Shown here one piece after another: positions 1 to 64,000 of a stretch of DNA of 64,000 nucleotides. Both the position numbers and the translations under genes were made by a program. Origin of the DNA: a virus; IMG/VR virus record IMGVR_UViG_3300021375_001810, one strand, 5' to 3'. Every line of letters starts with the position of its first letter. Position 1 is the first letter of the stretch. The notes below the pieces were generated by a model. The model ran no database searches. It worked only from the letters and a program-made list of their open reading frames with translations, and was not told the origin of the DNA.

Positions 1-1143
1 GATCAAAGAATATACGAAATTTTAGACAAAGAGGTTGATAGGCAAGCAACCACAATAGAATTAATTGCAAGTGAAAACTTTGCAAGTGATGCTGTAAGAG
101 ACTTGTCAGGAAGCGTGTTTACTAACAAATACGCAGAAGGTTATCCAGGTAATAGATATTACAACGGTTGTGATCATATGGACGAAATTGAAACATTGGC
201 CATAGAAGAACTAAAAAAGTTATATGGATGTGAATTTGCAAATGTACAACCGCATTGCGGAGCAAATGCTAACACCGCAGTTTATCAAGCATTTTTAAAG
301 CCCGGTGATACAATACTAGGTATGGATCTAGCAAGTGGCGGTCATTTAAGTCACGGTAGTAAACCAAACATATCTGGTAAGATCTATAACGCACACACTT
401 ATGGTGTTGACGAAATAACAGGGTTATTAGACTATGGTGCTATAATGGCACAGGCTAAAGAAGTACAACCTAAAATGATTGTTGCTGGTGCAAGTGCGTA
501 TCCAAGATCTATTGATTGGAGTTTATTCCGTGAAATTGCAGATAGTGTAGGAGCATTACTATTAGTTGATATGGCACACTATTCAGGACTTATTGCAGGT
601 AATGCATATCCTAGTCCGTTACCATATGCAGACATAGTAACAAGTACAACACACAAGACTCTTAGAGGCCCACGTGGCGGCATTATACTATGGAATAATC
701 CAGAATATACAAAACAAATTAATAGTGCAATATTTCCAGGAACACAAGGCGGGCCGTTGATGCATATCATTGCCGCTAAAGCACAATGTTTTTCTGAAGC
801 AAATACAGATGAGTTTAAAGAATATGCTCAACAAGTAGTACAGAATGCAAAGGCAATGTGTAGAGTGTTTTTAGAAAATGGATTAGAAGTACAAACTAAC
901 GGAACTGACAGTCACATTATTTTAATGGACTTGTCATCGAGTAAGTTTAGTGGTAGACAAGCAGCTGATTTGTTAGAAGCAAATGGTATTACTGTAAATA
1001 AAAACGGAGTTCCAAATGATCCTAGATCGTTTATTGAAACCAGTGGTATCAGAATAGGAACAGCAGCTGAAACTACACGAGGCCATGACGAAGCATGGTT
1101 TGGACACTTAGCACAACGAATATCAGACCTCTTAAAACAATAG
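1..1143 (+). CDS. glyA: Serine hydroxymethyltransferase (5' end truncated by window)
   Basis: Frame 1 is open from base 1 (DQRIYEILDKE..LIASENF). Motifs NKYAEGYPG, GGHLSHG, PLP-lysine TTHKTLRGPRGG, FPGTQGGP. Confidence 0.97.
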   Translation, partial: DQRIYEILDKEVDRQATTIELIASENFASDAVRDLSGSVFTNKYAEGYPGNRYYNGCDHMDEIETLAIEELKKLYGCEFANVQPHCGANANTAVYQAFLKPGDTILGMDLASGGHLSHGSKPNISGKIYNAHTYGVDEITGLLDYGAIMAQAKEVQPKMIVAGASAYPRSIDWSLFREIADSVGALLLVDMAHYSGLIAGNAYPSPLPYADIVTSTTHKTLRGPRGGIILWNNPEYTKQINSAIFPGTQGGPLMHIIAAKAQCFSEANTDEFKEYAQQVVQNAKAMCRVFLENGLEVQTNGTDSHIILMDLSSSKFSGRQAADLLEANGITVNKNGVPNDPRSFIETSGIRIGTAAETTRGHDEAWFGHLAQRISDLLKQ

Positions 1144-1155
1144 GAAAGGAACACA

Positions 1156-1380
1156 ATGCTGTGGGTAGATTACAATATTGAAAGTTTTCCAGACGGAAGT
1201 TTTACTGTAAAAGGAGAATGGCCTGGAGAAGTAATGGGTCGTCAATTAAATGGCGATAAAAAAGACCATTGGTTATACAAGCCAGGCGATGTTTTTATAG
1301 TAGATGAAAACGGAATCTTACGTAAGTCAGATCAGTTATCTGCATTAATAACAAAATACGAAAAAAATAATGAAGTGTAA
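1156..1380 (+). CDS. Hypothetical phage protein
   Basis: 74-aa ORF with AAGGA RBS, operonic spacing. Confidence 0.7.
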   Translation: MLWVDYNIESFPDGSFTVKGEWPGEVMGRQLNGDKKDHWLYKPGDVFIVDENGILRKSDQLSALITKYEKNNEV

Positions 1381-1669
1381 ACAAGGCGACTTAGCCGTTA
1401 TAAAATTTAGCATACGTCCAGAGAACATTGGGCGTATTGTTAAAGTAGCGGAACTTATAGGTCGCTACGAAGCTGGAACACAATTTGCATATAGAGGCAT
1501 GCCCTGTCAAGCCGCTGTTACAGACACTTATTGGTGGATTGAAGCAGACGATCTAAGCATACAGTTAGGGCCATCGCCTCGTGCATACATTCCGGATACA
1601 TGGTTAGAACCAATAAAACCAGAAGAAGAAAAAGCAGAAACAAAAGCTGAATTAGAATTCGAACTGTAG
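1370..1669 (+). CDS. Hypothetical phage protein
   Basis: 99-aa ORF overlapping the upstream gene; CKxGDLA N-terminus. Confidence 0.7.
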   Translation: MKCKQGDLAVIKFSIRPENIGRIVKVAELIGRYEAGTQFAYRGMPCQAAVTDTYWWIEADDLSIQLGPSPRAYIPDTWLEPIKPEEEKAETKAELEFEL

Positions 1670-1681
1670 AAAGGATAGGCC

Positions 1682-1897
1682 ATGAAGCCTAACAAAAATT
1701 TTAGTCTTGAAGTACGAGACATAGAGATTATTGAACAAGCATTAAGAGCCAAGGCAGGACGTAGGGGACTTGCTATTGCACAAGGCGAAACATCACCTCA
1801 GCTCAAAGAAGAAATGCATGAGATACAAGAACTCCTTGGACGCATACATAATCAAAAGAATTGGTATACTCCAAAAGAATTTGTTCCAGGTGGTTGA
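1682..1897 (+). CDS. Hypothetical phage protein
   Basis: 71-aa ORF with AAGGA RBS. Confidence 0.7.
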   Translation: MKPNKNFSLEVRDIEIIEQALRAKAGRRGLAIAQGETSPQLKEEMHEIQELLGRIHNQKNWYTPKEFVPGG

Positions 1898-1924
1898 CAA
1901 ACACAAAAAATGACTGTATAAATA
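1894..1924 (+). promoter_or_regulatory. Composite sigma70-like / late-like promoter for the tmRNA
   Basis: TTGACA 1894-1899, 17 bp, TATAAA; the -10 lies inside TATAAATA (1917-1924). Confidence 0.7.
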
Positions 1925-1927
1925 TAA

Positions 1928-2215
1928 CTGTAACGTTGAAGCAAATCAAACGCTATACAGGACCCGGGGGCAGTACCCGGCGACTCCACCAAAAATACAT
2001 TCTGCTTACTGTATAGCAGAAGCAACAGGCTGATAAACTGGGAATGTATTTTTGATGGGGTCGAACTAGGATCGACTGGTAGTTAATAGACAAGTGGAGT
2101 TGCCCGGCGCAAGCACGGTTATCGCAAGAAAACAAATAGAAGCAAACGAAAACTTCGCATTAGCAGCCTAAGGGCTACTACGAGGTAGTTAGACCTTGTT
2201 ACCAAACATAGCAGG
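1928..2215 (+). ncRNA. ssrA: Circularly permuted (two-piece) tmRNA; tag peptide (A)ANENFALAA
   Basis: The acceptor piece ends CCGGGGGCAGTACCCGG-CGACTCC-A-CCA at 1991. A hairpinned intervening segment follows (1992-2056). The coding piece starts GGGGTCGAACTAGGATCGAC at 2057, forming a 7-bp acceptor stem with G3.U70. The tag ORF is 2142-2171. Outer ends approximate. Confidence 0.93.
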
Positions 2216-2250
2216 AAAGGTGTTGCAGAGATGTAACACCTTTTTCTTTT
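2216..2250 (+). terminator. Intrinsic terminator after tmRNA
   Basis: AAAGGTGTTGCA-GAGA-TGTAACACCTTT followed by T-rich tail. Confidence 0.85.
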
Positions 2251-2355
2251 ATTCTTTCACTCTTGCACAATAAGAGTGCATAAATGATAACTATTAATGT
2301 GAGCAACACAATCCCACCTCGCTCACTAATAAGAATAATAAAAGGAAACTAATCA

Positions 2356-2763
2356 ATGCGTACAACCGTACTAGCAATCGTAGCCGCTCTGGCTACTACA
2401 TCAGTAAGTGCAGCAGATCTAGGTATAGCCGGACTGTCACTTAACACAGAAGTAAAAGCATTTCACAAAGTAGATGCAGAAACTAATCACATTACAGTAG
2501 AGCCAGAATTACGTTGGACACCTAATGCAGGTCCGTTATCAATGTATGGCGAAGTTCCGTTAACAGTGTATGAAACAGATCACGCATCAGGCGATGATTT
2601 TGCTGTAACAAACATTTGGGACGAAGGTCATAAGCCAACACTAGAACTTGGTGTTGATTATACTATCAATTCAAGCACAATGGCATATGCCGAAACAACA
2701 TACGACTACAATAAAGACAAAGGTCGTGGTGAAATTGAAATTGGTGTAGCGTTTAACTTCTAA
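2356..2763 (+). CDS. Small outer-membrane beta-barrel protein
   Basis: Sec signal peptide (..SVSA/AD), amphipathic strands, C-terminal BAM-type signal EIGVAFNF. Confidence 0.7.
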   Translation: MRTTVLAIVAALATTSVSAADLGIAGLSLNTEVKAFHKVDAETNHITVEPELRWTPNAGPLSMYGEVPLTVYETDHASGDDFAVTNIWDEGHKPTLELGVDYTINSSTMAYAETTYDYNKDKGRGEIEIGVAFNF

Positions 2764-2780
2764 GTAAAATACTGCAACTT

Positions 2781-2808
2781 AAAAGGTCGCTTTATGCGGC
2801 CTTTTTTT
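2781..2808 (+). terminator. Intrinsic terminator
   Basis: AAAAGGTCGC-TTTAT-GCGGCCTTTTTTT. Confidence 0.8.
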
Positions 2809-2855
2809 ATGGCTAAATAATACGGGCATATAATTATTACAAAGCGAGGGCAAGT

Positions 2856-3293
2856 ATGTACGAATATAAATGTAAAGTATTAAGAGTAGTCGATGGAGAC
2901 ACTGTCGATATAGATATTGATTTAGGGTTTGGAATGTGGATGCACAAAGAGCGTGTTCGTATAATGGGCATAGATACGCCTGAGTCAAGAACAAGAGATA
3001 AAGTAGAAAAAGCATTTGGATTAGCATCAAAAGCAAGACTAAAAGAAATGTTACCAATTGGATCAATTCAACATCTTAAAACAGAAATTGATAGAAGTGG
3101 CGAAGATAAAAGAGGAAAGTTTGGAAGAATCCTTGGAGACTTTATTATAGACGATAAGCGAGTTACTGAAGTACTTGTTGAAGAAGGATATGCTGTAGCA
3201 TATTTTGGCGGATCAAAAGAAGAAGTTGAAATGAAGCACATGGCAAATAGAGAAAAACTTCTACGTGAAGGTAAAGTAACATTACCAAAATAG
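2856..3293 (+). CDS. Thermonuclease (SNase-like) family protein
   Basis: VVDGDT, RIMGIDTPE, KFGRILG motifs. Confidence 0.9.
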   Translation: MYEYKCKVLRVVDGDTVDIDIDLGFGMWMHKERVRIMGIDTPESRTRDKVEKAFGLASKARLKEMLPIGSIQHLKTEIDRSGEDKRGKFGRILGDFIIDDKRVTEVLVEEGYAVAYFGGSKEEVEMKHMANREKLLREGKVTLPK

Positions 3294-3294
3294 A

Positions 3295-3323
3295 TTGACA
3301 TTAGTGTTTACTCGTGTTATAGT
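3295..3323 (+). promoter_or_regulatory. sigma70-like promoter
   Basis: TTGACA-17-TATAGT. Confidence 0.7.
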
Positions 3324-3354
3324 ATTACTATAATAAAGGCACGAGGTAGGCACA

Positions 3355-3807
3355 ATGACAATGCATCTAGCGAGAGGTCTTAGTACTATTAGTACTAAGA
3401 AACGTAAGAAGAAAGCTCTTACACAAAAGGATATCGATCGATATACTATCGAATGGCGCAAGCATAACAAATCTATGCGCCGAGCAAACAATCACTCATT
3501 ACAATACGATACAGTAGACGACTACATTTCGTATGTGAGAGGTGAATATAAAGCGCCAGTAAAAAGTAGAGGCACATACACTCCTGATTCATCCTGGCGA
3601 AGAGATGAAACAAAGATTCCTTCTGCAATGGAAGAAGCAATCAAGAATGGTACATTCAATAGAGGATGTTCGGGCGGTACTAAAAAAGAAACACCTAAGT
3701 ATACAGGTGATCTTATTGTAGGCATTGCAACAATGCATAAATCAAATGCTGTTCCTGTAATGCGTGGAACAGATCAAGCAAAAGAAATTGCAAGGATGAG
3801 GAGATAA
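3355..3807 (+). CDS. Basic hypothetical phage protein
   Basis: 150 aa, RBS GAGG; C-terminal YTGDLIVGIATMHKSNAVPV motif. Confidence 0.75.
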   Translation: MTMHLARGLSTISTKKRKKKALTQKDIDRYTIEWRKHNKSMRRANNHSLQYDTVDDYISYVRGEYKAPVKSRGTYTPDSSWRRDETKIPSAMEEAIKNGTFNRGCSGGTKKETPKYTGDLIVGIATMHKSNAVPVMRGTDQAKEIARMRR

Positions 3808-3809
3808 TT

Positions 3810-4391
3810 ATGATTAAGATTATAAATTGGGTTGCAGGCGTTGGGGTGTTGACACTTGGATTAATTGGATCAACTGTAGCATACCCTTCAACTTTCCAAG
3901 ATCCAGTACCAGGCGAACTTTTTACAGAAAAAGACCAGCCTGAGTTATATTGTTTAGCAATGAATATCTATCATGAAGCAAGAGCAGACAACTTAGCAGG
4001 TCAGTATGCTGTTGCTGATGTAGTTTTAAATCGTGTAAAGGATACACGTTATCCGAATACTATTTGTGAAGTAGTAAAGGACGGAAAGTATAAGGAAAGT
4101 TGGAAAACAAAACAATATCCTGAACTGCTTGATAGCGAACGTAAGTATATTCCTATTAGAAATAAATGTCAATTTAGTTGGTGGTGTGATGGCAGAAGCG
4201 ACACAGCATTTGATATTGATTCGTGGATGCGAGCTCAAGACATTGCTGAGAGATTAGTATATGTAGGTTCTTATAGAGGTATTACTGAAGGTGCTACTCA
4301 CTATCATGCAACGTATGTTTCACCTATATGGGCGTCCGAACTTGATCAGATTGGTCGAATTGGATCACACATTTTTTATAGGTGGCACTAA
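3810..4391 (+). CDS. Cell wall hydrolase (SleB/Hydrolase_2 family)
   Basis: CLAMNIYHEAR, VVLNRV, CQFSW, GATHYHA, IGSHIFY; N-terminal signal/TM. Confidence 0.92.
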   Translation: MIKIINWVAGVGVLTLGLIGSTVAYPSTFQDPVPGELFTEKDQPELYCLAMNIYHEARADNLAGQYAVADVVLNRVKDTRYPNTICEVVKDGKYKESWKTKQYPELLDSERKYIPIRNKCQFSWWCDGRSDTAFDIDSWMRAQDIAERLVYVGSYRGITEGATHYHATYVSPIWASELDQIGRIGSHIFYRWH

Positions 4392-4469
4392 GTTAACCAA
4401 AAGTGGTTGACTAATCTTCTATACTATAGTATAGTATAACAATAAACTAATAGGCTAATGGAGGCTAAA

Positions 4470-4985
4470 ATGAAAGGCGTAATTCAAAAAGCAACACTAG
4501 TAGGTATGATAATTACCCTAGGTGCATGTTCATCAATGACAACAATTGATGTACGAGAAACAAAAGCAAATCCCAAATGGTACGCAGATTGTGAACAAAT
4601 TGGATCTGAAGGATTCTTATTTTGGAAAGATAAATTCGCTTATGCATGTGGTATGGGCGAAAGCAAATACGAACAAGCAAGTGAGTCACAAGCATACGCA
4701 TTTGCAGTAAAAGGGTTTGCTGAACGTATCAACGGAGTTGTAAACAGCTCAACAGTAGTTGATATCTCAGGAGATTCTAAACAAGATAGAACTCGAGTAG
4801 AGCATCTTGTTAAAGACACAACAATTAGAGAACATCTTGAAGTTAAGAAGTATTCATACGAACTTGCAAGTACAGGCAGAGTTCATACGTATGTAAGAAT
4901 CAAGATGCCACTTGAAACTTTCGACCAATTGATTGCAGAGGCTAATAATGCTCAAGTATCTTCTACTCAGTCTAATAGTAATTAG
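4470..4985 (+). CDS. Lipoprotein (LPP20-like)
   Basis: Lipobox LGAC; RBS GGAGG supports start 4470. Confidence 0.7.
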   Translation: MKGVIQKATLVGMIITLGACSSMTTIDVRETKANPKWYADCEQIGSEGFLFWKDKFAYACGMGESKYEQASESQAYAFAVKGFAERINGVVNSSTVVDISGDSKQDRTRVEHLVKDTTIREHLEVKKYSYELASTGRVHTYVRIKMPLETFDQLIAEANNAQVSSTQSNSN

Positions 4986-5280
4986 TAGTGCAGGGTGTTC
5001 AATCACACCCGACTACTACGACTATGATGCACCGTATTGTTACACCGACCAGACTATTAAAATGGAACAAGGTCAAACAGTAGATAGTGAAACTGTTTTA
5101 GAGTGTACTGATCGACCTGGTACGCAAATGGAAATTGCAAGAGCAGGAATTGATAAAGGGTGCGAAGAATTTTGGTATAACGAAACCCGTTGGGGTAAAC
5201 TAACAAAAGTAAGAGGAGTAAGATGTGAGAAACTTGACGGCAGTTGGGAAATTCTTAACATTAACGGTACTGTTAACTAG
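4948..5280 (+). CDS. Cys-rich lipoprotein
   Basis: Lipobox SAGC; four further Cys. Confidence 0.65.
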   Translation: MLKYLLLSLIVISSAGCSITPDYYDYDAPYCYTDQTIKMEQGQTVDSETVLECTDRPGTQMEIARAGIDKGCEEFWYNETRWGKLTKVRGVRCEKLDGSWEILNINGTVN

Positions 5281-5662
5281 TTTAGGAGCCTGTTCTACAA
5301 CTACTCCTTATCAGCAAAGTAAAAGTATCTCAAGTAGTGCTGAGATGAATTATGCTAACGGTGGAGTAGTTACTACAGTTTTTAATCTTAGTAAGTATCA
5401 GTGGTTTCGGCTAACCGACGAGCAAAAACGTAAACAGAATAGTGCAATACAAGCGGCACTTGAAAGCGATTACGGTGTAGTATATAACTGGTATGAAAGT
5501 ACAGCAAAAGGAAGTGTAAAAACCGTTCATGGTTATCCTATGAGTAGCGGGTTTTGTAAAGTAATTTACAGTACAATTACAGTTAAAGGTAAAACACGTA
5601 ATTTTGAAGAAACTGGATGCCAAGACGTCGGACACGATGGTTGGAGATTCCTTGTTAGGTAA
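5225..5662 (+). CDS. Lipoprotein with 17-kDa surface-antigen-like (RT0821/Lpp0805) domain
   Basis: Lipobox LGAC; ALE..G....W.....G, paired Cys, C-terminal GC....DGW. Confidence 0.65.
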   Translation: MRNLTAVGKFLTLTVLLTSLGACSTTTPYQQSKSISSSAEMNYANGGVVTTVFNLSKYQWFRLTDEQKRKQNSAIQAALESDYGVVYNWYESTAKGSVKTVHGYPMSSGFCKVIYSTITVKGKTRNFEETGCQDVGHDGWRFLVR

Positions 5663-5728
5663 ACACAACACTTTATTATGAGCCAAAATACCGATAAATA
5701 CAACATAGAGATCTCCGGGAGAGGAAAC

Positions 5729-7408
5729 ATGTTGTTAGCGATACTAACATTAATCACTGCTCTAAGCATTTCAGCGGTGGCGATATACTATTCAGTAGCA
5801 GGTTTGGTTGCTATTTTTGCGGCTGCCGCACTTCCTATTATGATTATGGGTGGGGTACTAGAAGTTGGTAAACTAGTAACGGCTGTTTGGTTACACAAAT
5901 ATTGGAAGAAGGCTTCCTGGTGGCTTAAAGGTTATCTAAGTGTAGCCGTCTTTGTACTCATGCTTATAACAAGTATGGGTATTTTCGGCTTTTTAAGTAA
6001 AGCCCATATTGAACAAACAAGTGCTGGCGAAGAAAGTGTTGCTCAAGTAGAACGCATTGATGATGAAATAACAAGATACATTAGTGTTATTGGCCGTGCA
6101 GAAAACAAAATTAGAGAACTAGAGTCAAGCACATTCAACAACGACTCACAAATACAAGAACAGATTGATAAAGAACAGACACGTATTGACACAGCATACG
6201 ATCGTATTAATCCTGCAATTAAAGAACAGAATGATATAATTGCAAACGTAACACAATTATTCCAAAACGAATTAGATAAAATTGATGCAGACCTAGAAAC
6301 ACTTCAAGGTTATGTAGACAATGGCGAAGTTAAAAAAGCACAACAAATGATTGGTGCTAGTGCAGATGGTATCTTTGGTAAAAAGACAGCAGAAAAGATC
6401 GGCGACTGGAAAGACGAAAAGAAAGAAGAACGTGCAGAATGGGTAGTAAAGATTCAAGAAGCCGCAAGTTCGCCTACAGTAATAGCGGCACGTGAAGAAA
6501 TTAAAAGATTAAGAACTGTTGCAGAAGATAACATTAAACAGTCAAACGAACTTATTAATAGACTAAGAAGTAAACTAGGAACAGACAATGTTAATCTTGA
6601 TGAGTTACTAGATGAACAGTTTGAAAGAGTTCGCACAGCAAACGCAGAAATTGAAGTCCTAACTGATGAAAAGTTTGAACTAGAAGCAGAATACAGAAAA
6701 CTAGAAGCAGAAGTAGGACCTATCAAATACATTGCTGAGTTTGTATACGGCGAAAGTGCTGATCGCAATATGTTAGAAGAAGCAGTACGTTGGGTTATTA
6801 TTACAATTATATTTGTATTTGATCCACTTGCTGTACTATTACTTATAGCAAGTCAGTATACATTTGAATGGGGTAGAAAACGTAAGCCCGCACTTGATAA
6901 CGATGAATGGAAAGACTACGAACGAATGAGAGCAGAAGTAATAGCTTCTAATGTTCCGCCATCGTTTGAACCAGAACCAGAAGAGATTATAGGTGACACT
7001 GAGGATAAACTTCCTGAAGTAGAAGATCTAAAAGAAGTAGAAGTAGATCCAGAACCGAAAAAAAAAGATATAAAATTATCGGAAGAATTAGTAGAGGATC
7101 GTCAAAAGAAACTTGATGAACAAGATACACAAGATTGGGAAACTGCTAAACAAGCATGGAAAGACGAGAATCCTACATTAACTTTAAAGATATACAAACA
7201 ATTATATCTGGAAGGTAAGATAGACGAGTTACCGTGGGAAAAACATTTTACTCCGCAAAAGTTTATGATTAAAGATAATAACAAACAAATCAAACTGGAA
7301 ACAGAACCACAACAAGAACAACCATCCGAGGGCCAAGGATATATACAGAACGAAGAACAAAACTCTTCAGACAGTAAATGGAAAAACATCAGGCCCAAAG
7401 ATGAGTGA
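5729..7408 (+). CDS. Multi-pass membrane protein with long coiled coil and peptidoglycan-binding-like motif
   Basis: Three N-terminal TM segments, coiled coil, AQQMIGASADGIFGKKT, further TM (FVFDPLAVLLLIA), acidic tail. Confidence 0.75.
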   Translation: MLLAILTLITALSISAVAIYYSVAGLVAIFAAAALPIMIMGGVLEVGKLVTAVWLHKYWKKASWWLKGYLSVAVFVLMLITSMGIFGFLSKAHIEQTSAGEESVAQVERIDDEITRYISVIGRAENKIRELESSTFNNDSQIQEQIDKEQTRIDTAYDRINPAIKEQNDIIANVTQLFQNELDKIDADLETLQGYVDNGEVKKAQQMIGASADGIFGKKTAEKIGDWKDEKKEERAEWVVKIQEAASSPTVIAAREEIKRLRTVAEDNIKQSNELINRLRSKLGTDNVNLDELLDEQFERVRTANAEIEVLTDEKFELEAEYRKLEAEVGPIKYIAEFVYGESADRNMLEEAVRWVIITIIFVFDPLAVLLLIASQYTFEWGRKRKPALDNDEWKDYERMRAEVIASNVPPSFEPEPEEIIGDTEDKLPEVEDLKEVEVDPEPKKKDIKLSEELVEDRQKKLDEQDTQDWETAKQAWKDENPTLTLKIYKQLYLEGKIDELPWEKHFTPQKFMIKDNNKQIKLETEPQQEQPSEGQGYIQNEEQNSSDSKWKNIRPKDE

Positions 7409-7799
7409 TATAACATTAGTTACACCACCAGACAAGTACTACACTAGCGAACCAAGTTTTCTTTTAGTGTATCCTAGTGAAGTTATTAAAGAACAGTTTA
7501 ATGACTTTGTTCAGCAATATAACATTCCATTTGTAGTTTACCTATACGAACAGAAAGAACCCAATCATGAACCAGAATGGCTTATGGATACCTTTCATGC
7601 CGCGGACTATGTTATCATAGATATTGATAACTGTGACCCAAAAGTAAAAGATTTCACATCATATTTTATTTCCAAAAACAAAACTTTTTGGTTGACAAAC
7701 AGTGGTGAAAACATGTATAATGTATTATCAAAGAATAGATTATATAATTTAGACTTTTTAACTGCAACAATCGGAGGACAGTTTGAGAAGAAACAATAG
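7401..7799 (+). CDS. Hypothetical protein
   Basis: 132-aa operonic ORF. Confidence 0.7.
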   Translation: MSDITLVTPPDKYYTSEPSFLLVYPSEVIKEQFNDFVQQYNIPFVVYLYEQKEPNHEPEWLMDTFHAADYVIIDIDNCDPKVKDFTSYFISKNKTFWLTNSGENMYNVLSKNRLYNLDFLTATIGGQFEKKQ

Positions 7800-8064
7800 A
7801 AAAAACGACAACAGCCAATCATTTGGAAATGGTTTAACTGTTGAAGTAAGAAACGGCGATTTTAATAAAGCACTAAGAATTTTCAAAAAGAAAGTTATGG
7901 AGGCTGGAATTATTCAAGAAGTCCGTGACAGACAAGAATACACAAAGCCTAGCGAAAAACGTGCAAAAGCAAAAGCGGCGGGCAGAGCTCGTTGGATGAA
8001 GAAACAACGTCAAATGGAAATGGACGGTAAGTTACCTCCGTCACAGATTAAACGTAGGAAGTAG
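7783..8064 (+). CDS. rpsU: 30S ribosomal protein bS21
   Basis: VEVRNGDFNKALRIFKKK..GIIQEVRDRQEYTKPSEKR. TTG start after GGAGG; promoter TTGACA 7692 / TATAAT 7716. Confidence 0.9.
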   Translation: MRRNNRKNDNSQSFGNGLTVEVRNGDFNKALRIFKKKVMEAGIIQEVRDRQEYTKPSEKRAKAKAAGRARWMKKQRQMEMDGKLPPSQIKRRK

Positions 8065-8066
8065 TC

Positions 8067-8642
8067 ATGGCAATGCATACGGAACTATGGTTTCCGAGTG
8101 TTATCTGGAGCTCGATCATTCACGTAGTTAATAACGATGAACTTAAGAAGTTTGCGTATCAACGTAAGCAAACTGATAAAGGTAGGGTTATTAGTAATTA
8201 CGGAGGTTGGCAAAGTAACGATATAAAGCCAGGCGAGTCTGATCAAATCGATCGTTTAGTAAAAACCCTCAATGAAGAAATGAAAACTTGTGCCACACAA
8301 GTTGGTTTAAAAGAATGTGAAATATATAACATTTGGATAAACATTAATCCTCCACACAGTTATAATCACTTACACAACCATGTAGGTAGTGTATTAAGTG
8401 GAGTATATTATGTTGATGCAGAGAATCAAGGTAATATACAATTTGAAAGAAACGATGGCGGCGAATATCATATCCCCTATGATATTGCACAAGAAACCTA
8501 CTATACAAGTACAAGAGCAACATATGCCGCTAAGACTAATGCATTGTACATTTTTCCTGGATGGCTTAAACATAGTGTTCAAGGAAACATTGGAACAACT
8601 GACAGAATCAGTGTTTCATTTAACTACGGCGAAAAAAAGTAA
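8067..8642 (+). CDS. 2OG-Fe(II) oxygenase-like protein (TIGR02466-like)
   Basis: WININ, HNH, LSGVYY, FPGWLKHSV, RISVSFN. Confidence 0.85.
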   Translation: MAMHTELWFPSVIWSSIIHVVNNDELKKFAYQRKQTDKGRVISNYGGWQSNDIKPGESDQIDRLVKTLNEEMKTCATQVGLKECEIYNIWININPPHSYNHLHNHVGSVLSGVYYVDAENQGNIQFERNDGGEYHIPYDIAQETYYTSTRATYAAKTNALYIFPGWLKHSVQGNIGTTDRISVSFNYGEKK

Positions 8643-8654
8643 AAAGGTAGAATA

Positions 8655-9788
8655 ATGCGTATTGAACAAGATATAAAACTTGACTACAAAGATGTTCTGA
8701 TTAGACCTAAACGATCCATACTAGGTAGTCGCAAGGAAGTAAACTTAGATCGTAAATTTACATATAGGAATTATAATCCACCATTTCCAGATAATTCCGC
8801 TGAATATCATTATAGTGGTATTCCAATTATTGCAAGTAACATGGATGGTGTCGGTACAATGGAAATGGCAGACACACTTGCACAACAAAACATCCTAACT
8901 TGTCTTGTTAAAACATATAGTGAGGACGAACTTGTAAATTACTTCAACGGTGACGTACTAGTTAATAACAACAGAGTAGAACGTACAGAGTATGTTGCTA
9001 TGAGTATTGGCATTACAGATAATGATTATAGTAAGTTCAAAGAAGTATACGAACAAGTTGGATATAAATTAAAGTATGTTTGCGTTGATGTAGCAAATGG
9101 CTACTCAGAAAGGTTTGCAACATTTGTAAGAGGGTTGCGTAATAATTATCCACATATTGTTATTATTGCAGGCAACGTAGTTACAGGAGAAATGACGGAG
9201 GAATTGATTCTTGCAGGAGCAGATATTGTTAAGGTTGGCATTGGTCCTGGTAGTGTTTGTACTACTCGGATACAAACTGGTGTGGGGTATCCGCAACTAT
9301 CGGCGGTTATTGAATGCGCCGATGCGGCACACGGTCTCGGTGGTCATATTATCGCTGACGGCGGATGTACTTGCCCTGGCGATGTTGCCAAGGCTTTTGC
9401 CGGAGGCGCTGACTTTGTTATGCTGGGAGGTATGTTAGCAGGACACGACGAAGGCGGTGGTGAAGTAATTGTAAAGCAATTTGAAACAAACGAAATTATT
9501 CAAACACAGAAAAAAATTGTACAAGAAAAATATGTACAGTTTTACGGAATGAGCTCAAATGCCGCAAACGAAAAACACTTTGGTGGATTAAAAGAATACC
9601 GTAGTAGCGAAGGACGAGAAGTATTGGTTCCATATCGCGGCAAGGTAAAGCACACAATACAAGACCTATTAGGCGGTGTAAGAAGCACTTGTACCTATGC
9701 AGGTGCAGTAGGACTTAAACAACTCAGTAAGTGTACTACATTTGTACGTTGTACACAACAGTTTAACGCGGTTTACGCAGGAAAGTAA
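8655..9788 (+). CDS. guaC: GMP reductase
   Basis: [42 protein letters not shown]. Confidence 0.96.
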
Positions 9789-9792
9789 TATC

Positions 9793-10830
9793 ATGGATTT
9801 AAGTATTTTATATAGCGGACAAGTTTATCTTTTCCTAATTGTATTTGTAATGATGATTGCAGGTATGATAAAAGAGAACGACTTGTTCAAAGACATCTTC
9901 TGTTTCTTTGAACAGAATTTAAAAAGTAAGAAAGCGGTAGTTGCTATTGTAAGTGCCCTAACAGGACTACTACCTATCAAAGGTCGTGTTACAGTTAGTG
10001 CTGGCATGTTAGACACACTTGCACCCGATAAAGGGTGTTGTGGCCGAGAAAAGTTTGGACCAATTGATTATGTAAGCACACACCACTACTACTTTTGGTC
10101 ACCACTAGAGAAAACAGTTATTCTGCCGATGGCGGCGTTCGGACTGTCTTATGGTGCATTTATGAGTATGATGTGGCCATTGCTTGCTGTAAGTATTGCT
10201 TTTATTCTCGGCTACTTGATATGGGGCGTTAAAGAAAGTGATGTTCAATTACAGGATTGCGGAACAGAAATTAAAGTAAGTCGTATCACACGTTATGTAT
10301 TTCCATACATTGCAGGCGTAGTTGCTATTGTAGCTGGCGTAGACTTTATGTGGTCATTTGGATTGCTTACATTATATTACATGTTTTGTACAGCAACGTT
10401 TGATATTAAGAAGTTACTAGGTTACGTTGACTGGAAACTTATAGGCTGGGTAGCTCTTATTATTGCTCTAGCTAACTTTGCTGTCTCTAACACAGAAGCA
10501 ATTAAAACAGGATTAGAAAGTACAGGATTGGACATTAATACCCCGCTTGGCTTTATTGGTCTTAGTGTGTTTAGTTTCTTAGGTGCATTTGCACTAGGAA
10601 GCAGTTCACGCTTTGGTGCCATCACAGTGTTGATGTCAAGTATATATGGATTGGAGTATCTTCCTTGGTTCTTTGCAGTAGACTTTGTAGGCTATCTAAT
10701 TAGCCCTATGCACAAGTGCGTAGCAATTGGTATGCTGTACTTTGGAACTAAGTTGAGATATTACATTACTATATTAGGCTTATGGGGTGGATTGGTAATC
10801 GCCACCGCTGGGTTGACATTACTGTTCTAA
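9793..10830 (+). CDS. Multi-pass inner-membrane transporter-like protein
   Basis: About 10 hydrophobic segments with internal pseudo-repeat (WSPLEK / ISPMHK); possibly ion-transporter superfamily. Confidence 0.6.
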   Translation: MDLSILYSGQVYLFLIVFVMMIAGMIKENDLFKDIFCFFEQNLKSKKAVVAIVSALTGLLPIKGRVTVSAGMLDTLAPDKGCCGREKFGPIDYVSTHHYYFWSPLEKTVILPMAAFGLSYGAFMSMMWPLLAVSIAFILGYLIWGVKESDVQLQDCGTEIKVSRITRYVFPYIAGVVAIVAGVDFMWSFGLLTLYYMFCTATFDIKKLLGYVDWKLIGWVALIIALANFAVSNTEAIKTGLESTGLDINTPLGFIGLSVFSFLGAFALGSSSRFGAITVLMSSIYGLEYLPWFFAVDFVGYLISPMHKCVAIGMLYFGTKLRYYITILGLWGGLVIATAGLTLLF

Positions 10831-10916
10831 GAGTGTACACTTAATAGGATAGAGGTAAGCACTAGGTTGTGCTTACTATTTTAATAACTTTTTTATAATT
10901 TATTTAAGGAGATAAT

Positions 10917-11504
10917 ATGAAAAATTTAATAATCGCAGGAATACTTGCAATTTTTGCAACAACTACTGTTAGTGCAGATGATTTTGATTATACAGAAGTA
11001 AACACTTTCGTAACTAAAGACAATTGGACCTTTGGTGTAAGAGAGTATGCTGATAAAGATTACTCTCAGCGTATCTTAAGATATGACTTTGAAGGAAATC
11101 CATATCGTTTAGAGTATAGAAAAATTGATCGTGCAGGCGTAGGCGAAGATTGGATTCGCTTTCAAGTCAAGCAGATTAAAAATGGAGCGTTCTTTTTCAA
11201 CTCAAGATTTGAACATAGATCAAGAGAAGGTAGAGAAAACGTTATGCGTTATCGCCCACAGTTTGGTTTAGAAGCACAAGGACAGCCTAACTTATTGTTT
11301 GGTTCACCGTTCTTAATCTTTGAACCACATGTACAATATACGTATGAAGGTAGTAATTTAGATTACAGCCATTTACAAACGTTTATAGGTACAAAATACA
11401 AGTTTGGATCATTCTCAGTGTCGCCTTTTGTTGAAGTCGATTTTGACGATGATTTTAAGAAAGATACAGCATTCTTTGGGGTTGACTTTAAACTCAATCT
11501 ATAA
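10917..11504 (+). CDS. Outer-membrane beta-barrel (small porin-like)
   Basis: Signal peptide (..TVSA/DD), alternating strands rich in Arg, C-terminal FGVDFKLNL. Confidence 0.65.
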   Translation: MKNLIIAGILAIFATTTVSADDFDYTEVNTFVTKDNWTFGVREYADKDYSQRILRYDFEGNPYRLEYRKIDRAGVGEDWIRFQVKQIKNGAFFFNSRFEHRSREGRENVMRYRPQFGLEAQGQPNLLFGSPFLIFEPHVQYTYEGSNLDYSHLQTFIGTKYKFGSFSVSPFVEVDFDDDFKKDTAFFGVDFKLNL

Positions 11505-11531
11505 TATACTTGTATTATAAATGATAAATAA

Positions 11532-11631
11532 ATGTGTAGGGAGATTGATTCTCCTTACATATTTTTAAATAAACTGAAACGCCGAAAGGGTTTCAATAGT
11601 TAACTTGCTTATTAAAGGAGGAAACATTATG
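11532..11631 (+). promoter_or_regulatory. ROSE-like RNA thermometer leader of hsp20
   Basis: Three hairpins; the last has CUUGCUU (11604-11610) pairing with SD AAGGAGG. Confidence 0.6.
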
Positions 11632-12090
11632 ACAAGACTAACTACCTTAGACATCCCATCACTACATAGAGCTACTATCGGCTTCGATAGAATTTTCAGC
11701 GAGCTAGAACGCCAGTTTGAAAATAGCCCTAATAAGAATGGATATCCACCATACAACATTGCACAAATCAACGAAGATGAGTATATGATCTCATTGGCTG
11801 TTGCCGGCTTTGGTATGGATAATCTTTCAATTGAAAAGGATAACAAACTTTTAACAATTGAAGGTACGGCTCCTAAAGGAGATGAAGACGTTAATTACCT
11901 ACATAAAGGTATTGGCGGACGCAACTTCCGTAGGGAGTTCACACTTGCTGATCACGTAGAAGTGAAAAGTGCAGGCCTTGAACTAGGTATGCTAAACATT
12001 CATCTAGTACGTGAAGTTCCAGAAGAACTACAGCCTAAGAAAATTAAGATCAATGAAGGTCTTACTATTGAAGGCGAAACAGGCAAGTAA
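11629..12090 (+). CDS. ibpA: Small heat shock protein Hsp20 (IbpA-like)
   Basis: IGFDR, YPPYNI, LAVAGF, YLHKGI, F.R.FTLA, P.KI.I. Confidence 0.95.
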   Translation: MTRLTTLDIPSLHRATIGFDRIFSELERQFENSPNKNGYPPYNIAQINEDEYMISLAVAGFGMDNLSIEKDNKLLTIEGTAPKGDEDVNYLHKGIGGRNFRREFTLADHVEVKSAGLELGMLNIHLVREVPEELQPKKIKINEGLTIEGETGK

Positions 12091-12138
12091 ATTGTCTAGG
12101 GGGAGTGGGAAACCCTCCCCCACTTAACGGAGAAAGAA

Positions 12139-12450
12139 ATGAGCGAAGAAGTAATTTTAGATGTAAAGATAGATGAGAAATTATCTAAACAAATATCTGA
12201 GCCACCAAAGTTTAAAGTAGTATTACTGAATGATGATGTTACGCCTATTGATTGGGTAATAAAAGTTTTAGTAGAAATATTTAGACATTCAAACGAGAAT
12301 GCTGAAAAAATAACATTAACCATTCATACCGATGGTTCAGGCGTTGCTGGCATATATACTTATGAAATAGCAGAACAGAAAGCACTTGAAGCACAAGACC
12401 AAAGTAGAAGTCAAGGCTTTCCATTACAAATTAAACTAGAGAAAGAGTAA
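12139..12450 (+). CDS. clpS: Clp protease N-degron adaptor ClpS
   Basis: KVVLLNDDVTP, IHTDG, YEIAEQK, GFPLQ. Confidence 0.93.
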   Translation: MSEEVILDVKIDEKLSKQISEPPKFKVVLLNDDVTPIDWVIKVLVEIFRHSNENAEKITLTIHTDGSGVAGIYTYEIAEQKALEAQDQSRSQGFPLQIKLEKE

Positions 12451-12452
12451 AT

Positions 12453-13019
12453 ATGAGCCTAAAAGATCTTACATGGGAACACCATAAAGACGCAGAAAGA
12501 CAAGAATTTGTAAAAGTTATGATGAGTGGTAAGATCAATCCAGAATTATACGCAATCTACTTATGGAATCAACATAAGAAGTATGACCTACTTGAAGCAA
12601 TAGCAGGAGCAAATGGCGTATTAGACGACCTTCCAGGTATCAGACGTAAACAAGAAATTGAAAAAGATTTCTTTGAGTTGTGGACTAAGAAAGAAGAAGA
12701 GCCACCGATACTACCTAGTACAGAAAAATACATCGAACATATGCGTAGTATAATGGCTGACCCCGAAGCACTGATGGCACACATTTATACGTTACACATG
12801 GGCGACCTAAGTGGCGGACAAATGATTAAGAAACGTATTCCAGGCACGGGTAATATGTATAACTTCAAAGTTGACACACAAGAATTAAAAGAAGCCATAC
12901 GTAGTAAAATTCATGACGGCATGGCAGACGAAGCAAAGTTTTGTTTCGAAACAGCAACCAACTTATTTAAAGAACTAATGGAGTTAGACATTGAGCGTTA
13001 TATGGAACCGGTTAATTGA
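12453..13019 (+). CDS. hemO: Heme oxygenase (biliverdin-producing)
   Basis: LKDLTWEHHKDAE (proximal His), AHIYTLHMGDLSGGQMI. Confidence 0.93.
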   Translation: MSLKDLTWEHHKDAERQEFVKVMMSGKINPELYAIYLWNQHKKYDLLEAIAGANGVLDDLPGIRRKQEIEKDFFELWTKKEEEPPILPSTEKYIEHMRSIMADPEALMAHIYTLHMGDLSGGQMIKKRIPGTGNMYNFKVDTQELKEAIRSKIHDGMADEAKFCFETATNLFKELMELDIERYMEPVN

Positions 13020-13683
13020 ATGCCAAGATGAAATTATAAGCATCTTTGACAGTCGAGCAAAAGAAATAGAAGAACCAGGGTTATCACATTTTAATCAACC
13101 AGAGAATGGTTGGATTAATCGTGTGTGGGCAAATGATAGTGTTCGTAGAGCACATATTGATGTTGTAGATGCACGTGAGTCTAGAGGCTTATGGATGATG
13201 CATGTATGTTGTTTTCCAGTTCTTAACAATGATGCGCCAATATACGGCTTTGATGTTATTGCAGGCAAAAACAAAATGACTGGAGCCTTCCATGACTTTA
13301 GTCCTAGTTCTAATCCAGACCATCCTATGATTGATGGATACAGAGAAAGTGTTGAAGAATTTATTCCTAGCAAACAAAGACAACTACCTGAATGGGCAAC
13401 AAATATTTTTACAGATAAAATGCTTGCTGCAGGCAATGTTAAAACAGAGGAAGAAGCAGTTGCTATTATTGACATTGCTATTGCTAATCTTAATGCTTGG
13501 TTTGACGAAGTACCATTATCCGACGGTGACGGTAATTGCGAGATAGTTGCAGCAAGTCAGAACTATTACTGTCATAACCAGCAACAAAATCCACATACGC
13601 CTAACGTTATGAAAACACTTGGTCTTGCAGAAGAAGATGTAGATAAGTTCTGCACAGACATGCTGTTTCCTAAAATAGTATAA
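12991..13683 (+). CDS. pcyX: Ferredoxin-dependent bilin reductase, PcyX/PcyA-like
   Basis: RRAHID, MMHVCCFP, PIYGFDV, R.LPEWA.IF, YCHNQQQNPHT. The Asp57/His71/Asp88 spacing matches the PcyX-type triad as recalled. Overlaps hemO. Confidence 0.85.
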   Translation: MSVIWNRLIECQDEIISIFDSRAKEIEEPGLSHFNQPENGWINRVWANDSVRRAHIDVVDARESRGLWMMHVCCFPVLNNDAPIYGFDVIAGKNKMTGAFHDFSPSSNPDHPMIDGYRESVEEFIPSKQRQLPEWATNIFTDKMLAAGNVKTEEEAVAIIDIAIANLNAWFDEVPLSDGDGNCEIVAASQNYYCHNQQQNPHTPNVMKTLGLAEEDVDKFCTDMLFPKIV

Positions 13684-13713
13684 ATACTATTAATAATTTA
13701 GGAACAACTAATA

Positions 13714-15312
13714 ATGCGTTACAGTGACTTTAAACTTATAGAATCAAAAAAATTAGACGAGTCGGCTAATGCCGGACTAGAAGCTCAACATGCAATACAT
13801 GATATTGATGCTATTAGCAATGCTGTTGCTACTATGGACCCAACAGTTAAGTCTAACGTAGTAAGTAATTTAACAAGTCTTGCTCAAAAGGTCAGAGACT
13901 TTGTTACTAAGAATATTAAGAAAACTCCAGAACCGCAAACAGAAGCATTAGGTAGTGAAGACCAAGAAGCAGAATCTGCATTACAAAGATTAAAAGCCGA
14001 TATTGCTACTATTGAAGCAAGTGATATTGATGAAAACATAAAAGCATCTTTCTTAGCAAGTTTAAACGAAACATTAGACAAACTTACTAAAGCATCTGAA
14101 AACATAAAAACATCAAGAGACTCAGCACGTACTGAGCGTGACGAAGCAATTAACTTTGTTAAAGACGTTACAGGTGTATTAGTTACACTAGGTAACAAAG
14201 TACAAGGATATACAGCAGACTTAGACACAAGTGATATGACAGCAAGAGATAGATCTTCATACAAGAAAATGTCTATTAACGCAGATAAGTTTACTAAAAC
14301 TCTAAAGCAGGCACTGTTTGGAAAAATACTTGATATGCAGGAAGAAAGTGATGTTAAGGCTGAAGAGATTAAAGAGTTTTTACAAGCCTGTGTTGATGGT
14401 AAAGTAATTAACATGCTAAGACTTATTTCTGTAGACAGAGGTAATGTTAAAGATTTTGTAAACCCAAACTATCAAAAAGTATTTGATGTATTTGTAAAAG
14501 AAAACATCTTTAGTTATGCGCCTGGCACAACATCAGGTGCTATTGGTCCAGGCGAAATGGCATTGTCAATGATGGGTAACCCTGCAGAAAAGGGCAAGAA
14601 GGGCGATCTAAAGATTGGCGATGAAGAAGTTGAAATTAAAGCAAGTGCAAAGACCGGTGGGCGTTTCAATAGTAAGGCTATTGCTAAAGCAACTACAGGT
14701 TGGCAAACATGGTCAAACAAAATTAACGAAATTATGCAATCAGCACCAAAGGGTGCAACTATTCCAGTAATGCAAAAAGATGGAACATTCCAAAAAATTG
14801 ATGCACAAAGTTACGATGGTAACCAATACAATGTTATTAAAGGCAAGGCCAAAAAAGGTAGCAAGTATAACTGGAACAAGAAAGGCTTTGATGCACTAAA
14901 CAACGAAGTGTTAGAACCGTATGCAAATAAAAAACAAACTGCTGACTTGTTTATTTCAACAATTAAAGCTCTTGTACAAAACTATGAGAAACTAAGTCAA
15001 GAACAAGCAGGTAATTCACATCATAAACCATTTAAGCCAGCAGAACTAATTATTGATGCAATTAATAATGATGGTACTGTTGACATGAAGAAGATGAATG
15101 TTGCATACTCTAAAATTGCATATGCAAGTTATCACTTAGCAGACGGCATTACAACTGTTATGTTACTTAGAACAGATACATTAGACTACACTATCTTTAA
15201 AGATGCCGACGATTTAGTTGGACAAATGAATAACGATAGGGTTATTACTGGTGGCGGCTTCAATTGGAATGACGACCAGCAAACACCTACCCCTGGCTAC
15301 ACAGCCGCATAA
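13714..15312 (+). CDS. Probable virion-associated protein with PD-(D/E)xK-like motif
   Basis: TATAAATA at 13679; N-terminus MRYSDFKLIES; coiled coil; GPGE...KGDL..G..VEIK. Confidence 0.55.
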   Translation: MRYSDFKLIESKKLDESANAGLEAQHAIHDIDAISNAVATMDPTVKSNVVSNLTSLAQKVRDFVTKNIKKTPEPQTEALGSEDQEAESALQRLKADIATIEASDIDENIKASFLASLNETLDKLTKASENIKTSRDSARTERDEAINFVKDVTGVLVTLGNKVQGYTADLDTSDMTARDRSSYKKMSINADKFTKTLKQALFGKILDMQEESDVKAEEIKEFLQACVDGKVINMLRLISVDRGNVKDFVNPNYQKVFDVFVKENIFSYAPGTTSGAIGPGEMALSMMGNPAEKGKKGDLKIGDEEVEIKASAKTGGRFNSKAIAKATTGWQTWSNKINEIMQSAPKGATIPVMQKDGTFQKIDAQSYDGNQYNVIKGKAKKGSKYNWNKKGFDALNNEVLEPYANKKQTADLFISTIKALVQNYEKLSQEQAGNSHHKPFKPAELIIDAINNDGTVDMKKMNVAYSKIAYASYHLADGITTVMLLRTDTLDYTIFKDADDLVGQMNNDRVITGGGFNWNDDQQTPTPGYTAA

Positions 15313-15313
15313 C

Positions 15314-15372
15314 TGTCAAAATATTAACACTTGCATCTGTCAAATTTTTGCAAAGGTGTTACTTATTTACAC
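15314..15372. promoter_or_regulatory. Candidate CRP/Clr-family operator boxes upstream of csgF
   Basis: TGTCA-N6-TAACA (15314-15329), TGTCA-N6-TGCAA (15338-15353), GTGTTA..TTACAC (15356-15372). Confidence 0.4.
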
Positions 15373-15461
15373 ATAGTTAATATCACCACTCCCTAGATAA
15401 ATACAACGAGAAGGATATATTATAGAATAAGAGTGTGAGGGCTCTAACTTCGGAGATTATT

Positions 15462-15953
15462 ATGACAAAATATGGTTTAGGGGCGATCCTTGTGTTACTA
15501 ACTTTTACTAATGCAGGGGCAACAGAGATTCTATGGGGTTTTAAGAATCCTGCTTTCCATTATGGTAACGGTTATTCAACCCATGTACTAAGTGTAGAGC
15601 AACTACAATATAATCGTAAAAAAGAGATTGCTGATTTTCAAAGATCAGAAGCACTAAGGATTGAAAGAGAACTTGAGAATACAACACTCAACAAGTTCTT
15701 AAAAAACTTAGAGTCAAGAATTTACGCACAGATATCAAAACAGATGGTAGACAGTATGTTTAGCTCATGTGATGATGCTGCAGCGGCCGCTGGAACTTGT
15801 ACACAAGCAACAACAGGTACAGCAACAATAGAAGGTTCTACAATTACGTGGATCAGAGATCCACTAACAGGATCTATTACCCTTCAAATATTAAATGAAG
15901 ACGGTACGTATACGGAAATAACAATTCCTGGATCAGGGGAGTTTGGATTTTAA
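15462..15953 (+). CDS. csgF: Curli assembly protein CsgF-like
   Basis: Signal peptide then ATEILWGFKNPAF; F...LESRIYAQIS; C-terminal G..TEITIP; adjacent to csgG. Confidence 0.85.
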   Translation: MTKYGLGAILVLLTFTNAGATEILWGFKNPAFHYGNGYSTHVLSVEQLQYNRKKEIADFQRSEALRIERELENTTLNKFLKNLESRIYAQISKQMVDSMFSSCDDAAAAAGTCTQATTGTATIEGSTITWIRDPLTGSITLQILNEDGTYTEITIPGSGEFGF

Positions 15954-16892
15954 ATGATACGTTCTCTTTTAATTATTGCTATGACATTGTTAGCAACTGG
16001 GTGTGCCATGACCCCCTCCATGGTAGATTATTCAAAAGAGTCCAGTTGGAAGCCAACTGTACAGACAGCTCCTTTAGTAAATGAACTAAGAGATGTCCCT
16101 GAATTAAACGGCCCAGTAATAACAATAGCAGTTTATAACTTTTTAGACAAAACAGGTCAAAGAAAACCAGCAAGTAATATTGCTAATCTTTCTTCGGCAG
16201 TTTCTCAAGGCAGTGAAGTATGGGTAATAAAGGCATTACAAGAGGCAGGTAACGGCACGTGGTTTCAAGTTGTAGAGCGTGTAGGCCTAGACAATTTAGT
16301 TAAAGAGCGTCAACTGATTCGTTCCACAAGGGAACAGTATGAACGCACAAAAGAGAAAGGACCAACCCCTTTAAAACCTATGCTATTTGCAGGTTTACTT
16401 TTAGAGGGCGGCATTGTAGGTTATGATAGCAATGTTGCAGCAGGGGGTGTAGGAGCCAGATATTTAGGCATTGGAGCACAAACTGAATATCGAATAGACA
16501 CAGTAACCGTGGTGATGAGAATTGTATCAGTAAGTACCGGCAAGGTTTTATTATCTGTCGCTACCGAAAAGGTCATCGCATCGTCACGATCCGGAGCGGA
16601 CGTATTTAAGTTTTTAGATATGGGTACAAAAGCTGTCGAAGCGGAGAGTGGATACTCTGTAAATGAACCAGTCAATTATGCCGTGAGAGCAGCCATTGAG
16701 GCAGGCATAATTGAAATAATAAATCAAGGCGAAAAGGAAGGGCTTTGGAAGTTCAAGGAACAACGGGTAACAGGAACTGAAGCAGAAGTAATAGAGAACA
16801 CTAATGAAGGGGTCTCTATTTATTGTGAAACAGAAGACAAATGTTACACCTCTGAGGAACTGGACAAAAAAGCACAATCTTTAGACCGATAA
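15954..16892 (+). CDS. csgG: Curli secretion channel CsgG (lipoprotein)
   Basis: Lipobox ATGC; IAVYNFLDKTGQRKP, WFQVVER.GLDNLVKERQLIR, EGGIVGYD, NEPV. Confidence 0.95.
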   Translation: MIRSLLIIAMTLLATGCAMTPSMVDYSKESSWKPTVQTAPLVNELRDVPELNGPVITIAVYNFLDKTGQRKPASNIANLSSAVSQGSEVWVIKALQEAGNGTWFQVVERVGLDNLVKERQLIRSTREQYERTKEKGPTPLKPMLFAGLLLEGGIVGYDSNVAAGGVGARYLGIGAQTEYRIDTVTVVMRIVSVSTGKVLLSVATEKVIASSRSGADVFKFLDMGTKAVEAESGYSVNEPVNYAVRAAIEAGIIEIINQGEKEGLWKFKEQRVTGTEAEVIENTNEGVSIYCETEDKCYTSEELDKKAQSLDR

Positions 16893-16898
16893 AGAGGG

Positions 16899-17615
16899 AT
16901 GATTATGAAAAAGATATATACAGGACTCACAGTTCTATTATTATCTAGTTTTGTAAACTTTGCGTCCGCTAATGATATCTATATCGAGCAAGTAGGTGAT
17001 ACTTTAGATTTAGATATTGTTCAGGACGGTACAGGAAATAAAATTGGTGATGCAGTTACAGGCGTAGACCTGGACGGTGCATCCATGACATTTAGTATAT
17101 CTCAAGTTGGAAATACCAACATCGTTTCAGCACTTATCAAAGGTGCATCGTACACTGGTACGTGGGACGTAAATGGTAGTGGTAACGATATCGACTTCAA
17201 ATGTTCTAGTACATCTACAGGTAACTGTGAAGATGTAACAGCAACAATTGACATCGATGGTGACAACACTAACTTAGATTTATATATAGGTGAAAATGGT
17301 GATGCTGATGATACTAATGTTACGTTAGACATTGACGGAAATGGAAACATTCTGAATATGGCTTTAGACGGAACAGACCTGGCGCTAAACTACACTATTG
17401 ACAATAGTGCTAACAGTGGCGGAAGTTCAACACTAGCAAACACCTTTACGATTAATGTTGATGATTCAGGCTTAACTGGACACAATCAAACTATTAGTCT
17501 AATTGGTGGTGGTAATACAGTAGACATCACACAAAGTGGTACAGCTCAAGATCAAACAATAAGTCTTGACTTGCAAACTAGTGGTAGTGATATCGACATT
17601 ACACAGAGCGACTAA
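16899..17615 (+). CDS. Curlin-repeat protein (CsgA/CsgB-like), short
   Basis: Signal peptide; repeated Q.G..N / .G..N beta-arc units; ends GSDIDITQSD. Confidence 0.75.
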   Translation: MIMKKIYTGLTVLLLSSFVNFASANDIYIEQVGDTLDLDIVQDGTGNKIGDAVTGVDLDGASMTFSISQVGNTNIVSALIKGASYTGTWDVNGSGNDIDFKCSSTSTGNCEDVTATIDIDGDNTNLDLYIGENGDADDTNVTLDIDGNGNILNMALDGTDLALNYTIDNSANSGGSSTLANTFTINVDDSGLTGHNQTISLIGGGNTVDITQSGTAQDQTISLDLQTSGSDIDITQSD

Positions 17616-17617
17616 AG

Positions 17618-18742
17618 ATGCAGTTTGCTAGGTATATCCTCGCTGCACTACTTTGGTTACCAATTACAGCATATGCAAATATTGGACAAGTAGCTGATCA
17701 AAAGGGTAATGGTGCGATTGAAAGAGGTAGAGATTTAGTTGGTAGTGGTGTTGGTACTGAAGTACAAAGTATGGATGCTGCTGTTACTACCAACGGAACT
17801 ATGCGAATCGACTTTATTGACGATACTCGAGTAGATATCACACAACATAGTAAACTTATTATTGACGAATTTGTGTTTGATCCAGCGAATGATATCGGAT
17901 CACTAAGTCTAAAAGCGTCATTAGGAACAGTAAGGTACGCATCTGGACAAATTGCAAAGAAGTATAAGCAAAATGTTAAGATTCGTACGCCAAGTGCAAC
18001 AATCGGTGTACGTGGTACTGATTTCGTAATGGTTGTGGACGAAGTTGGCGGAAGTTTAATTACGCTTCTACCAAGTTGTGACTCTGCTGGAAACTGTTAT
18101 ACTGGAGAGATAACAGTGGAAACAGACGCAGGAATGGTTATTATGAATCAAGCATTCCAAGCAACGGCAACACAGACTTCTTCACAGCCTCCGACGCCGC
18201 CCAGACTGTTAGACTTACCAGAAGATATGATTGATACTCTTTTAATTGTAAGAAAGAAAACACCATGGGTTGAAGACGAGGAAGAATGGAAAAAGGCAAA
18301 GAAACAAACAGCAGATATTTTAGGTATTGATTATTTAGAGTTTGATGGATTAGATGTTGAAGTATTTCAAGACCAAGAAGAAATATGGCACACTGAACTT
18401 GACGAAACAGACTTTATGTTAGGCGACTTATTAATAGATATTTTAGAACAACTTAATATTCAATTAGCAGAACTATTTAAAGATGAATTTGAAAAACAAA
18501 AAACAGACTTTAGCGGAGTTAAGTTAGGGTTTGATGCAACAACAGGAATAAGAATTACAGACGTAGATCCATCATATCTATTTGAAAGATATGACAATAT
18601 AGGAACTAACAATGTATACCTAAAGTTGCGTAAAGGAAGCGGAGGATATACTATCAATTTACAACAGGGCGATTTCGAATTAATAGATTATAGAATCGGA
18701 ACTGGTCCTAATAGCATTGACATATATCAAAATAGCCAATGA
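17618..18742 (+). CDS. Secreted FecR-domain protein
   Basis: Signal peptide; F.DDT.V......L.IDEFVFDP, G..RYASG, TPSATIGVRGTDF. Confidence 0.85.
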   Translation: MQFARYILAALLWLPITAYANIGQVADQKGNGAIERGRDLVGSGVGTEVQSMDAAVTTNGTMRIDFIDDTRVDITQHSKLIIDEFVFDPANDIGSLSLKASLGTVRYASGQIAKKYKQNVKIRTPSATIGVRGTDFVMVVDEVGGSLITLLPSCDSAGNCYTGEITVETDAGMVIMNQAFQATATQTSSQPPTPPRLLDLPEDMIDTLLIVRKKTPWVEDEEEWKKAKKQTADILGIDYLEFDGLDVEVFQDQEEIWHTELDETDFMLGDLLIDILEQLNIQLAELFKDEFEKQKTDFSGVKLGFDATTGIRITDVDPSYLFERYDNIGTNNVYLKLRKGSGGYTINLQQGDFELIDYRIGTGPNSIDIYQNSQ

Positions 18743-19920
18743 AGATAACAGGAACACATTTAGGAATATTAATATTAGTAATGTACTTTGCGGCGCAGAC
18801 TGTTGACGCTAACGAGATTTACATCAACCAGGCTGGTGATAACATTGACATGACTATTGTTCAAGATGGTGAAAATAATGTTATTAGTTCACTTACTGGT
18901 AACGCCACTAAAGCCACAATCTCCGGTAATAACACAAGCACAACGTTTACACAAACAGGCGATGACAATGATATAGGCGTGTATATGAGTGCTGGCAATG
19001 GACAACAGACAGTTACACAAACAGGCAATACTAACTATGCTATTGTAGATTGCCACGGTAATAACTGTTCAGCAACCATTATACAAAATGGTAATAATAA
19101 TGCGGCAAATTTAGAGTTTGGTGACGGCGGTGATTACGATAACACTGGTACAATTACACAAGACGGTGACTACAATACGGCTGGTACAGAAATCAATGGC
19201 GACGACAACACTGTTGTAATGGATCAGGATGGTGACTACAATAGTATTGGAGGAATTACCAGCGCACCAATTACTGGTGATAACAATGTACTATCAATGA
19301 TACAAGATGGCGACTATATGACTTTTGAAGGACATCTTGTAGGTAGTAATAATAGTTTAACATCATTTCAAGGCGGCGGAGCCAACAGTAGTTTTATTCG
19401 TGTTAGTACAGTTGGAAGCAATAACACAGGTGATCTACGTCAAGGTAAGAAGATGGACGGATCAGTTGACGGCAATGATAGTGGTAACCATGAACAATAC
19501 ATAACAGTAGTTGGCGATGGTAATACTGTTGATACGTCACAGGTAAACAGTAACGGTGCAAGTTCAGATCATCATATGGCACATATTATAACAGGTGATA
19601 GTAACACACTAAGTCACTTGCAATATGCAGATAGTAAAAAACAAGGCTTCATCGAAATAACAGGCGACAACAATAATGTCGAACTTGAACAAAGAAATAG
19701 TGCAACTCATTTTGCTGACATAGTATTAACTGGAGACGGACATTCTGTATACGGTGAGCAACGTGGGTATGGATCGCATAATATAACAGTAGATCTAACT
19801 AACTCAGGCGGAGCATACAATATGTCAACTACACAAAATTCATCAACTGCACAAACTTACACACTAACCGGGAGTTGTGCAAATGCTAACGGATGTGGTA
19901 TTATAATTACCCAAAACTAA
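18739..19920 (+). CDS. Curlin-repeat protein (CsgA-like), long
   Basis: Signal peptide; many TQTGDDN/QNGNNN/QDGDYN repeats; Gly/Asn/Gln/Thr rich. Confidence 0.8.
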   Translation: MKITGTHLGILILVMYFAAQTVDANEIYINQAGDNIDMTIVQDGENNVISSLTGNATKATISGNNTSTTFTQTGDDNDIGVYMSAGNGQQTVTQTGNTNYAIVDCHGNNCSATIIQNGNNNAANLEFGDGGDYDNTGTITQDGDYNTAGTEINGDDNTVVMDQDGDYNSIGGITSAPITGDNNVLSMIQDGDYMTFEGHLVGSNNSLTSFQGGGANSSFIRVSTVGSNNTGDLRQGKKMDGSVDGNDSGNHEQYITVVGDGNTVDTSQVNSNGASSDHHMAHIITGDSNTLSHLQYADSKKQGFIEITGDNNNVELEQRNSATHFADIVLTGDGHSVYGEQRGYGSHNITVDLTNSGGAYNMSTTQNSSTAQTYTLTGSCANANGCGIIITQN

Positions 19921-19968
19921 ATAAATACTACTGACAGCAGAAGGCAGACTGCTAGAAAGTAGGGCGTA

Positions 19969-20451
19969 TTGATAGATCCATTCACCGCCGTAGCCGCGGC
20001 AACCACAGCGTTTAATACTGTAAAAAAATTCGTACACGCTGGTCAAGAATTTGAAAATTGTATGGGCCAAATGGGCAAGTGGTACACTAGTGTATCTGAC
20101 TTCCGTAAAGGTCAGCAGATGCAAAAGAATCCTCCAATATTTAGAAAACTATTAGCCTCAGGCTCAGTTGAAGAAGAAGCACTCAATCTCCTTATCCACG
20201 AAAAGAAAATTATGGAGATGGAAAAAGAACTTCAACAAATGCTAAACATACGTTTTGGCTTTGGAACTTGGGACGAGCTAAAAGAAATGCAACGTAAGAT
20301 ACGTGCTAAACGTGAACGTGAAGTATACAAACAAGCAGAAGCAAAGCAAGCATTAATAAACGGTGTTGCTATTACTTTATTAATAGGAGCATTAGTTAGT
20401 ATGCTTGGAGGATTGTTTTACTTTATATTAAAGGCCAAAGGAATGATTTAA
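19969..20451 (+). CDS. Hypothetical protein with C-terminal TM helix
   Basis: TTG start; (M)IDPFTAVAAA N-terminus; ATAAATA at 19921. Confidence 0.7.
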   Translation: MIDPFTAVAAATTAFNTVKKFVHAGQEFENCMGQMGKWYTSVSDFRKGQQMQKNPPIFRKLLASGSVEEEALNLLIHEKKIMEMEKELQQMLNIRFGFGTWDELKEMQRKIRAKREREVYKQAEAKQALINGVAITLLIGALVSMLGGLFYFILKAKGMI

Positions 20452-20452
20452 A

Positions 20453-20674
20453 TTGAAATATGTCTACAAGAATTTAGTATATGATAATAGGGATACCAAA
20501 GGATTATTATATAGAGATGGTAAACTTTTGTTTATGGGAAATACTTGGAGTGGTATATTACAATTTTTAGCATACAGCAACAACGCACCTGAAGTACGAG
20601 AAATGTTTAAAGCACAACTTGAACAGCGCGAACAAATAAAATTTAAACAGCATCAAAGAGATATAGAAAAATGA
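20453..20674 (+). CDS. Hypothetical protein
   Basis: 73-aa ORF filling the operon gap. Confidence 0.5.
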   Translation: MKYVYKNLVYDNRDTKGLLYRDGKLLFMGNTWSGILQFLAYSNNAPEVREMFKAQLEQREQIKFKQHQRDIEK

Positions 20675-20889
20675 TACATGCCTTTATGTTAATTGTGTTG
20701 ATAGCAGAAGTTCAACAACCATCGCCTATGTATTTTAGGAGTATAGATGTGTGTCAATACTACGCTAAACGTATACCTCGACAGTATGGTAACTATGGAT
20801 CAAAGTATCTTGTGCCTAAAGAACACAGAATTACAGCTTATTGTAAGCCTGTAAAGGTTCAAGACGGACCTTACATATACGATCATTAA
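20671..20889 (+). CDS. Small hypothetical protein with two Cys
   Basis: MIHAFMLIV..MYFRSIDVC...AYCKP. Confidence 0.6.
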   Translation: MIHAFMLIVLIAEVQQPSPMYFRSIDVCQYYAKRIPRQYGNYGSKYLVPKEHRITAYCKPVKVQDGPYIYDH

Positions 20890-20899
20890 TAAATACTGT

Positions 20900-22951
20900 A
20901 TGACGAAGTATATCACACACTGGTCAGTAGCATTTATTACTGCCTTTATAATGATAATGTTACACTACGGTGATAGTACTGTAGTGCAAACAGCTCGGCT
21001 CAAGCAATTTGATTTACTTCAACAAACTGACGAGCCCCAACTCTCCCAAGATATTGTAGTAGTCACTATCGACGAACCAGCTATTGAAAAGTACGGTCAA
21101 TGGCCTTGGAGGCGTGATCAGATTGCAGATATAATCTGGAAGCTGCGCGAGGCAGGTGCTGGTATTATTGTAATACCTATTATGTTTTCTGAACCTGATA
21201 GATTAGGTGGAGATAATATTTTATCCGAAGCACTTGTAGATAACGGAGTAGTAATTGCACAAACAGGAACTACCTCTGTTAATAAGAATCCTGTTCCTAG
21301 AGGCGTAGCCAAAATAGGAGATCCTTTACCATACATGTTTGAATGGCCGGGGATGTTAGGACCAATTCCATTGCTAGGTGAAGCGGCAGACGGTGTAGGT
21401 GTTTTAAACACAGCACCAGAAATAGACGGTGTAGTAAGACGTGTTCCGCTCATCATGCGTATCGGTGAAGATACGTATCCTGCTTTAGCAGTGGAAGTAA
21501 TTAGGACAGCGACAGGAAATCCTAGTTATCAAGTAAAAGCGAATCAAGGCGGTATTGAAGCTGTACGTGTTCCGGGTTACCCGATTATCAAAACCGATCC
21601 TAATGCACAAATATGGTTACGTTGGAATAAACAGTTTGAAGAAATTAGTTTAGTAGACGAAGATCAATTTTGGGCTTTAGAAGGTAAGACAGTAATCCTT
21701 GGAATAACCGCAGAAGGAATTGGGGGACTTATTGCAAGTCCAACCGGACCGCAATATAATTACATACCAGCGGCAGTAACCTTACAAACAGTAATGGACG
21801 GAGATCAAATACAACGTCCATTCTGGGCACTCTTAGCAGAAATGATCACAACAGGAATCTTAGGCATAGCCCTTGTGCTAGTTGGACGTTTTGCACCTTA
21901 TTGGTTAGTTGGTACAAAGATAGTTGCATTTAGTGGAGCGTTAGTGTATGGTGCATACTATGCATGGACAAACTACTTGTATCTACTTGACATAACTATG
22001 CCGCTGGCTACTGTAATACTTGTAGGCTTACATTCTGTGTTTAATAGATTTGTAAGTGAATACCTACAAAAGCAAGAAATTAAAAAGCAATTTGCAGGAT
22101 ATGCATCACCTACTATTGTACGTATGTTACAGGAAAATCCTGCACTGATCAAAGACGGTATGAAGAAAGAAGTTAGTATATGTTTTAGTGACCTTAGAGG
22201 TTTTACTCCTTTAGGTGAAAGTTTTGGCGATGACGTTAAAGGCCTAACAAAAATAATGAATGGTTACATGGATGCAATTACACAGCCAGTACTAGACGCC
22301 GACGGTATGATTATTAAGTATATTGGTGATGCTAGTATGCATGTACACAATGCTCCAATTGATGATCCTGATCATCCTAAGAGTGCTGTACAATGTGGAC
22401 TAGATATGTTAAAAGCAGTGGAGAAGTTTAATGAAACATTACAACGAGATAACCGTCCGCCAGTGGGTATGGGTGCTGGCATTAATACTGGTTTGGGGTA
22501 CCTTGGTGAAATGGGTAGCACAAGGAGACATTCGTATGACGTTCTTGGCGACTCAGTATCAACAGCAGCAAGGATTGAATCAAAGTGTAAGGAATACGGG
22601 TGTACCTTACTAGTAGGAGACGCTACATACCAACGTACTAAGTCGGACTTCTTTTACTTAAAAATAGATGACTTAGCAGTAAAAGGAAAAACTGTCGGTA
22701 TAACAATATGGACAGTGTTAGACAATAGACGTCCGGCCTGGCGTGTAGCACAACGTAAACACGAGGATATGCACGAAGCATATAAAGCTCAAAAGTTTGA
22801 CAAAGCAATAGAGTTATGTAATACACTACATAATCATTTTGATGGCAAGATGTCTGACTATTATGATATGTGGATAGAACGTTGCAAATTCCAAAAAACT
22901 CAAGACCTACCTAAAGATTGGAATGGAGTATTCATTGCCACAACAAAATGA
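20900..22951 (+). CDS. CHASE2-domain class III adenylate/guanylate cyclase
   Basis: CHASE2 (IDE..I..YGQWPW.R, DGVVRRVP), 3 TM helices, cyclase FSDLRGFT, IIKYIGDA, GINTG, YDVLGDSVSTAARIE. Confidence 0.95.
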   Translation: MTKYITHWSVAFITAFIMIMLHYGDSTVVQTARLKQFDLLQQTDEPQLSQDIVVVTIDEPAIEKYGQWPWRRDQIADIIWKLREAGAGIIVIPIMFSEPDRLGGDNILSEALVDNGVVIAQTGTTSVNKNPVPRGVAKIGDPLPYMFEWPGMLGPIPLLGEAADGVGVLNTAPEIDGVVRRVPLIMRIGEDTYPALAVEVIRTATGNPSYQVKANQGGIEAVRVPGYPIIKTDPNAQIWLRWNKQFEEISLVDEDQFWALEGKTVILGITAEGIGGLIASPTGPQYNYIPAAVTLQTVMDGDQIQRPFWALLAEMITTGILGIALVLVGRFAPYWLVGTKIVAFSGALVYGAYYAWTNYLYLLDITMPLATVILVGLHSVFNRFVSEYLQKQEIKKQFAGYASPTIVRMLQENPALIKDGMKKEVSICFSDLRGFTPLGESFGDDVKGLTKIMNGYMDAITQPVLDADGMIIKYIGDASMHVHNAPIDDPDHPKSAVQCGLDMLKAVEKFNETLQRDNRPPVGMGAGINTGLGYLGEMGSTRRHSYDVLGDSVSTAARIESKCKEYGCTLLVGDATYQRTKSDFFYLKIDDLAVKGKTVGITIWTVLDNRRPAWRVAQRKHEDMHEAYKAQKFDKAIELCNTLHNHFDGKMSDYYDMWIERCKFQKTQDLPKDWNGVFIATTK

Positions 22952-23001
22952 TTTTAGTAGTTTAAGTATTGAAGAAAAAGTAATTAATATTAAAAGAAGA
23001 A

Positions 23002-23367
23002 TTAGTGAAATGCAACTAAGGCTACGATTGCAAAATACGTCGAAAAGTGCAAGGCCTGATCCAATGTTTGAACACGAAAGAACGTTGGACTTGAACGAGA
23101 AATCCCAAGCAACTTCACACACGTCGACTTCCAAAAATCAATATGCCAGTGCGCCAAATGATCTAAAAGCGAAACTACTAAAGCACACTCAACAGAAGTA
23201 AAGTTTAAAGTTATTAAAAACGTAAGTAAACTATGCTGAGCATAGTGTATTTGACCGTTACCTAAGTATTTTGTTTTGTCAATATTCTTGTTAAATGTCT
23301 GAAGGAATAAGTCTGCAAAAGTATGCTTTATTACTAATAAAAATAATAAAACAACCTCGGGACTCAT
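23002..23367 (-). CDS. DUF3307-like membrane protein
   Basis: KHTFADLFLQ, HYAQH, HWHIDFWK, DQALH. Confidence 0.8.
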   Translation of the reverse strand: MSPEVVLLFLLVIKHTFADLFLQTFNKNIDKTKYLGNGQIHYAQHSLLTFLITLNFTSVECALVVSLLDHLAHWHIDFWKSTCVKLLGISRSSPTFFRVQTLDQALHFSTYFAIVALVAFH

Positions 23368-23693
23368 TTGGTTGACTTCTTATTCTCTTTAGCCTGAGAA
23401 ATAGCGTCTTCGATTTCATCTAGATCAAGGTCAAAACTTTTGCCAGTGAGCTTTTCATACTGTTCTTTAAATTCTAGTATCATGTTAATCTTTTGATTAA
23501 GTCTAATCATATCGTTATCAAGCATACGTATACGATCAATTAGTGCAATTAGTGTACTGTTTGCTTCACCTAGTACAGGTTTAATTTCTGTTGTAACCCA
23601 TTTCCATACGTAGTAGACAAAGTATCCAAGACCCATGGCTGCAATAATGGGAAAGCCGTATTGGTTTATTGCGTCAATTAAGTCTTGAGACAT
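23364..23693 (-). CDS. Small membrane + coiled-coil protein (GFPI family, paralog A)
   Basis: QYGFPII TM then LIDRIRMLDNDMIRL; RBS AGGAG. Confidence 0.75.
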   Translation of the reverse strand: MSQDLIDAINQYGFPIIAAMGLGYFVYYVWKWVTTEIKPVLGEANSTLIALIDRIRMLDNDMIRLNQKINMILEFKEQYEKLTGKSFDLDLDEIEDAISQAKENKKSTK

Positions 23694-23702
23694 GTATTAC
23701 TC

Positions 23703-23867
23703 CTATATTGCTAGACTAAGTCCTATTACTAGTCCAAATATTGCGCCAAACAAAAATAAAGGTGTTCCTATTGCAAAAACATCTCTATAAAAATCTTTTG
23801 CCTGGGCGTCTAGCCATGCCTGGGTTGTTGGATTTTGATTGTTGTAGAATTTATCCCACTTGGTCAT
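23703..23867 (-). CDS. Small membrane protein (54 aa, not in ORF track)
   Basis: MTKWDKFYNNQNPTTQAWLDAQAKDFYRDVFAIGTPLFLFGAIFGLVIGLSLAI; fills the gap between neighbours. Confidence 0.65.
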   Translation of the reverse strand: MTKWDKFYNNQNPTTQAWLDAQAKDFYRDVFAIGTPLFLFGAIFGLVIGLSLAI

Positions 23868-24146
23868 TTAATCTCTCCTAGCGTCTTCTTTGCCTTCGTT
23901 AGCGGCTATACGTTCAACGTTAGGTTTTACGTTAAGTGCATAACTCATAAGAGCGTCGATCTTAACTAGATCATTGTTCATTGTTTGAACTCGATTGTTT
24001 AGAGCGGTAATCATACCTTTAAGTCCATTGACACTTCCAGTAACACTGTCGAGAATAAATCTTAATGTAGTGAACACAAATAATCCGCTTGCTAAAGCCC
24101 CCGCAATTGGAAAACCTACGTCTCCTACTATCTTTAAAAATTCCAT
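23868..24146 (-). CDS. Small membrane + coiled-coil protein (GFPI family, paralog B)
   Basis: DVGFPIA TM then LNNRVQTMNNDLVKI. Confidence 0.75.
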   Translation of the reverse strand: MEFLKIVGDVGFPIAGALASGLFVFTTLRFILDSVTGSVNGLKGMITALNNRVQTMNNDLVKIDALMSYALNVKPNVERIAANEGKEDARRD

Positions 24147-24210
24147 TGTTCTATATTAGTCCCTCACGCTCTCGCTACAAGTATTTACCATTTTTACTTT
24201 CGTTTATAGG

Positions 24211-24239
24211 TTGACAAATATAAGTAATGATGCTATTAT
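24211..24239 (+). promoter_or_regulatory. sigma70-like promoter
   Basis: TTGACA-17-TATTAT. Confidence 0.7.
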
Positions 24240-24269
24240 AACTAAACAATAGAAATTTAAGGAGTTTTT

Positions 24270-24833
24270 ATGAAAGAAGGCGTACAAGTCCCGGCAGTTG
24301 ATTTTAAATATAGAGTTAGAACTGACGGACAACCAATTACGTTTGTAGATACATCAAACGGTCAAGCAAATCCATTTGAATGGAAAACTGTTACGTCATC
24401 AGAAATTTTTGATGGAAAAAGAGTTGTAGTATTTTCACTACCCGGTGCATTTACTCCAACATGTAGTACATACCAAGTACCAGGATTTGAAGAACTATAT
24501 GATCAAATTCGTAACTTAGACGTAGACGAAATTTATGTTGTTAGTGTTAACGACACATTTGTTATGCGTAAGTGGATGATTGATCAAGACGTAAAGAATA
24601 TTAAATTTATTCCAGACGGAGCAGGTGAGTTTACTCAAATGATGGGTATGCTTGTTTGTAAACCTGAGCAAGGCTTTGGTAATAGATCGTGGCGTTATGC
24701 AATGGTAGTTAAAAATGGCGTAGTAGAAAAGTTCTTTGAAGAGCCAGGACGTAACAATCATAGTGACGACAATGATCCATACGGTGAAACAGATCCGAAA
24801 AAAGTATTAGAGTATTTAAAGACTGTTGCCTAA
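24270..24833 (+). CDS. Peroxiredoxin (Prx5 type)
   Basis: VVFSLPGAFTPTCS, SVNDTFVM, GFGNRSWRYAM. Confidence 0.95.
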   Translation: MKEGVQVPAVDFKYRVRTDGQPITFVDTSNGQANPFEWKTVTSSEIFDGKRVVVFSLPGAFTPTCSTYQVPGFEELYDQIRNLDVDEIYVVSVNDTFVMRKWMIDQDVKNIKFIPDGAGEFTQMMGMLVCKPEQGFGNRSWRYAMVVKNGVVEKFFEEPGRNNHSDDNDPYGETDPKKVLEYLKTVA

Positions 24834-25376
24834 ATGAAAGTACATGAATTATATGATTGGGGTAATCTAATTACACCAGATCAGCGATTCGAAATGTGTA
24901 AAGATATTAGTAATCTTATTGCACAGGGAAAGTACTGGGATAATAGTCCTCCCTATCAGACTAACGTAAACATCTTTGGCGAGCCAGGAGAACACTGGAC
25001 TAATTTAAAGATGAGTTTTATCTGGAGTTGTTTTGCTTACATGAAACAAGAAAGACAGATAAAGAGCGTTAAGAGTTGGGGATATAGAACTAATATAAAG
25101 ACCCAAGAAAATCGTGATACATATTGGCATCAGCATGATAGACAAGGCTCTACTACAATAAGTGGAGTATACTATTTGCACCTGCCAATAGCAGAGGAAA
25201 ACGATTTAGAAACATCTGGTACAGAACTTGCACCTAATGGAATATCATCTGAGACTTATTATGCTCCATGGCGTAAAGGTAATTGGATGATATTTCCAGG
25301 CAAGACATGGCACCGTCCGGGCATACTAGCGTGTGACGAAGATAGATTTATTGTTGCCGCAGATATGGAGTTTTAA
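24834..25376 (+). CDS. 2OG-Fe(II) oxygenase-like protein
   Basis: WHQHD, ISGVYY, IFPG..WH, R. Confidence 0.7.
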   Translation: MKVHELYDWGNLITPDQRFEMCKDISNLIAQGKYWDNSPPYQTNVNIFGEPGEHWTNLKMSFIWSCFAYMKQERQIKSVKSWGYRTNIKTQENRDTYWHQHDRQGSTTISGVYYLHLPIAEENDLETSGTELAPNGISSETYYAPWRKGNWMIFPGKTWHRPGILACDEDRFIVAADMEF

Positions 25377-25528
25377 TGGGTTATCCAACACAAGGTCACA
25401 TAGCTAAAGACGTAGCAGAACTTAAGAAGCTCGTACAAGAGTGCGAATCCGAAATTGATAGAATTAAACAACTAGCCGTAAGAAACGGTGAATTAATTAG
25501 AGAAGTTTTAAAGAAATTGGAATCCTAA
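25376..25528 (+). CDS. Small coiled-coil protein (50 aa, not in ORF track)
   Basis: TAATG-coupled start; MGYPTQGHIAKDVAELKKLVQEC... Confidence 0.55.
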   Translation: MGYPTQGHIAKDVAELKKLVQECESEIDRIKQLAVRNGELIREVLKKLES

Positions 25529-25575
25529 TGGTTGACACAAGAGGTAAGATCAACTATAATAATTTTATATTATAC

Positions 25576-25652
25576 GCGGCTGTAGCTCAGCTGGATAGAG
25601 CATTGGTCTACGAAACCAAGGGTCAGGAGTTCGAATCTCTTCAGCCGCGCCA
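25576..25652 (+). tRNA. tRNA-Arg(ACG)
   Basis: Cloverleaf; anticodon arm TTGGT-CTACGAA-ACCAA; encoded CCA. Confidence 0.95.
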
Positions 25653-25675
25653 AAGAGTCTTAAGGAGGACCTATT

Positions 25676-26419
25676 ATGGCAAAACGTAGATTTAGAATTG
25701 ATGCCGGTCGATATGGCGGCGAACTTGTAATTGGTAAAATTAATGCTGACTTTGTAGAACACATGCGTGACTATGATGAATCAGATCTTATTGATACTAT
25801 AACAGGGTATGAATGGGAAGATGAAGAAATGGGCATTGCTGATGCACCTAAACCTAAGGATGAATTTTATGCTTGGCATGAGTGCGATGACATTGAACAT
25901 CTAAACAATGCATATGCTGACGGAGGCTTTGTAATTAACGAAGTTCCTGCAGATGGCTCAGATGATTTTAACTGGGACGAAAACGAAATCAATACAGATG
26001 GTTATCATCTGTATGGTAGAGAAGCATATCATGATGATGAACTTCCTGAACCAAGTGATTACCTGTCAGAAGAGGACATTGCAAATATGTTCCCAGTACT
26101 TGTATTCCACAGTGGTGAAAAAGGTGGCTTTGCATCTTACTTTGTAGAAACAGATGGCGAAGACTTTGATCCTAAGAAACTTGCATTTAGTTCTGTCGAA
26201 ACTAACGTTTCAGAAATTATCGAAAATGTATATTACGATAAAGTAGAGCTAGAAGCAGACTATGATTACAACGACACAACAGGCAAAGGATACTATGCAC
26301 AAGTAGGCTATATGAATCCTAAGTATCGTGATGATCCTAATCAATACACAGACGAGTACCTAGAAGAAGAAGGATACTGGGAGTGTTACGAGGACCATTT
26401 GCTAGAGGAAGATGAATAA
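25676..26419 (+). CDS. Highly acidic hypothetical protein
   Basis: 247 aa, D/E rich, RBS AGGAGG. Confidence 0.8.
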   Translation: MAKRRFRIDAGRYGGELVIGKINADFVEHMRDYDESDLIDTITGYEWEDEEMGIADAPKPKDEFYAWHECDDIEHLNNAYADGGFVINEVPADGSDDFNWDENEINTDGYHLYGREAYHDDELPEPSDYLSEEDIANMFPVLVFHSGEKGGFASYFVETDGEDFDPKKLAFSSVETNVSEIIENVYYDKVELEADYDYNDTTGKGYYAQVGYMNPKYRDDPNQYTDEYLEEEGYWECYEDHLLEEDE

Positions 26420-26550
26420 ATATATGCATGGGTGACACTAAAGAATTCGTGCCGTATTCCTTTTCTAAGGATTTTATATTAGTTTGTTCAATAGGACTTA
26501 ATATAGGATTTATAGTAGGTTTACTTTTATTATAATTGGAGACAAAATTA

Positions 26551-26778
26551 ATGTCAGATAAAAACGTATATGAATTTAAAGCAGAGGATATCTTTGAAGA
26601 TATTAAAGATGATCCAAACAATGTGCTAATGAATATTCCACCAGAGATATCTGAAAAGATGGGCTGGAAGGAAGGTGACGTTTTAGATATTAAACTCATG
26701 CATGACACCAAATCAATATCAATTAAGAAAATAGAAGATGCTGATGATTTGATTCCTAATTTGGAGAAAGATGTCTAA
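26551..26778 (+). CDS. AbrB/MazE-like DNA-binding protein
   Basis: [21 protein letters not shown]. Confidence 0.7.
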
Positions 26779-26986
26779 AGACGGATTACTAGAGTTAGAG
26801 GGTAAAATATTACAAGTTTTACCCAATCAAATTTACAAAGTTGAACTTGAAAACGGACACGTAATAACTTGTTATACAGGTGGTAGATTGCGTAAGAACA
26901 AGATCCGAATGATATTGAACGACAAAGTTAGGGTAGAAATGACCCCATACGATCTGTCCAAAGGACGAATTACCTTTAGATTATAA
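26771..26986 (+). CDS. infA: Translation initiation factor IF-1
   Basis: [23 protein letters not shown]....[19 protein letters not shown]. Confidence 0.96.
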
Positions 26987-26987
26987 G

Positions 26988-27016
26988 TTGACATCAGTAG
27001 TATATGATGCTATAAT
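26988..27016 (+). promoter_or_regulatory. sigma70-like promoter (perfect consensus)
   Basis: TTGACA-17-TATAAT. Confidence 0.8.
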
Positions 27017-27045
27017 ATACATATAACCTAAAAAAGAAGGCGTGT

Positions 27046-27480
27046 ATGTTTATTACAGTTACAGGTGGCAAACCTAATCAACGCAAATATGTAGAGAGCA
27101 TGGCAGAGTTTTGTGTTAAAACTTTAATGCCTCGTATGCGTACTCTTGAAATTACTGTAAAACTGAAGAAGCCCAAAGACGCTATGGGGTATTGCCTAGA
27201 AGGTGATAGCAATAGAGAGTTTGAAATAGAACTTGATTGTACTCAAAAATTACGTCCTTTATTAGAAACACTTGCTCACGAGATGGTTCACGTTAAACAG
27301 TTTGCTCGTAGAGAGTTGCATCCTTCAACAGACACATGGTATGGTAAAACATATAATCCTAAGAAAATCAGTTACTGGGACCTTCCATGGGAAATAGAAG
27401 CACACGGTAGAGAGTGTGGCTTGTTTATCCGTTGGGCTGAAGAAAAAGGTTTTGCCAAATATAAGTGGACACAGTTATAG
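27046..27480 (+). CDS. Zincin-like metallopeptidase
   Basis: LAHEMVHVKQ (HExxH), PWEIEA. Confidence 0.75.
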   Translation: MFITVTGGKPNQRKYVESMAEFCVKTLMPRMRTLEITVKLKKPKDAMGYCLEGDSNREFEIELDCTQKLRPLLETLAHEMVHVKQFARRELHPSTDTWYGKTYNPKKISYWDLPWEIEAHGRECGLFIRWAEEKGFAKYKWTQL

Positions 27481-28628
27481 TGGACATTGAAACTTATTAC
27501 AATCATATTTGCAAAGAATGGAATGTTAATCCAACCACAGATGTGTACACAGGGTACGAACATGTACACGACAAACTAACATCTTACTCAAAAGAGCAAT
27601 GGAGTTCTGCAGACGAAGCAGGCAAGCAAAAGATAGAAGATGAAATATTTGATATCTATCGAAGTGTAAATGTTATCCCAATTACATACTTTAGTCTTGA
27701 AGGTTGTAAAAAAGAATTAAAAAAAATAAGCCTAAAACATCATAAAGTAGTAGATGATAAAATTGCTGTGGGCAATACAGCAGGACAGAACTTTAGTAGA
27801 TTTTGGTTTCCTAATATGCAAGAAGCATACTCTAGAAATGATAAGATGGTTAGTATGCGAGCAAGGTTCTATGACGACAAAAGATTAAAAAGAGCTATCT
27901 CTTTTTGCTTTAAATACAGAGACGAGGGTAGTAATAGTGTACTACCTGCCAACATTAGAAGAGCGTTAGATCTAGTTAGCGGAGGAACTATTGCTAACTT
28001 TAAGCCTATGAATGCTAGAGCTGTATACGAATACATATGCCCTACCTTTATGGGTAACGTATTGGACTTTAGTTCAGGTTACGGCGGACGCATGTTAGGC
28101 GGGCTTACAAGTAATCTAAGATACCACTACACAGGCATTGACCCTAATACTAAAACGTATAACGGTCTTGTAGCATTGGGCGAACTTATGACTAGTTTAG
28201 GACTAGGTAGCGGATATGAAATGCACCATTTACCAAGTGAACAGTTTACACCTAAACCTGGATACTATGATGCCGCATTTAGTAGCCCACCGTACTTTAA
28301 TTTAGAAACTTATACTGACGAGCCTACACAATGCATGAACAGTTGTTCTAATCTAGATCAGTGGTTTGAACACTATGTTACGCCCACTATACAAATGTTA
28401 CACACAGCTCTTGCTAAAGACGGACTGTATGCTGTAAACATAGCAGACTATAAAGATGGCAAAGAAGAATTTAAAATTGTTGATCGCTGGAAAGAACTTA
28501 GCGAAAGTATAGGGTTCAAGTATGTTAAGCAACTAGATATGTTGTTGAACGTCCGACCAGGTGTAGGCAATAATAAATTAGAAAATAGTTATAAGTCCGA
28601 AGGCATTTATATTTTCAAAAAGACTTGA
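27465..28628 (+). CDS. SAM-dependent DNA amino-methyltransferase-like protein
   Basis: Motif I VLDFSSGYGGR, GIDPN, motif IV SSPPYF. Confidence 0.8.
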   Translation: MDTVIVDIETYYNHICKEWNVNPTTDVYTGYEHVHDKLTSYSKEQWSSADEAGKQKIEDEIFDIYRSVNVIPITYFSLEGCKKELKKISLKHHKVVDDKIAVGNTAGQNFSRFWFPNMQEAYSRNDKMVSMRARFYDDKRLKRAISFCFKYRDEGSNSVLPANIRRALDLVSGGTIANFKPMNARAVYEYICPTFMGNVLDFSSGYGGRMLGGLTSNLRYHYTGIDPNTKTYNGLVALGELMTSLGLGSGYEMHHLPSEQFTPKPGYYDAAFSSPPYFNLETYTDEPTQCMNSCSNLDQWFEHYVTPTIQMLHTALAKDGLYAVNIADYKDGKEEFKIVDRWKELSESIGFKYVKQLDMLLNVRPGVGNNKLENSYKSEGIYIFKKT

Positions 28629-28722
28629 CACTTAGTAGACTAGGTGTTATATTAATAGAGTAGTCCAGTAATTCGTTACGCAACTACTTAAACTTAACGC
28701 CCCAGTATTTCGATACGCAGGC
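28625..28722 (+). promoter_or_regulatory. Promoter plus tandem UUCG hairpin leader
   Basis: TTGACA 28625, TATATT 28648; two hairpins CCA-GTAW-TTCG-WTAC-GCA. Confidence 0.6.
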
Positions 28723-28738
28723 ATATTTGGAGAAGAAC

Positions 28739-29842
28739 ATGAAAGTTAAACCTTATAATCGTCAGACTGAAATCAATAAGTTTCTGGCAAAATATAAAAC
28801 CCCATTCGAAATGAAAGACGATGCTATTGACACTCGTACAATGGCGGACAATTACGAAAACGGAATAATTCCACTACAAGATATTGCTGAAGCAATTGAC
28901 GTAGTATTAGGTCCACAAAAGAAACCAAACAACCCTGATCCGTTTGATCCTAAAGTAGGTATTGTAAAGTTTGGATATGTAGAATGGACAGATTGCTACT
29001 TATGGCCTAGGTTCCAACGAGATGTAGCACCTAATCATTTATATAAAATTGAACTAGATTTTGAACATACATCTGTGTTACTGCCTACAGCAATTTTAGT
29101 TGACGGTATGTATATGCTTTGGGACGGACATCATACAGCACAGGAAATGAAACGTCAAAACTATACTAGCATTCCTATGTGGTATATTGACACCGCAATG
29201 ATTACAGATGAAACTGTAGAAGAAGCAGGATTTACTGACAGAGTAGAATATGCTGTTTGGCTTGCTGGACAAAACATGATTCGTATTAATAGTCGTAACA
29301 AACGTAAGTTACATGCATATGACGAATTTATGATTTTGCTTGAAACTAAAGACGGTCCTACAACAGCAATGTATAATATTTTAAAAGCAGCAGGATTTGT
29401 TCCAAAGCGTAATGCAAACACACCAAATGCATTTAGTCAGATTAAAAGTGGACAGACAATTTTTGAAATGTCAGATGACTACGGAGTAAAAGGCAAATAC
29501 TTTAAACGTGCATTAGCATTTCATAACAAGACTTGGAAAAAGGCAGCCGCAGAACTTGAAGTTTGGAGACCTATTGCATTGTTGTATAAAATGGCAGAAG
29601 TAGAAAGTTTTGTTATTGATGAAGAATTTGATAAAGAACTAGGTAAACTGTTTATTCAAGAATGGGGAGATCCTGCATCAGTACAACTTGGTCTTAAGGA
29701 ACAGTATGATAATGCGTTACATACTAAAGGGTTTACTAATCCAAGAGACCACGATCAATGGCGTGTGTATGATGCTATTGTGAACTTATATAATAGTAAA
29801 GTTGGTCGTATACAACTTCCGCAAGCACAGTGTAGGTGGTAA
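28739..29842 (+). CDS. ParB/Srx-like N-terminal domain protein
   Basis: FQRDV and LWDGHHT motifs typical of ParB-like/DGQHR-type domains. Confidence 0.6.
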   Translation: MKVKPYNRQTEINKFLAKYKTPFEMKDDAIDTRTMADNYENGIIPLQDIAEAIDVVLGPQKKPNNPDPFDPKVGIVKFGYVEWTDCYLWPRFQRDVAPNHLYKIELDFEHTSVLLPTAILVDGMYMLWDGHHTAQEMKRQNYTSIPMWYIDTAMITDETVEEAGFTDRVEYAVWLAGQNMIRINSRNKRKLHAYDEFMILLETKDGPTTAMYNILKAAGFVPKRNANTPNAFSQIKSGQTIFEMSDDYGVKGKYFKRALAFHNKTWKKAAAELEVWRPIALLYKMAEVESFVIDEEFDKELGKLFIQEWGDPASVQLGLKEQYDNALHTKGFTNPRDHDQWRVYDAIVNLYNSKVGRIQLPQAQCRW

Positions 29843-29843
29843 A

Positions 29844-30254
29844 ATGAAATTTCTATATCTAATGAAAGATCCGCTTGGCGCCAAGGCTTGTAAAATTGGT
29901 ATTACAAGTGTAACAAAGGCAAAGGTAAGACTAGGTGTTTACCAAAACAGTTATAGTTCTGAAAGTCATATGGCAACTTTTGATTACTTATGGTATGGTA
30001 AGAACAGTCCGATTGCTCGTTTAGAAGGTGTCCTAAAAGATACTTTCGGCTATGCTATTACAATGGAGGGTAGAGGTTTTTCAGAATGGATATCTGAGCC
30101 GCCAGTAGTTATCTTAGAAAAGATAAAAGAAACTATTGAAGACTATCATTTTCATGTATATGAAGCAGGCAAAAATCATAACATTTATACACTAGATGAT
30201 GTAATAAATCAGTTGACAGTAACCGGAAAAGGTGCTATAATTAAACATAATTAG
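29844..30254 (+). CDS. GIY-YIG / T5orf172-like nuclease-fold protein
   Basis: FLYLM....CKIGIT....RL..YQ....LE.......SEW. Confidence 0.55.
   Translation: MKFLYLMKDPLGAKACKIGITSVTKAKVRLGVYQNSYSSESHMATFDYLWYGKNSPIARLEGVLKDTFGYAITMEGRGFSEWISEPPVVILEKIKETIEDYHFHVYEAGKNHNIYTLDDVINQLTVTGKGAIIKHN
30213..30241 (+). promoter_or_regulatory. sigma70-like promoter (perfect consensus)
   Basis: TTGACA-17-TATAAT. Confidence 0.8.
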
Positions 30255-30275
30255 GCAAACAGATAGAGGCACACA

Positions 30276-31016
30276 ATGTACGTAACAGCAAAACCAAGTT
30301 ACTCTCGTAAGACTTTTAATCATAAGGATCGTGTCCCGTTGCGAACAGTACCTACACAAGAAGCACTTGCTTATGCTTGTGCCGCACAGCGTATTAATGG
30401 TTCTTATGTTAAGGACACTAGACGCTTTTCAGAACAAGAAAACAAAACACAATTTGCTAACAAAGAGATTGTTAAGTTTGCATTTGCTAGTACTGACAAT
30501 CCTACGCCTGATGACTTCACTAAGCCTACACCTACTGAACAAGACTACGAGATGGTAGCAGAGATTCAAAAATGGATGCGTCGATATGTAATGCTAGGGT
30601 TAGGTGACCTTGATGAGTTTAAACGTGATATGGTTAATAGTGTATCACAAGATACTGTAGCATTTAATAATTTAGGTCGTATTGCATTTATACCTGAATT
30701 TGTAAATCGTGATAAACATGAAACAGGATTGACTAAAGACATCCGTGTTGAGTATCGTGACTCACAATACTTAGGTAATGAAAAAGATGTAGTTGAAGGT
30801 GTAATTAAAATCCTTGACAAACGTTTTAGTAGTCAGTGGGAGAGCTATAACTACACAGCAGTTATGGACGGCAACCTTGTTAGTTTTATGAACAAGTTTG
30901 AACATGAAATAGGTACGATGAAACGTATCAAAGCAAAAGTTAAAGCACAAACAAAAAATAAATTGTTTAGTGCAAATGAAACTAGACTTAATTACGTTAA
31001 ACTCTATAAGGTGTAA
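30276..31016 (+). CDS. Hypothetical phage protein (possible C-terminal OB fold)
   Basis: LAYACAAQRINGSYVK; C-terminal IKAKVK...TRLNYVK. Confidence 0.75.
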   Translation: MYVTAKPSYSRKTFNHKDRVPLRTVPTQEALAYACAAQRINGSYVKDTRRFSEQENKTQFANKEIVKFAFASTDNPTPDDFTKPTPTEQDYEMVAEIQKWMRRYVMLGLGDLDEFKRDMVNSVSQDTVAFNNLGRIAFIPEFVNRDKHETGLTKDIRVEYRDSQYLGNEKDVVEGVIKILDKRFSSQWESYNYTAVMDGNLVSFMNKFEHEIGTMKRIKAKVKAQTKNKLFSANETRLNYVKLYKV

Positions 31017-31017
31017 C

Positions 31018-31632
31018 ATGATTCGGTTACAAGGTAAATTGCCTTATTACTTGCATGTAGCATGTTCCGGCGGTGTCGACAGTATGGCTATTGCTGACTT
31101 TTTGTCTAACAATCATCATACTAATATTTTGTTTTTTGATCATCAAACTGAAACTAGTAAAGAAGCATATAGGTTTATTGCTCATTATGTTGGTGAAAAG
31201 AAAATGGGTATTTTATATGGCAAGCCTCGCTATTCAAAAGAGAAGAGTCAAAGTTGGGAAGAGTATTGGCGCACTGAAAGATATCATTTCTTTCATAGTG
31301 TAGATGCACCTGTTGTAACAGCACATCATTTAGATGATTGTGTAGAAACTTGGTTATGGAGTAGTATGCATGGTAAAGGAAAAATTATTCCGTATAGGAA
31401 TCGTAATGTTGTTCGTCCTTTTCGCCTTACCCGCAAACGGGATTTAGAACTTTGGTGCAATCTTAAAAATGTACCTTATATTAACGATGAAACTAACAAA
31501 GATACTCGTTACATACGTAATTATATTAGACATGAAATGATGCCACATGCACTTCGTGTAAATCCAGGTATTCACAAAACAATTTTTAAGAAGGTAAAAC
31601 AAGATGAACATTCAACACCAATCACTGTTTGA
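31018..31632 (+). CDS. tilS: tRNA(Ile)-lysidine synthase, compact (catalytic domain only)
   Basis: PP-loop VACSGGVDSM, RY.FF, TAHHLDDCVET, RP, D.TN.D..Y.RNYIRH. Confidence 0.9.
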   Translation: MIRLQGKLPYYLHVACSGGVDSMAIADFLSNNHHTNILFFDHQTETSKEAYRFIAHYVGEKKMGILYGKPRYSKEKSQSWEEYWRTERYHFFHSVDAPVVTAHHLDDCVETWLWSSMHGKGKIIPYRNRNVVRPFRLTRKRDLELWCNLKNVPYINDETNKDTRYIRNYIRHEMMPHALRVNPGIHKTIFKKVKQDEHSTPITV

Positions 31633-32044
31633 CATAGCACAGTTAGAAGAACACTATTCAAACAAAGACGGCGTACCAGTAAAGTATGTTTGTACTTCAG
31701 ACTTGCGTGTAAGTGATATTCCTATGGATATTTTTTATAGAGAAACGCCACATCCTGAGTTTGGTAATTATTACTTTGGTGTGTACAAACATCCAGTAAC
31801 TAAAGATATTTTTATTACAAACGCAGATGAGATAGAGTCACTTGAGTTTGGCATGATTGAACACGAAGGTAAGTACTATTACAGTCAGTCACATCACGAT
31901 TACAAATCTATAGGTGGCAAAATGATTGATGGTGGAAGAGCGTATATTAGGAGTAGCGGCGGCGCTGTTACAATGCATATAAAAAATGGAAAGTTTTATA
32001 TCAACAACATACAAGACTTGATAAGGAGCAAGGATCATGGCTGA
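31604..32044 (+). CDS. Hypothetical phage protein
   Basis: YSQSHHDY, IDGGRAYIR. Confidence 0.75.
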   Translation: MNIQHQSLFDIAQLEEHYSNKDGVPVKYVCTSDLRVSDIPMDIFYRETPHPEFGNYYFGVYKHPVTKDIFITNADEIESLEFGMIEHEGKYYYSQSHHDYKSIGGKMIDGGRAYIRSSGGAVTMHIKNGKFYINNIQDLIRSKDHG

Positions 32045-32240
32045 ACAAAAAATTACATTTGAAGAATCTCTTGAAGATGATGATTGGGGTTTGATTGTTA
32101 GTAATACTGGCGAACTTAAAGGATTATTCATTCCTGATGGTAAAGACGAAGATGACGTACCAGAAGCCATTGTAAAACTATGTGCTACATACTTTGGAGT
32201 GTCTGAAGAAGAATTTTATGAAGGACCAACGGTACACTAA
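32037..32240 (+). CDS. Hypothetical protein
   Basis: 67-aa operonic ORF. Confidence 0.65.
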   Translation: MAEQKITFEESLEDDDWGLIVSNTGELKGLFIPDGKDEDDVPEAIVKLCATYFGVSEEEFYEGPTVH

Positions 32241-32479
32241 TGACACCGCAAGAAATTTTTGAATACAAACAACGTTGGATGCCAGGCTACCCTGTAAGAC
32301 TACACAGTGATCTACGGTCCAAAGGAAAAGACTGGTGTAAAAAATTAGATAAATGGGAATGGAATTTTAAGCAATATACTAATAACTATGAAGATACTTA
32401 TTATTTTAAAAACATATATGCATCTCAAAATTTTGAGATGGAACATTCAAGGTGGGTAATATATGACGATGCCGATTGA
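32240..32479 (+). CDS. Hypothetical protein
   Basis: 79 aa, TAATG coupling. Confidence 0.7.
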   Translation: MTPQEIFEYKQRWMPGYPVRLHSDLRSKGKDWCKKLDKWEWNFKQYTNNYEDTYYFKNIYASQNFEMEHSRWVIYDDAD

Positions 32480-32666
32480 ACGTAAATGGGCCATTGATAA
32501 TACAAAAAAGTTTTTACTTGATTTAATGGATCCTAAAAAAACGCCTAGAGTTCCTATGGACATTAGGCGAGAAGCTCGGAGATGTTTAAAACATTATCCA
32601 GATGAGTATCATATGGAGCAAGCACAGCAACTTGCTCCAGAAGTATTTGGGGAGCATAGTGGCTAA
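32463..32666 (+). CDS. Hypothetical protein (BPSL0761-like)
   Basis: MTMP.ER..A......FL..L......PRVP..IR..A..CLKHYP. Confidence 0.7.
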   Translation: MTMPIERKWAIDNTKKFLLDLMDPKKTPRVPMDIRREARRCLKHYPDEYHMEQAQQLAPEVFGEHSG

Positions 32667-32835
32667 GAAAGCACCTAAGATAGGAGACAAAGTCGAACAC
32701 ACTTGTACGTTAAATGGAACATTTCAAGGTGTTGTTATAGAAGTGTTGTCGACACAATTTATATACAAAACCGCAGATGGCCACGACAGATTTTGTTTGT
32801 TTAAAGAAATATGGAAAAAACTAGATGAAAGTTAG
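32659..32835 (+). CDS. Small hypothetical protein
   Basis: GTG start after GGGGAG. Confidence 0.55.
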   Translation: MAKKAPKIGDKVEHTCTLNGTFQGVVIEVLSTQFIYKTADGHDRFCLFKEIWKKLDES

Positions 32836-33247
32836 AATAGGTCCTTATAGAAAGAACAGAGCGTTCAATATAGAAATTGAACCGTTTGACACATGGAGCA
32901 TGGACCATACACTTGCTCCTATTATTTTACCTATGTTAATTCAACTACAAGAAACTAAACACGGTTCACCATTTGTAGATAACGATGATGTGCCAGAAGA
33001 ACTTCGTATGCCTGATGGCTGGTACGAATCCGAGTACAACAAGAACGGTGAAACAGATGAGAAGTTTCACGAGCGTTGGGACTGGGTAATGAAAGAAATG
33101 ATTTATGCTTTCGACTGTAAAGCAAACAAGGACGAAGTATATATGCGTTTTGATATAAAAGATCGAGACGCAATGGACAAAGAACAAGAAAGAATATCTA
33201 ACGGATTTAGATTATTTGGAAAGTATTATGAAAACCTCTGGGATTGA
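32825..33247 (+). CDS. Hypothetical phage protein
   Basis: DTWSMDHTLA.II.PML, RWDWV..EMI.AF, GFRLFGKYY..LWD. Confidence 0.8.
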   Translation: MKVRIGPYRKNRAFNIEIEPFDTWSMDHTLAPIILPMLIQLQETKHGSPFVDNDDVPEELRMPDGWYESEYNKNGETDEKFHERWDWVMKEMIYAFDCKANKDEVYMRFDIKDRDAMDKEQERISNGFRLFGKYYENLWD

Positions 33248-33638
33248 TTTGGAAAATTTAGACGATACTACGACACAAGAAGAATACAATAAAGTCTCTT
33301 CTGAAAGTAGGGCTCGTAATCTTGCGATGGAATTATCTAAAGAGAAAAAACGTTTAAAGCAAGAGCTTGCAGAATTACAACAGGAAAACGAAGAACTTAC
33401 TCCTACTACTCCGACTGGCACACCTGACTGGTATGTTAAATGGTTTAGCATGGTAGCGGCTGTTATAGGTGTGTTTTCTATTAGTGCAGGCTTTACAATG
33501 TTTGGACAGGTAGCATATGTACTCAGTAGTGGTGGTTGGGTATATGTAGGCATGGCCTGGGGTGATAGAGCAATCATGATAGGTAGTGCTATAAGCGGAA
33601 CAGCAGTAATGATGAATATAGTAACGAGTTTAACATGA
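33216..33638 (+). CDS. Coiled-coil + membrane protein
   Basis: DWYVKW followed by three hydrophobic helices; start uncertain. Confidence 0.65.
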   Translation: MESIMKTSGIDLENLDDTTTQEEYNKVSSESRARNLAMELSKEKKRLKQELAELQQENEELTPTTPTGTPDWYVKWFSMVAAVIGVFSISAGFTMFGQVAYVLSSGGWVYVGMAWGDRAIMIGSAISGTAVMMNIVTSLT

Positions 33639-34084
33639 AAAAGTATTACATACTAGCAGGTGTAGTTTACACCGTGTTTATAGGCTTTATAGCAAGCACT
33701 ATACAGCAGAGGCTTACAATGGAAGAACTTAGACCTCAATATGAGGAAGAGTATTGTGAAGTTGTATATGAATACACAGGCGAAGTAGGTGGCGACGAGT
33801 GGAATGAACTCTTTGCTATTGCTGTAGAGAATGAAGAAGAACGAGACGAGTTACAAGAAATAATTGACGAAGGTATAGACAAGTTATACGAAGAAGAATT
33901 TGGCGAAAGCCGTAATCAAAGTGATGCTGATGCATATATTAGTTTATTCTACAACTTGTCAGATCCTATTAATTGGTTATTTACATTATTAATTGCTACA
34001 TTTATAGCAAGTTTCTATCTAGTATTTTATAGTTGCAAACTTGCAATTGAAAGACACTTTAAAGGAACTAATAAAGATGACTGA
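33635..34084 (+). CDS. Membrane protein with two TM helices
   Basis: TM - acidic loop - TM. Confidence 0.65.
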   Translation: MKKYYILAGVVYTVFIGFIASTIQQRLTMEELRPQYEEEYCEVVYEYTGEVGGDEWNELFAIAVENEEERDELQEIIDEGIDKLYEEEFGESRNQSDADAYISLFYNLSDPINWLFTLLIATFIASFYLVFYSCKLAIERHFKGTNKDD

Positions 34085-34322
34085 CATGTTTGAAGCAACA
34101 AATCCAGATGTTAAAATTATTGCAGAGTTAGCAAAAGAAACCGAAATTGCCGATCCAATAAATTGGGGCAACTTAAATATTAGTGAAGAACAAGCATACA
34201 TTATGATGGCTAGTCATGCTGCTGAAATGGAAGTTGAGCCGTTAGTAATGAAATCATTAATAACAAAATTGTTGGTTGAAAACTTTGTTCTTAATGTTAA
34301 ACTAATGCAAAGTAAAGGTTGA
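34077..34322 (+). CDS. Hypothetical protein
   Basis: DPINWGNL, KLLVENFVLN. Confidence 0.65.
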   Translation: MTDMFEATNPDVKIIAELAKETEIADPINWGNLNISEEQAYIMMASHAAEMEVEPLVMKSLITKLLVENFVLNVKLMQSKG

Positions 34323-34347
34323 CACGTAATACGTTTTACTATATAAT
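34319..34347 (+). promoter_or_regulatory. sigma70-like promoter (perfect consensus)
   Basis: TTGACA-17-TATAAT. Confidence 0.8.
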
Positions 34348-34368
34348 AGTTTTAAATTAGGAGGATAT

Positions 34369-34602
34369 ATGTCTACTGTTTACGAAGATAGAGTTGAAAT
34401 TTTATGCACAGACAACGGAAAAACCGTTGAAGCTGAAATAGATAACTTTAGAGAAAACCAATCGTTAAATGCATTTATTGCAGGTAACAAAATTCACATG
34501 GTATACAACGGTAAGGTGTATGTCGGAAATCAAATAGGATTAGAGTTTCAAACTACTGGTCCAAAGCAAATTGCAAAATTAAGAGGTAGATATGAAAGAT
34601 AA
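34369..34602 (+). CDS. Hypothetical protein
   Basis: 77 aa, RBS AGGAGG. Confidence 0.7.
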   Translation: MSTVYEDRVEILCTDNGKTVEAEIDNFRENQSLNAFIAGNKIHMVYNGKVYVGNQIGLEFQTTGPKQIAKLRGRYER

Positions 34603-34795
34603 TATTGAAGTTATGGAAGGACCATATGCAAAGGCTTTGACAGAAGATGTCGAAGGTGTTCTTTATCGAGAAATTAAAACTGTACGTGTAAAAGATGGCA
34701 TGCTAACTGAGTATGTTACAAAACGTAGTTATCATGAAAGTGGCGATTATAATGATACGTCATCAATTTCACCAATTATAAAGGTAGGATCATAA
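34592..34795 (+). CDS. Hypothetical protein
   Basis: 67-aa operonic ORF. Confidence 0.6.
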
Positions 34796-35382
34796 TGCCG
34801 TTAGTACCTATGGTAGTAGAGCAAGAGTCACGTGGCGAACGTTCATATGACATTTATAGCCGATTACTTAAAGACCGTATTGTAATGCTTAATGGTCCAG
34901 TTGAAGATAATGTTGCTAACTTAGTTGTTGCTCAAATGTTATTTTTAGAAAGTGAAAATCCTGATAAGCCTATTAATTTTTATATTAATAGTCCGGGCGG
35001 TGTAATTACAAGTGGCATGAGCATTTATGACACTATGCAATATATCAAATCGCCTGTTCATACTATTGTAATGGGACAAGCATGTTCAATGGGTTCATTC
35101 CTTGCTCAAGCAGGTGAGCCAGGCAAACGTAAGATGTTGCCATATGCTCGTCATATGATTCATCAGCCAAGCGGTGGTTCACGTGGTATGCAAAGTGATA
35201 TTGAAATTCAATATCAAGAAATAACTAAAATGAAAACTATCCTTACTGAGTTGTATGTTAAACATAATTCAAAAGGTAAGACATACGAAGACTTTGAAAG
35301 AGACATGGATCGTGATACATTTATGTCTGCTCAAGAAGCACTTGACTATGGATTAGTTGATCAAATTGTGGAGAAAAAATAA
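34795..35382 (+). CDS. clpP: ATP-dependent Clp protease proteolytic subunit
   Basis: [41 protein letters not shown]. Confidence 0.97.
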
Positions 35383-35567
35383 TGCCTATTCCGGAAAGAG
35401 TAACAGTACCAGAACCTAGAGACCCAAGCAAGAAACATTTTTATATTAGTCTTGTAAAAAGTGGGGTTAGAATTGTAGCAGGAATTGCTCTTTTCATGGG
35501 TGGTTATGCGGCCGCTGGTGTGTTGTTTATCGGAGCAGAACTTTTAGGTATTGCGGAGGAATTATAA
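35382..35567 (+). CDS. Small membrane protein
   Basis: HFYISLVKS..RI, AELLGIAEEL. Confidence 0.65.
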   Translation: MPIPERVTVPEPRDPSKKHFYISLVKSGVRIVAGIALFMGGYAAAGVLFIGAELLGIAEEL

Positions 35568-35878
35568 TGAGTGCAGCCGCTATGAGAGTTGACGAACTAA
35601 AAGAGTTTGTTGCTGAGAAAAAAGGTATTCCAACTGAAGAAGCACTAACTAAAATGTTACAAGAAAATGTTTTAGTAGTAACATTCAATAAACTTGATGG
35701 TGCTGAAAGAGTAATGACATGTACAAAATCGTTCAAAGTCATTCCAGAAGAAAATCACCCTAAAGACAGTAACACGAAACCTAAATTAGGTACTGTCACA
35801 GTTTGGGACACAAACGCTAAAGGTTGGCGTAGTTTCAAATATGATCGTGTAACAAAAGTAGAAGAAGGGAACGTTTAA
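35567..35878 (+). CDS. SH3-fold / WYL_2-like phage protein
   Basis: VTF.K.DG.ER.M.CT, VWD....GWRSF. Confidence 0.75.
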   Translation: MSAAAMRVDELKEFVAEKKGIPTEEALTKMLQENVLVVTFNKLDGAERVMTCTKSFKVIPEENHPKDSNTKPKLGTVTVWDTNAKGWRSFKYDRVTKVEEGNV

Positions 35879-35886
35879 ACTTATTC

Positions 35887-35976
35887 GGAGAGTTGGCTGA
35901 GTGGTCGAAAGCGGCACCCTGCTAAGGTGTTATACGGGCAACTGTATCGAGGGTTCGAATCCCTCACTCTCCGCCA
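35887..35976 (+). tRNA. tRNA-Ser(GCT)
   Basis: Cloverleaf with long variable arm; anticodon loop CTGCTAA; CCA. Confidence 0.95.
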
Positions 35977-35980
35977 AGAT

Positions 35981-36054
35981 GCGGGTGTAGTATAATGGTA
36001 TTATCACAGCCTTCCAAGCTGAGGACAGGGGTTCGATTCCCCTCACCCGCTCCA
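35981..36054 (+). tRNA. tRNA-Gly(TCC)
   Basis: Anticodon loop CTTCCAA; CCA. Confidence 0.95.
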
Positions 36055-36097
36055 TTAACTAGTAGTACAAACTAATAAGTAATCAGAGGTTACATTT

Positions 36098-36388
36098 ATG
36101 AAGATTCGCCCATTACACGATCGAGTGATCGTACGTCGTGAGGAAGAAGAAAAGAAAACAGCAGGTGGTATTTTCCTACCTGGTACAGCACAAGAAAAAC
36201 CTAACCAAGGAGAAGTAATTGCCGTCGGCAGTGGAAGGGTTTTAGAAAACGGAGAAGTTACTCCAGTCGATGTTAATGTCGGTGACATTATTGTATTTGG
36301 TCAATTTGCCGGTAGTGATAAGATTGATGCAGACGGTGAAGAACTAATTATTCTTAGCGAAGGCGATATTAAAGCCGTAATTGAATAG
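36098..36388 (+). CDS. groES: Co-chaperonin GroES
   Basis: [33 protein letters not shown]. Confidence 0.97.
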
Positions 36389-36455
36389 AAAGGAAGCGTA
36401 GAGCCGCTTTAGAAAAGAAGGCAAGTAAGCGTCGATAAATAATTGACGCAATTAT

Positions 36456-36531
36456 GCTCCCGTAGCTCAGCAGGCAGAGCAACTGATTTGTAATCAGTAG
36501 GTCGTTGGTTCGATTCCGACCGGGAGCTCCA
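36456..36531 (+). tRNA. tRNA-Thr(TGT)
   Basis: Anticodon loop TTTGTAA; CCA. Confidence 0.95.
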
Positions 36532-36537
36532 CTTTTT

Positions 36538-36612
36538 TCCGCAGTAGCTCAGTGGTAGAGCAGTTGACTGTTAATCAATTGGTCGTAGGTTCGACCCCTA
36601 CCTGCGGAGCCA
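36538..36612 (+). tRNA. tRNA-Asn(GTT)
   Basis: Anticodon loop CTGTTAA; CCA. Confidence 0.95.
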
Positions 36613-36681
36613 TCTTTTTACTTGACACATCTATTATTAGATGTTATGTTAGTATAGTAGAAACAAAGAAAGGACCCTAAG

Positions 36682-36987
36682 ATGAGAGAATGGGTATACA
36701 ACTGTTGGAATGTAGTAATGGATCACGAAAAGAATCCACTAAGTAATATTCCGGATTTTAGTACACGACATATGATCATGCAGGTACTAGCATGGATGTG
36801 GTGTATTGTGTTTGCTATCATCGTAGGTAGCATGTGGGCAGGCGTCATTAGTATGGTGCTTCATGCATTGTTGCTAGGTGCGATTGCAGTTACAGTAGTA
36901 ACATTTGAAACAGCAAAACGCAATCCAAAAATGTTTGTACGTGATAATATAATTAACTCTCGCGGTGTTGGTGGCGAACATGAGTGA
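36682..36987 (+). CDS. Membrane protein (paralog of 42008..42418)
   Basis: W..VMD...NPL..IPD motif, two TM helices. Confidence 0.75.
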   Translation: MREWVYNCWNVVMDHEKNPLSNIPDFSTRHMIMQVLAWMWCIVFAIIVGSMWAGVISMVLHALLLGAIAVTVVTFETAKRNPKMFVRDNIINSRGVGGEHE

Positions 36988-37306
36988 TTACACTTGCGAC
37001 AACTGGGTAGTTATCAAGATGAAAGGCGATGATCCTCACTATCGTCTTCTTGTTGGAACATCTGGCGGTTACTTAGATGGCGACAGTTGGCGTATGAACA
37101 GCGGTATCACGGGTGTAGAGAAACAGGCATATCTGTATGGATTCTATGGTAGTTCTGGTTCTGTGTATTGGTGCCATCAAGGAGGTTACGGGTTGCGTAT
37201 GAATAACGCCGGCGTGTATAATCAACTTAAAGAACGCTTTGGGGATACAGTTGAACTGATGCCTGAAGATACAGACTGGATGAATATGGATTGGATTATC
37301 ACTTAG
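36980..37306 (+). CDS. Hypothetical phage protein
   Basis: DNWVVIK, GGYLDGDSWRMNSGI, GSSGSVY.C. Confidence 0.75.
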   Translation: MSDYTCDNWVVIKMKGDDPHYRLLVGTSGGYLDGDSWRMNSGITGVEKQAYLYGFYGSSGSVYWCHQGGYGLRMNNAGVYNQLKERFGDTVELMPEDTDWMNMDWIIT

Positions 37307-37309
37307 AGG

Positions 37310-37343
37310 TTGACACAACAAAATAAAGAGTGTATTATAAATA
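37310..37343 (+). promoter_or_regulatory. Composite promoter of the leader/tRNA-Trp transcript
   Basis: TTGACA-17-TATTAT overlapping TATAAATA. Confidence 0.7.
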
Positions 37344-37369
37344 CATAATAAGGAATACGGAATACTAAC

Positions 37370-37429
37370 ATGTCACAGACTAACACAATTTATATTACAA
37401 ATTGGCCACCTACCGGGGGTATGTCTTGA
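37370..37429 (+). CDS. Putative attenuator leader peptide MSQTNTIYITNWPPTGGMS
   Basis: 19-codon ORF between promoter and terminator; single TGG codon at 37403-37405. Confidence 0.6.
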   Translation: MSQTNTIYITNWPPTGGMS

Positions 37430-37457
37430 CGTGACTTTTTAAAAAGTTATTTTAAGC

Positions 37458-37494
37458 AAGCCCCTAGCAGTTAATTCGGTTAGGGGCTTTTTTT
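37458..37494 (+). terminator. Intrinsic terminator with mutually exclusive antiterminator
   Basis: AAGCCCCTAGC/GTTAGGGGCTT stem + T7; the 5' arm can instead pair with GGGGGTATGTCTTGA (37415-37429). Confidence 0.8.
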
Positions 37495-37497
37495 ATA

Positions 37498-37573
37498 AAC
37501 TACACTACGCCTTACTGCAATAAGGTGTTTTTGCAGAGACAGAGGCCTCGAAAGGGCTAAAGATAGTGTAGTT
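37498..37573 (+). ncRNA. Unidentified structured RNA element
   Basis: 10-bp closing stem AACTACACTA/TAGTGTAGTT enclosing two hairpins (one with a GAAA loop). Confidence 0.4.
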
Positions 37574-37588
37574 CATAAAAAAAGTTTT

Positions 37589-37663
37589 ATGTGAGTGGTG
37601 TTAATGGTAGCACAGCGGTCTCCAAAACCGTTAGTCGGGGTTCGAATCCCTGCTCGCATGCCA
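37589..37663 (+). tRNA. tRNA-Trp(CCA)
   Basis: Anticodon arm GCGGT-CTCCAAA-ACCGT; acceptor ATGTGAG/CTCGCAT; G-CCA end. Confidence 0.93.
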
Positions 37664-37713
37664 ATTACCACTTTCTTGACTTTTAATTAAAAAGAAGTAT
37701 AATTATATTATAT

Positions 37714-37789
37714 GGGGCTGTAGCTCAGTTGGGAGAGCGACTGGTTTGCATCCAGTAGGTCGTAGGTTCGATCCCTATCAGCTCCACCA
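37714..37789 (+). tRNA. tRNA-Ala(TGC)
   Basis: G3.U70 acceptor stem; anticodon loop TTTGCAT; CCA; own promoter TTGACT..TATAAT (37676-37703). Confidence 0.95.
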
Positions 37790-37797
37790 TTTTAATT

Positions 37798-38253
37798 ATG
37801 AAAGAATTAGTAGTTTTAGTAGGAGCACTTTTGTTAGCAAGAGTGTTACCTATATTAGATCCAAGTTACGCAAACTTTACCCCATTGTTTGCTGTAGCAA
37901 TATTCTTTCCGTTAACACAAAATAAACTATTATCTTATTCTGTACCGCTAGGAGTAATGTTTTTATCAGACTTATTCTTAGGTTTTAGTGCAATAAATTT
38001 AGTAGTGTATTTTGTGTTAGCACTTATCATATCATTATCACGTAGCATTAACAATTATGTTTATACTAGTATTATTGGTATAGGACTGTGGCATGTTATT
38101 GTAAACTTCTTTGTGTGGTTATCAAATCCTAGTATGTCATTATTACAAACTTATGCAATGGCTATACCATTTGACTTTAAACTGTTACTAAGCACATTAG
38201 TATATGGTACAGCATTGTCATTATTATTACAAAGGAAACATGCTTACACTTAA
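37798..38253 (+). CDS. ECF S-component-like transporter (BtuM/DUF6580-like)
   Basis: NFTPL.A.A.F, P...MFLSD, NF.VW, Y..AIPF; five to six TM helices. Confidence 0.7.
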   Translation: MKELVVLVGALLLARVLPILDPSYANFTPLFAVAIFFPLTQNKLLSYSVPLGVMFLSDLFLGFSAINLVVYFVLALIISLSRSINNYVYTSIIGIGLWHVIVNFFVWLSNPSMSLLQTYAMAIPFDFKLLLSTLVYGTALSLLLQRKHAYT

Positions 38254-40057
38254 AAAAGGAAGAATTAAAAAAGATTTGAAAAGATTATTTAGAATTGACA
38301 ATATTATAACTATGGGCTTAATAGCACTACTGTTTTTTGGATTACGAGCCAATGCAGATGACCATTTAACATACCATGGACACACAGTTGACCCATTAGA
38401 AATTACAATATATGCATACCGTACAGCAAGTGATCACAGAGCAAAAACATACAGTTCAAATGTAATAGAAGCAGACGAACTAGACGATATAGAAGTATCT
38501 GGAGTTGACTTACAAACAACTGGACCTAAAGGACAACAAACAAGTTTGTTTATTAGAGGTACAAATAGCAATCATTCATTAATTGCTATTAACGGTATTA
38601 GTATTAAAGACCATAGTACAATTTCTGGAAATGACGATCTAGGACAAATAGGAATATTAGGGTTTGATCAAATTGAAATTATAAAAGGCCCGGCTGGTTC
38701 ATTGTATGGACCTGATGCTGTTGGAGGTGTAATTAACTTACAATCAGGTATTAATTATAATAATGAATTAAAGTATACACTAGGATCAAACAACCTAAAG
38801 AAACAAAATTTAAGTCTTGGTGAAAGTGTAGGTGCTCATCTTTTTAGCCTTGATATTGAAAAAGAATCTAGTGATAGTATCAGTGTAGCAGAAGGTCCTG
38901 AAACTGATCCATATGTATTTCGTAATTACAACTTTGTATACGAAACATATTTAGACAATGGATATGTGTTAACTGGAAATTTAATTGGTAGAAATAACGA
39001 TAGCAATCTTGACGGAGGTGGTGTTGATGATCTTGACTATACAGGTAATTGGAAATTTAACAATAGACAAATAGCACTAAAGAATAAAACTACTGCGTTT
39101 GTTTATAATAATTCAGAACATAAAAGACAATACACAGATGACGGATTGGTTAGTAACTATAACAGTATTAGCGATACATTTTTAACACATAAAACGTCTA
39201 CAATAAACGAAATAGACTTTACATATGGACTAGAGTACGTAACTTCTAAAGCAGATTTTGAAGTTAATTTGCCATATTATACTTCATTAGTAAATGCAAC
39301 ACGTAATAATACAGGACTATTCTTTGGTAGTGATTATGTAATAGACGGTACTGTTGGGTCGTTTGGTGTAAGATATGACAATGCTAGTAACTTCAAAAAC
39401 GAATGGACATATAGAGTTGGTATAGCAAGAGGCAATTATAGGTTAAGTCATTCAACAGGATTTAAAACTCCTACCGTTTACGAAATGTATGGTATAGATA
39501 ATTACGGTTTTGAAGGCAATCCAAACTTATTTTCTGAAACTAGTAAGTCTTATGAAATTGGATATAATGACGGAGCATTAGATGTTGCGGTGTTTACTAC
39601 TTCAGTTAAGGATACATTGACATACGAAGGTTCAACATATAACAATAAAGGTACAAGTAGACACAATGGTGTAGAAATACAATATACAAATACGTTTGGT
39701 CCAGTAACTCTAGTAAACGGTTATACATTATTGTTTACAGAAGATACAAACGGACAGGATCTTTTGCGTCGACCAAAACATAGTTACAACGGTAATATAT
39801 ATTATGATGTTGACAGTACTACTAGACTAAAACTTAATGCAAGGTATGACGGAAAGTATGACGATATTCACAGTTCGACTTGGCAAAGAACAGAAATGCC
39901 GTCAGTATCACTTTTTGATGTGTCATACCAAAAGTATGTGGACAACATTTTATTTGAAATAAAGGTTGACAACGTAACTAATAAGCGTTATAATAAACCA
40001 CATGGATACAAGCAGACAGGTAGAACATACCTTGCTAGTATTGCATACATATTTTGA
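38240..40057 (+). CDS. btuB: TonB-dependent outer-membrane receptor (BtuB-like)
   Basis: Plug SLFIRGTNSNH.L..ING, IEIIKGP..SLYGPDAVGGVIN; GFKTPT, GNPNL..E.S, LLRRPKH; C-terminal Y...GY...GRTY....YIF. Confidence 0.85.
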   Translation: MLTLKKGRIKKDLKRLFRIDNIITMGLIALLFFGLRANADDHLTYHGHTVDPLEITIYAYRTASDHRAKTYSSNVIEADELDDIEVSGVDLQTTGPKGQQTSLFIRGTNSNHSLIAINGISIKDHSTISGNDDLGQIGILGFDQIEIIKGPAGSLYGPDAVGGVINLQSGINYNNELKYTLGSNNLKKQNLSLGESVGAHLFSLDIEKESSDSISVAEGPETDPYVFRNYNFVYETYLDNGYVLTGNLIGRNNDSNLDGGGVDDLDYTGNWKFNNRQIALKNKTTAFVYNNSEHKRQYTDDGLVSNYNSISDTFLTHKTSTINEIDFTYGLEYVTSKADFEVNLPYYTSLVNATRNNTGLFFGSDYVIDGTVGSFGVRYDNASNFKNEWTYRVGIARGNYRLSHSTGFKTPTVYEMYGIDNYGFEGNPNLFSETSKSYEIGYNDGALDVAVFTTSVKDTLTYEGSTYNNKGTSRHNGVEIQYTNTFGPVTLVNGYTLLFTEDTNGQDLLRRPKHSYNGNIYYDVDSTTRLKLNARYDGKYDDIHSSTWQRTEMPSVSLFDVSYQKYVDNILFEIKVDNVTNKRYNKPHGYKQTGRTYLASIAYIF

Positions 40058-40117
40058 AGGATTTACCTTTAGAATTAATAACCGAAGGTAAGACTTCACA
40101 ATAGAGAGAAAGATAGA

Positions 40118-40315
40118 ATGGTAACAGGAAAAGTAAAATGGTTTGATGCAACTAAAGGATTTGGGTTCATTACCCCAGACGATGGCGGAGCAGATGTATT
40201 TGCACATCACTCAGGCATCAATGGAGATGGATACAAGTCTTTAGCAGAAAACCAAGAAGTTACATTTGAAATAATTGAAGGCCCTAAAGGTCTACAAGCA
40301 ACCAACATCACGTAG
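40118..40315 (+). CDS. cspA: Cold-shock protein
   Basis: GKVKWF...KGFGFI, DVFAH.S, GPKGLQA. Confidence 0.95.
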
Positions 40316-40327
40316 TATAACTTAGTA

Positions 40328-40402
40328 GGCCCGTTCGTCTAGTGGTTAGGACACATGGTTTTCATCCATGCAACAGGAGTTCGATTCTCCTACGGGCTAC
40401 CA
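40328..40402 (+). tRNA. tRNA-Glu(TTC)
   Basis: Anticodon loop TTTTCAT; CCA. Confidence 0.95.
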
Positions 40403-40408
40403 TTTTAC

Positions 40409-40483
40409 GGTCTGGTAGTTAAACGGTTATAATTCCGCCCTGTCACGGCGGCGTTCGGGGTTCGATTCCCCGTCAGACCGCCA
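40409..40483 (+). tRNA. tRNA-Asp(GTC)
   Basis: Anticodon loop CTGTCAC; CCA. Confidence 0.95.
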
Positions 40484-40490
40484 TTAGTGG

Positions 40491-40519
40491 TTGACATTTA
40501 ATCTATTAGAGGTTATAAT
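40491..40519 (+). promoter_or_regulatory. sigma70-like promoter (perfect consensus)
   Basis: TTGACA-17-TATAAT. Confidence 0.8.
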
Positions 40520-40555
40520 GTATATAACAATTAGGCAAATACAAAGAGGCAACAT

Positions 40556-41896
40556 ATGCGAACACAACCACAAGACATAATATCAAAACTTGAACAACAC
40601 AATAGCAGATTGGACAAAGAGGCTATTGTATTTGGTGCAATGGGCGAAGGACTCGACGAGTTCTTTGAAGGTGTTCAAATGGCTCTTGATCCACTAGTAA
40701 CATTTGGCGTTAAGCAAGTACCTGAAAAAGCAGAAAACGAAGTATTATCTGCACAAGGTTGTGAGTGGAAAATATTTAAAGAACTTGCAGATAAACTTAT
40801 TGCAAGAGAACTTACAGGACATGCGGCAAGAGATGCTATTGAACTTGTAATGTCAACAGCAACCGCAGAACAATGGAATGGCTTTTACAGACGTATCTTA
40901 ATTAAGGATTTACGTTGTGGTGTAAGTGAAAAGACTGTAAACAAAGTTGCCAAAAGGTTTAATCCTAAAGGCGAAACAAAATATATGATTCCTACATTCA
41001 CATGTAGTCTAGCACACGACTCTGCTAACCACGAAAAAAAGATGGTTGGTAAAAAGCAAATTGAAATCAAACTAGATGGCGTAAGAGTCATTACTATTAT
41101 CCAAGGCGACAAGGTAGAAATGTTTAGTCGTAACGGTAAACAGTTTCATAACTTTGGACATATTATTGAAGAAATTGAAACTGTAATTAAAGATCACCCT
41201 GTACCTTATCCGCTAGTATTAGATGGAGAGGTAATGAGTGCTAACTTCCAAGATCTTATGAAACAAGTACATCGTAAAGATGGTAAACAAACTACTGATG
41301 CTGTATTGCATTTGTTTGATACTATTCCTTTAGGTTGCTTCAAAGCAGGTAGTTGGGATAAGCCGCAGAGCTTTAGAAGTCAAATTACTAAGCATTGGGT
41401 AGAAGACCATGCAGACGTCTTAGAGCACGTACAAGCGTTGGATTGGGAAGATGTAGACTTAGACACTCCTGAAGGCCAAGAACGCTTTGTAGCGTTAAAT
41501 AAAGCGGCTGTAGACGGTGGTTACGAAGGAGTTATGATTAAGGACGTTGATGCTCCTTATGAATGTAAGCGAACTCATGCATGGCTTAAAGCAAAGCCGT
41601 TCATTGAGGTAACATTAGAGGTAAAGGATGTCGAAGAAGGAACAGGACGAAATGAAGGACGACTTGGTGCATTTGTTTGTGAAGGAATTGATGACGGAAA
41701 GAAAATTAATGTTAATGTCGGCAGTGGCTTTAGTGATGCTAATCGTGACGACTTTTGGAATAGTCGCACTGATATCACAGGTCAACTTGTAGAAGTAAGA
41801 GCTGATGCTGTAACACAAAACCAAGACGGAACTTATAGTTTACGTTTTCCAAGATTTAAAACATTCCGTGGCTTTGAGCCCGGAGAAAAATTATAA
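40556..41896 (+). CDS. ATP-dependent DNA ligase
   Basis: KLDGVR, VLDGE, EGVMIK, WLKAK, SLRFPRF. Confidence 0.95.
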   Translation: MRTQPQDIISKLEQHNSRLDKEAIVFGAMGEGLDEFFEGVQMALDPLVTFGVKQVPEKAENEVLSAQGCEWKIFKELADKLIARELTGHAARDAIELVMSTATAEQWNGFYRRILIKDLRCGVSEKTVNKVAKRFNPKGETKYMIPTFTCSLAHDSANHEKKMVGKKQIEIKLDGVRVITIIQGDKVEMFSRNGKQFHNFGHIIEEIETVIKDHPVPYPLVLDGEVMSANFQDLMKQVHRKDGKQTTDAVLHLFDTIPLGCFKAGSWDKPQSFRSQITKHWVEDHADVLEHVQALDWEDVDLDTPEGQERFVALNKAAVDGGYEGVMIKDVDAPYECKRTHAWLKAKPFIEVTLEVKDVEEGTGRNEGRLGAFVCEGIDDGKKINVNVGSGFSDANRDDFWNSRTDITGQLVEVRADAVTQNQDGTYSLRFPRFKTFRGFEPGEKL

Positions 41897-42007
41897 TGAA
41901 TAATTTTGAATTATTATTTGTTAGTTTACTAGTTGTTACATGGATGTCATACGGTATTCATGTAATAAAAGAGTTTATAAGAAATCACGTTGATTAGGAG
42001 AAAGGAA

Positions 42008-42418
42008 ATGATACAACCGAGTTTAAAAAAGCCAAGTCTATTTAGACGAACTACAATGAGTCTCGTAAGTGGCTGGAGACGAGTAATGGACGTTAAATAT
42101 AATCCACTAAAATATATCCCAGACCCAAGTTTACAAACTTACTTTATGTTGGTATTGTTTACTATATGGAGTGTATGGTTTGGATTCTTAGCCGCAAACT
42201 ACCTAGGGTGGTTTGGTTATAATACTGTAGCAAGTATTATTGTTCATTTTGCAATCTTAGTACCACTGGCAATGACTAATGCAATCTTTGTTGATGCAGA
42301 ACGTGATGGTCATAAATGGTTAAAGGAATGGAAAGCAGAACAGTCACGATACAACATTGTTGTAAATAGACTTAAGACTAAAAATTTAACTATTTGGAAC
42401 CCTAATAAAGAGGCATAA
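42008..42418 (+). CDS. Membrane protein (paralog of 36682..36987)
   Basis: WRRVMD..YNPLKYIPD, two TM helices. Confidence 0.75.
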   Translation: MIQPSLKKPSLFRRTTMSLVSGWRRVMDVKYNPLKYIPDPSLQTYFMLVLFTIWSVWFGFLAANYLGWFGYNTVASIIVHFAILVPLAMTNAIFVDAERDGHKWLKEWKAEQSRYNIVVNRLKTKNLTIWNPNKEA

Positions 42419-42419
42419 A

Positions 42420-42683
42420 ATGAAACATATCTTATATTTTGTAAAATGGAACTTTACAGATATGCAACCTCATTCAAAACGAATGATAGCATATTTTGCG
42501 ATTGCAATTCTAAGTGCTATATTTGTTCATGAAGATTTATTTTTTCTTGCACCAATATTAATCTTCATTGATCTTACGCAAGATATTATTCGGCATCGAT
42601 ATGCTGATTTTAAAAAAGAACAAAACGAACTTGTTCAAACTCTTAAGACGCCTTATAATAAAAAAAAGCATCTAAAAGAGTAA
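42420..42683 (+). CDS. Small membrane protein
   Basis: 87 aa, two TM helices. Confidence 0.6.
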   Translation: MKHILYFVKWNFTDMQPHSKRMIAYFAIAILSAIFVHEDLFFLAPILIFIDLTQDIIRHRYADFKKEQNELVQTLKTPYNKKKHLKE

Positions 42684-42684
42684 G

Positions 42685-42924
42685 ATGGACAGATACGTTC
42701 TGTATACGTTCAACATGGCAGACGTAGAGGATCCTGAACTCTACGTTTCTGCACCAATCTACAAGTGGCAACAAACACCAGAAGGAAAACTTTGCATGAA
42801 GCACGGTTCAGACATTTCATACCAGATTAGCCCCGATGATTATTCGTACGGATATAAAGTAACATTAACAGGATATATAAACGACAAGTACGTAACTTAT
42901 CTTTCATTGAAGAAAAAGAATTAG
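42685..42924 (+). CDS. Hypothetical phage protein
   Basis: F.M.DVEDP.LY...P...WQ....GK. Confidence 0.7.
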   Translation: MDRYVLYTFNMADVEDPELYVSAPIYKWQQTPEGKLCMKHGSDISYQISPDDYSYGYKVTLTGYINDKYVTYLSLKKKN

Positions 42925-42989
42925 AAAAGACTTGACTTTTTTTATTTTTGTATATATACTTTTTATAAACTTGATTCGGAGATTGAAAA

Positions 42990-44294
42990 ATGGCACTGCC
43001 AAAGACTAAAAGAAAAAAGCCTAGAGCTGCTCCCCGGCTTCAACGTGGAGCAAAACTTAAGGAACCTTCATGGGAGGGCTGGGAAGAGTGGACTGGCGAG
43101 CAGATACATCGCTTTAGACGTCATACACATGATTGGTATTACGAACACTTTAAGCCTGTAGACTTATACTCGTATGTTCCTAAGTGGATGGAAGACAACG
43201 GTTATGATAAAGAGAAAATCAAGGCCGTAAAAGCCGCTCCGGGCAGAGCTCTTAGTATTACAGCAAGTATTGTTGCACGTATGGATATGATGGGTGCGCC
43301 AAAAAAGACAGATAAAGAAGCAGCACATTGGGAAAGTCTTCCAGGTACTAGAGGTGAGCTTCGATGTTCAACTGAATTTTTAAAACTACGAGTTGACGAA
43401 GCAATCGTTGAAGGCAAAACAGCACTTAAGAATAAAGTTGAAGAAAAGAAAAAAGAAGATAAGTTAGCAAAACCTGTACTAACTATTCAAGATCGTATTC
43501 TTTTACAAGCCCATGCCGCATGTGAAGCGATTGATGAGTGGTTAGATGGACATGTAGAAGATCCGAAAACATTTAAAGTTGACGATTTTGATATTAATAA
43601 ACATTTCATTAGACAAAAAATAACTCAAGCTCATGCTAGAAAAATTAAAGAAATTTATAGTTCAGAATTACGTGAAGTAGTTGACTGGCACAATATTCCT
43701 ACTTCAGGACAACTTAAAAAGTTAGCCGAAAAGAACTGGAAAGAAGCGGATGACTGGGAACAGTTAAAAGAAGGTTACTCACATAGAAGTAAAAAAGAAA
43801 TGGCTACTTGGCTGAAGGCTTTAGAAAAGATTATGTCAGCATGTGACATGGTTATTGAGAGTGCTAAAGCAACACGTAGACCACGTAAAGCAAAAGTATA
43901 TAGTGCAGAAAAACTAGTACAGAAACTAAAGTTTAAAAAGTCAGATGACAAGTACAGTATTGTAAGTGTTAATCCTGCAGACATAATATATGCTAGTGAA
44001 CTTTGGGTGTTTAATTGTAAGACACGTAAACTTGGCAAATATATTGCTAAAGATCCAGATCCGCAAAAGATGCAACGTCCTGGTAGTGGACTACAAGTTA
44101 AAGGCACTACTATTACAGGGTTCCACGAGGATGAAAGTATACAGAAGACTTTGCGTAAGCCAGAAGAACAACTTAAAGAGTTTAAAAACTCAGGAAAGGT
44201 TGCGTTGCGTAAGTTTATGGATGACATAAAAACCACCGATACAAAGCTCAACGGGCGTATAAATGCGGAAACCATACTGTTGAAGGTATCTTGA
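42990..44294 (+). CDS. Basic hypothetical phage protein
   Basis: LWVFN.KTRKLG, VKGTTI.GF, KTLRKPEEQL, LNGRIN C-terminal motifs. Confidence 0.8.
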   Translation: MALPKTKRKKPRAAPRLQRGAKLKEPSWEGWEEWTGEQIHRFRRHTHDWYYEHFKPVDLYSYVPKWMEDNGYDKEKIKAVKAAPGRALSITASIVARMDMMGAPKKTDKEAAHWESLPGTRGELRCSTEFLKLRVDEAIVEGKTALKNKVEEKKKEDKLAKPVLTIQDRILLQAHAACEAIDEWLDGHVEDPKTFKVDDFDINKHFIRQKITQAHARKIKEIYSSELREVVDWHNIPTSGQLKKLAEKNWKEADDWEQLKEGYSHRSKKEMATWLKALEKIMSACDMVIESAKATRRPRKAKVYSAEKLVQKLKFKKSDDKYSIVSVNPADIIYASELWVFNCKTRKLGKYIAKDPDPQKMQRPGSGLQVKGTTITGFHEDESIQKTLRKPEEQLKEFKNSGKVALRKFMDDIKTTDTKLNGRINAETILLKVS

Positions 44295-44305
44295 TAAATA
44301 CTTAC

Positions 44306-45448
44306 ATGAGCGATATCGATAAGAACAATTTAAACACAATAGAACAGGGGTTTGCACAACTTAACGATGTGTTAAGAGTCCTTTCTAATAAACCAGTCAC
44401 TGTAGACTCACTACCAGATAGGAGCATAAGTGGCGATAAAATTTACGCAGGTAAAATTGCAAAATTTCAAAGTATTGGCATAAAAGATGATGCTACACAA
44501 CTAATAGTTCAAGTCGATGATGACGGTATAACTACCGATAATATTGATGTTGAAAACATTGTTGGTGAAACTACTGTTACAGGTAGGCTTCACATGCGTC
44601 AAGGCGCTCAAGTACATGGCAATATTTTTGTTGATGGTGAAATGACTGTTACTAAACTTCACGTTAATGAATTAATTTCAGACGTAAGACAAGAAAGAAA
44701 CAGTCCTTTAACTTTTACACCCGACGACAACGGATCGATTAACGGAAAAGGTTTGTTGTTTATAGGTGATGGACACACTAGACAATTTGTGTATCAAGGT
44801 AGTAAGTTTTTCTCAACTGAAACTATCGATTTACACAAAGACTCGTCTTTTGCTATCGGAGGAACCAGTGTTCTTTCGCAAGACACGTTAGGTACTAACG
44901 TCCTTAGTAGTAGTTTAAGAAAAGTCGGAACACTAAGAGACCTAAAAACAACAGGTTCATTAGATGTTGATCAGTTTATATTCTGGGACACGAATACAAT
45001 GCGTTTAGGTATTGGTACAGATGCAGGTAATGCACTTGTAAGTATCGTAGACGGTGATTCAGAATTTATTATACAACCAGATACTAACAGTGTTACTATG
45101 GGTTCGTATACTACAACTGATTTAAATATTGTTACGGACAATACAACTAGATTATCTATTTCCGAATCTGGTAAAATTACTATAGGATCAAATATTGAGT
45201 CTAAGACTGTTGTACAAGGAAAATTAGGAGTTAATATAACACCTGATTGCGATGTAACTACAGCAGGCCCAGTTCGGTTTGAAGGCAAAAAGTTCGAAGT
45301 TGGAAATGATATTCCAACTACAGGATCATACAGAAAAGGTGATATAGTATGGTCTGACAATCCTAAGCCAACTGGTTATGTTGGTTGGATTTGTGTTCGT
45401 GAAGGTACTCCAGGAAGCTGGAAGCCTTTCGGACAGATTGCTTCTTAA
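44306..45448 (+). CDS. Probable virion structural protein
   Basis: ATAAATA at 44294; SSL..VGTL..L repeat, RLGIGT, C-terminal KGDIVW..P..TG..GWIC...GTPG.W..FG. Confidence 0.65.
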   Translation: MSDIDKNNLNTIEQGFAQLNDVLRVLSNKPVTVDSLPDRSISGDKIYAGKIAKFQSIGIKDDATQLIVQVDDDGITTDNIDVENIVGETTVTGRLHMRQGAQVHGNIFVDGEMTVTKLHVNELISDVRQERNSPLTFTPDDNGSINGKGLLFIGDGHTRQFVYQGSKFFSTETIDLHKDSSFAIGGTSVLSQDTLGTNVLSSSLRKVGTLRDLKTTGSLDVDQFIFWDTNTMRLGIGTDAGNALVSIVDGDSEFIIQPDTNSVTMGSYTTTDLNIVTDNTTRLSISESGKITIGSNIESKTVVQGKLGVNITPDCDVTTAGPVRFEGKKFEVGNDIPTTGSYRKGDIVWSDNPKPTGYVGWICVREGTPGSWKPFGQIAS

Positions 45449-45468
45449 ACTAAGAACTGGAATAAAAT

Positions 45469-45810
45469 ATGCGAAAAGACTCAAATTTCTATGAGAAAAT
45501 CAGAACTGTAACATCACGACAAGCAAACACATGGAAAATATTTGGTAAATCAGTACCACTGATTGTTCTCTCGGTCTTCTTTCTATTACATGTATTTGGT
45601 TTTAATACACTGTCAGAACAACTATTAGTAGTTGGGGGTGCATTTTTCTTTGCTGTCGCCTGTGTATGGTGGTGGTGGGCAATTAATGTAATGGTACAGG
45701 TTGCAAACTTAATGACTCGAGCAACTGAAAAGTTTGAGGAAGTTAAAGATGACATAGTTGATGTCAAAAAAGAAATCAAGTCTCGAACAAAAAAATCTAA
45801 CAAAAAATAA
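45469..45810 (+). CDS. Membrane protein (2 TM + coiled coil; holin-like topology)
   Basis: Two TM helices, WWWW, basic C-terminus. Confidence 0.6.
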   Translation: MRKDSNFYEKIRTVTSRQANTWKIFGKSVPLIVLSVFFLLHVFGFNTLSEQLLVVGGAFFFAVACVWWWWAINVMVQVANLMTRATEKFEEVKDDIVDVKKEIKSRTKKSNKK

Positions 45811-45828
45811 TTTTCACTAAATATTTTT

Positions 45829-46413
45829 ATGTATGTATTCGGAAACGGCGAAAGCCGATCAAAAATCAATATAGATTCCTTATCTGGACTAAAGTTTGGA
45901 TGTAATGCTATTATGCGTGATTACCAAATGGACCATTTAGTTTGTGTTGATCGAAGAATGGTTGACGAAGCCGTTAAATCTAACGCAAATCAACATACAA
46001 TAATTTATACCAGAGAAGATTGGATTCAAAGATACGAAGGTATTGAAAGAGTTCGAACAGTTCCTAAGTTACCCTACAACGGAATGACAAGACCCGACCA
46101 ACCGTTTCAGTGGGGGAGCGGACCTTATGCATTACTACTAGCCGCAATGAAGTCAAAAGGCGACATAGTTAGCCTAATAGGTTTTGATTTATATAGTAAA
46201 ACACAAAATGTTAATAATATATACAAAGGTACACCTAACTATGCTAAAGTAGAAAGCAGAAACATTGACCCAAGATATTGGATACATCAAATTGGTATGG
46301 TGTTTAAATGTTTTCCAAAAGTTAAGTTTAATATCTATCAAGATCGTTATTGGGAATTACCAGATTATTGGAATTTTTCCAATATTTCACTTGACAACCT
46401 AAACAATTTGTAA
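45829..46413 (+). CDS. Glycosyltransferase/MptE-like (GNGxSR) protein
   Basis: VFGNGESR, GCNA, LVCVD, WGSG..A, LIGFD. Confidence 0.6.
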   Translation: MYVFGNGESRSKINIDSLSGLKFGCNAIMRDYQMDHLVCVDRRMVDEAVKSNANQHTIIYTREDWIQRYEGIERVRTVPKLPYNGMTRPDQPFQWGSGPYALLLAAMKSKGDIVSLIGFDLYSKTQNVNNIYKGTPNYAKVESRNIDPRYWIHQIGMVFKCFPKVKFNIYQDRYWELPDYWNFSNISLDNLNNL

Positions 46414-46492
46414 TATAATAACTATTATACAGAGGACTTTAATACGTCGACCCTCTTTAAATACTCCGCCGTTATTTATATAGGAGAATAAC
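46391..46492 (+). promoter_or_regulatory. Promoter and structured 5' leader of queD (preQ1-I-like candidate)
   Basis: TTGACA-17-TATAAT; stem AGAGG/CCTCT (46431-46456) followed by TTAAATA. Confidence 0.45.
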
Positions 46493-46972
46493 ATGGCTTA
46501 TTATAGCACTAAAACATACGGACACAACATCGGACTATCAGCGGTGTTCCGTCAACCTAAGGCAATGCATTCACATTGTCATTTACTTCATGGATATAGT
46601 TTACAGTTCAAATTTGTATTTGGATGTTCAGACTTAGATGAGAAAAACTGGGCGGTTGACTTCGGCGGATTGAAGCCGCTAAAGGCTTGGCTCGAAGATA
46701 GTTTTGATCACAAGACAGCAATTGATATTGCAGACCCAGAACTAGAAACTTTTAAAGCATTAGAAGAAAAAGGTCTAGCAGAGATTAGAACTTTTGATGG
46801 TGTTGGTTGTGAGAAGTTCGCATATCACGCATGGAAGTTTGCTGATGAACTTATTAGAGAAATTAGCGATGGACGTTGTTGGTGTGAATCAGCTGAATGT
46901 GCAGAGCATGGTGCTAATAGTGCAATCTATACACCATACTCAGTGCAAAAGATGTCACACGTAGATGGCTAA
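46493..46972 (+). CDS. queD: 6-carboxy-tetrahydropterin / 6-pyruvoyl-tetrahydropterin synthase
   Basis: HC..LHGY, VDFGGLK, FDH, CE.FA, EHGANSA. Confidence 0.88.
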   Translation: MAYYSTKTYGHNIGLSAVFRQPKAMHSHCHLLHGYSLQFKFVFGCSDLDEKNWAVDFGGLKPLKAWLEDSFDHKTAIDIADPELETFKALEEKGLAEIRTFDGVGCEKFAYHAWKFADELIREISDGRCWCESAECAEHGANSAIYTPYSVQKMSHVDG

Positions 46973-47777
46973 GACATATATACCAGGAGAAACAAAGGAG
47001 CAACGTAAAGCCCGTAAAGCAATTGAAAAGGGCCTTGCTACTAAAGTTGTTGCTGAAGAACGTAACACCAGCGACAGACGCTATATCCTTTGTCTAAAGC
47101 ACGGTCAGAAGTACTCTGCAGATTATGTAAACAAGTTATACAATATGACACAGCGTCATTGTACACTTGAACATGAATTTGTTTGTATTACTGAAGACCC
47201 TGCTTACCTCCTTCCTGGCATACAAACTATTCCTTTGCCAAAAGGTCTCGAAGGCTGGTGGAACAAGCCTTACATGTTTTCAAAAGACTTACCTATTAAC
47301 GGCACAATACTTTACTTAGATTTAGATGTTGTAATATCTTCCAATATAGATAAGTTGTTCACATACCAACCTGATCACTGGTGTACTGTTAGAGACTATA
47401 CTAGAGCAATGCGACCAAAGTGGCCTAAATATAACAGTTCTATTGTTAGATTTAAAACAGGACAGTTGGCACATGTATGGGACGAGTTTGAAAAGAATCC
47501 TAAAGAAGTTATGAGACAGCATTTTGGTGATCAAGATTGGTTATATGCTTCTACACGAAAACAACAAGCAATGCTGTATCCAGATAGTTGGACTCAGAGT
47601 TGGAAATGGGAAGTAAGAAAAAGTAGAGATTGGGCACCTGGAGGCAAAAGAGGCAGTCGAACATTTAGACTTATTGAAGATGTAGTTCCAAGAGTTGAAT
47701 GTTGCGTTGTAGTTTTTCATGGTGATCCAAATCCAGAAATGTGTAAAGATCCGTGGGTGGTAGAAAATTGGAAATAA
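46965..47777 (+). CDS. Glycosyltransferase (GT-A fold)
   Basis: K.G.KYS..YVN.L, GWWNK, YLDLDVVI (DxD), NSS, GDQDW, FHG.PNP. Confidence 0.8.
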   Translation: MAKTYIPGETKEQRKARKAIEKGLATKVVAEERNTSDRRYILCLKHGQKYSADYVNKLYNMTQRHCTLEHEFVCITEDPAYLLPGIQTIPLPKGLEGWWNKPYMFSKDLPINGTILYLDLDVVISSNIDKLFTYQPDHWCTVRDYTRAMRPKWPKYNSSIVRFKTGQLAHVWDEFEKNPKEVMRQHFGDQDWLYASTRKQQAMLYPDSWTQSWKWEVRKSRDWAPGGKRGSRTFRLIEDVVPRVECCVVVFHGDPNPEMCKDPWVVENWK

Positions 47778-48478
47778 AGAAACATTATATTTTTGACGTT
47801 GACGGAACACTAACGCCTAGTCGTAGAAAAATAAACGACGACTTTGCAGTGTTCTTTTCAGACTTTTGTGCTAACAATCTTGTATACCTTGTTACAGGTA
47901 GCGATAAAGAAAAAACAATAGAACAAATTGGAGAAGAAATATACAGTTTATGTGAACGTGTATATAACTGTTCAGGCTGTGATGTTTGGGAAGGCGAGTT
48001 TAACGTAAGATCAAAAGAATGGAGTTTGCCAGAAGTAGCAAGAAATTGGTTGCGTAAAGAAATACAATTATCAGAGTTTTGTTTACGTACAGGTAATCAT
48101 ATTGAAGAACGAGCAGGTATGGTTAACTTCAGTACTGTAGGACGCAATGCTACACTAGGTGAACGTAAGTTATATGTAGACTTTGATACAACGACAAACG
48201 AACGTAATAGAATTGCTAGAGAATTCAATTTACAATTTCCAGCAATGGAAGCCAAACCAGGTGGTGAAACAGGTATAGATATATCGCCAGTAGGTTGGGA
48301 TAAGAGCCAAATACTAGTTGATTTTGATCCTAAAGATGAAATATACTTCTTTGGTGATAGAATGGATAAAGATGGAAATGACTATCCACTTAAAAGAGAA
48401 ATCATTGACAAGGACCTAGGAATATGTTATAATATTAACAATTATAACGAAACATGGAATATATTAAAACATCTATGA
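47768..48478 (+). CDS. HAD-superfamily phosphomannomutase-like enzyme
   Basis: FDVDGTLT, LVTGSD, IE.R.GM.NFS..GR, GG..GIDI.P.GWDK, FFGD....GNDY. Confidence 0.85.
   Translation: MEIKKHYIFDVDGTLTPSRRKINDDFAVFFSDFCANNLVYLVTGSDKEKTIEQIGEEIYSLCERVYNCSGCDVWEGEFNVRSKEWSLPEVARNWLRKEIQLSEFCLRTGNHIEERAGMVNFSTVGRNATLGERKLYVDFDTTTNERNRIAREFNLQFPAMEAKPGGETGIDISPVGWDKSQILVDFDPKDEIYFFGDRMDKDGNDYPLKREIIDKDLGICYNINNYNETWNILKHL
48405..48433 (+). promoter_or_regulatory. sigma70-like promoter (perfect consensus)
   Basis: TTGACA-17-TATAAT upstream of the uvsE operon. Confidence 0.75.
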
Positions 48479-48642
48479 TACTAAGACGCATAAAAAACTG
48501 GGCTGATGTATGCAAAGTACACTGGAAAGAAATTATATCTCTTGCTATCGCACTTCACTGGATAATGGATTTACTAATTATTATCCCATTATCATTACTA
48601 ATAGGTTATTTTACCGGAGTACACTTTGGACATGGACACTAA
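48475..48642 (+). CDS. Small membrane protein
   Basis: 55 aa, hydrophobic, His-containing C-terminus. Confidence 0.55.
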   Translation: MILRRIKNWADVCKVHWKEIISLAIALHWIMDLLIIIPLSLLIGYFTGVHFGHGH

Positions 48643-49717
48643 ACGTATAGGCTTTGCATGTAAATTCATGCACAACGACCAAACGCAAAAGAAAAAATTA
48701 CTAGAAGAAATTCAACGACCGCTAAATACTCGTAGCACAACAGTACAGTGGTTGAACAGACAAACACGTGATGTTGCTGAAGAACGCTTGTGGGATATTA
48801 TGGTTCACAATATTGCGTCATACGGAAAGTTAATTGATTATGTGGGAAGCCTTCCTCGAGAGCTTAGAATGGTCAGACTGGGTAGTGATGTACTTCCTGT
48901 TTATACCCAGCATGAGTGGTCTTATTATTGGCGTAAGCCCGATGTGGTTGCATACTGTGAGAAAGAATTTGCAAAAGTCGGACAAAAAGCGAAAGAGCTC
49001 GATGTTAGACTCTCCATGCACCCAGGCCAATTTACAGTCCTTGCTTCGGATAATCCGGAAATAGTAGATAGGAGCGTAGAAGAATTTGAATATCACACCG
49101 ATGTCATACGCTGGATGGGATACGGCAAACAATTCCAAGATTTTAAGTGCAATGTACACATCAGCGGCCGCCAAGGTCCAGCCGGTATCAAAGCAGTCCT
49201 CCCAAGATTATCTCAAGAAGCGAGAAACTGCATTACGATCGAGAACGACGAAATGTCGTGGGGTGTCGACGCAAGCCTCGAACTTGCAGACGACCTTGCA
49301 CTTGTACTCGACATACACCATCACTGGGTCCGTACAGGAGAATACATTCGTCCAACCGACGCTAGATTTGCTCGCATGATAGATTCATGGCGTGGTGTGC
49401 GTCCTGTTATACATTACAGTTACAGTAGAGATGAATGGTTGCCCGAAGGCTTCACACATGAAAGTTTACCTAACATGGAAAACTTACTAGAAGCAGGACA
49501 CAAGAAACAAAAACTAAGAGCCCACAGTGATTGGTATCCTAACAACGAAGCAAATGACTGGGCATTAGAATTTTTAGATTATGCAGACATTATGTGTGAG
49601 AGTAAGATGAAAAATCTTGCCAGCATTGATTTGTATAAATATTATGACGCAAGGAAAGACTATGAGCTATTTGAACAAAATGTACGGGAACAAGGGCGCC
49701 AGCTCGAAACACTCTGA
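48632..49717 (+). CDS. uvsE: UV-damage endonuclease
   Basis: RIGFAC, RLSMHPGQF, TIENDE, LDIHHH, HYS, RAHSD, MCESK. Confidence 0.93.
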   Translation: MDTKRIGFACKFMHNDQTQKKKLLEEIQRPLNTRSTTVQWLNRQTRDVAEERLWDIMVHNIASYGKLIDYVGSLPRELRMVRLGSDVLPVYTQHEWSYYWRKPDVVAYCEKEFAKVGQKAKELDVRLSMHPGQFTVLASDNPEIVDRSVEEFEYHTDVIRWMGYGKQFQDFKCNVHISGRQGPAGIKAVLPRLSQEARNCITIENDEMSWGVDASLELADDLALVLDIHHHWVRTGEYIRPTDARFARMIDSWRGVRPVIHYSYSRDEWLPEGFTHESLPNMENLLEAGHKKQKLRAHSDWYPNNEANDWALEFLDYADIMCESKMKNLASIDLYKYYDARKDYELFEQNVREQGRQLETL

Positions 49718-49961
49718 AAAAGAGTCGACAAAAAATCCTAACCGCGTAGCGGGTGGACTTAAAGGTCAAGGTGTCGACCATTTCACTATGTTAGGTGAAG
49801 ATGGCTCAGAGTTACAAATTCCAAGTCAGCGTTATGTATCTAGTTTGGAAGAACAAATAAGAAAACAGCGAGCAGCCTTAAACGTTCTAGAACGTAAACT
49901 GTCTCGCTGTGAAAAAACCATTGAGCAGCATACAGCTGCTATTGCTAGATCTACTTCTTAG
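49662..49961 (+). CDS. Hypothetical coiled-coil protein
   Basis: TATAAATA at 49634; NPNRVAGGL. Confidence 0.65.
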   Translation: MSYLNKMYGNKGASSKHSEKESTKNPNRVAGGLKGQGVDHFTMLGEDGSELQIPSQRYVSSLEEQIRKQRAALNVLERKLSRCEKTIEQHTAAIARSTS

Positions 49962-50190
49962 AAGCGTTAAATACTTCTTTAACTAAATCGTCTTTCTTTT
50001 TCCTCTTGTCAATTTCTATACCAAATTCTCTACCTTTTTCTTCAAGTTGAGCTTTAGTTAGTTTAACAAGATCTGCTTTTTTTACTGTAGCCTTTTTAGC
50101 TGCTGTCTTTTTAGGTGTTGACATTACCTGGTCTATTACGACAGGTACTGACCCAGCATCACTAAAAAAACTTTTAAGCCATTTAAACAT
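49951..50190 (-). CDS. Small Lys-rich protein (HeH/Rho-N-like nucleic-acid binding)
   Basis: L.KLTKAQLEE.GRE.GIEIDKRKKKDDLV. Confidence 0.65.
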   Translation of the reverse strand: MFKWLKSFFSDAGSVPVVIDQVMSTPKKTAAKKATVKKADLVKLTKAQLEEKGREFGIEIDKRKKKDDLVKEVFNASKK

Positions 50191-50256
50191 AATAATCTCC
50201 ATAATATATATTTCTGGTACATTTATTTATAAATACTAGTACAGGAGATACTAAAA

Positions 50257-50439
50257 ATGGCTAATAGAATGGTTGGAACAAAAAGTTTAAAACTTGATAG
50301 AATTACAGGTTTACGTGCAGATGCACAAAATGGAGTTGGAGTAATGACCAAAGTGCCAGTTATTAAACCTGTAAAATTAAAAGATGAAAAGAGAGATATG
50401 TCTAACGTATCAACTTTTCGAGGAGCAAAAACATCATGA
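50257..50439 (+). CDS. Hypothetical protein
   Basis: TATAAATA at 50228, RBS AGGAG. Confidence 0.65.
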   Translation: MANRMVGTKSLKLDRITGLRADAQNGVGVMTKVPVIKPVKLKDEKRDMSNVSTFRGAKTS

Positions 50440-50603
50440 TTAGAGAATGGATTAAATCACGTTTAGAAGAGCGTACATCTTGGGATGGAGCAATGCTTAT
50501 AGGCGTTGGCGTTATTGTATTAATTGCAGGACCTTTTGCTAAGTTAGCGGCTTATGGCGCTATTGCATACGGTGCTTGGACTATCTGGAAAAGAGAAGAC
50601 TAA
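50436..50603 (+). CDS. Small two-TM membrane protein (55 aa, not in ORF track)
   Basis: MIREWIKSRLEERTSWDGAMLIGVGVIVLIAGPFAKLAAYGAIAYGAWTIWKRED; ATGA coupling. Confidence 0.7.
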   Translation: MIREWIKSRLEERTSWDGAMLIGVGVIVLIAGPFAKLAAYGAIAYGAWTIWKRED

Positions 50604-50605
50604 TA

Positions 50606-50866
50606 ATGGCAACTGAAGACGTTGGTGCATATATCATTGAAATGAACGAATCCGATAACGAACGTGCAACTAATGGCGTTTCAAAAAAGTTATGGAATGT
50701 TGCTATTACTAACAAAGAGACTAACGAAACTATTGAAATAGATGATATCGTTAGTCCTTATGCTAGAGAAAAGTGGTGTGCAACTGTGTTTAAAAATGCT
50801 AAAGAGGGCTTAGATCACGAAGATGGGCCTGATTGCTGTTATGTAACAGCTCGTTACAGATCATAA
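50606..50866 (+). CDS. Hypothetical protein
   Basis: 86 aa after TAATAATG. Confidence 0.6.
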   Translation: MATEDVGAYIIEMNESDNERATNGVSKKLWNVAITNKETNETIEIDDIVSPYAREKWCATVFKNAKEGLDHEDGPDCCYVTARYRS

Positions 50867-51148
50867 TTTACTAATATCTAAATTACTTGAAACGCTCATG
50901 TCCCAAACATGTTTGCGTTCGACTCCCTTTTTCTGTGCAAAAACCTTACTATCACAGTTCTTACATACATGAAAGTAGTTGTTTGTTAACCGCTTAGGGT
51001 CCATACTTCCTCTTGGTCGTTCAAACTCTGTATTACAGTTATCACAACGTAATACTACATGAGTAGACTCTCTAATGTAAGAATGTTTTTTCCCGCATTT
51101 AGAATGCCTTACATGCCGCTTCTTTTGTTTGTATTCTTTTATAAACAT
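50861..51148 (-). CDS. Zinc-finger protein
   Basis: CDNC...HVCKNC. Confidence 0.7.
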   Translation of the reverse strand: MFIKEYKQKKRHVRHSKCGKKHSYIRESTHVVLRCDNCNTEFERPRGSMDPKRLTNNYFHVCKNCDSKVFAQKKGVERKHVWDMSVSSNLDISKL

Positions 51149-51205
51149 AACTATATTTACATTAAGATTATAAAAACTATCGATAAATAACAGTAAGGAG
51201 ACGCA

Positions 51206-51589
51206 ATGATTTTACCTATTACACTCACAAAAAATGCAAAAAACAAAATTAACGAGCTTTGTGCTACTAATGCAGAGCATTTTGGAGTGCATTTAAGCCT
51301 TAAAGGTGGCGGATGTGCTGGTTTTGAATATGACTGGGGTATGATAGTAAAAGAAGATGTTAGTCCAAACGATGAAATTATTAATACAGGTGAAGGAAAT
51401 TTAGTTATAGATTCTATGGCTCACATGTATTTGTTTGATTGTACAATAGATTATGAAACAGATGTATTTCAAACACAATTTGTAATTAATAACCCTAACG
51501 CACAGAGTGCATGTGGGTGTGGAATTAGTGTAAACTTCGACATGGATGCTGTCGAAAAAAATAACGAGAAAATAACGGAGCTCACATAA
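51206..51589 (+). CDS. iscA: Iron-sulfur cluster assembly protein (IscA/HesB family)
   Basis: GGGCAGFEY, NPNA...CGCG.S. Confidence 0.92.
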   Translation: MILPITLTKNAKNKINELCATNAEHFGVHLSLKGGGCAGFEYDWGMIVKEDVSPNDEIINTGEGNLVIDSMAHMYLFDCTIDYETDVFQTQFVINNPNAQSACGCGISVNFDMDAVEKNNEKITELT

Positions 51590-51590
51590 A

Positions 51591-54500
51591 ATGGCACAAG
51601 GTAAACAAGACATTAATATCGGCGTTGAAGGTAATGACGGAACCGGCGATAGTATTAGAGAAGCGTTTAGAAAGGTAAATGATAATTTTACCCAACTATA
51701 TGCTGTATTTGGACAAGGTGGTTCGATATCATTTACTGAATTTAGTGATACTCCAACACTAACACAACTCCAAGAGAATCCTAGTACATTTTCAAGACCT
51801 ACTTTACCAGTAGTAGACGTTGCTGCTGAAGGTAGCAAGTTAGAATTTAGAAAATTAGTTAGTAACAGTTTCCTTGATGCATCTATCGATGATACTGTTA
51901 CATTTAGTTTAACACAAGGCGGTTACATTGTTGTAACAGCGGCTGGCGGACAACTAGAAGAAGACGAAAAACCAAAAATTAATTCAACTGGTGGTGGTAT
52001 TAATGCTTCAGGAAATATTATTGCTGGTATGCCAACCAGTCTTAATGACATTGAAAGTAAATTATCCGTTCTTAATGCTGCACACGATGGTGCAGGATAT
52101 ACAACTGACAGTGTTGCAATATCAAAAGGATTTGCAGATACCAATTATCTAAAGTCAACTGGTGGCGGCACTGGCGCACAAATTAGAGTTCGTACTGAAG
52201 ATCAAATCTTTACAGAAGATTATTCATTCACTATTGATAGTTTTACAGCAGGCGTTGCCAATATTACTGGTAGAACTGTAGACGGAACATTAATTACTGT
52301 TCCAGCAGGTCACGGACTTGATAGTGGTGCTAATGGTTTACCATTTAGATACGAAACTACAGGCACAAGTGCAACAGCAACACCAGCATCAAGTGCCGTT
52401 GCTCAACCACTTACAGATCTAAATCCAGTTTATGTTAGAGTTGCAAGTGCAACATCACTAGAATTTTATGAAAATGCTGAGGCTGCAAAAAATGCTACAG
52501 CAAATAGAAAGATCAGTTTCCAAGCAGGTACTGGTTCGGGAACACAATCACTAGTTGATGCAGAATATCAACCAAGTATACTAGACGGTAAGTTCCTTGC
52601 TAACGAAGCGATGCCTAGAGAGGCTGCACTTAGACGTCAAGGTGACCAAATGGATGGTACACTTTACCTTGACAAGCACCCAGGTGACTTAGCAAACATT
52701 ACAACAGGCTTAGAAGATTTACAAGCCGCTACTAAATTTTATGTAGACAACACAAGTTATGCAAGTAACGTAAACTTGTTTGTTAGTTTACAAGGTGACG
52801 ATAACCAAGTTAATACACCGGCAGGTAAAGAAGGTAGAGCATTAAGTTATGCCTATCGTACACTGAATGCTGCATTACAAAAAGCAGAAGAAATTATTGA
52901 AACAAGTAAGTTGGAACCTGGTCCGTATATGCAGACCATTACTATTAACGATACTACTCCAACTCATGTATTAAGTGGAAACACAAACACACTAGGATTT
53001 AAAGTTCCGGCAACATATAACGGACAACAAACAGCAAACTTTAAAGCATTAATGGATAATAACAAAGCATTTGTTCAAGAAGAAGTTATTGCTTGGACTA
53101 ATGCACAGATTGCAGCAGCTAATGCAGCTGTTAGTTTAGATCCTAATGTTCCAGCAGAAGCAGAATTAATTAAATGGAAAAACTTTACCTACGACGAAGA
53201 TATTTGTAAACGTGATGTAGGATTAATTTACGAAAGTTTAAAACTTGATGTTATTAGTGGTACTAACGCAAACAAACTTTCAAGACAAGCAGGTTTAAGA
53301 TACTATAGTAATGCCAGTGGTGCTATTGCTATTGGGCCACAAAAATCACAAACACTTGCATCAATTGCAAAAGTTGAAGAAATTACTAGACAGTATGTTT
53401 TAACTAATTCGCCATGGCAAGGTGGTGTAGGTAACCCAGGTGTTTATCAAACTGATGTACAGCAGAATGTTGTTGCACCAGGAACGCCAGCACCTGCAGA
53501 TGCTATTGCAAGAGTAGGTGATCTTTTTGATATTATTGAAGGTATTATTAATAACGGTATAAGTGGTGCACCGGTATTACAAGAAGGTTCTGTATACGTA
53601 ATTGAAGTTGACAACGGTGGCAACGGCAACGTATACCAAGGTCAAGCAAGTAACACAGATTTAATTCCAGGTAAGGTTATTACAGGATCTAAGTCAGGTG
53701 CTGTATCAAGAATTGTAAACTATTATAGAGGCGACGAACTAGGCGGAGCAGGCAATGACCAAATTGAACTTCAACTTGAAGAACCAATAGAATTTATTGC
53801 TAGGTCTGATCCGGGTGTTGCTACAGCTGATGATCCAACTTATGAAGCAGGTGATGTACTTGAGTTTGGTAATAAAGTAAGTCAACAAAATATTACAGTA
53901 TTTTTAGAAACTGGTATATTCTACGAAGACTATCCGTTACGTGTTCCAGCAAACGTTTCCATTAAAGGTGACGAATTTAGACGTACACACATTCGACCAA
54001 GAAATCGTGTATCACAGTCAAGATGGGCTAATCAATATTTCCACAGAGACAACTACTTTGATAATATGACACTACACAATCATAGTGTAGAAATTGAAGG
54101 TGAAGTAGAAGTAACATTATCGCAAGCGGTAACTGTTAATATAGGTGATAAGGTTACACAAACTGTTGCAACAGGAACAGCAATTGGTTTTGTACAAGAA
54201 AAGGCAACTAATTCAAACACTATAGTTGTACAATATTTTGACGGGTATGATCCAGTAACTAATAACGGTGTTCCACCAAGCGAAACAGGAAACGGATATG
54301 CTGATGTAGTTCAATTTGATACTGTAGTAAACAACAATATTTCAATTAATAATTCTGTACAAAGCGGAACATACTTAACAACAGCGCCAACACAGTATTC
54401 AAGAGATACAAACTTTGGTTATCATTATGCTCTTGACCCAAGACGCCCAATTAACACTCAGGCGAACAGTGTAGTTAATGCAGGAGGCTATACTAATGCT

Positions 54501-57500
54501 GTTTCTATCTTAGAAAAAAATAGAGATGCTATTGTACAAGAAGTTTTATTATTCTTAGATGAATCGTCAACTAATAATTTAAACAATGGTGGCTTTGGTG
54601 ATTATACTCAAGTTGAACTAACACTAACGGGCAACGTAACATTTAGCAGAGGCGACACAGTTACACAAGCAGGAAGTGGAGTAACTGGTAAAGTAAAAAG
54701 TGATAGCACTGGAAATTCAGTAATTATTGTAGGACCAGATGGTATATTTGATACTAGTGGCGAACTTTCAGTAGGTGGAGTAAGCAAAGGAGCAAATAGT
54801 GTTCCGGCTACAGTACCAGCGGCAGTTGCATTTACATATGGTCCAAAATGTGCAAGAGACTTAGGACTTATTGTTGATGCATTGGCATTTGACTTAGAAA
54901 AAGGTCTTGTTGATCAGTCGCTTGAAGCACAAGGAAGATACTATGCAGGTGCTGTAGAAGTAGGTCAAGAAGTTATAACTTCAGCAGCCATTTTAGAAAT
55001 TGGTAACATTGCACAGGCACTACTTGGTGCATCAGCAACACCAGTTGGAACTCCAAGTGTTCCAAGTTCAAGACAGGCGGCATCAGCATGGGATATTGCA
55101 GTGACAACATCACAACTTGCTGAAGCAGGAACAAGTACTATTGTTTCTGGATTATTAAATATTATAGTATTTGCGTTTAACAGCGAATACAATCCACCTA
55201 AGCACAACAAAGATATGGATGTCTTCTTAATGAATGACGCAACTATCTTACGTAACATGACTGTACAAGGTCATGGTGGATTTATGTGTGTACTTGATCC
55301 AGATGGACAGATACTTACTAAATCACCATACATACAAACAGGATCAAGTTTCTCACAATCAATAAACAAACAAGCATTTAGAGGTGGTATGTTTGTTGAT
55401 GGTTTTGTAAGTAACATGCCATTAGAAATTGTTGATAACATTACAAGTGCAGGTGTTAATGCACCATTTGAAATATTTGTAAGAAGTAGAAGAGATTCTA
55501 AACAAGTTAATAGTAACGGAGTAGGACTTGGATTATTTGCAAGACGTCCTCAACTACCTGCACCATTCTATGTAAACGGTGTACGTTACCAAGTTAATGC
55601 TATTAGAAACTATGACCCTACTAACGGTACAGCAGAACTTATACTTGATAAAAATTCAAACCCAGATGCAAATGATGAAGGACAAGGTTGGATTGGTGGA
55701 GAAAATTATCCAATCGTACTTCAAACAGCTGGTAACAGATCTATGCTTGGTAATGACTTTACGCAAGTTAATGATTTAGGTTACGGACTATTATGTACTA
55801 ACAATGGTATATCTGAAATGGTTAGTATGTTTACATACTACTGTCACGCAGCTTATTATGCAAATAACGGTTCAGAGATTAGATCGTTAAATGGATCAAA
55901 CGCTTATGGTAACTTTGGACTAGTTGCTGCAGGCGGTGACCCGAACGAAGTTGCACAAACTGGTTCATTAGCATTTAATACTTCACAAACAGGTAAAGTA
56001 TATCTGAACCCAAGTGCTAGTGCAAACGCTAACGCATTACAAACATTTATATATGCATATGATACAGATTTTGCTCCTTTACCAGAAGGTGAAATTGATG
56101 TAACATATAACGAAGAAAAAGAGATTGCTAGTATATCAGCAGCTAATCCTGTTGTATTAAATGTTGAAGCTCATGGATTTGTAGAAGGACAACGAGTACT
56201 TGTATCTGACAGTAATATTCCTACTACTGGTGGAGGTGCTAACCCAGGACTAGACGGAATTCGATATGTTGGTCCTAACCCATCAACAGGAACTTTAACA
56301 CTTTACACTGACGCATCATTGACTACAACATTAAACGGTTCGTCATATAATGCAGGTTCGTTAGGTAATAATGCTGCAATACAAGATGCCGGCGGTACAG
56401 CAACATCATCAAGTAGATTTGAAGTTGTATCTGTTACTGATGCACAATCAGCAGACGGTGTTCCGGGCGTTAACGAAGTTAAACTTACTCTAAGTGGAGC
56501 ATTAACTAATGTTCCTTACAACACAAGAGTAACTATTACAGCAGGAACTGGACAGACAGCAACGGCTCCTTTAGGTAGAATAACTAGACCAATTAAAGAT
56601 GGTGTTAATAACAGTACAATTTATGTAACACTACCAGAAAATAGAGATCAGTTTAGTGTTGGAGACACAATATACACAGACGGTACTACTACAAGTAGAA
56701 CTATTGCAAGTATTGAAACTAACTTAGATAAAGCAGGGCGTAAAACTATTATTGGTGTAACAAAAGCAAACCCTGTTGTACTCGAAACTATTGGACATAA
56801 CTTTATAGACGAAGACGCAATTACTATTGTCGACGGTTCAGGAATAACAGAATTAAATGGAACGTATTATGCTAAAGTTAGCACAACTACAGGCGGAACT
56901 ACTAACGATAAACGATATGTAGAACTGTATAGTGATTCAGCATTAACTACACCAGTGAACGGAACAGGATGGGGCGGATCATACACAGCAAGATCAGGTA
57001 AAGTATTTTTAACTGAAATCGGCGGCAACCCACTAATTGGTGAAAACGGTGCTGTATGGAAACTGTCGTTCTCTAACTCAACTAATGACGAGTCAGTAAG
57101 TACAGGCGGCTTAGCAAAGCCATTGTTTGCTGGTGAGTCAATAAGTATTAGAGCAAGAGCCAAATTTATCTTAGACAATGTACAAACTGTTCCAATTAGA
57201 CCTTCAACAGCAGTTGTGTTTGAAGAACAGCCAGAAAATACTTATCGTTCTATTAACTTTGACGTAACTCCAATTAGTACTTTTGATAATGCAGGTGAAG
57301 CAACTTTACCAGATGGTCAAAACATACTTACATTTGATAGTAACTATGATTATATTAGACAAAGAGTTGAGTATAATAACTATAAAGCACAGTTTAAACT
57401 AGTACTTGCAAGTGCTATAACTGGTGCAATAGCAGAAGGATCTGTTGTTAGACAAGGGTCTGCATCTGGTACAATAACAAAATCTGAAGGCATAGGTACA

Positions 57501-60500
57501 GAAGACCTTTATATTAAAGACTGGAACGGTACTGATTTTACTGTAGGCGGAGGAAACATTGAACACGATGCCGCTGGTGACGGAAACTTTAGTAGTGTTG
57601 GCGGACTGGCAGGAAGCGGCGCTGTTAAATTAAGTTACTTAACAACAAACGGATTTAAAGAATCGTTTGGTGGTACACCAGGTGATAGATACATTGCTAT
57701 TCCAGCATTAGGTACAGAGTCTACAGTAAGAATTCAAAATGCAGATATGATATTTGCATGGAAAGACAGAGTACATAAAGTTCTTGCATATCACGATGGA
57801 GCAGGAACAAGTATTGGTTCTATCGGAACAAGAGAAGCAGGAGAACCTAATTCACATGCAACAGGATTTGCGTATTTAGAAATTGACCGTAATCCAGTAA
57901 GTAACAAATATTATGATCCAGACGAAACAGCACCTACTACAGGTATTGCTGATACATTAAATCTTGGCAATGAAAGTGATAATGTTAACCTTGCAATTGG
58001 TGTTCCAGCAGGTGAAGGCGCAGAGATTACTGTTAACATTTCATTATGTAGAGCAACAGGACATGACTTTAGTAACATTGGTACAGGTGGATTTAATACA
58101 TCTAACTATCCAAATATTATCTTTGGACAACCTGCTTCAGATAAGACAGCAATCGTAACAAGTGATCCAACAGTAACAAAAGCACAAGTTTGGGAAAGAA
58201 ACAAAGGGCGTGTGTTCTTTGCATCAACAGACGAAGATGGATTCTTTAGAGTTGGTAAGTTCTTTACAGTTGACCAGGGTACTGGTACAATATCATTTAC
58301 AGCACAAATTAACATCTCAGGTCTAGACGGACTTGGATTTAAAGACGGTGAAATTATTAGTAAGTTTACAAGTAGTTTCACACAGGCAACAGCAGAACTT
58401 AAAAATGTCCCTACAGAAGTTGCTGTAGTAGATTACATTAATAGACGTTTAGGATTTGATGAATTTAACGTAGCAGATCCTGCACCACTTACAACAGTAA
58501 TGAGTGCAACCAATCCGCAATTAACACCAGTAACAGTAGGTGGAGAAACTACACATACACTGAACATGACAAATGGTAGAATTACTTTACTAAAACGTCC
58601 TGTTGCAGATACTGATGCGGCAACCAAAGAATACATTGATAACAGAATATTTGCAAATGATGAATTTGAAGATCTTCGTAACGTAAGTTTTTATCAAACA
58701 GATTACAATAACCAAAATGGTCAAAGTGATTTAATTGTACTAACAGGTAAAAAGAAAATATATGTCAAGTACGTTGCAGGAACTATGTTCTCAGTAAACG
58801 ATGTTATATATGGTGAAGATACTAATAGTGCAGGACGTATTGTTGACATTAGTGATACGTTTAAATTTGATAATGGTGAAAATAGTACAGACACAGCATC
58901 AGGACTTGATGTACAAGTTATAACTTATACTGTTTTACCATTAACAATGGTTAACTTAGATGCAACTGGAACTGTTGCTGTAAGAGGACAACTGTTAAGA
59001 CAACCTTCAACAGGCGCACAAGGTTATGTATTACATCCACAAACTGTAGTTGGATCAGGTAAAACAAGTGCTACACAGATAATTCTAAGAGAAGTAACAG
59101 GATCATTTAATGGTACTGCTATTGAACTTGTAAACAATCCAGGTGGTAGTGAAACTGTAGTTGCAACATCAGCATTGGTTACTAGCACAGCAGCTATTGC
59201 AGACGGTGTAAGTGGAGATCCTATAGACTTCCAAGCAGAAACTATATCAAACGGAAGTGTATCAAGAAATACTACACAAGGTAGAGATGGTCTTGCTGTA
59301 TATCCAATGGTTGAAGTTGCAAACGCAAGTGAAAGCAAAACTGGTAATCCTGGTGATGCATCACGTAGTGATATTAACATAACAGTAACTAGATCAGAAG
59401 ATGCTACAAGTGTTAACTTACAATATCAAGCAGAAAGTTTACTAGATGCAGATGTTAATACAAACGCAGACATACAACAACAAAAACTATTAATGCAAAA
59501 GGCTCCTGTATTACAGGACAGTGACGACTTTGAAGACTTTACTACTAATGGTAGAAGAGTAAGTCAAGCAAACAAAGGTATTGCTGCGTTCTCTGCAGAT
59601 GCATTTGCTGAAGATCAAATATTTGTATTCACAGGATCTATTAGTGCAAACGTAGGCGATATTATAACACAAGGTTCTAGTACTGGTTACATTGATAAAG
59701 TTATTAATGGCACTACTCTTAAAGTTAGAACAAGTGATACATTTGTTACAGGTGGAGCAACAACATGCTTTATTACACCAATAACAACATTTAACTTACC
59801 TGGAAGTGCTAACGCTGTACAACAGACTTCAAGCATAAAAGGAACACCGGTTGATTCAACTAGAACTATTACTACAATAGAAAAAACTGGTTTTGTTAAT
59901 GTTAAAGATAGAGGTATAACATTTGATAAGATTCAAGATATTCCAGAAAAAACTGTAATTGGTAGAGGTGACATTGGTGACCCTGCATACAATACAGACG
60001 GTATACCATACGCTGTTAGTTTTGATCAAATTATTGATTTAGGCGGGGCAATACAAGATAAGGATTTTGCAAACAGTACAATTACAGAAGTTGGCGGTTG
60101 GGTAATACAAACCGAAGGACTTGTTAGTGTTGCAAACGGTGCAACTGTAAGTTCAGGTGGTGTTAGTGCAACTGTACAAGGCGCTGTTACAAGTGAAAAT
60201 AAAATTATTGTTATAAATGCAACTAGTACTTTCCCAGGAACAGGAACACTTGCAGGAGTAACAGCAGACAGTCATGCATCTGCAGCAACTATTGTAAGTG
60301 CAACTCAATTCTCAAGTTCGGGTGAAGCACTAGTTAAAATGGCTGAAGGTGTATATGGTACTACACAGATTACTAAAGCAGGTGAAGGTAACCAATTAGT
60401 ACGTACACTTGATAGTAACGATCAAAACGATCTAACATTTGTTTCAGCAAACACTGAAGGATTTATTAATGTTAAAGGATTGTTAGTTGATAGTCGTAGA

Positions 60501-63248
60501 GCATTAGATACACGTACTGCCAGTGGCGATACATTCTTAGACATTTATACACCAAACGAAAATTTAGCAATGAGCATATCAGGTGTTACTCCTGGCGCTA
60601 GTGAAGTTGACGAAAGTATAGTTGAAATTCCTACAGCAAGTGTTGACATTGGTGACATGGGTATAAGAGTAGAGCAAGTTACTTTACCGGCAACAGGCAA
60701 AAACGGTCATGCCAGTGTGTTCCAACAGAACGCATCTGGTAATACGCCAGCAAATAGTAAACCACATTTGGCTGTTGATTGGGTGTTTACAAACTTTATT
60801 CAAGACCCAGACGATCTAACAGCAACTGGTTCAGGTATTGCATTAGGTGCAGTTACACCATTAACAACTGCTGGTCAAACAGCAATTATTGCTAACGGTA
60901 AAAAAGCATTATTAGCAGATGCAACAGGAGTTGTACTAAGATCAGGAGACGTCGATGTACTAACAGCATTATCAGGAACAACCACAGTTAAAAATGCATT
61001 TACTGTTGAAGGTAATACAACACTTGGCAGTGGCGATGATACATTAAGTATTGGGTCAACTATCATTACTGATGTTGACTTGCAAAGAACTAATGCAGAC
61101 TCCGCAGGTTATACTTTAGACATTATTAAGAAAACAAGTAGTGTTGCAAACGCAGACGGTGTTGGTACTATTAACTTTAGAAGCAATGATAGTGCAGGAC
61201 CAATTGCTACTTTACATACATACGGTGCTATAAAATCAACAATAGCCGATATTGCAACTGCAAGTAAAGATGGTAAACTTGAATTACAAGTACAAAGAAA
61301 TAATACTCTTACTACAGCAATAGCAATTGACGATGAAGTTGATGTTACTGGCGTATTAAATGTTAGTGGCGCACTAAATGCAGCTAGTACATTGAATGCA
61401 AACTTAACTACTGACGCAACTAGCACATCTTCAGGATCATTGATTGTAGATGGTGGTGCAGGTATTGCTAAGAAACTATACGTCGGTGGCAACTTTGACA
61501 TAGGTGGTAAGTTTAATGTAACAGCATCTAGTGGTAATACAGATATTGACGGTACTCTTGTTGTCAACGATACAACTGATGCATCAAGTTCAACAACAGG
61601 GTCAGTAATAATTGACGGTGGTGTTGGCATTGCTAAGAAATTGTATGTTGGAAGTGATTTAGATGTTACAGGAAATGCTGTAATTGACGGTGACTTAACC
61701 GTTAGTGGAAACTTTGACTTAGGTGATGATGTTACTGCTGATACATTTACTATTGCAAGTACACTTGACACACCACATATTAAAATTAGAAATACACAAG
61801 AAAACAACGGTGTTAGTGATAATATAATTGAATTCTTCCATGACACAGCAACACCAGCTGATAACGACTACTTAGGTTCATTACACTTTAAGATGGACAA
61901 TTCGGCAATTGCCACTGACGGTGGTGTTAATTCTGAAATGGTTGTTAGAGCTGTTGATGTAACTGGAGGCAGTGAAAAATCTACGTTTGACTTCTTAACA
62001 GCTAGTGGAACTAATGCATCTGCATTAAAATTCCAAATTGGTACTGATGCAGTTATAACTCATGCAAGTATTTTGCCTGATGCAAATGAGTCAGTGGACC
62101 TTGGTGCTGCTGGTCAAACGTTTGGACAAGTACATGCATCAGCATTTGTTGGACCAGTAAATGGGGATATTACAGGTGATATTACAGGTGATGTAACTGG
62201 TGACTTAACTGGTAATGCTGACACAGCAACTAGTTTGAAGGACGGCTCAGCTAATGAAGTACCGTACCAAAGCGCCACAGGCACAACTAGTTATGTAGCA
62301 GCAAACACAACAGCAACACAAAAATTCTTAGCAATGACTAATAGTGCAGCTCCAGTATGGGACACACTTGATGCAAGTGCTGTTGACAGTGGTACATTTG
62401 CTGATGCTAGAATACCAAGTTTAAATGCAAGTAAAACTAATGCTGGTACATTTGATGCTGATAGAATACCAAATTTAAATGCAAGTAAAATTAATGCTGG
62501 TACGTTTGATAGTGCTAGATTACCTGACTTGGCAGTTAGCGACTTTGGTGGTGCAGCTGTTCAAACAGGCACTGAAGTTGCAGCTGATGGTACAAGTTTA
62601 ACTGACAACGATACTTCATTCTTAACAGCGGCCGCTATTAAAAACTTTGTTGAAGGTAAAGGATATGCTACAAGCTCAGGTGGAGTTTCAGATGCAACGA
62701 ACGCAGCTAATTTTGCTGTTAACACTGCAGGTACACCAACTACTGGTAGTTTTAATGTTGTATTAGTTGCTAGTAACACTGGTAATAATGCGGCAAGAGT
62801 AGACAGCGGAGGACTTAGTTTTAATGTTGGTAATCAAACACTTAATACTACAGCATCGTCAGCAAACTACGCTGACTTGGCAGAGAAATATGTAGGCGAC
62901 GAAGCATACGAACCAGGTACTGTTGTTGTATTTGGCGGTGATGAAGAAATTACTGCGTGTACAATAAAAGGTGATCGTAAAGTAGCAGGTGTTGTATCAA
63001 CTGATCCTGCATACTTAATGAACAATCAGTTAGAAGGCGATACTGTTATTCCATTAGCACTAACAGGGCGTGTTCCTTGTAAAGTAATTGGTACTGTTGC
63101 TAAAGGTGACATGCTTGTAACTAGTGCTGTTCCTGGATATGCTATTGTTGATAACGATCCTAAGATGGGTACTGTAATTGGTAAGGCTGTAGGAACAAAA
63201 GAAGATGACGGCAAAGGCACTGTAGAAGTTGTAGTTGGTCGCTTATAA
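51591..63248 (+). CDS. Giant virion structural / tail-fibre protein (3885 aa)
   Basis: N-terminal NDGTGDSIREAF.KVN.NF (baseplate gp9/gp10-like), AATK.YVD fibre motifs, beta-helix-like segment, two ANPVV..HGF/HNF domains, GGxGIAKKLYVG repeats, C-terminal ADLAEKY..YEPGTVV domain. Confidence 0.85.
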   Translation: MAQGKQDINIGVEGNDGTGDSIREAFRKVNDNFTQLYAVFGQGGSISFTEFSDTPTLTQLQENPSTFSRPTLPVVDVAAEGSKLEFRKLVSNSFLDASIDDTVTFSLTQGGYIVVTAAGGQLEEDEKPKINSTGGGINASGNIIAGMPTSLNDIESKLSVLNAAHDGAGYTTDSVAISKGFADTNYLKSTGGGTGAQIRVRTEDQIFTEDYSFTIDSFTAGVANITGRTVDGTLITVPAGHGLDSGANGLPFRYETTGTSATATPASSAVAQPLTDLNPVYVRVASATSLEFYENAEAAKNATANRKISFQAGTGSGTQSLVDAEYQPSILDGKFLANEAMPREAALRRQGDQMDGTLYLDKHPGDLANITTGLEDLQAATKFYVDNTSYASNVNLFVSLQGDDNQVNTPAGKEGRALSYAYRTLNAALQKAEEIIETSKLEPGPYMQTITINDTTPTHVLSGNTNTLGFKVPATYNGQQTANFKALMDNNKAFVQEEVIAWTNAQIAAANAAVSLDPNVPAEAELIKWKNFTYDEDICKRDVGLIYESLKLDVISGTNANKLSRQAGLRYYSNASGAIAIGPQKSQTLASIAKVEEITRQYVLTNSPWQGGVGNPGVYQTDVQQNVVAPGTPAPADAIARVGDLFDIIEGIINNGISGAPVLQEGSVYVIEVDNGGNGNVYQGQASNTDLIPGKVITGSKSGAVSRIVNYYRGDELGGAGNDQIELQLEEPIEFIARSDPGVATADDPTYEAGDVLEFGNKVSQQNITVFLETGIFYEDYPLRVPANVSIKGDEFRRTHIRPRNRVSQSRWANQYFHRDNYFDNMTLHNHSVEIEGEVEVTLSQAVTVNIGDKVTQTVATGTAIGFVQEKATNSNTIVVQYFDGYDPVTNNGVPPSETGNGYADVVQFDTVVNNNISINNSVQSGTYLTTAPTQYSRDTNFGYHYALDPRRPINTQANSVVNAGGYTNAVSILEKNRDAIVQEVLLFLDESSTNNLNNGGFGDYTQVELTLTGNVTFSRGDTVTQAGSGVTGKVKSDSTGNSVIIVGPDGIFDTSGELSVGGVSKGANSVPATVPAAVAFTYGPKCARDLGLIVDALAFDLEKGLVDQSLEAQGRYYAGAVEVGQEVITSAAILEIGNIAQALLGASATPVGTPSVPSSRQAASAWDIAVTTSQLAEAGTSTIVSGLLNIIVFAFNSEYNPPKHNKDMDVFLMNDATILRNMTVQGHGGFMCVLDPDGQILTKSPYIQTGSSFSQSINKQAFRGGMFVDGFVSNMPLEIVDNITSAGVNAPFEIFVRSRRDSKQVNSNGVGLGLFARRPQLPAPFYVNGVRYQVNAIRNYDPTNGTAELILDKNSNPDANDEGQGWIGGENYPIVLQTAGNRSMLGNDFTQVNDLGYGLLCTNNGISEMVSMFTYYCHAAYYANNGSEIRSLNGSNAYGNFGLVAAGGDPNEVAQTGSLAFNTSQTGKVYLNPSASANANALQTFIYAYDTDFAPLPEGEIDVTYNEEKEIASISAANPVVLNVEAHGFVEGQRVLVSDSNIPTTGGGANPGLDGIRYVGPNPSTGTLTLYTDASLTTTLNGSSYNAGSLGNNAAIQDAGGTATSSSRFEVVSVTDAQSADGVPGVNEVKLTLSGALTNVPYNTRVTITAGTGQTATAPLGRITRPIKDGVNNSTIYVTLPENRDQFSVGDTIYTDGTTTSRTIASIETNLDKAGRKTIIGVTKANPVVLETIGHNFIDEDAITIVDGSGITELNGTYYAKVSTTTGGTTNDKRYVELYSDSALTTPVNGTGWGGSYTARSGKVFLTEIGGNPLIGENGAVWKLSFSNSTNDESVSTGGLAKPLFAGESISIRARAKFILDNVQTVPIRPSTAVVFEEQPENTYRSINFDVTPISTFDNAGEATLPDGQNILTFDSNYDYIRQRVEYNNYKAQFKLVLASAITGAIAEGSVVRQGSASGTITKSEGIGTEDLYIKDWNGTDFTVGGGNIEHDAAGDGNFSSVGGLAGSGAVKLSYLTTNGFKESFGGTPGDRYIAIPALGTESTVRIQNADMIFAWKDRVHKVLAYHDGAGTSIGSIGTREAGEPNSHATGFAYLEIDRNPVSNKYYDPDETAPTTGIADTLNLGNESDNVNLAIGVPAGEGAEITVNISLCRATGHDFSNIGTGGFNTSNYPNIIFGQPASDKTAIVTSDPTVTKAQVWERNKGRVFFASTDEDGFFRVGKFFTVDQGTGTISFTAQINISGLDGLGFKDGEIISKFTSSFTQATAELKNVPTEVAVVDYINRRLGFDEFNVADPAPLTTVMSATNPQLTPVTVGGETTHTLNMTNGRITLLKRPVADTDAATKEYIDNRIFANDEFEDLRNVSFYQTDYNNQNGQSDLIVLTGKKKIYVKYVAGTMFSVNDVIYGEDTNSAGRIVDISDTFKFDNGENSTDTASGLDVQVITYTVLPLTMVNLDATGTVAVRGQLLRQPSTGAQGYVLHPQTVVGSGKTSATQIILREVTGSFNGTAIELVNNPGGSETVVATSALVTSTAAIADGVSGDPIDFQAETISNGSVSRNTTQGRDGLAVYPMVEVANASESKTGNPGDASRSDINITVTRSEDATSVNLQYQAESLLDADVNTNADIQQQKLLMQKAPVLQDSDDFEDFTTNGRRVSQANKGIAAFSADAFAEDQIFVFTGSISANVGDIITQGSSTGYIDKVINGTTLKVRTSDTFVTGGATTCFITPITTFNLPGSANAVQQTSSIKGTPVDSTRTITTIEKTGFVNVKDRGITFDKIQDIPEKTVIGRGDIGDPAYNTDGIPYAVSFDQIIDLGGAIQDKDFANSTITEVGGWVIQTEGLVSVANGATVSSGGVSATVQGAVTSENKIIVINATSTFPGTGTLAGVTADSHASAATIVSATQFSSSGEALVKMAEGVYGTTQITKAGEGNQLVRTLDSNDQNDLTFVSANTEGFINVKGLLVDSRRALDTRTASGDTFLDIYTPNENLAMSISGVTPGASEVDESIVEIPTASVDIGDMGIRVEQVTLPATGKNGHASVFQQNASGNTPANSKPHLAVDWVFTNFIQDPDDLTATGSGIALGAVTPLTTAGQTAIIANGKKALLADATGVVLRSGDVDVLTALSGTTTVKNAFTVEGNTTLGSGDDTLSIGSTIITDVDLQRTNADSAGYTLDIIKKTSSVANADGVGTINFRSNDSAGPIATLHTYGAIKSTIADIATASKDGKLELQVQRNNTLTTAIAIDDEVDVTGVLNVSGALNAASTLNANLTTDATSTSSGSLIVDGGAGIAKKLYVGGNFDIGGKFNVTASSGNTDIDGTLVVNDTTDASSSTTGSVIIDGGVGIAKKLYVGSDLDVTGNAVIDGDLTVSGNFDLGDDVTADTFTIASTLDTPHIKIRNTQENNGVSDNIIEFFHDTATPADNDYLGSLHFKMDNSAIATDGGVNSEMVVRAVDVTGGSEKSTFDFLTASGTNASALKFQIGTDAVITHASILPDANESVDLGAAGQTFGQVHASAFVGPVNGDITGDITGDVTGDLTGNADTATSLKDGSANEVPYQSATGTTSYVAANTTATQKFLAMTNSAAPVWDTLDASAVDSGTFADARIPSLNASKTNAGTFDADRIPNLNASKINAGTFDSARLPDLAVSDFGGAAVQTGTEVAADGTSLTDNDTSFLTAAAIKNFVEGKGYATSSGGVSDATNAANFAVNTAGTPTTGSFNVVLVASNTGNNAARVDSGGLSFNVGNQTLNTTASSANYADLAEKYVGDEAYEPGTVVVFGGDEEITACTIKGDRKVAGVVSTDPAYLMNNQLEGDTVIPLALTGRVPCKVIGTVAKGDMLVTSAVPGYAIVDNDPKMGTVIGKAVGTKEDDGKGTVEVVVGRL
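62391..62526 (+). repeat. 54-bp (18-aa) tandem repeat inside the fibre gene
   Basis: GTFADARIPSLNASKTNA / GTFDADRIPNLNASKINA / GTFDSARLP; near-identical DNA. Confidence 0.85.
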
Positions 63249-63276
63249 TAAATACATGTACACAGGAGTTAAATAG

Positions 63277-64000
63277 ATGGCATTAAAAACAATTAATTTA
63301 GGAAATGTTGCTAACGACGGAACAGGTGACGATTTAAGAGAAGCATTTGAAAAGGTTGTATTTAACTTTTCTGATTTAGATGCTAGAACTCCTGAAGCAA
63401 CTACTGTAACAAATTTAGGAACAGGAAGCGGACTTTACTTTGATACAAACGTAAACGATTTAAGATTTAAATCATTAATCGGCGGACAAAATGCAACACT
63501 AACATCAACAGATAATGAAATTACAATTGACGTTGATGCAGGTGTAACACAGTTTGTCGTTGCAGGAGACACCGGTAGTTTAACGGTAACTGAAAATACT
63601 ACAGTTACTATACAGGGCGGAACTTTAGTAACTACTACAAGAGACGGTAATAACATTAGAATTGATTCTAGTGCATTGGGTAGTCTTTCACAAGACCCAG
63701 CACCGCAACTAAGTGCTTCTTTAGACGCAAACGGACAAAGTATTGGCAACATACAAACGCTGACAGCAGTTAGTGTACTAGGTAATCTTACTGGTAATGT
63801 TACTGGTAATGTACACAACATTGATATTAGAGAGTTAGACTTTTATCGTCAACCTAGTAACAGTTGGGACTTTGGATCTATTGGTGATGTAGCAGTTACA
63901 AATATTTACGACTTTTTATTTAAAACAGTAAACGTAGACTTTGGTGGCATTGCTTCAGCAACTCCTAACATAACACTAGATGCTGGCTCAATTAATATAC
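63277..64000 (+). CDS. Virion structural protein (3' end truncated)
   Basis: ATAAATA 63248, RBS AGGAG; MALKTINLGNVANDGTGDDLREAFEKV, same N-terminal motif as the upstream gene; frame open to window end. Confidence 0.85.
   Translation, partial: MALKTINLGNVANDGTGDDLREAFEKVVFNFSDLDARTPEATTVTNLGTGSGLYFDTNVNDLRFKSLIGGQNATLTSTDNEITIDVDAGVTQFVVAGDTGSLTVTENTTVTIQGGTLVTTTRDGNNIRIDSSALGSLSQDPAPQLSASLDANGQSIGNIQTLTAVSVLGNLTGNVTGNVHNIDIRELDFYRQPSNSWDFGSIGDVAVTNIYDFLFKTVNVDFGGIASATPNITLDAGSINI

Follow-up and report, generated by a model that had tools for sequence, protein, structure and literature searches.

In the enterobacteria E. coli and Salmonella, curli are encoded by csgBAC-csgDEFG. A phage type VIII secretion system (T8SS) cluster was first noted by Zaragoza-Solas et al. 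in 2020 (PMC7029224), was described together with FecR and a cyclase in pelagiphages by Wittmers et al. (2022, mSystems, PMC9599517), and is also present in the Methylophilales phage Melnitz (PMC9004378). Earlier papers have already proposed aggregation and superinfection shielding as roles (PMC7029224, PMC9599517), and the known relatives of the phage studied here infect hosts that have no curli genes (PMC9599517). The papers on the phage cluster take FecR as an iron regulator and never mention CHASE2. In cells, secreted FecR-domain proteins are encoded beside CHASE2 transmembrane sensors, as they are in the phage. In Burkholderiales and P. aeruginosa, such a pair is made up of a LysM-FecR protein and a CHASE2 histidine kinase (PMC5192318), and in Campylobacterota it belongs to a cluster of a CHASE2 cyclase, an FecR-domain protein, a phosphodiesterase, and a TPR protein (PMC9239204). 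The S. meliloti CHASE2 cyclases CyaD1/D2/K (PMC5498481) are a comparison system with a cyclase output, as in the phage.

The module described here lies in a 64,000-nucleotide stretch of marine phage DNA (IMG/VR record IMGVR_UViG_3300021375_001810; hereafter, the window) and adds a further example of the published cluster. Like the pelagiphage version, it encodes CsgF, CsgG, a CsgA/B-like protein, FecR, a second CsgA/B-like protein, and a cyclase, with no CsgE, CsgC, or CsgD. The window shares synteny with Melnitz and HTVC008M, at about 66 to 68% nucleotide identity over parts of the module. Set against the published cluster, the window copy has a cassette of three genes separating curlin 2 from the cyclase, is not preceded by a podovirus-type histidine kinase, and is carried on a 339-kb contig, compared with about 140 kb for the published phages. 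With enterobacterial curli it shares the CsgG pore, CsgF, curlin-repeat subunits, and a terminal Φ-x-Φ-x-Q strand. However, its carrier is a lytic phage, CsgE, CsgC, and CsgD are missing, its subunits, at 238 and 393 amino acids (aa), exceed the enterobacterial ones in length, the CsgG constriction is altered, and the cluster has genes for an FecR-domain protein and a cyclase within it. CsgE and CsgC have been reported to be lacking in alphaproteobacterial curli systems too. Since both the cluster and its suggested roles are published, the novelty of the finding is well below what the sequence-only reading had assigned it. What is added here is that cells keep the two halves of the module apart and phages join them, together with the terminal motif and the residue pattern of the cyclase.

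Genes of the module

The sequence-only reading had listed the series csgF-csgG-curlin-FecR-curlin, then three small genes and a CHASE2 cyclase. Open reading frames and Pfam searches bear this series out, with every named gene on the + strand where it had been placed:

15396..15403, + strand: GATAAATA, putative T4-type late-promoter-like motif upstream of csgF, read from the sequence
15462..15953, + strand: csgF, 163 aa from ATG, or 172 aa if started at the GTG at 15435
15954..16892, + strand: csgG, outer-membrane lipoprotein pore (Pfam CsgG, 5.1e-50)
16899..17615, + strand: curlin-like subunit 1, 238 aa with a signal peptide; paralogue of curlin 2
17618..18742, + strand: FecR-domain protein, 374 aa (Pfam FecR, 1.4e-7)
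18739..19920, + strand: curlin-like subunit 2, 393 aa with a signal peptide (Pfam Curlin_rpt, 2.3e-14)
19969..20889, + strand: three small genes (160, 73, and 72 aa) between curlin 2 and the cyclase
20900..22951, + strand: CHASE2/transmembrane/class III nucleotidyl cyclase, 683 aa (Pfam CHASE2, 3.2e-38; Guanylate_cyc, 4.6e-17)

These assignments support the reading of the locus as a type VIII secretion module of a phage, linked to an FecR-domain protein and a CHASE2 cyclase. The protein encoded upstream of the module is 532 aa long and had no family match. The T4 late promoter consensus is TATAAATA. Where there is an intergenic gap, many divergent loci carry a NATAAATA motif 13 to 36 nucleotides 5' of csgF; the window has it at -66, and its GATAAATA may be a late-promoter-like element of csgF.

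The window CsgF scored above the curated Pfam cutoff (2.9e-10) and matched PHROG 35372 at 2.3e-47; no sequence match was found between it and the solved CsgF. Residues 3 to 269 of CsgG align to the solved E. coli CsgG (E value, 5e-53), with the lipobox Cys residues of the two proteins aligned (LLATGC versus LLSGC). Of the constriction loop residues of E. coli CsgG, it keeps the Asn and has lost both aromatics. The claimed absence of a recognizable csgE or csgC also held, in that neither CsgE nor CsgC was found among the proteins of the module or in five related phage records in searches for which the E. coli control was positive. Curlin 2 is a secreted curlin-repeat subunit, matching the NCBIfam models for CsgB (3.4e-7) and CsgA (6.8e-7). 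Curlin 1 had no Pfam match and belongs with such subunits only through its paralogy to the N-terminal region of curlin 2 (BLASTP, 3e-11) and a weak CsgB match (NCBIfam, 0.008), so that calling it a curlin is reasonable, though on weaker grounds than for curlin 2. The AF2 model of curlin 1 is only moderately confident (pLDDT, 71.6) and shows stacked strand pairs; in a structural search with this model, the closest folds were parallel beta-helices, none of them significant.

The three small proteins match no Pfam family. The 160-aa protein matches PHROG 32327, a family of unknown function, and has a C-terminal hydrophobic segment at residues 128 to 146. In the window and in loci L004, L005, and L011, the genes separate curlin 2 from the cyclase; in L009, L010, L064, and L073, they stand upstream of csgF; Melnitz and HTVC008M lack them. 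They are a movable accessory cassette and not part of the core of the module.

FecR-domain protein and CHASE2 cyclase

The FecR-domain protein consists of a signal peptide, a FecR/PupR-like beta domain (residues 23 to 212), an acidic helical linker, and a small C-terminal beta domain. In its AF2 model (pLDDT, 80.8), a signal-peptide-like helix at residues 2 to 18 is followed by the beta domain directly from residue 23, and residues 50 to 212 match the periplasmic domain of PupR (6ovk, Z score of 15.4; 4m0n, Z score of 14.3), a fold that is thus shared with the FecR/PupR anti-sigma regulators. The protein ends, like both curlins, in a curlin-type strand, Φ-x-Φ-x-Q; curlin 1 terminates in IDITQSD and curlin 2 in IIITQN. 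Among the 104 + strand open reading frames, this ending occurs only in curlin 1, FecR, and curlin 2. The motif is conserved over about 40 loci, and across 41 homologues the FecR residues I367, I369, and Q371 are each conserved at 90% or more. It is found in 12 of 17 cellular curlins and in none of 14 cellular FecR partners, against a background of 11 in 2,994. The C-terminal domain of FecR and curlin 1 share just their last 11 columns (hhalign probability, 3.5%), so the link between FecR and the curlins rests on a short motif. Judged by this distribution, the phage FecR protein appears to have gained the C-terminal strand motif of the curlins.

The CHASE2 domain of the cyclase spans residues 16 to 325 in the Pfam match. 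A crude hydropathy scan marked hydrophobic stretches between residues 310 and 380, which by eye fit the three helices that a periplasm-in, cytoplasm-out topology needs. The cyclase domain matches solved class III cyclases at up to 7.5e-21, and its residues were read from an alignment to these and to 26 relatives. The metal-binding residues Asp431 and Asp477 are present and invariant, as is Arg558, and the adenine-specifying pair is Lys473, which is nearly invariant, and Asp547. The pair of transition-state Asn and Arg is incomplete, with Ser554 at the Asn position (VSTAAR versus VNLASR) conserved in the phage clade of the window. The alignments therefore agree with the earlier claim that Lys and Asp, the ATP-specifying residues, are combined with Ser at the usual catalytic Asn. 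Asn-to-Ser or Asn-to-Ala mutants of the mammalian cyclase lose most activity, and Ser at this position may likewise reduce or change catalysis. Ser554 covaries with Asp547: Asp goes with Ser in one phage clade, and Ser or Thr at 547 goes with Asn at 554 in the second phage clade and in each of ten cellular relatives examined.

Linkage in phages and separation in cells

The arrangement was found in 64 nonredundant phage loci, a recurrence that argues against chance, and the layout is kept in relatives that are only 35 to 45% identical. CsgF, CsgG, and curlin 1 were present in 58 of 58 phage loci, the FecR gene always lay between the two curlin genes, and the cyclase accompanied the csg genes in all 19 phage loci having enough flank on both sides. 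The co-occurrence of CsgG, FecR, and the CHASE2 cyclase, which the sequence-only reading had offered as a check, thus holds in phages. The position of the cyclase is less fixed, being upstream and not downstream of csgF in L015, L016, L018, and L019, and unrelated genes can separate it from curlin 2 in some phage loci.

At cellular CHASE2 loci, an adjacent FecR-like open reading frame was found in 14 of 40 cases, and Pfam confirmed all eight that were tested. As background, 21.8 Mb contained 10 FecR genes (about one per 2 Mb), of which 4 adjoined a CHASE2 cyclase gene. A profile (HMM) of the phage FecR scored up to 100 bits on the cellular CHASE2 neighbors. The remaining 26 of the 40 CHASE2 genes had no FecR neighbor, so the pairing in cells is common and not obligatory. 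No csg genes were found near any of the 40 cellular CHASE2 loci, and neither FecR nor CHASE2 was found near any of 17 cellular csgG loci. The cellular pairs are further unlike the phage pair in their missing terminal strand and in their residues at 547 and 554. Upstream of the closest cellular relatives of the cyclase is a giant protein that combines an FecR domain with cadherin/Ig/RTX adhesin repeats, a parallel for an FecR domain on a surface-structure protein. From gene order, FecR and the CHASE2 cyclase appear to be a sensor pair that phages took over from bacteria and that is joined to fiber genes only in phages. The step from FecR to CHASE2 is well supported by gene context, given the neighboring genes in cells, the complete linkage in phages, and the terminal motif; the view of FecR as an iron regulator is not.

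Readings of the module

The sequence-only reading had proposed that the infected cell builds an amyloid surface fiber and senses it through FecR, CHASE2, and cAMP. Module linkage, the FecR-CHASE2 gene context, and the terminal strand of FecR favor this chain, and its amyloid formation, fiber sensing, and cAMP output stay putative, with a moderately confident AF2 model suggesting a beta-solenoid-like subunit. We tentatively favor, at somewhat less than an even chance, a composite in which two cellular systems are joined only in phages and the C terminus of FecR couples the cyclase to fiber export. The csg half would act inside infected cells, probably in the late phase, with CsgG and CsgF forming an outer-membrane channel through which the two signal-peptide-bearing curlin-like proteins would be exported and stacked into a beta-solenoid surface fiber. 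The FecR C terminus would most likely engage the curlin subunits, or the fiber at the CsgG-CsgF exit, and the FecR domain would contact the periplasmic CHASE2 domain, such that cyclase output would follow the state of fiber export. Melnitz, HTVC008M, and two large related contigs have no gene for a cNMP-binding protein, and whichever nucleotide is made would need a host protein as its downstream reader. The Melnitz-infected cells of Buchholz et al. showed no clumping (PMC9004378), which counts against this composite. The same observation speaks for a gated CsgG-CsgF channel that makes no fiber and that times lysis by depolarizing or permeabilizing the envelope, or else imports molecules, as proposed by Buchholz (2022) and Zaragoza-Solas (2020). 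Buchholz et al. did not find csgA/B (PMC9004378), and the late-promoter-like motif before csgF, the lack of a CsgE gate, and the loss of the two constriction aromatics would all suit a bare pore. Such a pore would not need CsgF, which is universal, and every locus encodes two signal-peptide-bearing curlin-repeat proteins (curlin 1 in 58 of 58). Melnitz itself has both curlin-repeat genes, annotated in GenBank, and Wittmers et al. identified CsgA/B-type genes (PMC9599517), making a pore without a fiber quite improbable.

The FecR-CHASE2 pair might instead sense some other periplasmic or environmental cue, its nucleotide timing the deployment of the module or lysis, with the csg genes adjacent only because the block is inherited and transferred as a unit. 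The cellular pair does work without curli genes, no CHASE2 ligand is known in any system (PMC5192318), and the variable place of the cyclase, upstream of csgF or beyond unrelated genes, is as a loose association would have it. Complete co-occurrence, the invariable place of FecR between the curlins, and a curlin motif missing from cellular FecR partners leave such an independent sensor somewhat unlikely. Very improbable, to our minds, is the iron- or TonB-linked regulator of Wittmers et al. (2022), in which FecR would sense ferric siderophores with a TonB-dependent receptor. The PupR-like fold is what this would predict, and the window does encode a TonB-dependent receptor, at 38204 to 40057. 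However, the FecR protein has no cytoplasmic anti-sigma domain and, over its 374 aa, no hydrophobic segment that passes a hydropathy scan as a membrane helix. Pfam found no ECF sigma gene in the module, and only a Plug domain, with no N-terminal signaling domain, was detected in the first 139 aa of the receptor. Melnitz, HTVC008M, and two large contigs all carry the module and lack the receptor, and the cellular relatives of the phage FecR domain adjoin CHASE2 genes. Compatible with any of these readings, including the favored composite, is that the cyclase of the window's clade does not make cAMP, Asp547 and Ser554 marking a weak or regulatory pseudoenzyme or one with another product. The replacement of the transition-state Asn, covarying with a substrate-contact position, points that way. 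We consider it unlikely, given the invariant metal-binding Asp residues and Arg558, the nearly invariant Lys473, and an identity of 40 to 84% over the whole protein across the clade, which is the purifying-selection pattern of an active enzyme.

Gene content of the module and its linkage in phages

Nine tightly packed ORFs occupy 15435-22951 on the + strand, and the gene set and layout claimed by the sequence-only reading were confirmed as written by Pfam, BLASTP, and alignment to solved CsgG.

Pfam families recognized in the module
CsgF, module, + strand, Pfam 2.9e-10
CsgG, module, + strand, Pfam 5.1e-50
FecR domain, module, + strand, Pfam 1.4e-7
Curlin_rpt (curlin 2), module, + strand, Pfam 2.3e-14
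CHASE2 and class III cyclase domains, last protein of the module (683 amino acids), + strand, Pfam 3.2e-38 and 4.6e-17

The CsgG protein aligned end to end with the solved Escherichia coli CsgG (5e-53), lipobox cysteine included, and CsgF gave no relevant match to solved structures. The 238-amino-acid ORF between csgG and the FecR gene, curlin 1, had no Pfam match; it is clearly paralogous to the N-terminal portion of curlin 2 (BLASTP, 3e-11) and has a weak match to CsgB. Its model contains stacked strand pairs (pLDDT 71.6), and its nearest structural neighbors in Foldseek, none of them significant, were parallel beta-helix proteins; the curlin 1 profile matched nothing among solved structures. 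The model is consistent with a solenoid fiber subunit. Curlin 2 and the cyclase are separated by three small ORFs that belong to no known family. Directly upstream of csgF is a 532-amino-acid protein (13714-15312, +) of no family, with a weak sub-threshold FUSC match, that is common only to the window and its nearest relative among the fetched loci, L003; podovirus modules differ in having a histidine kinase at this position.

The observation of the module and the list of its possible roles are already in the literature and so are not new. The first report of csgF and csgG in pelagimyophages, by Zaragoza-Solas et al. (2020), put forward "sibling capture" (PMC7029224). Buchholz et al. (2022) proposed a lysis-timing pore and described csgA/B as missing (PMC9004378), contrary to which the GenBank record of the Methylophilales phage Melnitz annotates two curlin-repeat proteins, a FecR protein, and a cyclase. 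In podo- and myoviruses, Wittmers et al. (2022) described CsgF, CsgG, FecR between two CsgA/B, and an adenylate cyclase, remarked on the missing CsgE, and showed global distribution and transcription, with phage curli genes found at every ocean station examined; their proposed roles were superinfection shielding, aggregation, or import (PMC9599517). The three papers make three different guesses on phage curli function. Our region is 66 to 68% identical in nucleotide sequence to Melnitz and to the Pelagibacter phage HTVC008M, with identical gene order, and the window copy is a new example of the published system with minor differences, namely, an inserted three-gene cassette, an Asp/Ser cyclase type, and possibly a much larger genome. 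An identical FecR protein, with neighbors as in the window, occurs on L076 (ENA contig k141_544551), which at 339,019 bp, versus 141 to 147 kb for Melnitz and HTVC008M, is either a much larger relative or a concatenated or chimeric assembly.

The linkage of these genes held across phage genomes, as the sequence-only reading had proposed to check. With the FecR protein as anchor, 71 IMG/VR loci were fetched, 64 of them non-redundant, and module proteins were scored by tblastn. CsgF, CsgG, and curlin 1 were present in all 58 non-redundant loci with at least 2.6 kb upstream, and the cyclase was present in all 19 loci with adequate flanks on both sides, usually downstream and, in one clade, upstream of csgF. 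The same layout was kept in representatives only 35 to 50% identical. In the window and three relatives the three small genes precede the cyclase, four other loci have them ahead of csgF, and Melnitz and HTVC008M lack them; we treat them as an accessory cassette. The only "bacterial genome" matches to the full-length FecR protein were L074, a Pirellulales MAG contig with the FecR-to-cyclase half of the module, cut upstream, and L075, a Legionellales MAG contig with the whole phage-type module. Both are short or medium phage-like contigs binned into unrelated MAGs; we rejected them as cellular copies, and they are probably mis-binned phage contigs. The contexts of three representatives of divergent full-length FecR homologs, taken from the top 150, were also phage-like.

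FecR and CHASE2 genes in cellular genomes

CHASE2 proteins were found in 177 of 301 sampled Pseudomonadota genomes, and 40 cellular CHASE2 loci were fetched with 7 kb on either side, sufficient flank being the sole selection criterion. An HMM of the N-terminal region of the phage FecR picked out FecR-like ORFs at 14 of these 40 loci, in most cases immediately next to the CHASE2 gene, and the Pfam FecR domain was confirmed in all eight CHASE2-neighbor ORFs tested. The background was low: five of the CHASE2 genomes (21.8 Mb) held 10 FecR-domain genes, four of which were CHASE2 neighbors; in two of the five, the neighbor was the sole FecR gene. The same pairing has been published independently in two papers. 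In Burkholderiales and P. aeruginosa, a LysM-FecR protein accompanies a CHASE2 histidine kinase (PMC5192318); in Campylobacterota, a CHASE2 cyclase occurs together with a phosphodiesterase, a TPR protein, and a FecR-domain protein (PMC9239204).

Relatives of CsgG, CsgF, or curlin were missing from all 40 cellular CHASE2 loci (7 kb on either side), and neither FecR-like ORFs nor CHASE2 cyclases turned up in the 8 kb on either side of 17 cellular csgG loci, 11 of which had recognizable curlin genes. The phage module therefore fuses two cellular modules that the sampled cells keep apart. The result fits the placement of FecR and the cyclase outside bacterial T8SS operons by Wittmers et al. (PMC9599517), and adds that those two belong together.

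The cellular relatives nearest to the phage cyclase (E about 1e-110) are encoded immediately downstream of a same-strand gene for a protein of 1,465 to 1,646 amino acids, which begins with a FecR domain and continues into cadherin-like, Ig, and RTX repeats.

Giant FecR-adhesin proteins directly upstream of CHASE2 cyclases in cellular genomes
L082, 8560-12954
L097, 8365-13302
L106, 8958-13625

These loci offer a cellular parallel to the phage module, a FecR domain attached to a surface adhesin and adjoining a CHASE2 cyclase. Together with a structural resemblance of the front of the phage FecR domain (residues 19 to 113) to 5ix9, a "cell surface anchoring domain" (Z 7.2), they suggest that FecR-like domains are periplasmic anchors of surface adhesins, which the CHASE2 cyclase may monitor.

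The FecR protein as a possible adaptor

An AF2 model of the phage FecR protein, built from a 41-sequence alignment (pLDDT 80.8), comprises a signal-peptide-like helix, a confident beta domain (residues 23 to 200), a low-confidence acidic helical linker, and a confident small beta domain (304 to 371). The periplasmic signaling domain of PupR, an anti-sigma regulator, resembles the N-terminal domain (Z 15.4), as does an anti-sigma factor from Parabacteroides (Z 14.3). A match of 5ix9 to the C-terminal domain was rejected, a second aligner placing 5ix9 on residues 19 to 113. The protein has neither a cytoplasmic anti-sigma domain nor a membrane helix; its fold is that of FecR, yet it is no FecR-type anti-sigma factor.

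Wittmers et al. read FecR as an iron-dependent regulator and never mentioned CHASE2 (PMC9599517). A TonB-dependent receptor is indeed encoded in the window at 38204-40057 (+), 18 kb from the FecR gene (Plug, 1.8e-15; beta-barrel, 5.3e-26), and is present in the window's nearest relative, G001. However, no signaling domain was detectable in this receptor, and Melnitz, HTVC008M, and two large related contigs all carry the module without it, so that an iron-regulator reading is poorly supported. The FecR-to-CHASE2 link of the sequence-only reading stands, from gene context, as the best-supported reading of both genes, better than the published label; its further steps, that a fiber is made, sensed, and reported as cAMP, are plausible. 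An outer-membrane receptor gene is in itself unusual cargo for a lytic phage.

Curlin 1 (IDITQSD), the FecR protein (IDIYQNSQ), and curlin 2 (IIITQN) all end in Φ-x-Φ-x-Q plus one to three residues, and they are the only 3 of 104 + strand ORFs in the window to do so; the chance is about 0.003 per tail. The ending is kept in about 40 non-redundant loci, and in the FecR alignment its three motif positions are at least 90% conserved while overall identity falls to 29%. The motif is a curlin hallmark: it closes 12 of 17 cellular curlins encoded beside csgG (4 by the strict pattern), compared with none of the 14 cellular FecR partners of CHASE2 and a background of 11 of 2,994 ORFs. When profiles of the FecR C-terminal domain and curlin 1 were compared, the match was confined to the last 11 columns (probability 3.5%); we therefore gave up reading the entire domain as a curlin repeat and retained the motif. 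What the proteins share is an ending and not a domain.

One possible model, which we offer tentatively and consider unlikely, is that the phage FecR protein serves as an adaptor linking an amyloid secretion system to a second-messenger enzyme. Curlin subunits, or the nascent fiber at CsgG-CsgF, would be the docking site for the curlin-type terminal strand of the protein, its FecR domain would switch the CHASE2 cyclase, and the infected cell would signal by cyclic nucleotide that fiber is being exported or assembled. If true, a CHASE2 domain would have an assigned input for the first time, and phages would have built the first secretion-coupled cyclase out of two unrelated cellular modules. A ready-made cellular sensor pair in place of an iron regulator, and a terminal strand carried only by phage FecR proteins, each change what to test; together they give a concrete, falsifiable model of the module and possibly a first handle on what CHASE2 domains sense.

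Cyclase residues, expression signals, and neighboring genes

Alignment with solved cyclases (6fht, 3r5g, and 2w01) and 26 relatives bore out the earlier description of the active site, with Lys and Asp kept and Ser in place of the catalytic Asn: the protein has both metal-binding Asp residues, Lys473, Asp547, and Arg558, and Ser554 occupies the transition-state Asn position. The Asp547-Ser554 pair occurs in 26 phage loci and Ser at 547 with Asn554 in 12; Asn554 also accompanies Ser, Thr, or Arg at 547 in one further divergent phage-like locus and in each of the ten cellular relatives examined. Positions 547 and 554 thus change together in a protein otherwise clearly constrained, and Ser554 is not a sign of decay.

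In many divergent loci, a T4-late-promoter-like NATAAATA precedes csgF by 13 to 36 nt; the window has it at -66. This is a hint that the module is expressed late. Scans for consensus promoters and terminators did no better than shuffles. A TGT-N10-ACA (CRP/Clr-like) box at -148 from csgF is limited to the window and its nearest relatives; a perfect palindrome of another kind lies upstream of csgF in another sub-clade, and most loci have neither. Such boxes were rejected as evidence of feedback because they are confined to nearest relatives and because no cNMP-binding protein is encoded in Melnitz, HTVC008M, or the two large related contigs; any reader of the signal would, from this gene content, be a host protein. 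A perfect palindrome, GGTGTAAAAT(n)ATTTACACC, about 90 to 105 nt upstream of csgF and just upstream of the late-promoter-like TATAAATA, is conserved in one sub-clade (loci L007, L010, L011, L064, L073, and L075) and may act as a regulator site or form an RNA hairpin. The window copy (15356-15374) is degenerate, with a shorter spacer.

Farther from the module, a 3,885-amino-acid ORF (51591-63248, +) matches no Pfam family at an E value of ≤1e-4. Gene calls from L076 place many host-like auxiliary genes at about 8000-13700 and 24270-27000 of the window; those around the module include ribosomal protein S21, a 2OG-Fe(II) oxygenase, IMPDH, HSP20, ClpS, heme oxygenase with bilin reductase, a peroxiredoxin, and an eIF-1a-like protein.

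Follow-up and report, generated by a model that had tools for sequence, protein, structure and literature searches.

The window, a stretch of 64,000 nt from an uncultured marine phage, is a one-strand block of a large phage genome and harbors a cassette in which a sigma-70 promoter, a Shine-Dalgarno sequence, a 19-codon ORF with one UGG, an intrinsic terminator, and a tRNA-Trp(CCA) gene are arranged in this order. With a probability of roughly 70%, we presume that the cassette represents a ribosome-mediated (leader-peptide) transcription attenuator of the trpL style which gates the phage tRNA-Trp gene or tRNA cluster. This reading is derived from sequence comparison and predicted folds, and expression data are not available. 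In many relatives, the unit predicted to be gated is the whole Trp-led tRNA cluster. A trpL-type attenuator had already been proposed in the preliminary description of the locus, and the proposal is supported by the link to tRNA-Trp, the conservation of ORF, Shine-Dalgarno sequence, start codon, and UGG, the frame-preserving indels, the covarying terminator and anti-antiterminator helices, and a predicted antiterminator.

Anatomy, distribution, and tRNA linkage of the cassette

Apart from nine tRNA genes, the window contains genes for ClpP, GroES, a TonB-dependent receptor, CspA, an ATP-dependent ligase, a CHASE2 cyclase, and members of several PHROG families. Upon re-reading of positions 37100-37900, the promoter, the 19-aa leader with a single TGG, the terminator, and the tRNA-Trp(CCA) gene were each located where the preliminary description had placed them. 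The following features were observed or, in case of the helices, obtained from folding:

37310-37338, + strand: sigma-70-type promoter TTGACA-17 nt-TATTAT, 11/12 match
37350-37362, + strand: Shine-Dalgarno region AAGGAAT / CGGAAT, 5' of the leader start codon, recognized from the sequence
37370-37429, + strand: leader ORF, 19 codons plus TGA, product MSQTNTIYITNWPPTGGMS; ATG at 37370, TGA at 37427-37429
37369-37380, + strand: 5' strand of helix P0, includes the start codon; partner 37423-37433; fold and covariation
37386-37404, + strand: hairpin P1, with a 3' strand that extends to the second base of the Trp codon; fold and covariation
37403-37405, + strand: regulatory Trp codon UGG (codon 12), the sole TGG of the leader, assigned by its in-frame position
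37405-37411, + strand: segment 1, C-rich GCCACCT directly 3' of the Trp codon; partner of the G-run in the untranslated RNA; folding
37415-37433, + strand: segment 2, the G-run plus TATGTCTTGACGTG, includes the stop codon; partners are segment 1 and P0, or segment 3
37415-37419, + strand: G-run of five G, recognized from the sequence
37432-37449, + strand: inner 7-bp hairpin TGACTTT/AAAGTTA followed by a T-rich run, caps the antiterminator stem; folding
37458-37494, + strand: intrinsic terminator composed of segment 3 AAGCCCCTA, a 14-nt loop, segment 4 TAGGGGCTT, and a T7 tract; hairpin -18.0 kcal/mol
37498-37575, + strand: multi-branch RNA element of approximately 77 nt, closed by a 10-bp stem, between terminator and tRNA; -24.4 kcal/mol, z -2.6
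37589-37663, + strand: tRNA-Trp(CCA), the putatively gated gene; A1-U72, G73, CCA end encoded; ARAGORN, Rfam tRNA 56 bits

The transcription start is inferred to be situated near 37345. Stem and T-tract of the terminator occupy 37458-37489 and 37488-37494, respectively; due to its 14-nt loop, this terminator was missed by a simple terminator scanner. The distance of 10 nt between the Trp codon and the beginning of the G-run, as given in the preliminary description, is correct, since 37415 is the tenth base after 37403-37405. Not contained in that description are the P0, P1, and 1:2 helices, the 94-nt spacer with its structured element, the tRNA-Ala promoter, and the restriction of the antiterminator to a core of 5-6 bp.

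In the window, terminator and tRNA-Trp gene are separated by 94 nt. Inserted elements of the 77-nt type occur in 19 of the 79 listed cassettes (see below) and belong to three sequence types. For the 77-nt element itself no Rfam match was obtained, and its interpretation as a degenerate tRNA was rejected, given that there was neither an ARAGORN call nor an Rfam tRNA match at E <= 1. A tRNA-Ala gene with its own promoter at 37676-37703 is located directly 3' of the tRNA-Trp gene, and the tRNA-Arg gene of the window is immediately preceded by a plain promoter. A second promoter-like motif inside the cassette, TTGACG-16-TATTTT at 37426-37453, was considered as a separate tRNA promoter and rejected: its spacer crosses the inner hairpin, the loop length varies among relatives, and a transcript starting from it would still include the terminator.

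Two pattern scans of IMG/VR, one anchored on the terminator and the other on the end of the leader ORF, yielded at least 79 distinct cassette sequences. After the first scan, cassettes were recognized by a blastn query ending at the second base of the tRNA, and the second pattern lies entirely within the leader. Thus the sequence after the terminator was not built into either search. Conservation of the whole arrangement was observed in at least 79 distinct viral contig sequences of IMG/VR. Since the leader RNA is in addition more stable than shuffled sequences (z = -3.2), and the arrangement is kept in the 79 listed sequences, the cassette has to be regarded as more than a product of chance. 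In 70 of the 79 listed cassettes, the start codon is preceded at 23-47 nt (mostly 28-34 nt) by a -35/-10 pair with a 17-nt spacer.

No true copy of the anchor pattern was found in 185,579 representative cellular genomes (one per prokaryote species); four matches in these genomes were located inside unrelated sequence and rejected as chance occurrences. In a megablast search of 37100-37900 against cultured phage records, matches were restricted to the tRNA level, and tblastn with the DNA ligase of the window returned at most 34.5% identity and no cultured relative. For the 113-aa protein encoded upstream of the cassette, 168 relatives are present in IMG/VR, the majority of them without a nearby tRNA. 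The contigs closest to the window, L081 and L082, show 99% identity in the downstream gene. Both possess the tRNA-Trp gene but not the cassette, which is replaced by a 47-codon ORF with a hydrophobic core. The cassette therefore is a dispensable, exchangeable module. In L023, a nearly unchanged cassette is located ahead of a different tRNA-Trp sequence.

An exclusive association to tRNA-Trp was observed. In all 79 listed cassettes, the T-tract is followed by tRNA-Trp(cca) as the next gene (77 by ARAGORN, 2 by eye); L147 and L238 contain an evident tRNA-Trp that ARAGORN does not call. The tRNA follows the T-tract at a distance of 0 nt in 40 out of 77 listed cassettes and at 2 nt or less in 6 more. 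As a spacer of 0 nt leaves no room for a promoter, the tRNA must be transcribed through the terminator. Further tRNA genes follow the tRNA-Trp gene at short spacing in 58 of the 76 listed cassettes with enough sequence, the commonest being Cys(gca) with 39 and Pro(tgg) with 31 cases, followed by Met, Ser, Ile, and Gln. On these contigs, 75 out of 79 Trp-led clusters are preceded by a strong hairpin with a T-run, compared to only 7 out of 126 clusters led by other tRNAs. Two of these seven are miscalled Trp cassettes, and in two others the terminator of a gene end is followed by a promoter.

Conformers of the leader RNA

Without translation, the leader is predicted to fold into P0, P1, the pairing of segments 1 and 2, and the terminator (3:4), and the entire untranslated leader reaches the terminator state in all 79 listed cassettes. 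RNAalifold on a MAFFT alignment was uninformative, since indels in the loop misalign the terminator variants, and was replaced by anchored per-sequence folds and column counts. Across the listed family, the conformer consisting of P0, 1:2, the inner hairpin, and the terminator is paired to 90.9%, with 59 double-change cells versus 20.8 in shuffles (0/500).

Covariation was observed for P0, P1, and the terminator. In P0, the first base of the start codon takes part in an AU pair 60 times and in a GC pair 18 times, with no unpaired cell. Cognate P0 duplexes average -11.9 kcal/mol, compared to -9.1 kcal/mol with permuted partners (a cost of 2.7 on average), and none of 1000 permutations reaches the observed value. 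In case of P1, 88.7% of the cells are paired and 44 double-change cells face 21.4 in shuffles (0/500). The terminator hairpin has a mean of -18.7 kcal/mol over the listed family (window, -18.0 kcal/mol) and displays compensatory changes, with CG in 38 and UA in 30 cases at one pair, plus the variants GCCCUGUA/UACAGGGC and GCCUCU/AGAGGC. The pairing of segment 1 with the G-run is realized in 92.8% of the cells, with wobble changes only, and that of the inner hairpin in approximately 90% of the cells of the listed family. Together with the following U-rich run just 5' of segment 3, the inner hairpin is a plausible pause site synchronizing polymerase and ribosome, which is an inference only. As a side observation, the base change responsible for Cys instead of Asn in front of the UGG is compensated by its partner in hairpin P1.

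The preliminary description had further proposed a mutually exclusive antiterminator, in which the G-run and the following bases pair with bases before and in the terminator 5' arm, around the inner hairpin. This structure, with GGGG paired to CCCC, is indeed the predicted minimum-energy fold of all 79 listed RNAs when these are truncated after the terminator 5' arm (mean -19.5 kcal/mol), and likewise of the window RNA up to this position (-22.3 kcal/mol). Mutual exclusion, in contrast, is limited to 5-6 bp, as the only part of the antiterminator that is incompatible with the terminator is an invariant G:C core, GGGGU:GCCCC. Covariation is not detectable for the antiterminator-specific pairs of the listed family, for which column counts equal those of shuffles, and permutation of partners in the middle helix has hardly any effect (-2.9 vs -2.8 kcal/mol, 209/1000). 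The antiterminator is also weaker than the terminator: even if segment 1 is masked, the average difference is 6.6 kcal/mol in favor of the terminator conformer, which represents the minimum-energy state of 76 out of 79 listed cassettes. Therefore, the antiterminator would have to act kinetically, and a kinetic trap has not been shown. The GGGG of the G-run is invariant in the listed family, for which the pairing to segment 1 or the presence of Gly codons would be an alternative explanation.

The missing covariation support for the antiterminator and the preference for the terminator at equilibrium are compatible with another explanation, namely a stand-alone mini-gene or transcription insulator, in which a promoter, a gene for a small peptide, and an ordinary, somewhat leaky terminator would be combined, and behind which tRNA-Trp would be expressed by constitutive read-through without codon sensing. 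Promoter, Shine-Dalgarno sequence, ORF, and terminator do make a complete unit. We nevertheless consider this explanation improbable, because the peptide is devoid of codon-position conservation (only the frame, the UGG, and the RNA-pairing bases are kept) and because, among the listed cassettes, the unit is always situated directly 5' of tRNA-Trp, usually at 0-2 nt, and not of other tRNA clusters. Moreover, the G-run able to capture the terminator arm does not vary, and a strong terminator 0 nt before a promoterless gene makes little sense unless it is regulated.

The leader as a reading frame

Attenuation by a translated leader, the reading preferred here, presupposes an open frame. An intact ORF of 17-24 codons was observed in each of the 79 listed cassettes; thus the case that would have refuted the preliminary description, a leader ORF that is not conserved in related phages, did not occur. 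In the 79 listed leaders, ATG (61) and GTG (18) serve as start codons and TGA (58) and TAA (21) as stop codons. An SD-like purine motif is present 4-16 nt 5' of the start codon in 72 of the 79 listed cassettes. All 79 listed leaders contain the UGG in frame, with its T and first G as invariant alignment columns; the codon is cognate to tRNA-Trp, the product of the gene located behind it. It is the single UGG in 67 of them, including the window, and in the remaining 12 a second UGG is fused to the G-run.

Constraint on the frame was observed as well. Indels of the 79 listed leaders are multiples of three on both sides of the UGG and hence preserve the frame. The spacer between UGG and G-run measures 7, 10, 13, 16, or 19 nt in 75 out of 79 listed leaders, and in the four exceptions, with 11 or 12 nt, the frame stays open to a stop codon 5 or 13 nt further downstream. 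The stop codon is located 11 nt after the start of GGGG, within the G-rich segment, in 75 of the 79 listed leaders. Such lengths in steps of three are not expected of an untranslated RNA. Within the start codon, T and G are fixed even though their pairing partners vary, and the stop codon alternates between TGA and TAA only.

The encoded peptide is a different matter. Summed entropies of 9.9, 11.2, and 10.4 for the three codon positions reveal no third-position excess, and synonymous changes account for only one third of the single-base codon differences. Due to this even variation over the codon positions, the amino-acid sequence of the leader as such is not under selection. The leader thus appears to be a reading frame following the pattern of classical leader peptides, which speaks against a functional micropeptide. 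The EF-P sensitivity which the preliminary description had considered possible for a WPP motif is no feature of the family, with PP present in only 50 of the 79 listed leaders.

Nonetheless, a sensor role of the nascent peptide has to be weighed: similar to TnaC, translation would come to a halt at the conserved W-(C)-P stretch in response to free tryptophan or another small molecule, and the RNA fold would be determined by the halted ribosome. In every listed leader, the residue after Trp is Pro or Cys, with P or C-P in most, and the PP motif of the aforementioned 50 leaders is known to be slow. There is little room for such a sensor, however, with a distance from Trp to stop that ranges from 5 to 12 residues and a remaining peptide that is unconserved at the amino-acid level. 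TnaC works with Rho and not with an intrinsic terminator, whereas the terminator of the cassette is intrinsic. The C-rich bases after the UGG double as segment 1 and are therefore explained without a role of the peptide.

A similarly improbable alternative is an RNA-only sensor, in which the three-way junction of P0, P1, and 1:2 would be a riboswitch- or T-box-like aptamer for tryptophan or for tRNA-Trp, the anticodon of which would read the UGG, with the ORF being incidental: a three-way junction closed by a covarying helix and followed by a terminator is typical of OFF-riboswitches, and the invariant UGG lies at the helix junction, but the indels in multiples of three on either side of the UGG, the conserved Shine-Dalgarno sequence, the start-codon T and G that are fixed despite varying partners, the stop codon that remains TGA or TAA, the lack of a T-box or other Rfam match for the leader at E <= 1, and the size of the junction, which with approximately 65 nt does not come close to that of Stem I and antiterminator of a T-box, all count against it.

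Proposed mechanism and relation to known systems

According to the trpL-style attenuation favored here, host RNA polymerase would start at the sigma-70 promoter and a ribosome would load on the 19-codon leader, the translation of which is inferred. If the UGG is decoded fast, the ribosome would reach the stop codon within segment 2 and, by its inferred footprint, cover not only the G-run but also the inner hairpin in its 5' half. With the G-run covered, segment 3 could pair only with segment 4, and a transcript of approximately 149 nt would end in the T-tract before the tRNA. If charged tRNA-Trp is scarce, the ribosome is supposed to wait with the UGG in the A site, with P1 melted and segment 1 masked. 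With the ribosome in this position, the G-run, located 7-19 nt further 3', would remain accessible at or outside the site of mRNA entry. The shortest UGG-to-G-run spacer in the listed family is 7 nt, and for the footprint of a bacterial ribosome 7 nt from an A-site UGG is about the minimum for structure at the ribosome entry. Once the terminator 5' arm is made, and before segment 4 exists, its CCCC would be captured by the free G-run. Any pausing and this kinetic action of the antiterminator are inferred. The polymerase would then continue into tRNA-Trp and any tRNAs behind it, and RNase P would remove the leader. In the absence of a ribosome, P0, P1, and 1:2 would sequester segment 2, so that termination would be the default.

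Such a circuit would constitute a negative feedback, in which tRNA-Trp stops its own synthesis once the UGG is read fast again. The response to the supply of Trp-tRNA is inferred as well, and so is the physiological trigger; starvation, host shut-off, or an anticodon nuclease as the signal perceived by the phage is an untested inference. Given the single regulatory codon in 67 of the 79 listed leaders compared to the norm of at least two in this class of attenuators, a low sensitivity is predicted.

The codons next to the UGG may extend this scheme. With a Cys codon beside the UGG, tRNA-Cys is part of the putatively gated cluster in 39 out of 62 listed cassettes, compared to 0 out of 14 without a Cys codon (naive Fisher p about 9e-6). 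After correction for relatedness, only four supported independent contrasts remain for this link between Cys codon and tRNA-Cys (sign test p 0.5). A multi-codon sensor matched to the gated tRNAs is thus only suggestive and not established. It is tempting to speculate that the leader is a rewritable sensor of decoding speed, the neighboring control codons of which, Cys-Trp-Pro in the window and in relatives, co-evolve with the tRNAs behind the terminator, and that large phages in this manner replace tRNAs in short supply on demand after host shut-off or an attack by anticodon nucleases; this idea remains tentative, and we would not bet on it at present. If it is true, the cassette is a counter-defense circuit and explains when phage tRNA genes are actually used.

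Why and when phages make use of their tRNA genes is a long-running question, for which codon-usage compensation, host shut-off, and escape from tRNA-cleaving defenses have been proposed. If the attenuator reading holds, at least some phages measure the reading speed of one codon and adjust the expression of the matching tRNA to demand by negative feedback, and classic attenuation would be extended from amino-acid genes to adaptor molecules. With approximately 150 nt, the cassette would also lend itself as a compact, host-independent part for reporting how fast a codon of choice is decoded, and its promoter and ribosome-binding site look suitable for E. coli. The preliminary description knew of no tRNA gene regulated in this way; in agreement with this, a full-text literature search returned no account of leader-peptide attenuation controlling tRNA genes. 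As far as found, leader-peptide control has been published for amino-acid genes only, and viral tRNA genes as its target are probably new.

Measured by the structural criteria of leader-peptide attenuators (PMC1183508), the cassette appears to qualify except for the number of codons, with an antiterminator that is predicted only. It shares with trpL a short leader ORF with a regulatory codon, 1:2 and 3:4 pairings, a terminator with a U-tract, and a stop codon located in segment 2; a mutually exclusive 2:3 pairing and default termination without translation are predicted as well. The leader length is similar as well, with approximately 149 nt in the phage cassette and a terminated transcript of 141 nt in E. 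coli trpL (PMC1183508). Read-through in the trp attenuator is understood to rest on the order of synthesis, i.e., segment 3 is captured before segment 4 exists (PMC1183508). In contrast to the trp, his, leu, thr, ilv, and pheA attenuators, which contain two or more regulatory codons (PMC1183508), most listed cassettes contain one UGG. Further differences to trpL are an extra helix joining start and stop codon and a core of only 5-6 bp shared by antiterminator and terminator. In place of an amino-acid biosynthetic operon, the cassette is proposed to gate a phage tRNA gene or cluster; as the gated product is a tRNA, the feedback would act directly on decoding. The Rfam model Trp_leader had no match at E <= 1 in 35000-41000 on both strands.

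TnaC-type characteristics, namely a fixed Trp-Pro-stop spacing, a conserved peptide, and a Rho-dependent terminator, are absent from the cassette. T-box riboswitches are untranslated, comprise 200-300 nt with a conserved T-box sequence, and bind uncharged tRNA directly. As in a T-box, the choice between antiterminator and terminator would be tied to the state of one tRNA via its codon. Unlike a T-box, the leader of the cassette comprises approximately 150 nt, its frame constraint points to the ribosome, and there is no match to a T-box model in Rfam at E <= 1.

Multivalent attenuators respond to several amino acids, e.g., ilvGMEDA (Ile/Leu/Val) and thr (Thr/Ile). The adjacent Cys-Trp-Pro codons of the cassette may represent a parallel, with tRNA-Trp, tRNA-Pro, and tRNA-Cys being the commonest of the putatively gated genes. 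Also among the closest known systems are the attenuator of pheST (phenylalanyl-tRNA synthetase) of E. coli and the Trp-codon leader of rtpA/anti-TRAP of B. subtilis. In both, sensing of tRNA charging by a leader peptide controls cellular protein genes for the translation or charging machinery instead of biosynthetic enzymes. The leader-peptide charging sensor would be common to these systems and the cassette, whereas the target of the cassette would be the viral tRNA gene itself.

Promoters and proposed gating of the tRNA genes

Within the phage window, gating, i.e., transcription of a tRNA gene through the terminator of the proposed leader-peptide attenuator, is limited to tRNA-Trp. Two other tRNA genes are located directly behind promoters of their own:
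37676-37789, tRNA-Ala with a consensus-like promoter (TTGACT-16-TATAAT), immediately after tRNA-Trp
25531-25652, tRNA-Arg(acg) directly behind a plain TTGACA-17-TATAAT promoter

Some of the cassettes (leader ORF with UGG and terminator before tRNA-Trp) in related viral contigs lack an own promoter, namely those of L205, L196, L233, and L251. The leader of L205 is situated directly 3' of another tRNA-like sequence, and in case of L196, L233, and L251 a conserved hairpin (GGTTGTTGGTA...CCAACC) precedes the leader. In these four contigs the attenuator would be internal to a longer transcription unit.

The region between terminator and tRNA-Trp

One further RNA element is situated between the attenuator terminator and tRNA-Trp:
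37498-37575, multi-branch RNA element of approximately 77 nt, closed by a 10-bp stem (AACTACACTA/TAGTGTAGTT)

Among the matches listed, elements of this kind occur in 19 of the 79 cassettes and fall into three sequence types, A, B, and C, with 13, 2, and 4 cassettes, respectively. One hairpin carries a compensatory change (GGCC..GGCU to GACC..GGUC). A search of the element against Rfam gave no match, nor was it called by ARAGORN. The 70-nt spacer of L234 contains, instead of the element, another mini-ORF, the second in this contig. It is equipped with a separate SD, encodes MTDSEYWRWMKSQVE with two Trp codons, and is located shortly upstream of tRNA-Trp.

Genomic context and nearest relatives

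The phage genome contains the following unusual cellular-type genes:
20900-22951, CHASE2-adenylate/guanylate cyclase
34795-35382, ClpP
36098-36388, GroES
38204-40057, TonB-dependent receptor with plug domain
40118-40315, CspA-type cold-shock protein
51591-63248, 3885-codon ORF

A weak match to the Rfam cspA thermoregulator (39996-40293) is located 5' of the cold-shock gene, with 28 bits far under the gathering score of 78.

The cassette is absent from the nearest relatives of the window, L081 (3640-3800) and L082, in which the position directly 5' of tRNA-Trp is taken by the end of an ORF of 47 codons, whose product has a hydrophobic core. Since, in addition, their tRNA-Trp differs somewhat from that of the window while the downstream flanks are nearly identical, attenuator and tRNA-Trp seem to move together as one module.

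Follow-up and report, generated by a model that had tools for sequence, protein, structure and literature searches.

Two domains in the giant fibre protein of an uncultured marine phage are, by sequence profiles and predicted models, distant but real relatives of phycobiliproteins with a phycobiliprotein-type globin fold. The stretch of DNA analysed here (64,000 nucleotides, hereafter the window) encodes the protein, P0001, as an open frame of 3885 aa at 51591..63248; this and all other features described lie on the plus strand. Its N-terminus (aa 5-42, 51603..51716) matches the T4 gp9/gp10-like baseplate attachment domain PF07880 (T4_gp9_10_N) with 27.1 bits and E 5.1e-6, the cut-off of this family being 25 bits. 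A further region (aa 2146-2286, 58026..58448) corresponds to the tail-fibre group phrog_9851 (E 2.8e-38), and a conserved C-terminal module (aa 3749-3879, 62835..63227) to phrog_22593, whose function is unknown. We found 113 giant homologues, many of which also carry the gp9/10-type N-terminus according to precomputed PF07880 matches, and in cyanophages they are listed as a short tail fibre, a baseplate wedge or a virion structural protein. By these matches P0001 is a baseplate-anchored, fibre-type virion protein of a T4-like (Kyanoviridae-type) phage. The initial annotation had spoken of a giant virion protein, and both the gp9/10 domain and the tail-fibre match bear this out.

Copy 1 of the domain spans aa 477-661 (53019..53573) and copy 2 aa 965-1201 (54483..55193), both inserted in the N-terminal third of P0001. 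Both are supported by the repeat profile, AlphaFold (AF2) models and VIA-align, and copy 1 also by Foldseek. The sites equivalent to Cys84/Arg86/Asp87 of phycobiliproteins are Cys539-Lys-Arg541-Asp542 in copy 1 (53205..53216) and Cys1087-Ala-Arg1089-Asp1090 in copy 2 (54849..54860). The two cysteine codons (53205-53207 and 54849-54851), the CxRD motif and the peptides quoted in the initial annotation were all found where it had placed them. Its description of two mutually homologous helical repeats was likewise borne out by BLASTP (36% identity over 69 aa around CxRD, E 5e-7), profile searches and the models. An independent profile, seeded only with the 22 repeats of the unrelated homologue P0086, matched no part of P0001 other than the two copies (i-E 1.3e-14 and 1.2e-7). 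Moreover, when the whole window was searched in six frames with the repeat profile (hmmsearch), it yielded copy 1 (i-E 1e-29) and copy 2 (7.5e-23) only. The two copies belong to a module of about 140 aa that is present 2-22 times per giant phage fibre protein, and in tandem arrays one repeat directly adjoins the next. Besides the CxRD site, copy 1 has Asp553, Gly557, Asn559, the Tyr of RYY (around aa 571) and the Thr of QKSQT; copy 2 keeps Asp1101, Gly1105, the Tyr and the Thr, and has Val at the family Asn +20. The AF2 model of copy 1 consists of six helices (pLDDT 77.3, pTM 0.71). That of copy 2 has five core helices (pLDDT 65.8 overall, 80-93 in the core helices) and a low-confidence extra helix in the C-terminal tail (aa ~1180-1201). 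In copy 2 the alignment and the model place an insert of about 80 aa between core helices 1 and 2 (54579..54827; residues 33-115 of the model), which is predicted with low pLDDT and four short beta strands. It sits between helices B and E, the location of the loop insertion in ApcE.

Several comparisons connect the module with phycobiliproteins. The Pfam family PF00502 did not match the two copies in the window even at E 10. Sister repeats in P0086 and P0090 reached 30.4 and 28.8 bits against a curated cut-off of 22.2 bits, and the alignment extended over 106 of the 155 profile positions. Searching the PDB with the repeat profile yielded phycocyanin alpha in 26/26 matches at E<=10, the best with E 0.0075 and the Cys aligned on Cys84. 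With hhalign, the repeats and CpcA/CpcB were aligned at 91.8% probability (E 7.4e-7) over 91 columns that cover phycobiliprotein positions 40-142. Structural matches rest on predicted models rather than solved structures. For copy 1, the top ~50 Foldseek matches were all phycobiliproteins, with probability 1.0, TM 0.55-0.7 and E of only 0.02-0.2. VIA-align, which works without Foldseek, gave ApcE (4xxi_A) for copy 1 (Z 12.9, rmsd 2.2 over 116 residues) and, for copy 2, ApcE (Z 13.4), photocobilin 8j2w_B (Z 13.2) and allophycocyanin (Z 12.8); according to the tool note, helical models can reach Z ~13 through arrangement alone. Phycoerythrin scored Z 12.0 with copy 1 and 11.9 with copy 2, and sensor globins ranked below phycobiliproteins with Z 9-12. 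Thus, the fold that the initial annotation had expected is present in the models, and for both copies the nearest structures are phycobiliproteins. Its alignment by eye of CxRD with Cys84/Arg86/Asp87 also held, as HMMER and hhalign place the three residues of both copies on these positions and the structure comparison concurs.

By sequence the closest phycobiliprotein is C-phycocyanin alpha (CpcA, e.g. 6jpr_A and 8iml_A); by structure the bilin-binding domain of ApcE (4xxi_A), allophycocyanin (8or7_A) and phycoerythrin (5aqd_M) are closest. Module and phycobiliproteins have in common the globin-type helix order B-E-F-G-H, the sequence K-C-x-R-D-x-G-Y/L at the start of helix E and a Gly at position 102, at an identity of only about 11-16%. 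Asp +14, Asn +20, Tyr +30 and Thr +46 are invariants specific to the module; Asp +14 is its most invariant residue (100%) and has no phycobiliprotein counterpart. The structural alignments begin at phycobiliprotein residues 31-51, so the module extends from helix B to helix H, without the X-Y hairpin with which phycobiliproteins build the alpha-beta monomer and ring assemblies. Therefore, it is not expected to form alpha-beta monomers, trimers or rods. Cyanobacteria and algae use globins of the phycobiliprotein type as antenna proteins. In contrast, the module is located inside a 3885-aa viral fibre protein, singly or, in other fibres, in tandem arrays, and the virus-particle fibre is a new setting for this fold.

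The putative ligand site shows a distinct pattern of conservation. Across 448 copies of the module the Cys, the Arg, the Asp, one Tyr and one Thr are retained or lost jointly. In the 401 copies with the Cys, the Arg, the Asp and Tyr(+30) are present in 100% and Thr(+46) in 96%. The 46 copies lacking it retain the Arg in 22%, the Asp in 61%, Tyr(+30) in 63% and Thr(+46) in 54%, and the scaffold residues Asp(+14) and Gly(+18) in 98% and 91%. Such joint behaviour looks like that of one ligand site. At 0.93 Cys per domain, disulfides do not account for the Cys. Judged from these sequences, the putative chromophore site is kept under selection in fibre domains of the virus particle.

In the same window we found the two bilin-synthesis genes that the initial annotation had named. 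A heme oxygenase of 188 aa (12453..13019; PF01126, E 2.3e-20, 73.8 bits) overlaps by 29 nt with a PcyX-like ferredoxin-dependent bilin reductase (FDBR) of 230 aa (12991..13683; PF05996, E 2.3e-16). The latter has 231 relatives in IMG/VR and shares 51% identity with its FDBR counterpart in Pelagibacter phage Mosig. Both genes are located 38 kb upstream of the domains and are not adjacent to them. A sigma-70-like promoter precedes hemO-FDBR, together with hsp20 and clpS, and the sequence suggests that the pair is expressed early and not with the late structural genes, which counts against the pigmentation proposed below. A Pfam scan of 50 ORFs in the window revealed no CpeT, CpeS or other lyase family, in agreement with the earlier reading, and neither CpeT nor CpeS was found in 36 related uncultured contigs of the same kind. 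ApcE attaches its bilin without a lyase.

Taken together, we propose that during infection the phage heme oxygenase and the PcyX-like reductase would convert host heme to phycoerythrobilin or a similar bilin, which Cys539 and Cys1087 would capture as a thioether. Because no known lyase is present, we assume autocatalytic attachment as in ApcE and in the globins discussed below. The fibres of the finished particle would then carry a chromophore. We assign a probability of roughly 0.45 to this reading, in which a phage-made bilin attaches itself to the two cysteines and pigments the fibres.

There is a precedent for such globins outside photosynthesis. Rockwell, Martin and Lagarias described bilin biosynthesis-associated globins (BBAGs) of heterotrophic bacteria in 2023, phycobiliprotein paralogues that are co-encoded with heme oxygenase and FDBR and require no lyase to bind bilins; the CXRD motif is present in BBAG-1 and BBAG-3 (PMC10151467). 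For phage hemO-pcyA/X, a 2024 paper on tetrapyrrole genes of phages mentioned a partner of the BBAG type as 'one possibility' (PMC11480375). By description, BBAGs are small, stand-alone, cytoplasmic proteins encoded beside the FDBR gene, whereas the phage globin domain belongs to a virion fibre encoded 38 kb from the enzymes. Stand-alone homologues of the module with a length of 77-247 aa were not found. Photocobilin/photoglobin globin domains (8j2w, 8j2y) also bind bilins and are among the top structural matches of the module (Z 13.2 for copy 2, Z 10 for copy 1). However, photocobilins are bacterial photoreceptors fused to B12-binding domains and lack CxRD, while P0001 is a virion protein.

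The co-occurrence of domain and pigment genes was not uniform. Thirteen of 14 PcyX contigs of at least 77 kb, which represent the window's own lineage, carry the domain. Among uncultured contigs with the domain only 2/50 have an FDBR, and the 20 longest of them include two with heme oxygenase and none with psbA; these contigs are fragments, and the 20 longest amount to about 5.4 genome-equivalents. Consequently, a bilin source is not visible for most contigs with the domain. Conversely, the domain is absent from P-SSM2, which has heme oxygenase and FDBR, and from Mosig, a cultured and complete Pelagibacter phage with hemO and a PcyX-like gene, in which no ORF of at least 50 aa contains C-x-R-D. 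The link between domain and hemO-pcyX is loose, and the two are not obligate partners. Therefore, the domain cannot be the sole reason for hemO-pcyX, and the enzymes, as they also occur without it, do not serve fibre pigmentation only. The initial annotation had offered the pigmented virion protein as the explanation of orphan phage hemO-pcyX genes. This is weakened by the two phages lacking the domain and favoured by the 13/14 within the lineage. Likewise, the occurrence of domain and bilin-synthesis genes apart from each other, which by its own account would refute its proposal, was observed in part, namely for Mosig, P-SSM2 and, as regards the FDBR, all but 2/50 uncultured contigs with the domain; within the lineage the two do go together.

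These findings also fit a different history, in which an ancestor of marine T4-like phages captured a phycobiliprotein-type globin, probably once, that is now a pigment-free bead in the fibre shaft. Its Cys/Arg/Asp/Tyr/Thr site would then serve a host-surface ligand, a metal or interchain contacts. We consider this a serious alternative that falls somewhat short of even odds. Apart from the many contigs lacking a visible bilin source and the enzymes found without the domain, it is favoured by the arrays of up to 22 copies, which resemble structural repeats, the missing X-Y hairpin and the lack of CpeT/CpeS in the lineage. The same applies to Asp +14 (100%), Gly +18 and Asn +20, which are specific to the family and absent from phycobiliproteins. 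Nevertheless, the residues common to module and phycobiliproteins, at an overall identity of about 11-13%, are precisely the three by which the chromophore is held, and when the Cys is lost they disappear along with the Tyr and the Thr, as expected of a ligand site. Structure alone hardly accounts for one unpaired and nearly invariant Cys in a protein of the particle, and the cultured carriers are almost only phages of bilin-making hosts, in which the domain tracks CpeT.

Alternatively, the Cys could act as a nucleophile for something other than a bilin, either in a covalent bond to the host surface, as in thioester adhesins, or in the binding of heme or another cofactor. The Cys is indeed single, conserved and placed within a polar site, and globins also serve heme and other ligands, as reflected in the sensor globins at Z 9-12. 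However, the conserved columns contain no His for heme ligation, the potential thioester partner Gln is only 74% conserved and the Cys-x-Arg-Asp context is bilin-specific (PMC10151467), which makes this explanation improbable. Least probable of all is that a helical repeat acquired K-C-x-R-D-x-G by convergence or chance and that the motif pulled AlphaFold to a phycobiliprotein shape: the absent Pfam match of the window copies, the marginal PDB E-value, the Foldseek E above 0.01 and the Z ~13 that helical models often reach would allow it. Four independent lines speak against it: sister repeats exceed the Pfam cut-off over most of the profile, the hhalign match is far wider than the motif, the PDB search returned phycocyanin alone, and two structure aligners ranked bilin-binding globins first for two separately modelled copies.

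In GenBank phages the domain is present in 188 records, of which 187 are cyanophages by name and one is listed only as 'Marine'. Hosts of cyanophages make bilins. S-PM2 YP_195253.1 (3779 aa) and two ORFs of P-HM2 (4458 aa and 3682 aa) contain the same repeat module and motif as P0001, are equally giant and fall, by gene, into the same baseplate/fibre class. Published annotations of these cyanophage proteins do not mention a phycobiliprotein-like domain, and we found no publication on such a domain in phage fibres. Unlike the window's lineage, which has hemO and a PcyX-like gene and no known lyase, these cyanophages infect hosts with bilins of their own and carry CpeT. Cultured cyanophages with the domain have CpeT, and domain and lyase co-occurred in complete genomes (5/5 versus 0/5). 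It has been reported that S-PM2, P-HM1 and P-HM2 adsorb only in light and that P-SSM2 adsorbs in the dark (PMC6628666). We counted nine copies of the domain in S-PM2, four each in P-HM1 and P-HM2 and none in P-SSM2, these correlations among cultured phages being drawn from 8-10 related genomes.

The most speculative step of our proposal is that the chromophore would make fibre behaviour, and hence adsorption, dependent on light; alternatively, it may serve in photoprotection or as a sensitiser. In phycoerythrobilin, the product of PcyX, the C15=C16 double bond on which phytochrome-type switches rely is missing, and a role as photoswitch is therefore chemically doubtful. We regard it as rather unlikely that the fibre-bound bilin is the light sensor for adsorption of the S-PM2/P-HM2 type, with CpeT acting as lyase for the phage's own fibre instead of host antennae and hemO-pcyX supplying the pigment in phages of non-photosynthetic hosts. 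If it were true, the phage particle itself would be light-responsive. The proposal bears on the light-dependent adsorption of some cyanophages and on the target of the phage lyase CpeT. It also bears on phycoerythrobilin synthesis by phages of non-photosynthetic marine bacteria, the reason for which was called unresolved in 2024 (PMC11480375). As S-PM2, P-HM1/2 and Syn9 are in culture and carry the domain, their virions can be examined directly.

The giant open reading frame at 51591-63248 (plus strand) is an uninterrupted frame of 3885 aa carrying two C-x-R-D repeats, copy 1 (aa 477-661, Cys539) and copy 2 (aa 965-1201, Cys1087), whose peptides and coordinates had all been reported correctly in the initial annotation. 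The copies are 36% identical across 69 aligned positions (E 5e-7) and represent two units of a repeat of ~140 aa. Using aa 470-1210 as query we retrieved 113 giant proteins of 2189-4289 aa. A profile built solely from the 22 repeats of P0086, one such homologue, detected 2 to 22 repeats per giant homologue and, in the window protein, just these two, which are inserted singly in a gp9/10-type fibre. Among 448 repeat copies the conserved positions, numbered by their offset from the site cysteine, are polar for the most part: Cys (90%), Arg(+2) (92%), Asp(+3) (96%), Asp(+14) (100%), Gly(+18) (92%), Asn(+20) (93%), Tyr(+30) (96%) and Thr(+46) (92%). All of them are present in copy 1; in copy 2 Val replaces Asn(+20), and an insert of ~80 residues lies between core helices one and two. 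A stand-alone relative of one repeat (77-247 aa) was not found at E<=1 among 5.8 billion proteins, an E-value scale that would also hide true phycobiliproteins.

The initial annotation had proposed a phycobiliprotein-like fold for these repeats. The window's own copies gave no phycobiliprotein match in Pfam or PHROGs, either as the whole protein or copy by copy, and direct search of the window with a CpcA/CpcB HMM returned nothing significant; the link is visible only in profile-profile comparison. The phycobiliprotein family PF00502 (cut-off 22.2 bits) matched repeats of P0086 and of P0090, a further giant homologue, at 30.4 and 28.8 bits, with as many as 106 of its 155 positions aligned. Moreover, a 38-repeat profile searched against all PDB sequences yielded 26 matches at E<=10, every one of them phycocyanin alpha (best E 0.0075); in the alignment helix B and a loop are followed by K-C-x-R-D-x-G-Y, which places the repeat cysteine on Cys84. 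As a reference for hhalign we aligned 19 CpcA/CpcB subunits from cpcB-cpcA operons, which were found in cyanobacterial genomes by a degenerate DNA pattern. Compared with these, the repeats scored a probability of 91.8% (E 7.4e-7), with 91 columns aligned across phycobiliprotein positions 40-142. AlphaFold modelled copy 1 with a pLDDT of 77.3 and copy 2 with 65.8 overall and 80-93 in the core helices. The Foldseek check of these models, whose E-values were weak (0.02-0.2), returned phycobiliproteins for all of the top ~50 matches (probability 1.0, TM 0.55-0.7). VIA-align, run without Foldseek over 48,161 chains, gave the bilin-binding domain of ApcE the top rank with either copy (Z 12.9 for copy 1 and 13.4 for copy 2; rmsd 2.2-2.4 Å, 116 residues), a comparison made from models in which similar Z values are attainable by helix arrangement alone. 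It was followed by allophycocyanin, phycoerythrin and photocobilin and then by RsbR-type and sensor globins, a ranking that agrees with the clade formed by bilin-binding globins and their outgroup (Rockwell et al., PMC10151467). The four lines, namely PF00502 on the sister repeats, the PDB profile, hhalign and the structure models, concur and bear out the proposed fold, so that we consider a phycobiliprotein-type globin domain very probable. In contrast to phycobiliprotein subunits the phage domain lacks the X-Y hairpin and therefore, as far as assembly is concerned, does not count as one.

The first 42 residues of the giant protein match the N-terminal baseplate-docking domain of T4 gp9/gp10 (Pfam, above cut-off), a tail-fibre PHROG matches residues 2146-2286, and cultured cyanophages have homologues bearing the annotation short tail fibre, baseplate wedge or virion structural protein. 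On these grounds we read the protein as a baseplate-anchored fibre. Its sole PDB match as a whole in phmmer, mitochondrial ribosomal protein S11 (E 0.0056), was spurious. Short beta modules of the type GD-x-V/I-x-Q ... G-x-V are repeated along its length, for example at aa ~870-900, 2490-2520 and 2790-2820, and one of them (54579-54827) sits inside globin copy 2 at the position of the ApcE loop; a faint Pfam match to E1_FCCH was seen at aa ~1731-1766 (E 0.088). The preceding gene encodes an IscA-type iron-sulfur assembly protein (PF01521, 51206-51591) and ends 1 nt ahead of the ATG of the fibre gene. An iron-sulfur helper adjoining a structural gene is odd; ferredoxin-dependent bilin reductases (FDBRs) require ferredoxin.

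The 46 copies without the cysteine, in which it is mostly replaced by Leu or Phe, are informative about a candidate ligand site. Where the cysteine is present (401 copies), Arg, Asp, Asp(+14) and Tyr(+30) are invariant (100%), with Thr(+46) at 96%. In the Cys-less copies these values fall to 22% for Arg, 61% for Asp, 63% for Tyr and 54% for Thr, while Asp(+14) and Gly(+18) remain at 98% and 91%. Because the Cys-less copies cluster at orthologous positions, they represent fewer than 46 independent losses. The five residues Cys, Arg, Asp, Tyr and Thr thus persist or disappear jointly, as would residues of one putative ligand site, and Asp(+14) and Gly(+18) belong to the scaffold. The site cysteine is practically the only one in the domain (mean 0.93 Cys per domain), which argues against a disulfide role.

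A predicted bilin source is encoded on the same DNA, at a distance of 38 kb from the fibre gene, by a heme oxygenase gene (hemO, 12453-13019) and a PcyX-like FDBR gene (12991-13683) that share a 29-nt overlap. The pair is located downstream of hsp20 and clpS, and the four genes form a single tight co-oriented block (11482-13683) behind a sigma-70-like promoter at 11482-11510 (TTGACT, 17 nt, TATACT). This arrangement suggests that hemO and the FDBR gene are expressed early together with protein-quality-control genes and not with the late structural genes. Seven copies of the T4-type late promoter word TATAAATA are present in the window against a chance expectation of 8.8, and none of these lies ahead of hemO or the giant gene.

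Co-occurrence of the repeats with bilin-synthesis genes was counted in both directions. From the side of the enzymes, among 80 contigs with the closest relatives of the window reductase, the domain was found in 21 of the 50 longest IMG/VR contigs, and 13 of the 14 reductase-bearing contigs of at least 77 kb contained it, G073 being the sole exception. In the reverse direction, the reductase was present in 2 of 50 contigs selected for the domain with a six-row repeat alignment. Within the 20 longest of these, heme oxygenase was found in the same two and psbA in none. These 20 contigs amount to ~5.4 genome-equivalents (CheckV); the observed 2 against the expected 5.4 (Poisson p ~0.09) points to bilin enzymes in a minority of domain-bearing phages and is compatible with universal presence.

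Judged by its bilin reductase, the window phage is closest among cultured phages to Pelagibacter phage Mosig (Kyanoviridae, 51% identity). Both a profile search and an unfiltered six-frame hmmsearch of all 141 kb of Mosig were empty for the domain, and C-x-R-D occurs in no Mosig ORF of at least 50 aa; the bilin of Mosig must therefore serve another use. Its genome (MT647606.1) encodes hemO, a PcyX-like FDBR, ferrochelatase and four 2OG-Fe(II) oxygenases beside the neck genes. Phage P-SSM2 likewise has heme oxygenase and FDBR and no domain. Accordingly, the proposal that the domain explains orphan phage hemO-pcyX genes fails as a general explanation: the enzymes occur without the domain, and the domain probably occurs without the enzymes. 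Where both are found, as in the window, the domain is a candidate bilin acceptor. From sequences and models we estimate a probability of about 45% that the domains bind bilin in the phage particle. The main rival, in which a descendant of the phycobiliprotein-type fold serves a structural or ligand-binding role without pigment, is a real possibility at rather less than even odds.

Regarding bilin attachment by the candidate acceptor, neither CpeT nor CpeS was detected in 36 uncultured contigs of the window phage type (~10 genome-equivalents). Therefore, attachment in this lineage would be autocatalytic or else require an unknown lyase. Bilin attachment to ApcE is autocatalytic. Autocatalytic attachment has also been reported for BBAGs (PMC10151467).

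When the window region served as query, megablast and tblastn gave no match among GenBank phages, and the more typical P0086 repeats were required instead. With tblastn the domain was found in 188 of 50,697 GenBank phage records, 187 of which are cyanophages by name (Synechococcus, Cyanophage, Prochlorococcus) and one of which is named only 'Marine'. The repeat profile and Pfam families were then applied to ten complete genomes. All five domain-bearing genomes (NC_015284, NC_015280, NC_006820, NC_008296, NC_006884) encode the T-type bilin lyase CpeT (PF06206); it was absent from all five that lack the domain (NC_006883, NC_020484, MT647606, NC_006882, NC_020878). The first group comprises P-HM2 and P-HM1 (four copies each, with FDBR and heme oxygenase), S-PM2 (nine copies, neither enzyme), Syn9 (three copies) and P-SSM4 (three weak copies, E 3e-4; FDBR pcyA); the second comprises P-SSM2, HTVC008M (neither enzyme), Mosig and the podoviruses P-SSP7 and P-GSP1. 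The negatives of P-SSM2 and HTVC008M were confirmed by whole-genome six-frame search. In S-PM2 (NC_006820) cpeT (163952-164479) and the domain-bearing 'short tail fiber' gene (165928-177267, 3779 aa) share a strand; cpeT lies 1.45 kb upstream, and the three small genes in the interval include one for a 2OG-Fe(II) oxygenase. The substrate of CpeT may be the phage's own fibre. The RefSeq record of S-PM2 places many tRNA features within the fibre CDS under its locus tag, apparently through an annotation error.

Adsorption only in the light has been described for P-HM1 and P-HM2 (PMC6628666) and for S-PM2 (Jia et al. 2010, as cited there), all of which carry the domain. The myovirus P-SSM2, which adsorbs in the dark (PMC6628666), and the two podoviruses of the same light-adsorption comparison do not. 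Drawn from few and related genomes, the CpeT and light-adsorption correlations serve as leads rather than results, and we regard it as unlikely that a fibre-bound bilin acts in light-dependent adsorption. With regard to the window phage, the product of PcyX is phycoerythrobilin, which is incapable of C15 photoisomerisation. A phytochrome-type switch is therefore unlikely here; a better fit would be energy capture, photosensitisation or protection.

Full-text literature searches returned no description of a phycobiliprotein-like phage domain or a cyanophage tail-fiber globin. A 2024 paper on phage tetrapyrrole genes left the purpose of hemO-pcyA/X open and raised a BBAG-type partner merely as a possibility (PMC11480375). 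The window contributes enzymes and domain on the same DNA, co-occurrence counts in both directions with Mosig and P-SSM2 as counter-examples, the site co-variation analysis, and the CpeT and light-adsorption correlations.

The window belongs to an uncultured T4-like phage of marine origin, and all its genes are on the plus strand (GC 36-40%). They include serine hydroxymethyltransferase (1-1143), GMP reductase, Hsp20, ClpS and besides it ClpP (34795-35382), a CsgF/CsgG/curlin block, a FecR protein, a CHASE2 cyclase, DNA ligase, QueD, UvdE and the IscA-type protein. A TonB-dependent receptor with a plug domain (38204-40057) is also encoded, and a heme/iron-uptake receptor alongside heme-degrading enzymes may merit attention. 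For many contigs with the domain or a PcyX-like reductase (G004, G014, G080 and others) CheckV completeness implies genomes of ~350 kb (318 kb corresponding to 85% and 262 kb to 73%), far above the 141 kb of Mosig and the 147 kb of HTVC008M, both cultured pelagimyophages.
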